A stretch of 25,234 nt of DNA from a virus (taxonomy: Duplodnaviria > Caudoviricetes), in the IMG/VR virus record IMGVR_UViG_3300033076_001042, positions 1-25,234 of that record; one strand, written 5' to 3'. This document shows positions 1 to 25,234 of this stretch, in pieces. The notes beneath the pieces were generated by a model. It was not told the origin of the DNA. It saw nothing but the letters and a program-made list of their open reading frames with translations, and made no database searches. Each line of letters starts with the position of its first letter. The stretch's first letter is position 1. Made by a program: the position numbers and the translations under genes.

Positions 1-5
1 GGGCC

Positions 6-375
6 ACACGCTGGACGAGCGTGTTGCGAGGAGGATCTGGGGTCCGGCGTTGAGGGGCGTAGCCCCGAGCGACCGTCTTGAGAGAAGGTGCTCGATGAGG
101 CAGATGTAAGAGCCTCGGCATAGGACCCCCCTACCCCCCACGCTGTAGGGACGAGTACGGGACGCATCCCGCATCGAGTCGCAGCCCTCCGAGGAGGCAC
201 TACCCTGGTTGCTAGCCAGGCCGTCCGGGTCGTCCGGTCGGGAGCGTGGAGGAGTAGGAGCCATGCTCACGGCCGACCAGGGGGCGTTTCTCAGCCCGAA
301 CTCCGGCTCCGTGGGTCAGGACGCGGCTCGCAACCGCACGAAGCGTAGGCTTCGTCCCCGCTGGCCATGGGCCAG
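6..375. repeat. Non-coding array of short inverted repeats (hairpins)
   Basis: Stems at 6-24 (ACACGCT/AGCGTGT), 54-66 (GGGGC/GCCCC), 97-116, 129-150 (CCCTAC/GTAGGG), 204-220, 236-278 (GGTCGG/CCGACC enclosing GAGCGTGG/CCATGCTC), 338-355 (ACGAAGC/GCTTCGT) and 361-375. Confidence 0.7.
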
Positions 376-378
376 CCG

Positions 379-387
379 TGGTAGACT
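379..387 (+). promoter_or_regulatory. Extended -10 promoter (TGnTAGACT), probably driving a leaderless mRNA
   Basis: TG-G-TAGACT at 379-387 is followed 7 nt later by ATG 395, with no Shine-Dalgarno sequence. Confidence 0.45.
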
Positions 388-394
388 TCACGAC

Positions 395-616
395 ATGAGC
401 GAACGGGTGGCAAGGGAAAAGTGGATTTCTCCGCCAGGGTACGTGCGGAAGCCGGCGAAGCCGTGCCGTGATTGCGGGCGGCTGGTGCGTTGGAGGAAGC
501 TCGGGGACGAGTGGTGGAGCTTCGACCTGTCCGGATTCGAGCACTGGAGGCACTGTGAGCCTCAGCGGTGGGAGCCGATGGGGCCGATCAGGACCTGGCA
601 AGGCGGCAAGCGGTAG
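395..616 (+). CDS. Small phage Zn-finger-like protein (73 aa)
   Basis: PCRDCG...VRW...HWRHC gives a CxxC...HxxHC pattern seen in small phage proteins. Start moved to ATG 395 because the upstream extension of ORF 209..616 runs through the hairpin array. Confidence 0.65.
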   Translation: MSERVAREKWISPPGYVRKPAKPCRDCGRLVRWRKLGDEWWSFDLSGFEHWRHCEPQRWEPMGPIRTWQGGKR

Positions 617-620
617 GCAG

Positions 621-661
621 AAAAAAAGCCCCGCCCGGGCGAGTGCGAACCCGAGCGAGGC
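621..661 (-). terminator. Rho-independent terminator (minus strand)
   Basis: The minus strand reads GCCTCGCTCGGG-loop-CCCGGGCGGGGC-TTTTTTT, a 12-bp stem with G-U pairs and a U7 tail, downstream of CDS 796..1215. Confidence 0.8.
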
Positions 662-682
662 CAGCGGTCAGAGAGAGAGGAA

Positions 683-783
683 AGGTCGGGGAGTCGTCTG
701 TCTCGGAACAGGATCAGGCGCAGAAGACCGCAGCAACCGAGGGAACCGACAGGTTTGGGTGTTGGTGTCCAACTCCCCGACCT
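683..783 (-). ncRNA. Candidate structured RNA in the 3' region of CDS 796..1215
   Basis: A perfect 12-bp inverted repeat (AGGTCGGGGAGT 683-694 / ACTCCCCGACCT 772-783) encloses nested stems CTGT/ACAG, CTCGG/CCGAG and GCGG-TCTT-CTGC. Confidence 0.35.
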
Positions 784-795
784 CGAAGGCAGAGC

Positions 796-1215
796 CTAGA
801 GCTCGCGTCCGCCTTCGTCAACGGGTTCCTTCGCCTCGAAGTCAGGATCGGAGGTTTCTTCTTCTTCCGAGTCCTGGCCCCACGGCGAGCGCGTCACGTA
901 CGTCGAGGCGATGTCGACGCCAACGGCCTTGCGGATGGCGGTGTTGAGTGTCTCGATGGCGGAGTCGAGCGCGGCGAGCACCTTTTCTTCGGCTTCGACG
1001 AGATCGCGGTTGAAGGCGGTCTTCGCCTTGATGACGCCCTTGAGGGCGCGGATGGCGGCGGCGGTGGGGGACTTCTTGTCGATGGCCTCGCGGAGCTTCT
1101 TCGCGGCGATCAGGTTCTCGAGCCGGCGGAGGTTCTTTGCCTCCTCGGAGAGCTTGAGCTTCGAGCGTTCGAGGCGTTCTTCGGGAGTAAGGTTGCGGCG
1201 CGTGCGGGTGGTCAT
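796..1215 (-). CDS. Hypothetical coiled-coil protein (139 aa), basic N-terminus and acidic C-terminus
   Basis: MTTRTRRNLTPEERLERSKLKLSEEAKNLRRLENL... has helical heptads, ends in SEEEETSDPDFE and shows typical GC3 codon bias. It has its own candidate promoter and terminator. Confidence 0.8.
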   Translation of the reverse strand: MTTRTRRNLTPEERLERSKLKLSEEAKNLRRLENLIAAKKLREAIDKKSPTAAAIRALKGVIKAKTAFNRDLVEAEEKVLAALDSAIETLNTAIRKAVGVDIASTYVTRSPWGQDSEEEETSDPDFEAKEPVDEGGREL

Positions 1216-1240
1216 GGATGTGGCGGTTGAGATGCTTGGG

Positions 1241-1294
1241 TTGCAGGATGCAGGGGGTCGCGCTAGCGTACGGTCGTCCGCATGGTGACGGCAA
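1241..1294. promoter_or_regulatory. Overlapping divergent sigma70-like promoters
   Basis: Plus strand: TTGCAG(1241-46)-N17-TAGCGT(1264-69). Minus strand: TTGCCG(1294-89)-N18-TACGCT(1270-65). Both lie between divergent genes. Confidence 0.55.
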
Positions 1295-1311
1295 CTCAAG
1301 GAGAACAGCAC

Positions 1312-1503
1312 ATGGAACACGCGAAGCCGAATCTGGGCAAGGTGAACACGAGCGTCGGGCACGTGCCGCAGAAGTCGCACGGGCTCGGCGGTGGGCGCGC
1401 GAAAGGCGTCTCCGTGTCGAAGGAGAAGACCGCATCCGAGCACGTCGGCGGGTGCGGCAAGGTCGCCTGGGGTCCGATCAACCCGAAGCCGGGGAAGGGC
1501 TGA
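1312..1503 (+). CDS. Small basic G/K/P-rich protein (63 aa)
   Basis: AAGGAG RBS 8 nt before ATG 1312. Sequence MEHAKPNLGKVNTSVG...INPKPGKG. Confidence 0.75.
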   Translation: MEHAKPNLGKVNTSVGHVPQKSHGLGGGRAKGVSVSKEKTASEHVGGCGKVAWGPINPKPGKG

Positions 1504-1504
1504 G

Positions 1505-1705
1505 ATGAAGAACCCGAAACCCAAGGGTCAGGCGAAGGGCGAACCGCCGAAGGCCATCATGGGCACAGGTCCCTCGAAGGGGCTCGGTGGCCCGCTCAAG
1601 AAGATGGGGCAAGCCGATGGTCCGCCGCTGCCGGAAGTGCATCGCGGGGAGACGAACCTCGCGCTGTTCAACCCGAAGAAGGCGGCCAAGCCCTCGAACG
1701 GCTGA
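1505..1705 (+). CDS. Small basic G/K/P-rich protein (66 aa)
   Basis: ATG lies 1 nt after the previous stop. Sequence MKNPKPKGQAKGEPPK...FNPKKAAKPSNG. The stop overlaps the next ATG (TGATG). Confidence 0.7.
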   Translation: MKNPKPKGQAKGEPPKAIMGTGPSKGLGGPLKKMGQADGPPLPEVHRGETNLALFNPKKAAKPSNG

Positions 1706-1944
1706 TGGCCCTCGAGCGCGACGACGTTCTCGCCGGATGGCTGGTCTTTCTCCACGTGCAGGGAGATGACTGCCATGTGTGTATGCCGAGCTCGGTTCGC
1801 TCTGCGCTGGCCGAGCGCAAGTGGATCGAGCTTCAAGGCTCGTCGCAAGACGGGGTGTACGACTACGCCCTGACGGAGCGTGGCCTGATGGTCGCCGAGC
1901 TGAACGCTGGCGACTGGGGCGTTGACGCGATTCCGGTGATCTGA
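1705..1944 (+). CDS. Hypothetical protein (79 aa), possible winged-helix fold
   Basis: TGATG coupling at both ends. LAERKWIE...YALTERG resembles the wing of wHTH domains. Confidence 0.7.
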   Translation: MALERDDVLAGWLVFLHVQGDDCHVCMPSSVRSALAERKWIELQGSSQDGVYDYALTERGLMVAELNAGDWGVDAIPVI

Positions 1945-2048
1945 TGACTACCTTCTGGATCTTGATGCTGGTCCTCGGCATCGTGAGCATGGGCTTGCTC
2001 GTGGGGGCGTTCCTGCGGCAGCGCGACGGCGACGACTACCACTACTAG
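1944..2048 (+). CDS. Small membrane peptide (34 aa)
   Basis: MTTFWILMLVLGIVSMGLLVGAFLRQRDGDDYHY has one TM helix and a charged tail, with TGATG coupling. It is below the size cut-off of the ORF track. Confidence 0.65.
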   Translation: MTTFWILMLVLGIVSMGLLVGAFLRQRDGDDYHY

Positions 2049-2057
2049 GAGACGGAC

Positions 2058-2219
2058 ATGAACTGGGATCTCATCTGGGCTTCGGCCATCGGGCAACTTG
2101 TGGCGCTGGGCATCGTCGCGGTGGCCTACGGGCTCGTGAAGATCGTCACGATCCTCAACCGGATCCGCGTGGCGCTGGCGTCGACGCACCTCGTCGTGAA
2201 GTGCGAGAAGAAGGCGTGA
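2058..2219 (+). CDS. Small membrane protein (53 aa)
   Basis: AGGAG RBS. MNWDLIWASAIGQLVALGIVAVAYGLVKIVTILNRIRVALASTHLVVKCEKKA has a TM helix and a basic C-terminus. Confidence 0.7.
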   Translation: MNWDLIWASAIGQLVALGIVAVAYGLVKIVTILNRIRVALASTHLVVKCEKKA

Positions 2220-2293
2220 TCGTCTTGGCGACGTTGAGCTGGTACCCCCGCGACTTCCGCCTGCCGCTCGAGCACGAGGACTTCGAGGAATGA
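2216..2293 (+). CDS. Putative micro-peptide (25 aa)
   Basis: MIVLATLSWYPRDFRLPLEHEDFEE fills the gap exactly, with GTGA and ATGA overlaps at its ends. Confidence 0.4.
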   Translation: MIVLATLSWYPRDFRLPLEHEDFEE

Positions 2294-2427
2294 CCAAGGA
2301 CGAGCAGGAGCGATTCGAGGAGCGCGCGGCCATCCTGGAGTACGATGCGGGGTACACGCGCGAGGAGGCCGAGAGGCTGGCGCGCGAGATGGTGAAGCAA
2401 CAACCGAAACCGAAGGAGTGCAGATGA
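2290..2427 (+). CDS. Small helical phage protein (45 aa)
   Basis: MTKDEQERFEERAAILEYDAGYTREEAERLAREM carries the FEERAAI-EYD-G-x-R-EAE motif that recurs in phage and prophage proteins. ATGA overlaps at both ends. Confidence 0.75.
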   Translation: MTKDEQERFEERAAILEYDAGYTREEAERLAREMVKQQPKPKECR

Positions 2428-3701
2428 TTGCCGCCCTATTTCTCGCCCTCGTGCCTCAAGACGTGCTCGTCATCGTGGGCGACGACCTCGGGTTGTCCGA
2501 GCGCCACCTGATGCCTGCGCTCGACGAGATCGCCACGCGCGGCGTCACGTTCACGCGCGCCTACTCGTTCCCGGTGTGCTCGCCCACGCGCTACGCCTCG
2601 CTCTCGGGGCGCTACCCACGCCGCGCCGGCATCGGCGACGTGGTGAACGCGCACAACTCGGCGACGGGTGCGAGTCCTGCGCCGGATCGCCTGACCGTCA
2701 TGCTGCCCGAGGCGCTCAAGCCCACGCACGAGACGGCTCTGTTCGGCAAGTGGCACCTGGGACGGGCCTCGATGGGCTCGAGGGTAGACCTCCTCGCGCT
2801 CACCGAGTCCGGCCCGTTCGTCTCCGGCTTCGACAACTGGCTCGCCGGCAACCCAAACAGCATCGCTCAAGGGCCGGGTGCAACCGGGTACTACGACTGG
2901 TACCGAGTCGACAACTCCCAGGTCACGCAGGGCGCGACCGCCTACGCGACGCACGCGCAACGCGACGCCTTCATCGGCTGGTGGAACTCGACGCCGGGAC
3001 AGAAGTTCGGATGGCTGGCGTTCAACTCGGCGCATCAACCGTTCGATCCGCCGCCCGGGCGCACGCCGACCGGCACCGTGCGCGGCGACTACGAGCAACT
3101 CGTGGTCGATCTCGACGACGCGCTGCAAGCCGTGCTCGCTGCCGTGGACCTCTCGACCACCTGGGTCGTCTACGTCGGCGACAACGGCACGCCCGACGAC
3201 GCGCGTCCCGTGGGCACGCCGAGCGGCTTCTGGAAAGGCACCTGCTACGAGGGCGGCGTGCGCGTCCCGCTCATCGTCAGCGGGCCAGGTGTGACGAGCG
3301 GCATCTGCTCCGACCGGCTGGTGTCCGTGCTCGACATCTCGCCGACGCTGCTCGAGGTGCTCGAGGTCCAGTCGCGCGGCTTCGACGACGGGCGCTCCTT
3401 CGCCGACGAGCTCGGCGCGTGGACCGGCCAGCCTGAGCGCGCGTTCGTGTTCACCGAGCGGTACGACACGCCTGCGGCGAACCCGAGCGTGGGCTACGAC
3501 GACCAGGCCGTGATCGAGGCGTGCTGGAAGCTGCGGCGCGTGGACGTGGACGGGCCGGGCGCGGCGCCCAGCGTGGACAGCGCCTACTACCTACCCAACG
3601 ACCCCTACGAGCAGAACCCCATCGACCCGGCCTTGCTTCCGCCGGGCCTGCACGCAAGGCTGTACGGAGAACTGGCCTCCGTCCCTACCCGATTACCATG
3701 A
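2424..3701 (+). CDS. Formylglycine-dependent (S1 family) sulfatase with N-terminal signal-like peptide (425 aa)
   Basis: Motifs VLVIVGDDLG, CSPTRYASLSGRY (CxPxR, Cys codon at 2577), GKWHLG, AHQP, GDNG, KGTCYEGGVRVPLIV, DISPTLL, DGRSF and NDPYEQN. AAGGAG RBS and ATGA overlap at 2424. Confidence 0.93.
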   Translation: MIAALFLALVPQDVLVIVGDDLGLSERHLMPALDEIATRGVTFTRAYSFPVCSPTRYASLSGRYPRRAGIGDVVNAHNSATGASPAPDRLTVMLPEALKPTHETALFGKWHLGRASMGSRVDLLALTESGPFVSGFDNWLAGNPNSIAQGPGATGYYDWYRVDNSQVTQGATAYATHAQRDAFIGWWNSTPGQKFGWLAFNSAHQPFDPPPGRTPTGTVRGDYEQLVVDLDDALQAVLAAVDLSTTWVVYVGDNGTPDDARPVGTPSGFWKGTCYEGGVRVPLIVSGPGVTSGICSDRLVSVLDISPTLLEVLEVQSRGFDDGRSFADELGAWTGQPERAFVFTERYDTPAANPSVGYDDQAVIEACWKLRRVDVDGPGAAPSVDSAYYLPNDPYEQNPIDPALLPPGLHARLYGELASVPTRLP

Positions 3702-4036
3702 AGAAGATCGCCTTCACCGCGTCCTACGTCGCTGCCTGCATCGCCCTGTGCGTGTGCGTGCTCTCGGCTTGCATCGCCAACCCGCGCAAGGCCGAGGCTC
3801 ACCGCGAACTCGTGGAGGAAGTCACGAAGCAACTCCTCGATGCCGGGGTCGTGCCCACGGCCGAACAGCTCGAGCGGCTGGACAAGCGCATCGCTTCCGT
3901 CGAGAGCGAGCCCGACAACGTGCTTCCCCAGTGGGCCGAGCTGCCGGCCGCCGTGCTGGCGTCGATGGTCGGCGTGAAGACGCTGCCGTCGCGCTGGTTC
4001 CAAGGTCCGTTCGACCGAACGACCCCTACTGCTTGA
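3698..4036 (+). CDS. Lipoprotein (112 aa), possibly spanin-like
   Basis: MKK + hydrophobic core + lipobox LSAC (Cys25), a helical middle and a hydrophobic segment near the C-terminus. ATGA overlap with the sulfatase stop. Confidence 0.7.
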   Translation: MKKIAFTASYVAACIALCVCVLSACIANPRKAEAHRELVEEVTKQLLDAGVVPTAEQLERLDKRIASVESEPDNVLPQWAELPAAVLASMVGVKTLPSRWFQGPFDRTTPTA

Positions 4037-4403
4037 TCTGGCGCGGCCTCGCGCCTCCGAGCTGATCGGGGCCGCCCTTGGTGAAGATCGACAACGGTTG
4101 CACCTCGGGCGGCTTCAATCGCTTCTCCTCCCATCGCACGACCTTGCCGTCCGAGCGCGTGACGGCGCACTTCGTCAACGGGCCAAGCACCGCGTCGCGG
4201 ATCTCGCCGGGTGTCGGCGGCTGGTTCCCCGAATGGTTGCGCACGACGTAGGAGACGCCGAGCTCGAGCTGCTCGATGGTCAGGTCGGACAGCGCGTCGT
4301 CCCACACGCTGATCCGCAACGTGGTCGGCTCGAACCACGTCCAGATGGTCGACATCGTGGCGAACGCCTGGCCCCAGAAGAACTTGCGCTTCTCGTCGAT
4401 CAC
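4026..4403 (-). CDS. Putative replicative helicase loader/inhibitor-like protein (125 aa)
   Basis: VWDDALSDLTIEQLELGV...PPTPGEIR matches the W..L.DL..E......PT.aEIR pattern of phage loader-type proteins (SPP1 G39P-like) found downstream of replication initiators. Confidence 0.6.
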   Translation of the reverse strand: MIDEKRKFFWGQAFATMSTIWTWFEPTTLRISVWDDALSDLTIEQLELGVSYVVRNHSGNQPPTPGEIRDAVLGPLTKCAVTRSDGKVVRWEEKRLKPPEVQPLSIFTKGGPDQLGGARPRQIKQ

Positions 4404-4651
4404 TTCGTCCCCTCGTCGTGGATGGTGTGGAGCTCGGCGGAGAGCTGGTCGAGGATTGCCAGGGCTTCCGTCAAGTCCTCGGACATGGGCGCCGTGCGGC
4501 GCGCTTCCCAGTCCTGCTTGATGAAGCCCTCGACGCGGGCGAGCGTGATGGCAAGTTCTTCGAGGATCGCGTAGGTGCGCGACGCTTTGCCGAGGTTCTC
4601 CGCCGCCATCGCTATCGCGGCGTTCATGGCGTTGATTCGATGCTTGCTCAC
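4400..4651 (-). CDS. Hypothetical helical protein (83 aa)
   Basis: GGAGG RBS before GTG 4651, with GTGA overlaps on both sides. Sequence MSKHRINAMNAAIAMAAENLGK... Confidence 0.7.
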   Translation of the reverse strand: MSKHRINAMNAAIAMAAENLGKASRTYAILEELAITLARVEGFIKQDWEARRTAPMSEDLTEALAILDQLSAELHTIHDEGTK

Positions 4652-5013
4652 AGAGCCTCCATCGCGGCGCGCAGGCTGGCGAGGTTGCGCTCGTCCCGCG
4701 TCATCGGACGAACGTCGACCTTGAGGTTGTTCCAGCGCGTGTAGACCAAGCGAGGGGACGCTTCCTGCGCGTGCCACGCCGAGGGCGGGTTCGTCAGCAG
4801 GCGCTTCACGGCCTCTGCCCACGCCTCCAGCGATCCAGCGGTCTGCAAGCCGAGCTTGATGAACTTGTGGTCGATGGGGGTCAGGTCCCATCTCACGCCC
4901 CGCGTCTCGTACCACAGCCGGCACCAGACGCGCATCGCGTCAACGTGCGGGCCGGACGGAGCAGGACGGGGCTTCTTCCTGTTGGACGCATCGCCAAACA
5001 AGGATCCTTGCAT
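4648..5013 (-). CDS. Hypothetical protein (121 aa), resembles the C-terminal domain of phage replication initiators
   Basis: AGGAGG RBS. Trp-rich helical protein ending SPRLVYTRWNNL, located upstream of the loader-like gene. Confidence 0.6.
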   Translation of the reverse strand: MQGSLFGDASNRKKPRPAPSGPHVDAMRVWCRLWYETRGVRWDLTPIDHKFIKLGLQTAGSLEAWAEAVKRLLTNPPSAWHAQEASPRLVYTRWNNLKVDVRPMTRDERNLASLRAAMEAL

Positions 5014-5046
5014 CAGGGCCTCCTAGGGGTTGCGCGAGGAAAGCCC

Positions 5047-5075
5047 TTGGAAAAAGCTCCGCAGGGAGGTACCTT
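5047..5075 (+). promoter_or_regulatory. Sigma70-like promoter
   Basis: TTGGAA(5047-52)-N17-TACCTT(5070-75). Confidence 0.45.
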
Positions 5076-5080
5076 TCCTT

Positions 5081-5174
5081 CGCGTATCGCATGACGCGGC
5101 CATCTGAACCTTCACGGGTTCGACGGTCAAGGCCCGGATCGCTCGAGCAGGGGAGATCCGGGCCTTTCTTCTTT
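5081..5174 (+). ncRNA. Candidate ~90-nt small RNA or attenuated leader
   Basis: Bounded by the promoter at 5047-5075 and the terminator at 5129-5174. Contains hairpins CGCGT..ACGCG (5081-5098) and GAACC..GGTTC (5106-5121). Confidence 0.4.
5129..5174 (+). terminator. Rho-independent terminator
   Basis: AAGGCCCGGATC-N14-GATCCGGGCCTT stem running into TTTCTTCTTT. Confidence 0.7.
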
Positions 5175-5199
5175 CGACCCAAGGGCTTACGCTGCGCCC

Positions 5200-6429
5200 G
5201 TGCTCGTACGCAGACTCACGAAGCCTCCGGGCTTCCGGCAGCAAGAAGAAGGCGAGAGCGACGCCTCGTACTTCTTCTTCCTCTACGGCAACGAGAAGGG
5301 CGTCCTCGGCGTGCGCCCTGGCTACCGCTACTCGATGCGTCGCCGTGAGTGGATCGAGAAATGCGTCTGCATCGTCGACAAGCAGACCGGAACGTCCGTC
5401 CCGTTCAAGCTGAACGAGGCGCAGAGGCTTCTCGAGGCCGAGATCCTTCGCTGTGAGCGACGCGGCGAGCCCATCCGCGTGTCGGTCTTGAAGGCTCGCC
5501 AGCAGGGCATCTCCACCTACGTCACGGCGCTCCTGCTGTGGCTGATGCTGACCAACCGTGGGTTCCGCGCGATCCTGATGGGGCACAAGCGGGACTCGGC
5601 CACCGTCCTGCGCGGCCGGCTCAAGGACATGCTGCAAGGCTTGCGGCGCAACGAACGCGACCGCTGGAAGCTCGAGCCCAAGTCGAACCAGACGAAGCAG
5701 CTCGTCCTCGACGCTCCGCAGGAGTCGGCCGCCATCATCGAATCGGCGGAAGGCCCGGATTACCGGGGCGACACGATGCGCTTCTTCCATTGCATCGAGC
5801 CGGCCGAGTGGCCCAACGCCGAAGCCAAGGCGAACGCCGTCTCGAAGTCGATCCCGAAGGCCCCGGGGACCTACGTCATCATCGAGGGCACGGCTCACGG
5901 CGACACCAATTGGTTCGCCAAGACGTGGCGGGCCGCCTGGCGCATCCAGAGCTACGAGGAGTCGCACCTCGGTGTGCCGTGGAAGGCGCTGTTCTTCCCG
6001 TGGTACATCCACGACAGGTACCGCTGGTCCGTCGTCATGCGCCGCCCGGTGCCGCAGAAGCTCAAGGACGAGATCATGCGCACCCTCGACGACGAGGAGC
6101 GCCGCCTGCTCCGGCAGAGCTACATCCGGCGCGGCGTCGGGCGCGTCAAGGTCGACCTCGATCAACTCGCCTGGCGCCGGTACACGATCCAGGAAGACTG
6201 CCAGAACATGGTGGAGTTCTTCCACCAGGAGTACCCCGCCTTTCCCGAGGAGGCGTTCCTCTCCACGGGCATGAAGTTCTACTCGGCCAAGTTGCTCGCC
6301 GAGAAGAAGGAGAAGGAGGCCGAAAAGGGCGTGTTCAGGGGCGAAATCGTCGACCCCGATGGCGAGCGCATGATGAACCGCACGCTCTCCGACATCGAAG
6401 CCGAGGAGACATCCGGTGTGGCGTGGTGA
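5200..6429 (+). CDS. terL: Terminase large subunit, ATPase domain gene (409 aa; start uncertain)
   Basis: VPFKLNEAQ (adenine-binding), VLKARQQGISTY (Walker A), RFFHCIEPAEW (Walker B), IIEGTAHG (coupling motif), ALFFPWY and FHQEYPAFPEEAF. Confidence 0.9.
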   Translation: MLVRRLTKPPGFRQQEEGESDASYFFFLYGNEKGVLGVRPGYRYSMRRREWIEKCVCIVDKQTGTSVPFKLNEAQRLLEAEILRCERRGEPIRVSVLKARQQGISTYVTALLLWLMLTNRGFRAILMGHKRDSATVLRGRLKDMLQGLRRNERDRWKLEPKSNQTKQLVLDAPQESAAIIESAEGPDYRGDTMRFFHCIEPAEWPNAEAKANAVSKSIPKAPGTYVIIEGTAHGDTNWFAKTWRAAWRIQSYEESHLGVPWKALFFPWYIHDRYRWSVVMRRPVPQKLKDEIMRTLDDEERRLLRQSYIRRGVGRVKVDLDQLAWRRYTIQEDCQNMVEFFHQEYPAFPEEAFLSTGMKFYSAKLLAEKKEKEAEKGVFRGEIVDPDGERMMNRTLSDIEAEETSGVAW

Positions 6430-7153
6430 ACTCCAAGAGGCCGCGTACGGCGACCTGACCATCTACGAGCATCCGCAGCCGGATCTCCAGTACGCCGTTG
6501 CGGTCGACACCTCGAGCGGACTCCGCACCTCGAAGGATCGCGGCGACCCCTCGTGCGCCCAGGTGATCGAGATGCGCACTTGTCGGCAGGTTGCCGAGAT
6601 GCACGGCTACCGGGAGCCTACCCAGTGGGGGTATGCCAGCGCCCGGCTGGCCGGGTACTACAACCTGGCCCCCCTCGCCATCGAGACGCACCCTTCCCAG
6701 CACGGGCTGGCCGCCTTCATTGCCGCCGAGCGGTACGGCTACCCCAAGCTCTACATGCAGCGCCGGGTCGAATCCAAGACCGGAGCGATCAGCGAACGCC
6801 GGGGGTGGGTGCGCAGCGCCGGCTCAACCTACGCCATGCACGACCGGATCCGGGAAGCCCTGTCCGAAGGGTGCATCATCCGGTCCCAGCGGCTCCTGGA
6901 CGAGCTCTCGGCCATGCGCTACGAGGATGGCAAGTTCGTCTCTGACGACCACGACGACACCATCATCGCCTACGGAATCGCCCTGCTCCTGCGCGACCAG
7001 GCGTTCCGGCTCGGCATCGTGAAGCCGGAGGAGAAAAGGCCCCTGGATGTTGCGGATCAGTTCTGGGCTCGGCAGTCTCAGGTACAGGCTGTCTCTTCCC
7101 CCAGCCTGGAACTCGACGAACGTGAGCTCAATGGAGTCTGGAATGGTGTCTAG
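6416..7153 (+). CDS. terL: Terminase large subunit, RNase H-like nuclease domain gene (245 aa)
   Basis: GDLTIYEHP..YAVAVDTSSG, DPSCAQV, LAIETHP and HDDTIIAYGIAL. Has its own GAGGAG RBS (6403-6408) 7 nt before GTG 6416, in the +1 frame relative to the ATPase gene. Confidence 0.88.
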   Translation: MWRGELQEAAYGDLTIYEHPQPDLQYAVAVDTSSGLRTSKDRGDPSCAQVIEMRTCRQVAEMHGYREPTQWGYASARLAGYYNLAPLAIETHPSQHGLAAFIAAERYGYPKLYMQRRVESKTGAISERRGWVRSAGSTYAMHDRIREALSEGCIIRSQRLLDELSAMRYEDGKFVSDDHDDTIIAYGIALLLRDQAFRLGIVKPEEKRPLDVADQFWARQSQVQAVSSPSLELDERELNGVWNGV

Positions 7154-7427
7154 CGTGGTGATCTCGGTGGCGATCACGAGCCTTGTCTGGCTCGGCGTCG
7201 TCCTCATCGTGACGAGCAACTACGCCAGCATCGTTCGCCGGCTGATGGACTCCAACCGCGAGGTGATGCGGAACACCTGGGCCGAGCGCACGGCCCTTGA
7301 GGGTAAGTCGGTAGCCGCTGGCGATCTTGTCCAAGCGTCTGCGCACGCGGCCAGCCTCGTCGAGCGGCACAAGGAAGCACAGCGAAGCGCCGCCCTCTCT
7401 ACCGATGACCACCTCCTCGGGCTCTGA
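7143..7427 (+). CDS. Small membrane-anchored protein (94 aa)
   Basis: GGAG RBS, N-terminal TM VVISVAITSLVWLGVVLIVT, and TGATG coupling to the portal gene. Confidence 0.7.
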   Translation: MVSSVVISVAITSLVWLGVVLIVTSNYASIVRRLMDSNREVMRNTWAERTALEGKSVAAGDLVQASAHAASLVERHKEAQRSAALSTDDHLLGL

Positions 7428-9553
7428 TGGCAAGCAAGCACTTCAAGATCTCGGACGATGAGGCGTCGCAGCGGGTAGACAAGCTGGTCACGCTCGAGGG
7501 GCGGTCGTCGCACCGCTACCCGTTCGAGAAGACGGCGCTCAGGAACCGGCTCTACTTCCTCGGGAAGCACTGGTTCATCGAGGACAACGCCAGCGGCTTC
7601 TTCCGCGAGCCCCGGATCGTCGGCTCGAACCGGGTTCTCTACAAGGCGAACCTGCTCCTCGGCAACGTTTTGCGCTCGATGCTCACCATCGCGGGCGCGG
7701 CCGGCGACTTCACGGTCCCGCCGGCCAAGAACACGCGCGACGCGAAGAAGGCCAGTTGGACGGCGACCAAGCTGTTCGAGCACCTCTCCTACACGGTTGG
7801 GATGCGCGAACTCGACCAGCTCGCGTGCCTCATGGCGGCGCTCGACGGGTCGGTGATCTGGAAAGTCTACTGGGACCCGGACATCGGCGAGCCGGTGCGC
7901 TTCTACTACCCTGACTACGCCGAGGGGAAGGCGGTCGCCGCGCTCTCCGAGCCGGAGATGCGTGAGCTCGAGAGCGAGGGCAAGTACCGCGACGAGCGCC
8001 GTGGAGACGTGCGCGTCGAACTCAAGAGCATCTTCGAGATGTGGTGGGACTGGAAGGCGCGTGATCGCGGCTTCCGTGACGCCGAGTGGGCGTGCGAGGT
8101 GTCTCTCGTCTCGCGTGACTGGGCGCGCGACGTGTACGGGAAGAAGATCGACGACATCCCCGCGTCGGACGGCAAGGAAGGCTCGCTCTACTACAACGAG
8201 CTGATCTCGTTCATGTCCGGGCAGTTCGGCGCCAGCGCCGACATGCAGAAGGTCGCGCCCGAAGAGTCGGACGAGAAGATCCTCATGCGCGTGCTGTGGG
8301 AGGTGCCGCGCCCGTCCAACGGCATGATGGGGCGCTACATCGTCAAGGCGGAGAACACCGTGCTCGAGAACCGGGACAACCCGAACCGAGCTACCGACTT
8401 CGCGCTGCCCTTCGTGCGGCAGAACTGGATCACGTGCCCTGGCCGCTTCTGGGGCATCTCGCTTGCCGAGAACATGACCAGCGCCCAGCACCAGTACAAC
8501 GTGGCGCGCTCGAAGAAGATCCAGCACCAGAACGTGTACGGCCAGCCGATGACGTTCATCCCGGAGAGCTGGAACGTGCCCGAGGATGTCGTCTCGCTGG
8601 AGCCCGGCGCGATCCGTCGCTACAACGCCGCTGGCGGCGGAGACATGAAGCAAGGCCCCGTGCCGATGCTTCCCAAGGAGGTCAACGAGAACGCTGCCGA
8701 GGCTCGAGCCGAGATGGCCGAGATCAGCTCTCAGCAGTCCATCGACAACTCGAAGCTGCCCGGCCAGATCCGCTCTGCCTCGGGCCTCGAAGCGTTCATG
8801 GACGAGCGGAACAAGATGCTGATTCACCCCGCCGAGAACTTCCTTCTCTCGAAGGAGCAGGTCGGCCAGCACATGCTCGCGCTCGCCCACAAGAACTACC
8901 CCGACGACCGGATCGTCCACTACGTCGGCGAAGACCGGAAGTGGCGGGCGCTGCACCTCCGCCGCGTCGACATCAAGACCGACCTGCGCGTGATGATCGA
9001 CCGGAGCAAGATGCTCCAGTCTCCCGGCACGGTGAAGGCGCGCACGATGGAGATGCTCCAGCTCGGCGCGTTGAACCCGGCGGACCCCGACGAGCGCGAG
9101 GCGATCCTCAAGGCGATGGAGTTCCAGATCGCCGACGAACTCGTGGGTGATCGACTCGTCGAGGAGGAGAACCAGGAGCGCGAGATCGAGGAGATGCTCG
9201 CGGACCCGACAGCGTGGATCCAGCCGCGCGCTGACATGATGGCTCCGCAAGAGTCGTGGCAGGTCGACGAGATGACCGGCCAGCCGAAGCCGCCCATCGT
9301 GCAGGGCTACCCGATCAACCCCTTCGATGACCACCGGATCCACGCCAAGGTGTGTGTCCGGTTCATGCGCTCGGAGGAGTTCCGTGAACTCGACCCCATC
9401 AGCCAGTCCCTCGTGATGATGCACCACCAGGCCCACGAGGCCAAGGTGCAGGAGGAGATGATGCGAGAGCTGATGATGCAGCAAGCAATGCAGGGCGCCC
9501 CAGGCCAACCGGGCGCTCCTTCCAAGGCCAAGCAACCTACGCCAGCCCTATGA
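7427..9553 (+). CDS. Portal protein (708 aa)
   Basis: Position after the terminase, size, and motifs GSVIWKVYWDP, LPFV..PGRFWG.S, Q.QYN, EPGAIRRY, EISSQ and SASGL. Ends in an M/Q-rich helical C-terminus. Confidence 0.88.
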   Translation: MASKHFKISDDEASQRVDKLVTLEGRSSHRYPFEKTALRNRLYFLGKHWFIEDNASGFFREPRIVGSNRVLYKANLLLGNVLRSMLTIAGAAGDFTVPPAKNTRDAKKASWTATKLFEHLSYTVGMRELDQLACLMAALDGSVIWKVYWDPDIGEPVRFYYPDYAEGKAVAALSEPEMRELESEGKYRDERRGDVRVELKSIFEMWWDWKARDRGFRDAEWACEVSLVSRDWARDVYGKKIDDIPASDGKEGSLYYNELISFMSGQFGASADMQKVAPEESDEKILMRVLWEVPRPSNGMMGRYIVKAENTVLENRDNPNRATDFALPFVRQNWITCPGRFWGISLAENMTSAQHQYNVARSKKIQHQNVYGQPMTFIPESWNVPEDVVSLEPGAIRRYNAAGGGDMKQGPVPMLPKEVNENAAEARAEMAEISSQQSIDNSKLPGQIRSASGLEAFMDERNKMLIHPAENFLLSKEQVGQHMLALAHKNYPDDRIVHYVGEDRKWRALHLRRVDIKTDLRVMIDRSKMLQSPGTVKARTMEMLQLGALNPADPDEREAILKAMEFQIADELVGDRLVEEENQEREIEEMLADPTAWIQPRADMMAPQESWQVDEMTGQPKPPIVQGYPINPFDDHRIHAKVCVRFMRSEEFRELDPISQSLVMMHHQAHEAKVQEEMMRELMMQQAMQGAPGQPGAPSKAKQPTPAL

Positions 9554-10200
9554 CGAACCAAGCATCCCCGTTCCAGATTCCCAAGGCGCGCACGAGCGCC
9601 GACTTCGCGCGCCGAATGGCGGAGGCAGCGAAGAATCGCGCCCTCGCCGTCGAAGCCGCTCGCCACGAGATGCCGACCGGCACGTGCTGGGTCCTCGGGT
9701 GCAACACGAATCCCCAGCACATCGGCATCATCTTCGCTGATGGCGTCGACCCGTCGCGCGACAAGACGATCCACGGCGGCATGTGGTTCTCCTCGACGCA
9801 CGACATCGACGAGCCGTTCTTCGGCACGCGCGATCAGATCTTGTGCTCTCAGTGCCTTGCCGAGACTGGCGCGCAGACGCCGCTCCGCATCGAGCCCGTC
9901 GACTCGCCCGCGCCCGACTGGGGGTTCTGCTTCCAGGTTCCGCCGCGCTGGATGCGCTTCGCCCGTCAGGTCGAGGTTGCCAAGCTCGAAGCCTACATGC
10001 CGAAGCCGGCCGCGCTCCCGAAGGACGAGCCGCCGCCCGAGGTCAAGGAGGTGCTCGAGCGTGACGAGGTGTACGACATGAAGGCCCCCGTCAAGCCGGC
10101 CGAGGTGGTGGTGCCTCCCAAGGAGACGGCCCACAAGCCCATCACGGCGGACGACTTCAAGAAGGTCGCCGGTAGCGGCCTGAAAGGCGGTGCGTCGTGA
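9550..10200 (+). CDS. Hypothetical protein (216 aa) with possible Zn-binding Cys pairs
   Basis: CWVLGC...H and CSQC, with a P/K/E-rich tail. ATGA and GTGA overlaps. Confidence 0.75.
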   Translation: MTNQASPFQIPKARTSADFARRMAEAAKNRALAVEAARHEMPTGTCWVLGCNTNPQHIGIIFADGVDPSRDKTIHGGMWFSSTHDIDEPFFGTRDQILCSQCLAETGAQTPLRIEPVDSPAPDWGFCFQVPPRWMRFARQVEVAKLEAYMPKPAALPKDEPPPEVKEVLERDEVYDMKAPVKPAEVVVPPKETAHKPITADDFKKVAGSGLKGGAS

Positions 10201-11084
10201 GCGACCAACAGCAAGCGTCGAACGAGCAGATCCAGGCTGCGGCCAACGCTGCGGCGGTGGACACGAAGTTCGCCATCAAGTTCAACGGGCAGGAGATCGT
10301 CTACGACCTGACCAAGCCCGAGGACAAGGCGCGGCTCCAAGCCGACGCTCAACTCGGCCGGTTCAGCGAGAGGCAGACGACCAAGCTGAACGAACTCAAG
10401 GGACAGCTCGAGCAGTTCGAGCGGGACCCCGACCGTGCCCTGGGGCGGGAACTGCGCGACTGGATGGCGCGCGACCCCCTGGCGGCGGGTACCGTCATGG
10501 AGACGGTGAAGGCACTCCAGGAAGGCAGGCTTGACCCGGTGACGGCAAGAGCTAGGCTTCTGGGGCAAGGTGGTGACGCGGACGGCGCTGTGGCCCAAAC
10601 CGGGGCCGTGGGGGATGCCCAGACCAGGGCGTACCTCCAGCGACTCGAAGCGGAACTACGAAGCGTGAAGGGTCGGACGGAAGAACTCGCCAGCGCACAG
10701 ACCATGCGCGAGCGCGAGGCTGCCATCCGAGGCACGCTCTCCGGTGAGGATTGGCTGCGCGCAAGACCAGCGACCATGCAGCTCGCCGAGCGGAGAACGC
10801 AGGAACTTCTCAGCAGGGGAATGGGCATCGAAGAAGCCACGTTGCTTGCCGTCCGCGAGGCGCGCGACATCGTGAACGAAGCGGTGAACGCCCAGGCGAC
10901 GAAGCTGCGCGAATCGAAAGAAGATGCGCCCGTGAAGACGAGTGGAGGCGTGCCCCCCATCGGGGATTTCGTCTCCAAGAAGGTCGATCCGAAGGCCAAG
11001 CCGTTCGAGCAGAAGCAACAACGGCGTGCCGCGCTGACCGAACTCTTCAACTCGTTCAAGCGTCAGGCGCTTGGCGATGGCTGA
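10197..11084 (+). CDS. Capsid scaffolding protein (295 aa)
   Basis: Helical coiled-coil protein immediately before the MCP, with an IKFNGQEIVYDL motif and a basic C-terminal helix. Confidence 0.75.
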   Translation: MSDQQQASNEQIQAAANAAAVDTKFAIKFNGQEIVYDLTKPEDKARLQADAQLGRFSERQTTKLNELKGQLEQFERDPDRALGRELRDWMARDPLAAGTVMETVKALQEGRLDPVTARARLLGQGGDADGAVAQTGAVGDAQTRAYLQRLEAELRSVKGRTEELASAQTMREREAAIRGTLSGEDWLRARPATMQLAERRTQELLSRGMGIEEATLLAVREARDIVNEAVNAQATKLRESKEDAPVKTSGGVPPIGDFVSKKVDPKAKPFEQKQQRRAALTELFNSFKRQALGDG

Positions 11085-11103
11085 ACGATAGCAGGAGACT
11101 CAC

Positions 11104-12522
11104 ATGCCGATCACTGGTAGCGGCCTCGGGACCACTTGGTCCTCGGCTGCGGAAGGCTTCCTGACCGCACTGGTCACGGACGACTACAAGAACCGACTCA
11201 ACGACGCGCGGAATAACTCCGTGCCCATCCTGTCCCTCATCCCCTCGACGAGCGAGCGGGTGTCGGGCAAATACATCGTGGAACCCGTCATGTTCGGGCG
11301 CAACCCGAACGCCTTTTCGTACGTCCGTGAAGGTGGCCGTCTGCCGGACCCCGGCACGACCTCCGCGCGTTCGTACTTCTACCGCTGGCGTACGAGCTTC
11401 GCGCGTCTCAAGTTCGACGGCACGATCCTTCGCGCCACGAACAAGGACGACGTGCGGTTCATCGACGTGATCGAGCGGGACTTCGAGGCGCTCGCCGCCG
11501 ACATGGCGGTTGACCAGGCTCGCATCCTCTACAACGACGGCTCGGGCCGCCTTGCGGAGTACGTGAGCACGGTGTCGGGTACCCAGATCAAGATTCGCCT
11601 GAATCAGAGCTGGGAATCCGTGGCGACGTGTTCGAGTTCGCCGGCTCAGTTCCTCACTCCGGGGATGCGCTTTGCCGTGATGTCGAACGCTGGCGCTCTG
11701 CGCGGCGTGCGCACGATCACGAGCATTGACGCCGAGACGCTCGGCCCGCCCTCGGAAGCCACGATCACGCACGACGGCACCGCCGTTGGCTCGATCACGG
11801 CTGGCGACTGGCTGGTCAAGGTCGGCGACAGCACGGACGGCACGGGTGCGGTCACGACCCAGGCGTCCATCAACACCGCCTACCGCGCGGAGCCGATGGG
11901 CCTCATGGGCATCCTGTCCGACGACGGTGTGCTCGACGGCAACGGCGTGTCGACCCTCTCCGGTCTGACGTACGTGGGCGCGGACGACTACACGTCCACG
12001 TCTTCGACGACGTTCCAGGGGATGCCGACGACTGGCTCGAACTACGACTTCAACCGCGCAATCGTGATGACGGGCGGTGGCACGTTGCGGGCTCTCAACG
12101 AGGGCCTTCTCCAGCTCGCCATGTCGAAGATCGAGAAGACCAACAACGGCAAGATCGACATGCTCCTGTCGAACTACGGGCCGCGCGATGCGTACGGCAT
12201 CGGGCTCCTGCCGCAGAAGCAGTACGTCAACACGACGGACTTCAAGACGGGTTGGAAGATGCTCGAGTGGAACGGCGTCCCGTGGTACGTGGACCGCAAC
12301 TGCCCGGAGAACCGGGTTCTGCTCCTCGGCCTCGAGGGCGGCGGCTTCGTGCAGCACGTGAACACCCCGTTCCAGCCTCTCAACCCGTACGGCCCGCACT
12401 GGATGCGCCTGCAAGACTCGGACGAGTACCAGGTGCCCTACGTGATGGCTGGCAACATCGGTGTCGGCATCCGCAACCGTTGCGGCGGCCAACTGACGGA
12501 CCTCATCTCGCTCTCGGCCTGA
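11104..12522 (+). CDS. Major capsid protein (472 aa), HK97-type fold with insertion domain
   Basis: AGGAG RBS. Motifs GKYIVEPVMFGRN, EGGRLP, RILYNDGSGRLA, MGLMGI and GWKMLEWNGVPWYVDRNCP. Synteny and a downstream hairpin agree. Confidence 0.9.
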   Translation: MPITGSGLGTTWSSAAEGFLTALVTDDYKNRLNDARNNSVPILSLIPSTSERVSGKYIVEPVMFGRNPNAFSYVREGGRLPDPGTTSARSYFYRWRTSFARLKFDGTILRATNKDDVRFIDVIERDFEALAADMAVDQARILYNDGSGRLAEYVSTVSGTQIKIRLNQSWESVATCSSSPAQFLTPGMRFAVMSNAGALRGVRTITSIDAETLGPPSEATITHDGTAVGSITAGDWLVKVGDSTDGTGAVTTQASINTAYRAEPMGLMGILSDDGVLDGNGVSTLSGLTYVGADDYTSTSSTTFQGMPTTGSNYDFNRAIVMTGGGTLRALNEGLLQLAMSKIEKTNNGKIDMLLSNYGPRDAYGIGLLPQKQYVNTTDFKTGWKMLEWNGVPWYVDRNCPENRVLLLGLEGGGFVQHVNTPFQPLNPYGPHWMRLQDSDEYQVPYVMAGNIGVGIRNRCGGQLTDLISLSA

Positions 12523-12532
12523 TCTTGAGCTG

Positions 12533-12560
12533 GGGCCGGGGGGCTTCGGTTCCCCGGCCC
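12533..12560 (+). terminator. Strong cUUCGg hairpin after the capsid gene (no U-tract; weak terminator or mRNA stabiliser)
   Basis: GGGCCGGGGGGC-TTCG-GTTCCCCGGCCC. Confidence 0.65.
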
Positions 12561-12589
12561 GACTCTACAACCTACAAGGAGACACACAC

Positions 12590-13282
12590 ATGACGCTCTC
12601 TGTGAAGGAAGCCGGGCGCGGAAACATCGCTTCGATGCTGATGCGGTACCCGGTTATCGCTGTTCCGCCGAACGACGTGGACCTGTACGCCACGATTTCG
12701 GCCATCACTACTTCCACGACCGATGCTGCCGTCACGGGAAGAACGGCCATCGTGACGTGCGGCACGGCGGCCAACATCACGGTTCAGGTCACGACCGGAC
12801 TCAACTTCGACTCCACCAAGACCCTCACGGTCACGGTTGCCGGGTTCGACGAGAACGGTGACGCGCAGACCGAACAAATCGTTTGCGTGGGCAACGCGGG
12901 AGGAACCCAGACGTTCTCCGGCAAGATCCTCTGGAGCTACATCAGCTCCATCCTCAATCGGGTCAACGCGACGGTGACGGCTGGTCCGAACGTGACCATC
13001 GGTCACGGAGACGGAGCCAACCCGCCGACGACGCTCTTGATGGCAAACCCGTTCCCGTTCGTTCCGCCCGCCTCGGTCGCGCTTCTCAACATGAGCTCGA
13101 CGGCGACGGGTACCGTGACGGCGACGGCTGGCAACTACATCACCGTCACGGGCGATCTGGCGAACGGCATGGGCGGGTTCCGTGCCTGGAAGCTGGGTAC
13201 GAACTTCGGCGCCGTGGCGAACACGCGCCTGATGCGTCCGATCTTCCTGAACGTCCCCGGTTCTACGGTGGAGTTCGGCTGA
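12590..13282 (+). CDS. Virion structural protein, probable capsid decoration protein (230 aa)
   Basis: AAGGAG RBS. T/A/G/V-rich beta-type sequence with a TVAGFDENGDAQTEQI motif, directly after the MCP. Confidence 0.7.
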   Translation: MTLSVKEAGRGNIASMLMRYPVIAVPPNDVDLYATISAITTSTTDAAVTGRTAIVTCGTAANITVQVTTGLNFDSTKTLTVTVAGFDENGDAQTEQIVCVGNAGGTQTFSGKILWSYISSILNRVNATVTAGPNVTIGHGDGANPPTTLLMANPFPFVPPASVALLNMSSTATGTVTATAGNYITVTGDLANGMGGFRAWKLGTNFGAVANTRLMRPIFLNVPGSTVEFG

Positions 13283-13713
13283 TGGGCTGCGGACCTTCGA
13301 TCCCGATTGGCTTCGAGCGCGAGCTCAAGGAGTTCAACCCTCGCCTCCGCGTACGGTGGGACAGCGAGCGCAACCTCTGGGTCGTCGAGGAGAAAGGTCG
13401 TACGGATGGGAACTGGTACTACGTCATGCTCTGGGCCGAAAGGATCGGGCGCGCGTCGTACCAGTTCCGTCCGTTGCCGCAAACCGCCGGTCCCGTCATC
13501 GAGAAGCTCGTCGAGATGGACATGGCTCGGTTCAACCGGACGCCGCGTGCAGCGTGGAAGTCGCTCCTGAGCCAGCTCGAAGGAAGCCGGCGCGACTACA
13601 TGCAGGCGCACACGTCTCGCCAAAAGGACGTGATGAAGCAGTCCGTCAAGGACAAGTGGAACTACTACATGAAGGGGCGGCGCACCTTCGACATGGGAAG
13701 GGCTAAGGCGTGA
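13282..13713 (+). CDS. Hypothetical protein (143 aa)
   Basis: TGATG coupling. Sequence MGCGPSIPIGFERELKEFNPRLRVRWD... The longer 12883 start overlaps the previous gene and was rejected. Confidence 0.75.
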   Translation: MGCGPSIPIGFERELKEFNPRLRVRWDSERNLWVVEEKGRTDGNWYYVMLWAERIGRASYQFRPLPQTAGPVIEKLVEMDMARFNRTPRAAWKSLLSQLEGSRRDYMQAHTSRQKDVMKQSVKDKWNYYMKGRRTFDMGRAKA

Positions 13714-14633
13714 GGCTCTCTCAAGGGATCGAGCGCGTGAAGCTCGCCATCGACTCGGTGGCCGGCGACAAGCTGGACGCGGCGGGCAAGACCATCGCCC
13801 AGGTGATGAACTCCCAACTCCGCTCGATGATCCGCAAGGCCGTCGAGGAAGACAAGAGCTACGTCAACCATCGGTTCGTCCTGCTCGGCACGTCTGCCCG
13901 CACGGTCTACGGCAACTCCTTCTCGTACCGGCTGCCGCCGTGGGTGATGAAGCTCGCCAGCGTGCGCAAGTACGGAGGCACGGGCGCTGCGCGCGGGCTC
14001 GAGATCCATCGCGCTACGCGCCGGCAGATCGGCGGATGGCGGTTCACGGCGACCAACGAGATCACACTCGACGGGTTCTCCAGCGCGCCCGACCTGGACA
14101 TCGAGTGCGCGAAGATCCCGGCGGCGATGACGAAGGGGACGCTCCCGTCGCAAGCGGCGCTGACGACGAGCCAGATGAAGCTGGACGCCGACACGTCGGC
14201 TGACGCTGTGAACTTCCCGCACGAGACGGCGCTCAACGGCTACGCCGGGGCGCTGTTCGAGATCACTGGACCGACTGCCGCAGGCTCGCGCATCGGCCAG
14301 ATCCTCCGCTGCACGGGCTCGAGCTCGGACCCGACGGGTCGCGTGCTGACGATGGAGGAGGCGTGGACGAGCGCGCCGCAAGCCAACGACACCTACGAGA
14401 TGGTGGCCGAGATCCCTGACGAGCACTCGGAGCTGCTGGTCCTCTTGACCGCGCGTCGTCTCCTGTCGGTCGAGGGCAATGCCAAGGGGCTTGCGCTGAT
14501 CGGGCAGGAGATCGGCGAACAGTGGGCGAGCTACCTGACGCACATCAAGTCGAGGGACACGCAAGAGCCGTACTTCATCGGCTCGTCCCCGTTCGACGTG
14601 ATCCAGACAACCTACATGGAGCAACTGACGTGA
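13710..14633 (+). CDS. Head-tail adaptor / tail tubular protein A-like (307 aa)
   Basis: N-terminal helices, YRLP, and C-terminal EIPDEHSELLVLLTARRL typical of podoviral adaptors. Lies before the nozzle gene. Confidence 0.7.
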   Translation: MRLSQGIERVKLAIDSVAGDKLDAAGKTIAQVMNSQLRSMIRKAVEEDKSYVNHRFVLLGTSARTVYGNSFSYRLPPWVMKLASVRKYGGTGAARGLEIHRATRRQIGGWRFTATNEITLDGFSSAPDLDIECAKIPAAMTKGTLPSQAALTTSQMKLDADTSADAVNFPHETALNGYAGALFEITGPTAAGSRIGQILRCTGSSSDPTGRVLTMEEAWTSAPQANDTYEMVAEIPDEHSELLVLLTARRLLSVEGNAKGLALIGQEIGEQWASYLTHIKSRDTQEPYFIGSSPFDVIQTTYMEQLT

Positions 14634-14980
14634 CGTACAGCACCTACATGGGTGAGCCGATCTACGACTACTTCGTTCACGCGGCGGGCGTGACGGACTA
14701 CCCGGCTGGTAGCGGCGCCACGACGACGACGCTCGCCTCTGGTGTGGCCCCGCTGGGAACGCGCGTCGTCCTGCATATGATCTTGCCGCTCAACGGATTC
14801 AACAACACGACTCCTGTTACCATCCTAAAAGGCGACGGATCGACAGCGTACTTTACGCCAGTCACTCCGGTGAACGTCAACGGCATGTCGGCGTCTATCG
14901 ACATCCTGCTGAATGATGGGCTGTCTGTTTCGGGTGGCTCTGGCGGCCCGTACCTGATCTCGTATCGCATCCTCGACTGA
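14630..14980 (+). CDS. Small beta-rich structural protein (116 aa)
   Basis: GGAG RBS 8 nt before GTG 14630 (GTGA overlap). T/G-rich, ending in GPYLISYRILD. Confidence 0.7.
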   Translation: MTYSTYMGEPIYDYFVHAAGVTDYPAGSGATTTTLASGVAPLGTRVVLHMILPLNGFNNTTPVTILKGDGSTAYFTPVTPVNVNGMSASIDILLNDGLSVSGGSGGPYLISYRILD

Positions 14981-14984
14981 TCGC

Positions 14985-17900
14985 ATGGCGACCAAGCGTT
15001 ATCCGCTCAAGCCGCTATCGGGCGGCGTCAAGACGGGCTTCCCGCCGTCGCTCCTCTCGGACGGCCAGACCCCGTTTGCGGAGAACGTCGAGTTCGCCAA
15101 CGAGTCGATCAAGACGCCGCGCGGTAGCCGCAAGGTCAACAACCAGACGCTCCTTCGCCCCGCGCTGCGCTGCCAGCCGGACCCCGGCTACTCGCCGCTC
15201 TACGTCGAAGCCGGGAAGTCTGTCCCGCTGCGGGGCTACGTCTACCTGCCGTACGATTCCGTCCACGATGTCGGCGGAGACTTCGCCGGCACTTCGGGCT
15301 CGTTCCCTACCGAGACGTTCCACAACCGGCGCGGGCGCTCCTTCGAGCTCCAGGTCAGCGTTCGCATCCCGGAGACGTTCAGGATGCAAGACCGCCCGGC
15401 TCGAGGCGAGGGCGTGCCCACGTCCGAGAACGCGCAGATCACGGCGGACTGCGGGTACGACGAGGGGCTCGACGACTGCACCGTCATCTTGCAGAAGGGC
15501 GGCGACCGCACCGCTCCGATGAGCTGGGCCATCGGGCTCGTCTGCGCGGGCAACTACGCGCACACCAGCGGCGTCGGGACGGCCAAGCCGCGCAAGAGCA
15601 ACTACTTCCTCACCTTCATGTGGCTCGACGCGCCCGAGTGGGGCGTGGGCGATCCCGCGAAGATGCGCTACGACCTTGGCACCTACGCGAACAACGCGAC
15701 GGGCGCCTACTCGACGCAGGCTCTCCGCGCCTTCATCCTCGATGGCAAGGACGACTCGTCGATGGCCTACGCCGTCGAGCCGGGTCGCACGTACTCAATC
15801 TCCGTGTCAGTCACGCTGGACTCGCTGACGGGCGGAACGACCTGGGCGCACAACGGGCGCGTCGACGTGCGGATGCGCGAGGAGAACGGCTCGCTGATGA
15901 CGGGCAGCTTCGTCGACTCCGGTGGTGGCGGCACCGCGACGAACCTCTCGATCTTCAAGGGACCGACCGACTCGCTGCGCTACCTCGCCAAGTTCGGCGT
16001 GCGCTACTCGGGCCGCGACGCGATGTACCTCGGGCTCGGGTACCGCACCGCGCCGTGGGAGGCGATGGGCTGGATCCCGTACGGATTCGACTCGGCGGCG
16101 ATGGAGCACAAGGGGTTCCGCATGGCGGACATGACCCTGAACTCCACGGCGGACCTCTACGGCGGTCTGACGTACGGGCTGACCTCGACGCACCCCGTCG
16201 CGGGCAATGCCTACCTCTCGGTAGTTCGCGCCCTGGTAGACGGTGGCGGCAGCGTTGGTGGATGGGGGAAGTCGGTACTCGGGCCGCGCAACGCCGCATG
16301 GGCCGGCTACGGCGGCAACACTGGCGCGGGGACCTCGACGGCGTTCAACTCGGAGGCCCTGCGCGGGTACCGCGTGGTGTTCCCTCGTTCGGCAGACGTG
16401 ACGATGAACGCGCTCCGTGGCGGGCGCATGACCATCGAGACGTACGTCGAGCAGGCGTCCGGCGACTACCGCCTGACCGTCACGAACCTCGCCAGCCTCG
16501 GCGTGACCTGGGCCGGCGCACAGCCGTTCATGGTTCAGGCGTTCCGCTGGAACCAGCAGGCCATCGACGTGCAAGACCTCCGCGTCTGGTCTTCGTCACG
16601 CGACTACACGAATGCTCGCGTCCAGTGGTCGCTCGGGCACTCGCTTGAGCTCGACGACGAGACGGAGCCTGAACTCTCGAAGCTCCAGGCTTACTGGCCC
16701 ATCGCGGACGCCGGGTCGCGCTACTGCGAGGAAGTGGTGCGCGGGCTTCACGGGTTCCTGGCCCCGTTCGGGATGGGGCTGGCTCCGCTTGGTGAGCGCG
16801 GAGATGACGCGCTGTTCCTGTCCGGCGAGGGCGAGGCTCTGACCTTCGACCTGTCGGAGAACCCGGTCTTTGCGCGCGAGATGCGTGCGATGCAGCAGTC
16901 GAACACGCGCGGGTTCGCCATCGAGCTGACGTGCATCATCCCGCAGGCGTTCTACGGCGTGTCGACCAACACTCCGTCCGGCACGCGCGGCAGCGAGTAC
17001 GAAGCGGCGTACTGCCCGGATCTCGTCACATGGTCGGCCAAGGGCGCCGATGAGGTGCGCGGTGCCGATCAAGCCATGCCGCTCCTCGTGATGGGGCACC
17101 ATTCCTGGTGGTCGACCGCCACGGGAACCACGCCTGAGCGGCGCCCGCAAGGGTTCCACGTCGACTACCACGGCACGCTCGACTCGGACAGCCCTGTGAT
17201 GACGACGGCGGTCGTCGGCTTCTCGCGTTCGGCGGGTGGCGCCGGCCTGTGGGACGACACCGCGCCGTGGGTCGGCAAGCGCATCACGATCCAGGTCGGC
17301 GTGCATCCTTCGCCGGCCAACCGTGCTGGCACCGCTGGGAAGCAGAACGAGTACCGCGTCTACATCGCGGCGACACCCAAGGGCGTGCTCAAGTACGCCG
17401 CTGGCGAGAACCCGCAAGCGGAGTTTGCCTACTGGGCGGAGAAGGCGATCCAGAAGAAGGATCTTGAGCGCCTGGTCGTCACCATCGGTGGTGGATGGAA
17501 CCCTTCGTCGGTGCGCGGCTACACCGAGTATTCGGCCCCGCTGATCGTGGACGAAGTTCGCATCTACGGTGCGACCGCTTCGGGCGATCTACCCTCGACA
17601 TCCGGCAACGTCACGACGGAGAAGCGCGGCAAGATCCTCGGGCGCGACGCGCTCCCGCAACGGGTGCTCACGAACGACGACTTCCTGCGCCCGCTCGGTG
17701 TCGGCTCCAGGGCTGCCGGATTCACCGAGGGCTCGGCCACGATCACGGCTCCTGGCGGGAGTTCCTTCTTCGGGCAGACGCCGGAGTCGGCGCTGAACGC
17801 TTTGCGTGAGCGGTTCGTGATCCCGCTCTCCGACAAGTACCAGAAGCCGGATGTCGATGGGCTGTCGGTCGAGCTCCAGGAGTTCTACTGGGTGTCGGCT

Positions 17901-20900
17901 GTAGCGTCCGATGGGCTGTCGGCAACGCTGGCGACGCCGTACACGGGGCCGGAGTCGGCTCGAGCGGCGGCGGCTGCGACGAACCTCATCGGCTACACGA
18001 CGTTCGCCAACGCTGCGGAGGAGCTGATCCAAGCTCCGCTGACGCTGGGTGCTGGCTCCACGTTCAAGCCGGGAACGACGAGAACGAAGGATCTCGTGCT
18101 CTCCGGCGACCTCTTTCCGAACAAGACTCCGGTGGACGGGCGTTGGCGTGCGCGCGTGGCTTCGCCGTTCACGTCGGGAGGTCTTTCGACGGTGCTTCCC
18201 CGCTGGGTGCGAGGCGTTGTGTCTCCCCGGCGAACCCCGGTCACGGGGATCACGGCCATTGACGATGTGCCTATCGCCACGACGCGCGGAGCGATCTTCC
18301 GCGTCGACGACCGCTGGCGCGAAGATGGCCCGACCGATGCGCTGCGTAAGTCTCTCGCCGTCCTCGGCCGCAAGCAGGAAAGCTGGACGGTGCCGCTTGC
18401 GCAGGACGGTGTGCGGTTCACCTCGTACTCGAACGTGTGGCCGTACTGGAGCACGGCGATCTACCAGGACTTCACCTGGGTCTACGACGCCTGGGTGTGG
18501 ATCGAGGAGTACGCAGAGTACCAGACGATCATGTGGCTGGGCTGCGAGCAGGCCCACCTACTCCTTGGGCCGGCCGCAAACGACAACCGGCGAGGTATCG
18601 GTCTGTGGCTGCGCCTGAACAACGGGCGCCCCGAGCTGGTGCGCGAAAGCCAAGGCAACTTCTCTGGTGGAGCAACGACGCCTCCTGATGGCCGGTACAC
18701 GGCGACGGCTTCTGATCGCGTCCCGCTCAAGAAGTGGACGCACCTTCGCGTGTACCTCGCGCACTACCAGAGTGGCGGAACGCAGATCCTCAAGAAGCCC
18801 GCATGGAAGATCAACGGGCGCGCATCGACGACGACGGTCAACGCCGTGGAGACGGGGTTGGCTGGCGCGGATGACTGGATCCAGTCGAACAACGGTGGCG
18901 GACTGATCGGTACGGCTGGAGACAGCCGCAACGTCCTATACCTTGGAGTTGGGCGCGACGCGATACGCACCCTTGGGAAAGCGCAGTTCACCGCAGTCAA
19001 CGTGCTCGGTGGACAAGAGTTCCCGGGAAGCCGCATCGCGGGGCGTCTACATCCGCTGCTTGGACGGATTGCCGGTGCTGTCGTGTGGCGCGCTGCTTCG
19101 GCGGATTCTTCCGTGAGCGGCTTCCCGGACTTTGACCCGTACACGCTCGACTACACGGGTCGACTCGTGCGCTTCCGTGCCGACATGCAAGAGGGGATCG
19201 GCGAGCTGATCTCCGATACGGGGACGGACACGACCGGCGGCGTTGCACAGACTGTTCCTGGCCTCGTGCTGTCGCATCCCGGCATCGACCTCTACAACGA
19301 GTTCGGGCGATCCGAGCAAGCCCCCAGCTTCGCATCGGCGGGCCAGCGTGTTTACGCGGCCAACGGCGGGCGAGTCGCTCAGGTCACGGAGCGGTCTGGA
19401 GGTCCTGCTGGCGTGACGGCCGCGACGACGACGGCTCGGTTCGAGGTGGAGCGCAAGCCACTGTGGAAGTCGAACTTCGCCCCGAGCGGAAGCACGTCAG
19501 GCGAGACTGATCCTATCCGTCAGGCGACGACCGGCTCGGGCCAGCAAATCTACCACTACGCCTCGTACGGCAACTCCTACGTGCGCCAGAAGTGGCATGA
19601 GGAGCTGCGCTGGTCCAAGGATGAAGCGGCGACGAACGACCCGTTCGACGTGTTCGGCTGCAAGTTCTACTGGAAGCCGCACGATGTTTCGGGAACGATC
19701 CCGCTGTGGAGCTCGCGCCTCTCTCGAGACTCGGGCTCAATCTTCCTGGAGTCCGTCGACGGCAAGCCCCGCGTCGGCTGGTGGGATGTCGCTCTCAAGA
19801 AGCAGGTCTACGTCACGCTGTCCGGCCAGGTGTTCCGGCCCGGCTACTGGTACTACGTGGCGCTGCGCAAGTCCTTCCCGATGCAGGACACGCAGGAGGG
19901 CAACTGGCTCAACACCTTCTGGTGCAACGGGCGCAGGCGACGCGCAACGTTCACGCTGACGGGCACGTGGAACGTCGGCGATGTGGTCCGCAACGCGGGC
20001 ACGACGAAGCGCGGACTCATCACGAAGGTCTACTCCGGACGCATCGAGTACGTTCTGTTCGACACGGATACCGACTTCACGTCTGGTGAGGCCGTTGTCG
20101 ACAACGAGACTGGGGCCACGGGAACGATCACGTCCACGCCGCACCAGACGATGGGCGACCTGCTCGTGGTGCGCGAGTTCCAGAAGTCTGCCCCGTCGCT
20201 CCAGGACATCCCTCTGCTCGCAGCCCAGGCGACCGACCGCTCCGCGATCAGCTTCACATGTGCGTTCCCGACCTCCACGAACACGACTGGCATCGGCCAG
20301 GTCACGCCGAAGGGTGCGCTGTTCTCGGGCGCCATCGGCGGCGTCGTCACGGCGGGCACGATGGTGGGTCGCGCCAACGCGCTGCGCCTGTTCACGAACG
20401 ACATGGTGGGGATGTATTTCCAGTTCGCCGGATCCCCGGCGGAGAAGGTCTACAAGATCGCGCTGGTCACGTCGAATACTCAGATCACGGTAGTTGACGA
20501 GTTCGGTGCCACGCCCAACCTGGCCTCCAAGACGAACGTCGGCGGGGCCGTATTCTGCGGGCACACGCTCATCAAGTCGCCGGAGTTCGATCAGTCGAAC
20601 GCTCCGGACCAGGCGGCGTATGACGTGGAGTTCATGGGCACGTCGCTGGCGAGCGATCCGACGCAAGGCTACGCGCGACACAACGGAGAGTTCGCCTCCT
20701 TCGCGTGGGGCGTCGTCTCATCCGAAGTCTCGACCTCGGCGTTCTACTCGGGGTTCAACCTCTTCGAGAGCGCCACGCCAACCGAGCTATCCGAGATGGG
20801 GGCCGACACGTTCGCCTCTACCATCTACAGCTCCTCGTCTCGTCCCGGCGAGCTTCGCGTGGATACTTCGCGCTGCTTCCTGTGCGTGGACACCCAGGTC

Positions 20901-22682
20901 TACGCTGGCGGCACGGCGGCAAGTTCACAGCCGAACGCGGCGCTCACTATCACGAAGGACACCGAGTCCAGCACGAACGCCGAGAACCCCCAGTGGCGGT
21001 ACATCACTCCGCCGCAACAGGCCGGCGGCAAGCGTCACCTCTACGTCGTCTTCTACGACCCCGAGCAGAACGAGCGGTCTGGCCCGGGCGAGCGCCTGAC
21101 GATCACGGTGCCAGAGGAAGACCATTCGAACCCGAGTGGCCTGACGCGCTTCCTCCTGACGGACATCCCCGTCAGCCACCAGCGCGGTGTCCAGCGATGG
21201 GTCTACATCACCGAGGCCGACTCGGAGGTTCCGTTCCGCGCTGCGATCATCCCGGACAACACGGCCGGCTCGATCTCGCTCGAGCTGAACGACGACCTCC
21301 TCGACTTCCAAGACGAACTCGACGTGGACACCGATGCGCCCCCGCGCTGCTCGGTCGTCGGCGCTTCGCAGGGTGTGATGTTCTACGGCGACGTGGAAGT
21401 CTCCGGCGTTCGCGCTCGGGATCTCCTGTTCTTCTCGAAGCTCGGCCGTCCGGTGAGCGTTCCGCCCAGCCGGTTCCTATCGCTGATCTCGGGGTCAAAC
21501 GAGCGCATCACGGCGATGGCGTCGCTCAACGGCGTGCTCCTCGTCTTCAAGAAGGACGCGATGCTCGAAGTTGTCGTAAGCGGCGACCTTGCGGCGCAGA
21601 ACGGCAAGAGCCAGGACTACGGGTGCGTGGGCGCGCAGGCCATCGCCGTGCTCGACCAGCGGTGCTACTGGCTGTCGCATGACCGTGGGTTCTACGTGTA
21701 CGCCGGGGCCGGCGGCGCGACGTGGCTTGGTGCCAACGTGGCGGATCTGTTCGAGGGCGACAACGAAGACGGACTCGTCGTCGACGGGCGCTACTTGAGC
21801 CGTTCGGTGCTGGCGGTCAACCGCCGGCAGAATCAGGTCGTGGCGCTCTGGAAGAACTCCTCGGAGCGTGCGCCGCGTCGCCGCATGACCATCGAGTACG
21901 ACTCCGGCCTGTCGGGCCAAGGCGTTCCCGGCGATCCCTCGAGCGGCTTCCGGTACGCGCTATACAGCGGTCCCTCGCTCACGGCCATCGGCTCCGTGGA
22001 CAGCACGATCCCCGGAGCGCAACGTCTTCTCGGTGGAACCGAAGACGGCTTCATCGTACACCTAGATCGCGTCGGGCCGGAGGTGGATCTCCAACCGTCC
22101 ACCCTCACCCAAACAGCGGCTCTCACCTCTGGCTCGACAACCTCCAAGCTCGTCATGTCGAGCTCGCCGGCGAACCTGGCGCTGCTCGAGGGCGTGCGCG
22201 GCGTCCCGGTTCACTGGAACGGTGGACTCGGCGTGGCGCTGTTCGTCGATGGCGCGAACGTCCACCTCGACCGTGCGGTGTCTTCCGCGCCGGCCACGGG
22301 CACGTCCATCGTGTTCGGTGGCCGCACTGTTGAGTGGCGCTCGAAGTGGCTTGACTTCGGGATCCCGGAACAGCGGAAGCTCCTGGAGTGGCTGCACATC
22401 CAGACCGTCGCGCAGTCGAGCGGTACGGCGTACCTCGAGGCGTACACGGTCGGGCTGCCCTCCGGCGTGGTCGAGGGGCCGAAGACCTTGGTGCTCGGCG
22501 GCACGCCGTACACGCAGGTTCCGCTCGACCTGACGAAGACCCTGCATCGGATCCCGCTGGGCGAGCTCCGGCAGTTCCAGTACGTCCAGTTCCGCATCAA
22601 GACGGTCCATCCGGCCAGCGATACGCGCATCGAGGTCATCGACCTGTCGGTGTCGGTCAACGAGACGGATCAGCGCCCATGA
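14985..22682 (+). CDS. Giant tail nozzle / DNA-stabilisation protein (P22 gp10 / tubular protein B-like) with LamG-like insertions (2565 aa)
   Basis: Nozzle-type N-terminus (LSGGV...AENVEF..SIKTPRG), propeller blades (LLFFSKLGRP, ITAMASLNGVLLVFKKD, YGCVGAQAI..CYWLS) and C-terminus (WRSKWLDFGIPEQRK...YVQFRI). Internal LamG-like motifs LQAYWP, VDEVRIY, WTHLRV and GYWYYVAL. Confidence 0.8.
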   Translation: MATKRYPLKPLSGGVKTGFPPSLLSDGQTPFAENVEFANESIKTPRGSRKVNNQTLLRPALRCQPDPGYSPLYVEAGKSVPLRGYVYLPYDSVHDVGGDFAGTSGSFPTETFHNRRGRSFELQVSVRIPETFRMQDRPARGEGVPTSENAQITADCGYDEGLDDCTVILQKGGDRTAPMSWAIGLVCAGNYAHTSGVGTAKPRKSNYFLTFMWLDAPEWGVGDPAKMRYDLGTYANNATGAYSTQALRAFILDGKDDSSMAYAVEPGRTYSISVSVTLDSLTGGTTWAHNGRVDVRMREENGSLMTGSFVDSGGGGTATNLSIFKGPTDSLRYLAKFGVRYSGRDAMYLGLGYRTAPWEAMGWIPYGFDSAAMEHKGFRMADMTLNSTADLYGGLTYGLTSTHPVAGNAYLSVVRALVDGGGSVGGWGKSVLGPRNAAWAGYGGNTGAGTSTAFNSEALRGYRVVFPRSADVTMNALRGGRMTIETYVEQASGDYRLTVTNLASLGVTWAGAQPFMVQAFRWNQQAIDVQDLRVWSSSRDYTNARVQWSLGHSLELDDETEPELSKLQAYWPIADAGSRYCEEVVRGLHGFLAPFGMGLAPLGERGDDALFLSGEGEALTFDLSENPVFAREMRAMQQSNTRGFAIELTCIIPQAFYGVSTNTPSGTRGSEYEAAYCPDLVTWSAKGADEVRGADQAMPLLVMGHHSWWSTATGTTPERRPQGFHVDYHGTLDSDSPVMTTAVVGFSRSAGGAGLWDDTAPWVGKRITIQVGVHPSPANRAGTAGKQNEYRVYIAATPKGVLKYAAGENPQAEFAYWAEKAIQKKDLERLVVTIGGGWNPSSVRGYTEYSAPLIVDEVRIYGATASGDLPSTSGNVTTEKRGKILGRDALPQRVLTNDDFLRPLGVGSRAAGFTEGSATITAPGGSSFFGQTPESALNALRERFVIPLSDKYQKPDVDGLSVELQEFYWVSAVASDGLSATLATPYTGPESARAAAAATNLIGYTTFANAAEELIQAPLTLGAGSTFKPGTTRTKDLVLSGDLFPNKTPVDGRWRARVASPFTSGGLSTVLPRWVRGVVSPRRTPVTGITAIDDVPIATTRGAIFRVDDRWREDGPTDALRKSLAVLGRKQESWTVPLAQDGVRFTSYSNVWPYWSTAIYQDFTWVYDAWVWIEEYAEYQTIMWLGCEQAHLLLGPAANDNRRGIGLWLRLNNGRPELVRESQGNFSGGATTPPDGRYTATASDRVPLKKWTHLRVYLAHYQSGGTQILKKPAWKINGRASTTTVNAVETGLAGADDWIQSNNGGGLIGTAGDSRNVLYLGVGRDAIRTLGKAQFTAVNVLGGQEFPGSRIAGRLHPLLGRIAGAVVWRAASADSSVSGFPDFDPYTLDYTGRLVRFRADMQEGIGELISDTGTDTTGGVAQTVPGLVLSHPGIDLYNEFGRSEQAPSFASAGQRVYAANGGRVAQVTERSGGPAGVTAATTTARFEVERKPLWKSNFAPSGSTSGETDPIRQATTGSGQQIYHYASYGNSYVRQKWHEELRWSKDEAATNDPFDVFGCKFYWKPHDVSGTIPLWSSRLSRDSGSIFLESVDGKPRVGWWDVALKKQVYVTLSGQVFRPGYWYYVALRKSFPMQDTQEGNWLNTFWCNGRRRRATFTLTGTWNVGDVVRNAGTTKRGLITKVYSGRIEYVLFDTDTDFTSGEAVVDNETGATGTITSTPHQTMGDLLVVREFQKSAPSLQDIPLLAAQATDRSAISFTCAFPTSTNTTGIGQVTPKGALFSGAIGGVVTAGTMVGRANALRLFTNDMVGMYFQFAGSPAEKVYKIALVTSNTQITVVDEFGATPNLASKTNVGGAVFCGHTLIKSPEFDQSNAPDQAAYDVEFMGTSLASDPTQGYARHNGEFASFAWGVVSSEVSTSAFYSGFNLFESATPTELSEMGADTFASTIYSSSSRPGELRVDTSRCFLCVDTQVYAGGTAASSQPNAALTITKDTESSTNAENPQWRYITPPQQAGGKRHLYVVFYDPEQNERSGPGERLTITVPEEDHSNPSGLTRFLLTDIPVSHQRGVQRWVYITEADSEVPFRAAIIPDNTAGSISLELNDDLLDFQDELDVDTDAPPRCSVVGASQGVMFYGDVEVSGVRARDLLFFSKLGRPVSVPPSRFLSLISGSNERITAMASLNGVLLVFKKDAMLEVVVSGDLAAQNGKSQDYGCVGAQAIAVLDQRCYWLSHDRGFYVYAGAGGATWLGANVADLFEGDNEDGLVVDGRYLSRSVLAVNRRQNQVVALWKNSSERAPRRRMTIEYDSGLSGQGVPGDPSSGFRYALYSGPSLTAIGSVDSTIPGAQRLLGGTEDGFIVHLDRVGPEVDLQPSTLTQTAALTSGSTTSKLVMSSSPANLALLEGVRGVPVHWNGGLGVALFVDGANVHLDRAVSSAPATGTSIVFGGRTVEWRSKWLDFGIPEQRKLLEWLHIQTVAQSSGTAYLEAYTVGLPSGVVEGPKTLVLGGTPYTQVPLDLTKTLHRIPLGELRQFQYVQFRIKTVHPASDTRIEVIDLSVSVNETDQRP

Positions 22683-23797
22683 CAAGGCGCCCCGTGCCCG
22701 TTGCGCCGCTGCCCGACACGTACGACCGGGCTGCGGTTCAGAACGCTCTGGAGACTCTGGAGCGGCTACGGGTGCAGCTTGCCGGCGGTCAGGCCGGCAT
22801 CCCGGCGGAGGCGTTCGAACCTGCCCGGTGGCCCACGGAGGATGAAGCAATCCCGCTCGAGCTGACGATCTCGAGCACGATGGACCGCTTCGTCTCGGGT
22901 GGCCCGGCGCGGATCTGGACGGGCACGCCGCGCCCTACGGCCACGTCCAAGATGGGGCCTGGGGCGCATCGCTACCGCATCGTCCTGAACGGCCAACGCT
23001 TCGGGGTGATGTCCCTGCGGCTGCCCCCGGACGCTGACATGGGGGCCACCATCGTTCCCGGGATCCTCGTGCAGCACGGGATCGTGGTCGCCAAAATCCC
23101 CCACCTGCTTGGTAGGCCGCCCCGCCGGATCCTGTCGATGGAGTCGGTGGGGGACAGCCCGACCAGCTTCCGTACGTTCTTCAACACGGCTGGCGCGGCG
23201 GTCTGGAACAGCGGCGGCACGACCCGGGACTTCTACTGGAAGCGGTCGACGGACGAGCACCTGACCCTTTCCCCGTACCCCTTTGCGTCAGCCTTCGGAA
23301 GCGACTCGACTTTGCAGGCGTCAACGTCGCAACTGCGCGACCTGAAAGGGTTTACGGCGACGCTTGTCAGCGGGCTCGACGGCGGCCAGGTGTTCCGGCA
23401 GCTCTGCTCAAGGTCGTGTCTTGGCCGGTCACTTCGAATGGACGGGCACGGGCCTTCGGCGAGCGTCCCGTCCGGGCTTCCGGTGGAGTCCCCTACGGTG
23501 CCGACAGCGGTCGACTGGCTCTCCCCGACGAGCTACACGCACCGGGTTGAGGGCTACGATCTGACGACGGCGCGGATTGCGCAGGGCATCCCCTTCTCCT
23601 ACGAGGACTGCGCGGCCCTGGCGGCGGACGAGTCGACGTTCTCGCTGGTGATACAGCCGGTAGGCGAGAAGCTCGTATCGCAAAGCCCGGCGCCGACTTA
23701 CGGCACCCCGGCGGTCTGGCACCAAAACGGGCTGGTTGTCGAGGACTCTGTGGCTGGAAGGTTGCGTTCCTGGGCTCTGGACATCATCGTGGAGTAA
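22679..23797 (+). CDS. Tail-associated protein (372 aa)
   Basis: ATGA overlap. N-terminal PVAPLPDTYDR..QNAL..LE helix and a HLLGRPP motif, as in proteins that follow the nozzle in podoviruses. Confidence 0.65.
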   Translation: MTRRPVPVAPLPDTYDRAAVQNALETLERLRVQLAGGQAGIPAEAFEPARWPTEDEAIPLELTISSTMDRFVSGGPARIWTGTPRPTATSKMGPGAHRYRIVLNGQRFGVMSLRLPPDADMGATIVPGILVQHGIVVAKIPHLLGRPPRRILSMESVGDSPTSFRTFFNTAGAAVWNSGGTTRDFYWKRSTDEHLTLSPYPFASAFGSDSTLQASTSQLRDLKGFTATLVSGLDGGQVFRQLCSRSCLGRSLRMDGHGPSASVPSGLPVESPTVPTAVDWLSPTSYTHRVEGYDLTTARIAQGIPFSYEDCAALAADESTFSLVIQPVGEKLVSQSPAPTYGTPAVWHQNGLVVEDSVAGRLRSWALDIIVE

Positions 23798-23799
23798 TC

Positions 23800-24477
23800 A
23801 TGGCTGGCGGATTCTCAGACTGGCTCTCGAGCCTCCCCTCAGCGAACGACCTGAACCTCTCGCAATCGTGGGGGGCGAAGCGCGGAAGCCAAGGCTACAT
23901 CAGGGGTTACGGCGGCGCCGACATGGCCGGCATCGGCCCGTCGAAGGTGCCCGCGATGTGGCAAGCGTTCGCTCCGCAGGCGCAAGCGATGTTGAACCAG
24001 ATGGCGGGCTCGAGGCGGCGCACGGCGCTGGCCGGTAGCTCCAACGCGCGGCGCGAGTTCGAGCGCAACCTCTACTCGACGTTCCAGAACCAAGGGATCG
24101 ACCAGGCGTTCGCACAGCGGATGGCTGCCCGAGAGCGCCCGCAGTTCGGCTACGGGTTGCAGCAGGAGCTCGGCGGGATCGAGACGCAACGTCTCGGCGA
24201 TTCGCTCAATCTGATGCAGGCGATGCAGAACGCGCTGACCCAGGCGTACTCTGGCGAGCGAGACACGGCGCTCCAGATGATGCTGGCCTCGAAGAACCGG
24301 ATGGCGTCGCGCGAAGCCGCGAAGTCGGCACAGTGGGCACAGCTTGGCGGCGCGGCGCTCGGTGCCGCCGGCATGGCGCTCGGTGGCCCGCTCGGTGGGA
24401 TGCTGGGCGGCATGGCCGGTCAACGCCTCAACCCGGGCATGGCCCCGCAAGGCCCGTACGCCGGGTACGGGGGTTGA
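23800..24477 (+). CDS. Internal virion / DNA ejection protein (225 aa)
   Basis: GGAG RBS. A/G/Q/M-rich, with a C-terminal glycine-zipper hydrophobic stretch LGGAALGAAGMALGGPLGGMLGG. Synteny agrees. Confidence 0.7.
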   Translation: MAGGFSDWLSSLPSANDLNLSQSWGAKRGSQGYIRGYGGADMAGIGPSKVPAMWQAFAPQAQAMLNQMAGSRRRTALAGSSNARREFERNLYSTFQNQGIDQAFAQRMAARERPQFGYGLQQELGGIETQRLGDSLNLMQAMQNALTQAYSGERDTALQMMLASKNRMASREAAKSAQWAQLGGAALGAAGMALGGPLGGMLGGMAGQRLNPGMAPQGPYAGYGG

Positions 24478-24480
24478 GCG

Positions 24481-25234
24481 ATGGTGGAGTTCAACTTCTT
24501 CGCAGGTGGCGGCCCTTCCGAGGGGCTCTCGTCGCTTCTCGCGCAGTCGGTGCAAGGCGCGCAGCAGAACGCCGCGCTCCGCTCTGCCGCCGTTGGGCAG
24601 GGGTTGCAGACCGCGCTCTCCGGCTTGCAGTCGGGACTTGCGATGCGAGACGCGACGCTCCGTGAGGATGCCGCGCGCCGTTTCGCCGAGAAGATGGCCG
24701 ACGCGAATCGTCGCGCCGACTCTGCGTTGCAGCAAGCGAACCTCGACTTCCAACGCCAGCAGCAAGAGCGTGAGCAGGAGTTCAGCGCCGGACAGAACGC
24801 ACTGAATCGTTCGCTCGACGAAGAAAACGCGCGGCGTGCGCGGTCGATGGAGCTGTTGCAGATCCTCGGACGCATGGGAGAAGCCGCCGCTGGGCAGGGC
24901 TTCCCCGTGCCGGAGTTGACGCGACGCCTGATGGAGTTCGGCGGTTCGCTGCCCGGGATGCCTGTGGGGACAATGACGAGCGGACAACAGGGGCTTCCTG
25001 GCGTCCCGGGCGGCTTTTTCCCAGACCCTCAGGGGACACAAGACCCGATCAACCTTGCTTTGCGTCAGGGCGAATACCAAAGCCTGATCGGCGGTGGAGG
25101 TAGCGGCTCTGACCCGTTCGGTGGGATGCAGCCGATGCCGCAGCCGCCGAGCGTCGAGCAGCAACGCTTCGAGTACCAGCGTTCCCGCGACCAGCTATCC
25201 GATCAGGAAAAGCAGCAAGTGTCGTCGGCCGCGC
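24481..25234 (+). CDS. Internal virion / DNA ejection protein, truncated at window end
   Basis: Open from ATG 24481 (MVEFNFFAGGGPSEGLSSLLAQSVQGAQQ...) to the window edge, with Q/A-rich coiled coil. Absent from the ORF track because it has no stop in the window. Confidence 0.75.
   Translation, partial: MVEFNFFAGGGPSEGLSSLLAQSVQGAQQNAALRSAAVGQGLQTALSGLQSGLAMRDATLREDAARRFAEKMADANRRADSALQQANLDFQRQQQEREQEFSAGQNALNRSLDEENARRARSMELLQILGRMGEAAAGQGFPVPELTRRLMEFGGSLPGMPVGTMTSGQQGLPGVPGGFFPDPQGTQDPINLALRQGEYQSLIGGGGSGSDPFGGMQPMPQPPSVEQQRFEYQRSRDQLSDQEKQQVSSAA

Follow-up and report, generated by a model that had tools for sequence, protein, structure and literature searches.

Two overlapping conserved genes probably encode separate ATPase and nuclease chains of the large terminase in a metagenome-derived tailed phage

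Introduction

The large terminase (TerL) of tailed phages is the standard textbook case of a motor with two domains on a single chain. The packaging ATPase of phi29-type phages, gp16, is a stand-alone chain that has no nuclease domain; phi29-like phages package protein-primed unit genomes, for which a terminase nuclease is not needed. Views of how DNA is moved vary, and in some models translocation takes place in the ATPase ring alone. In the model put forward for T4, the two domains of gp17 are joined by a hinge (residues 354-364) and DNA is moved as the nuclease domain swings on this covalent hinge relative to the ATPase (PMC3074133).

The split terminases that our literature search found are split by an intron or an intein only. 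Group I introns interrupt the terminase genes of the Jug phages (PMC12880540) and of Staphylococcus phage Twort (PMC13729910), and inteins interrupt that of cyanophage Mic1 (PMC7156551). In these cases the element is spliced out at the RNA or protein level and a single chain results.

Here we describe a different arrangement in a stretch of 25,234 nucleotides of viral DNA (positions 1 to 25,234 of IMG/VR record IMGVR_UViG_3300033076_001042), which we refer to as the window. Two separate, overlapping and conserved genes appear to encode its large terminase, and we predict that the packaging motor forms by non-covalent assembly of their products, a reading to which we assign a probability of roughly 0.8. 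The packaging motor of this phage is thus likely to be made from two protein chains rather than the usual one.

Results

Two overlapping ORFs in the head-packaging module

The two terminase ORFs and the neighbouring head genes are arranged as follows.

5200..6429, + strand: TerL ATPase gene, 409 aa, stop TGA at 6427-6429; predicted stand-alone motor subunit
6403..6408, + strand: Shine-Dalgarno-like GAGGAG, 7 nt upstream of GTG 6416
6416..6429, + strand: 14-nt overlap between the nuclease start GTG 6416 and the ATPase stop TGA 6427-6429
6416..7153, + strand: TerL nuclease gene, 245 aa, GTG start; predicted stand-alone RNase-H-fold subunit
7427..9553, + strand: portal protein gene (phrog_156 portal, E 6.8e-14; Pfam P22_portal, E 1.1e-7), the motor's partner
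11104-12522: major head protein gene

A preliminary description of this DNA had given the coordinates of both terminase ORFs, a nuclease ORF in the +1 frame relative to the ATPase ORF, a start at GTG 6416 and a GAGGAG ribosome-binding site, and all of these were found as it had them. The nuclease frame is closed upstream by TGA TGA at 6371-6376, and between those stops and the conserved nuclease N-terminus GTG 6416 is the only start codon of the three considered (ATG, GTG and TTG). The terminase genes sit in a head-packaging module beside the portal gene, as in the canonical TerL architecture, and their order, ATPase and then nuclease, is that of T4 gp17-type TerL. What departs from the canonical form is that ATPase and nuclease do not share one polypeptide: they occupy two ORFs in different frames.

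The sequence around the junction is otherwise plain. Promoter-like sites were not found in 4800-7600, nor terminator-like sites between the ATPase and nuclease ORFs, and RNA structure at the junction (6270-6450) has a z-score of -0.08, which is nothing special. A tRNA scan returned 0 genes, and no RNA runs containing the stretch were listed. Because the ORFs overlap, there is no space for an intron, an intein or a homing endonuclease, and the earlier claim that all three are absent agrees with the searches: Rfam gave 0 matches over the whole window, and Pfam gave no intein or endonuclease domain. The locus therefore resembles the intron- and intein-split terminase genes in having its coding sequence spread over more than one ORF, but differs from them in that nothing intervenes between the overlapping ORFs and the cut falls at a domain boundary.

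Folds and conserved motifs of the two chains

Neither ORF matched a Pfam family at E <= 0.01. The ATPase ORF matched phrog_2, 'terminase large subunit', in PHROG (E 3.2e-9), and tblastn with either ORF matched, at 25-30% identity, genes that carry a large-terminase annotation. The AlphaFold model of the ATPase (pLDDT 84) has the T4 gp17 ATPase domain 2o0j as its top PDB match (E 4.1e-11), and its Foldseek matches (2o0j, 2o0h, 3cpe, 4znk, 8dgc_E, 5oea_B and 6z6d; E 4e-11 to 1e-6) are those of an ASCE P-loop ATPase like the N-domains of gp17, P74-26 and HK97 TerL. The best PDB matches of the nuclease model (pLDDT 80) are again to T4 gp17, 3ezk_A (E 1.5e-8) and 3cpe (E 4e-8), and it also matches the RB49, G20c and P74-26 nuclease domains (Foldseek: 3ezk_A, 3cpe, 3c6h, 5m1f, 5tge, 4iox_A and 4dkw_A; E 1.5e-8 to 1e-2), which gives it the RNase-H/RuvC-like fold of TerL C-domains. 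Both folds thus match T4 gp17-type TerL (3cpe, 3ezk, 2o0j; RB49 nuclease 3c6h/3c6a), at an identity to T4 gp17 below 20%. T4 gp17, however, is a single chain, whereas the window's ATPase chain ends at the hinge point and a second gene begins.

Alignments of 21 ATPases and 17 nucleases place the following motifs on the two chains.

5488..5517, + strand: LKARQQGIST, deviant P-loop, ATPase residues 97-106; L97 K98 R100 Q101 G103 S105 T106 invariant in 21 ATPases
5782..5799, + strand: FFHCIE, presumed Walker-B-like strand; H197 and E200 invariant in 21 ATPases
6331..6426, + strand: ATPase C-terminal tail, residues 378-409; an F/W-R-G-E/D strand, then DP-x-GE-x-x-MM-x-TL-x-x-hE
6506..6508, + strand: Asp31 in AVAVDTSSG, first invariant acidic residue of the nuclease; D31 T32 S33 S34 G35 invariant in 17 sequences
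6683..6685, + strand: Glu90 in AIETHPS; I89 E90 T91 invariant in 17 sequences
6953..6958, + strand: Asp180-Asp181 in HDD, acidic pair; H179 D180 D181 invariant in 17 sequences
7136..7150, + strand: C-terminal tip VWNGV (aromatic-x-G-hydrophobic); W242 and G244 invariant in 17 sequences

LKARQQGIST, which does not have the lysine of a classical GK[ST] P-loop, we take to be Walker-A-like from familiar TerL motifs; on the same footing FFHCIE is presumably Walker-B-like, with Glu200 as its likely catalytic residue. E229-x-T231 is also invariant in the 21 ATPases. In the nuclease, the invariance of D31, E90 and D180/D181 in all 17 sequences marks them as putative metal-binding residues, and by analogy with the TerL nuclease family Asp31, Glu90 and Asp180-Asp181 would be catalytic.

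The ends that face the junction are modelled with low confidence in both chains. In the ATPase model, blocks within 351-409 have pLDDT values of 51-69, with residues 356-362 and 377-383 below 50, and residues 1-12 of the nuclease, modelled alone, are likewise below 50. The tail peptide DP-x-GE-x-x-MM-x-TL-x-x-hE is retained in the split clade and missing from fused relatives in the alignment, and the ATPase C-terminal tail may serve as a tether between the chains.

Position of the break

Alignment to fused homologues places the break in a short region of beta-strands that separates the ATPase lid from the first strands of the nuclease, at the inter-domain boundary where the preliminary description had put it. 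That description also proposed a fission with a small duplication, and of this proposal the shared motif is borne out. A W/F-R-G-E-L/I motif does occur on both sides at the protein level, as VFRGEI at ATPase residues 378-383 (6331-6348) and as WRGEL at nuclease residues 2-6 (6419-6433); in the ATPase-side motif region G381 and D385 do not vary among 21 ATPases, and on the nuclease side R3 and G4 reach at least 90% conservation across 17 nucleases. The duplication itself is only a possibility: no DNA repeat linking the two RGE motif sites was found, and in BLAST the nuclease N-terminus aligns to the second junction-hairpin strand of the fused relative P0024 and not to the first, which is the strand that carries the ATPase-side motif. 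A sister split lineage (L003, L005) has a clean cut without the repeated motif.

Split and fused relatives

The best 20 non-self ATPase matches (P0002-P0021, from Logan, NCBI, JGI and ENA) are 36-75% identical to the window's protein and 379-474 aa long; all are ATPase-only, with C-termini 16-37 residues beyond the RGxL strand. Eighteen non-self stand-alone nucleases are 237-251 aa long and 39-76% identical. The survey of homologues that the earlier account had called for thus finds every nearest relative split (20 ATPase and 18 nuclease clusters), a call that rests for most of them on the lengths and ends of called proteins rather than on their DNA. Eight ATPase/nuclease pairs lie on contigs of equal nucleotide count, one pair on a contig of 51,641 nt. 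An exhaustive search gave the same picture, with 19 of 24 representatives at E <= 1e-30 being 234-304 aa long and 37 of the best 50 being at most 310 aa.

Among the matches listed, a metagenome scan returned one close locus, L083 (52% identity), a genome scan returned none above 35% identity, and neither did IMG/VR scans with the window's ATPase, an ATPase alignment, a nuclease alignment, P0006, P0014 and P0017. A nuclease search restricted to longer proteins scored 0 of 3415 candidates and also missed the known fused P0022 and P0024. In the wider family the split is rare, with 227 of 246 related loci having one ORF.

The fused P0022 (664 aa) and P0024 (632 aa) nest within the split clade in the tree, and in an AU test a single clade of the 26 split rows is rejected (p 1.6e-5), for a group that was named after the tree had been seen. 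Their ATPase parts are 38-39% and their nuclease parts 41% identical to the window's proteins, and they share with it the RGxL strand, a G-x-L-x-I-W-E-x-P strand and the DTS/IET/HDD-type acidic positions. Unlike the window, each is a single ORF and does not have the MM-x-TL-x-x-hE tail after the RGxL strand.

The junction itself could be read in six related split loci with DNA (L083, L164, L004, L005, L086 and L003), of which only L083 belongs with the window to its own subclade. Two of them resemble the window: in L083 the ORFs overlap by 20 nt and the nuclease, in the +1 frame, has an ATG start with SD-like GAGG; in L164 the overlap is 8 nt, the nuclease is again in the +1 frame and the start is ATG. 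The others are built differently. The halves in L004 are in the same frame with three in-frame stops between them. L005 has an ORF of ~70 aa between the halves, with an ATGA overlap with the ATPase stop and a GTGA overlap with the nuclease start, and L086 has one of ~52 aa with an ATGA overlap with the ATPase stop. In L003 a C5 DNA methylase gene (PF00145, E 3.3e-54) separates the halves.

Gene fission against error and frameshifting

An ordinary one-chain terL might have been broken by a one-base indel, through an assembly or sequencing artefact or as a pseudogene. The window comes from a metagenome and is a linear viral contig that is incomplete, at about 49%, and a related IMG/VR locus, L045, does carry an error-like frameshift inside its nuclease domain. 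However, Logan contigs from four runs (X1-X4) in three studies have no indel in 6330-6440, and those of two other studies keep the same frame structure; one X2 contig spans 5900-6900 with 11 differing letters and 0 gaps. The X2 substitutions listed are synonymous in the frame of the local ORF in 10 of 10 cases. Substitutions in X4 are synonymous at 15 of 18 sites in the ATPase region and, past 6430, at 16 of 16 in the nuclease frame, while the same 16 read in the ATPase frame all change the protein, one of them to a stop. Synonymy switches frame at the junction, and purifying selection acts on each gene in its own frame. The same split recurs in all of the nearest clusters (20 ATPase, 18 nuclease), which come from four data sources. 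The preliminary description had argued against a single-base error, and with these data we consider the chance of one negligible.

Alternatively, a programmed +1 ribosomal frameshift or transcriptional slippage near 6377-6429 could yield a one-chain terminase and make the split only apparent, and the +1-frame nuclease with a short overlap in the window, L083 and L164 is what such a mechanism would use. Yet the longest homopolymer in the 56-nt region where a shift could occur (6374-6429) is 2 nt, and by reading no slippery motif is common to the overlaps of the window, L083 and L164, the only three overlap-type loci available for that comparison. A programmed-frameshift pair would combine a conserved slippery site with no downstream start, whereas here a start codon and SD-like site are present in the window and L083 and an ATG start in L164. 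The ATPase tail past the motif is conserved as protein to its own stop, and the stand-alone nuclease N-termini all begin no more than a few residues from the same motif. Nor could a single shift cross the stops of L004, the ORFs of L005 and L086 or the methylase gene of L003; because the junction geometries differ in this way, a programmed frameshift cannot account for those relatives, and we regard it as highly improbable in the window. Taken together, the population variants, the all-split nearest relatives and the other junction geometries in related loci strongly support genuine fission of the gene at the boundary between the domains, neither a one-base error nor an intron or intein split.

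A predicted two-chain motor

In the motor that we propose, translation of the nuclease likely starts independently at GTG 6416 from the GAGGAG inside the end of the ATPase gene, and its initiation would probably be coupled to translation of the ATPase through the 14-nt overlap. The preliminary description suggested that nuclease stoichiometry can be tuned separately; the overlap of start and stop, and the lack of a promoter-like site or terminator that would divide the two ORFs, would point instead to coupled expression. The ATPase tail and the strand at the nuclease N-terminus, both poorly ordered alone, could pair across the chains to re-form the junction beta-sheet, and such an interchain sheet would replace the covalent hinge. 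The nuclease chain, with its conserved C-terminal tip, would sit beside the portal as in one-chain terminases. Endings like VWNGV are found in P0022, P0024, L003, L004 and L005, that is, in both split and nearby fused forms, and the tip may be a portal-docking arm; if so, this would suggest that the nuclease is a stoichiometric component of the motor.

The two chains might instead be less tightly associated, the nuclease being a free, sub-stoichiometric accessory that joins the ATPase motor only when the initiation and headful cuts are made. Separate initiation at GTG permits a different yield, the monomer models show flexible ends at the junction on both chains, and the other genes between the halves in sister lineages suggest that strict 1:1 coupling is not universal. 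Against this, start and stop overlap in the window, L083 and L164, the ATGA/GTGA overlaps of L005 and the ATGA overlap of L086 fit coupled translation, and the chain retains the extreme C-terminal tip of its fused relatives, in keeping with a nuclease chain that would be a structural part of the motor. On these indirect grounds we think such a free nuclease unlikely, although less so than frameshifting. The fullest form of the two-chain reading, to which we hold only tentatively and at less than even odds, is an obligate two-chain motor in which the hinge is dispensable, tail and strand rebuilding the sheet, in which the fission has been re-fused or repeated several times, and in which accessory genes, the DNA methylase among them, have used the gap as a landing site. 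Should the obligate reading be true, hinge-dependent models of translocation fail for this motor family.

The window's ATPase resembles phi29-type gp16 in standing alone, but unlike the phi29-type phages the split clade always has a cognate nuclease gene adjacent or nearby. A natural, selected lineage with separate domains is a ready-made test of the requirement for the hinge, and it raises the questions of how headful sensing is linked to cutting in its absence and of which chain holds the portal. Finally, both halves carry the label 'hypothetical protein' in gene-caller output and in databases, and with the Pfam misses these labels mean that TerL-based phage detection, completeness estimates and phylogenies would mishandle the clade.

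Organization of the terminase genes

The large terminase of this phage is a real and conserved two-gene form, a variant of a known enzyme in which assembly of the two chains is predicted. The window is a linear viral contig of 25,234 bases with an estimated completeness of about 49%, and the genes in question are laid out as follows.

5200..6429, + strand: ORF1, the ATPase gene, 409 aa, TGA stop at 6427-6429
6403-6408, + strand: SD-like GAGGAG, 7 nt upstream of GTG 6416
6416..7153, + strand: ORF2, the nuclease gene, 245 aa, GTG start at 6416 in the +1 frame

The ORFs overlap by 14 nt. Tandem stops (TGA TGA at 6371-6376) close the nuclease frame upstream, and GTG 6416 is the sole ATG, GTG or TTG between these stops and the conserved nuclease N-terminus. 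The preliminary description had proposed exactly this pair of ORFs, start codon and ribosome-binding site, all of which we confirmed in the window sequence; its claim that no intron is involved is borne out by the overlap and by an Rfam search of the whole window, which returned 0 matches. The overlap zone (6374-6429) contains no homopolymer run longer than 2, and we found no promoter-like site within 4800-7600 and no terminator-like site between ORF1 and ORF2.

Several neighboring genes are worth recording. Some 1.5 kb before the terminase genes is a sulfatase ORF (2418-3701, + strand, 427 aa; full-length domain PF00884, E 3.9e-30), which may be an auxiliary metabolic gene or flanking DNA from the host. 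Between the nuclease and portal genes is a small ORF (about 7156-7427, + strand) with a hydrophobic, membrane-helix-like N-terminus, the stop of which overlaps the portal ATG; its translation from 7047 had no family match. The structural module includes a giant ORF of 2565 aa (14985-22682, + strand) with no Pfam match and a single faint PHROG match, to a family of internal virion proteins (phrog_511, E 7.8e-4).

Identity of the two proteins

Pfam recognized neither ORF1 nor ORF2. In PHROGs, ORF1 is a 'terminase large subunit' (phrog_2, E 3.2e-9) and ORF2 matches an unnamed family over that family's C-terminal half (phrog_38407, E 4.7e-8). Using tblastn against 50,697 phage records, ORF1 matched the N-terminal parts (196 records) and ORF2 the C-terminal parts (123 records) of genes that for the most part carry a large terminase annotation; every match was below 31% identity. 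The best cultured-phage matches were Vibrio, Pseudomonas F116-like and Burkholderia phages for the ATPase half and Stx-converting and related Escherichia phages for the nuclease half; at 25-30% identity this difference in phage groups may be meaningless.

From alignments of relatives, AlphaFold gave good models of both proteins (pLDDT 84 for the ATPase, 80 for the nuclease), and their folds resemble the two domains of T4 gp17. For the ATPase model the top structural match was the gp17 ATPase domain (2o0j, E 4.1e-11). The nuclease model was closest to the nuclease domain of gp17 (3ezk_A, E 1.5e-8); those of RB49, G20c and P74-26 ranked next. Residues invariant in the ATPase (K98/R100/Q101/G103/S105/T106, H197/E200 and E229/T231) and in the nuclease (D31, E90 and D180/D181) are compatible with an active enzyme.

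Selection on two reading frames

Logan contigs of four sequencing runs (three studies) were compared with the window over 5900-6900; one run, X1, is possibly the source sample and so is not independent support. The preliminary description had called for a check of 6330-6440 for a frame-restoring indel, and none was found in these contigs. In run X2 a single contig covers the entire interval without a gap, differing at 11 positions. When each listed substitution was translated in both frames, 10 of 10 in X2 proved synonymous in the frame of the ORF in which they lie. In run X4, 15 of 18 substitutions in the ATPase region were synonymous, as were all 16 after 6430 in the nuclease frame; read in the ATPase frame, the same 16 were all non-synonymous and one was a stop. 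The selected reading frame therefore changes over exactly at the ATPase/nuclease junction, and this switch together with the lack of an indel rules out a sequencing or assembly error.

Conservation of the split

The proposed survey of homologs recovered the same arrangement. Of the 422 ATPase homologs at E <= 1e-5, 120 were listed. In this list the 20 top-ranking clusters other than the window's own have 36-75% identity, derive from Logan, NCBI, JGI and ENA, are 379-474 aa and stop 16-37 residues past the conserved [WF]-x-G-[DE]-x strand; the first fused relatives among those listed are clusters P0022 (664 aa, 39%) and P0024 (632 aa, 38%). On the nuclease side there are 18 stand-alone non-self clusters (237-251 aa, 39-76% identity), every one with R-G-x-L within a few residues of its start. 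Eight ATPase/nuclease pairs come from contigs equal in length, one pair lies on a single 51,641-nt JGI contig, and the ATPase and nuclease identities of relatives to the window rise and fall together. Where the source databases name the split proteins, the name is 'hypothetical protein'. The claim that TerL is divided into separate ATPase and nuclease genes thus holds, with two frames under selection and the arrangement conserved in relatives.

An exhaustive profile-free search of 1.84 billion representatives with the nuclease gave 1890 matches at E <= 0.001, some of the short ones being fragments. Nineteen of the 24 at E <= 1e-30 are 234-304 aa and the other five, matching at their C-terminal ends, are 636-1070 aa. 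At most 310 aa were found in 37 of the best 50 of the 1890 and in 73 of the best 150, the latter also including 73 over 470 aa and 4 in between. Some relatives that match at the C-terminal end are very long (P0167, 1070 aa; P0208, 966 aa; P0246, 940 aa; P0255, 1346 aa), far above normal terminase size, with the extra part N-terminal.

Published reports describe terminase genes interrupted by group I introns or inteins in Jug phages (PMC12880540), Twort (PMC13729910) and Mic1 (PMC7156551). Our full-text literature search, which covered the main text of openly available papers, found no TerL that is naturally broken at the domain boundary and encoded by two genes translated separately.

Junctions in related loci

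HMMs of both halves were used to classify 246 related loci from IMG/VR, JGI metagenomes and GTDB genomes: 227 have one ORF, seven have two, and 12 have no assigned state (eight run off the locus end and four are long ORFs whose C-part the nuclease HMM does not match). Of 18 further loci, 13 are fused and five have no assigned state. In six of the seven two-ORF loci the break coincides with the domain boundary.

Two-ORF loci cut at the domain boundary, with ATPase identity
L083, 52%: 20-nt overlap; ATG start; GAGG 7 nt upstream
L003, 35%: halves separated by a C5 DNA methylase gene (4188-5765; PF00145, E 3.3e-54) that overlaps each of them
L004, 34%: halves in the same frame, three stops between
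L005, 33%: ORF of about 70 aa (1059-1271) between the halves; ATGA overlap at the ATPase stop, GTGA overlap at the nuclease start
L164, 32%: 8-nt overlap; ATG start
L086, 30%: halves separated by a 52-aa ORF (about 3980-4140) that overlaps the ATPase stop by ATGA; nuclease ATG 2 nt downstream of the TAA that ends the 52-aa ORF

Given these junctions, a single frameshift joining the halves is impossible in L003, L004, L005 and L086. In L003, an IMG/VR phage, the split site serves as the insertion point of an accessory gene, the C5 cytosine DNA methylase. The small ORFs of L005 and L086 look unrelated to each other, and that of L005 had no family match. In the seventh locus, the IMG/VR contig L045, the break falls inside the nuclease domain (about 1777-1901), just past the first catalytic Asp region; unlike the domain-boundary split, it probably reflects a pseudogene or an error in assembly.

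A quick maximum-likelihood tree was built from 48 ATPase domains (29 classed as split from the length of the tail and 19 as fused; no rows dropped). The window falls inside an all-split group of 19 rows, nested in a 28-row clade (SH-aLRT 94) of 26 split and two fused rows, P0022 and P0024. The whole tree needs at least six state changes, four of them forced by starred branches, and an AU test rejected uniting the 26 split rows (p 1.6e-5), a group named after seeing the tree. These results therefore indicate that the state changed more than once, through either re-fusion or repeated fission.

The junction and a predicted two-chain motor

Fused proteins run through the junction in the order strand 1 ([WF]-x-G-x-[LI]), turn, strand 2, loop, G-x-L-x-I-[WY]-x-x-P and first catalytic Asp. 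The L003/L005 lineage is cut cleanly between strands 1 and 2. The ATPase of the window lineage retains strand 1 and the turn (DPxGE) and adds a helix-prone MM-x-TL-x-x-hE tail that is conserved in split ATPases and missing from fused forms, and its nuclease begins with (W)-R-G-x-L. MAFFT places this nuclease motif on strand 1, BLAST against P0024 places it on strand 2, and no DNA repeat connects the motif sites on the two sides. The motif does occur on both sides, as the preliminary description had noted in proposing fission with a small duplication; given the conflicting alignments and the lack of a repeat, that duplication is therefore a possible origin rather than an established one.

Confidence in the monomer models is lowest in the ATPase tail (blocks in 351-409 at pLDDT 51-69, dropping below 50 at residues 356-362 and 377-383) and over nuclease residues 1-12 (also below 50), a pattern that would fit segments folding only upon binding. 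We suggest that the nuclease has its own translation start, with initiation probably coupled to translation of the ATPase (an SD-like site accompanies the start in the window and in L083; in L164 the start is an ATG), and that the chains would associate through the ATPase tail and the nuclease N-terminal strand. The nuclease chain would adjoin the portal, the position that nuclease domains occupy in the motor of HK97 (PMC10359639). The nuclease would then be a stoichiometric component of the motor and not a freely tunable accessory; the preliminary description had suggested a nuclease stoichiometry that can be tuned separately. The chain bears a conserved C-terminal tip (aromatic-x-G-hydrophobic); for D6E TerL, a conserved C-terminal arm is proposed to contact the portal (PMC5727402).
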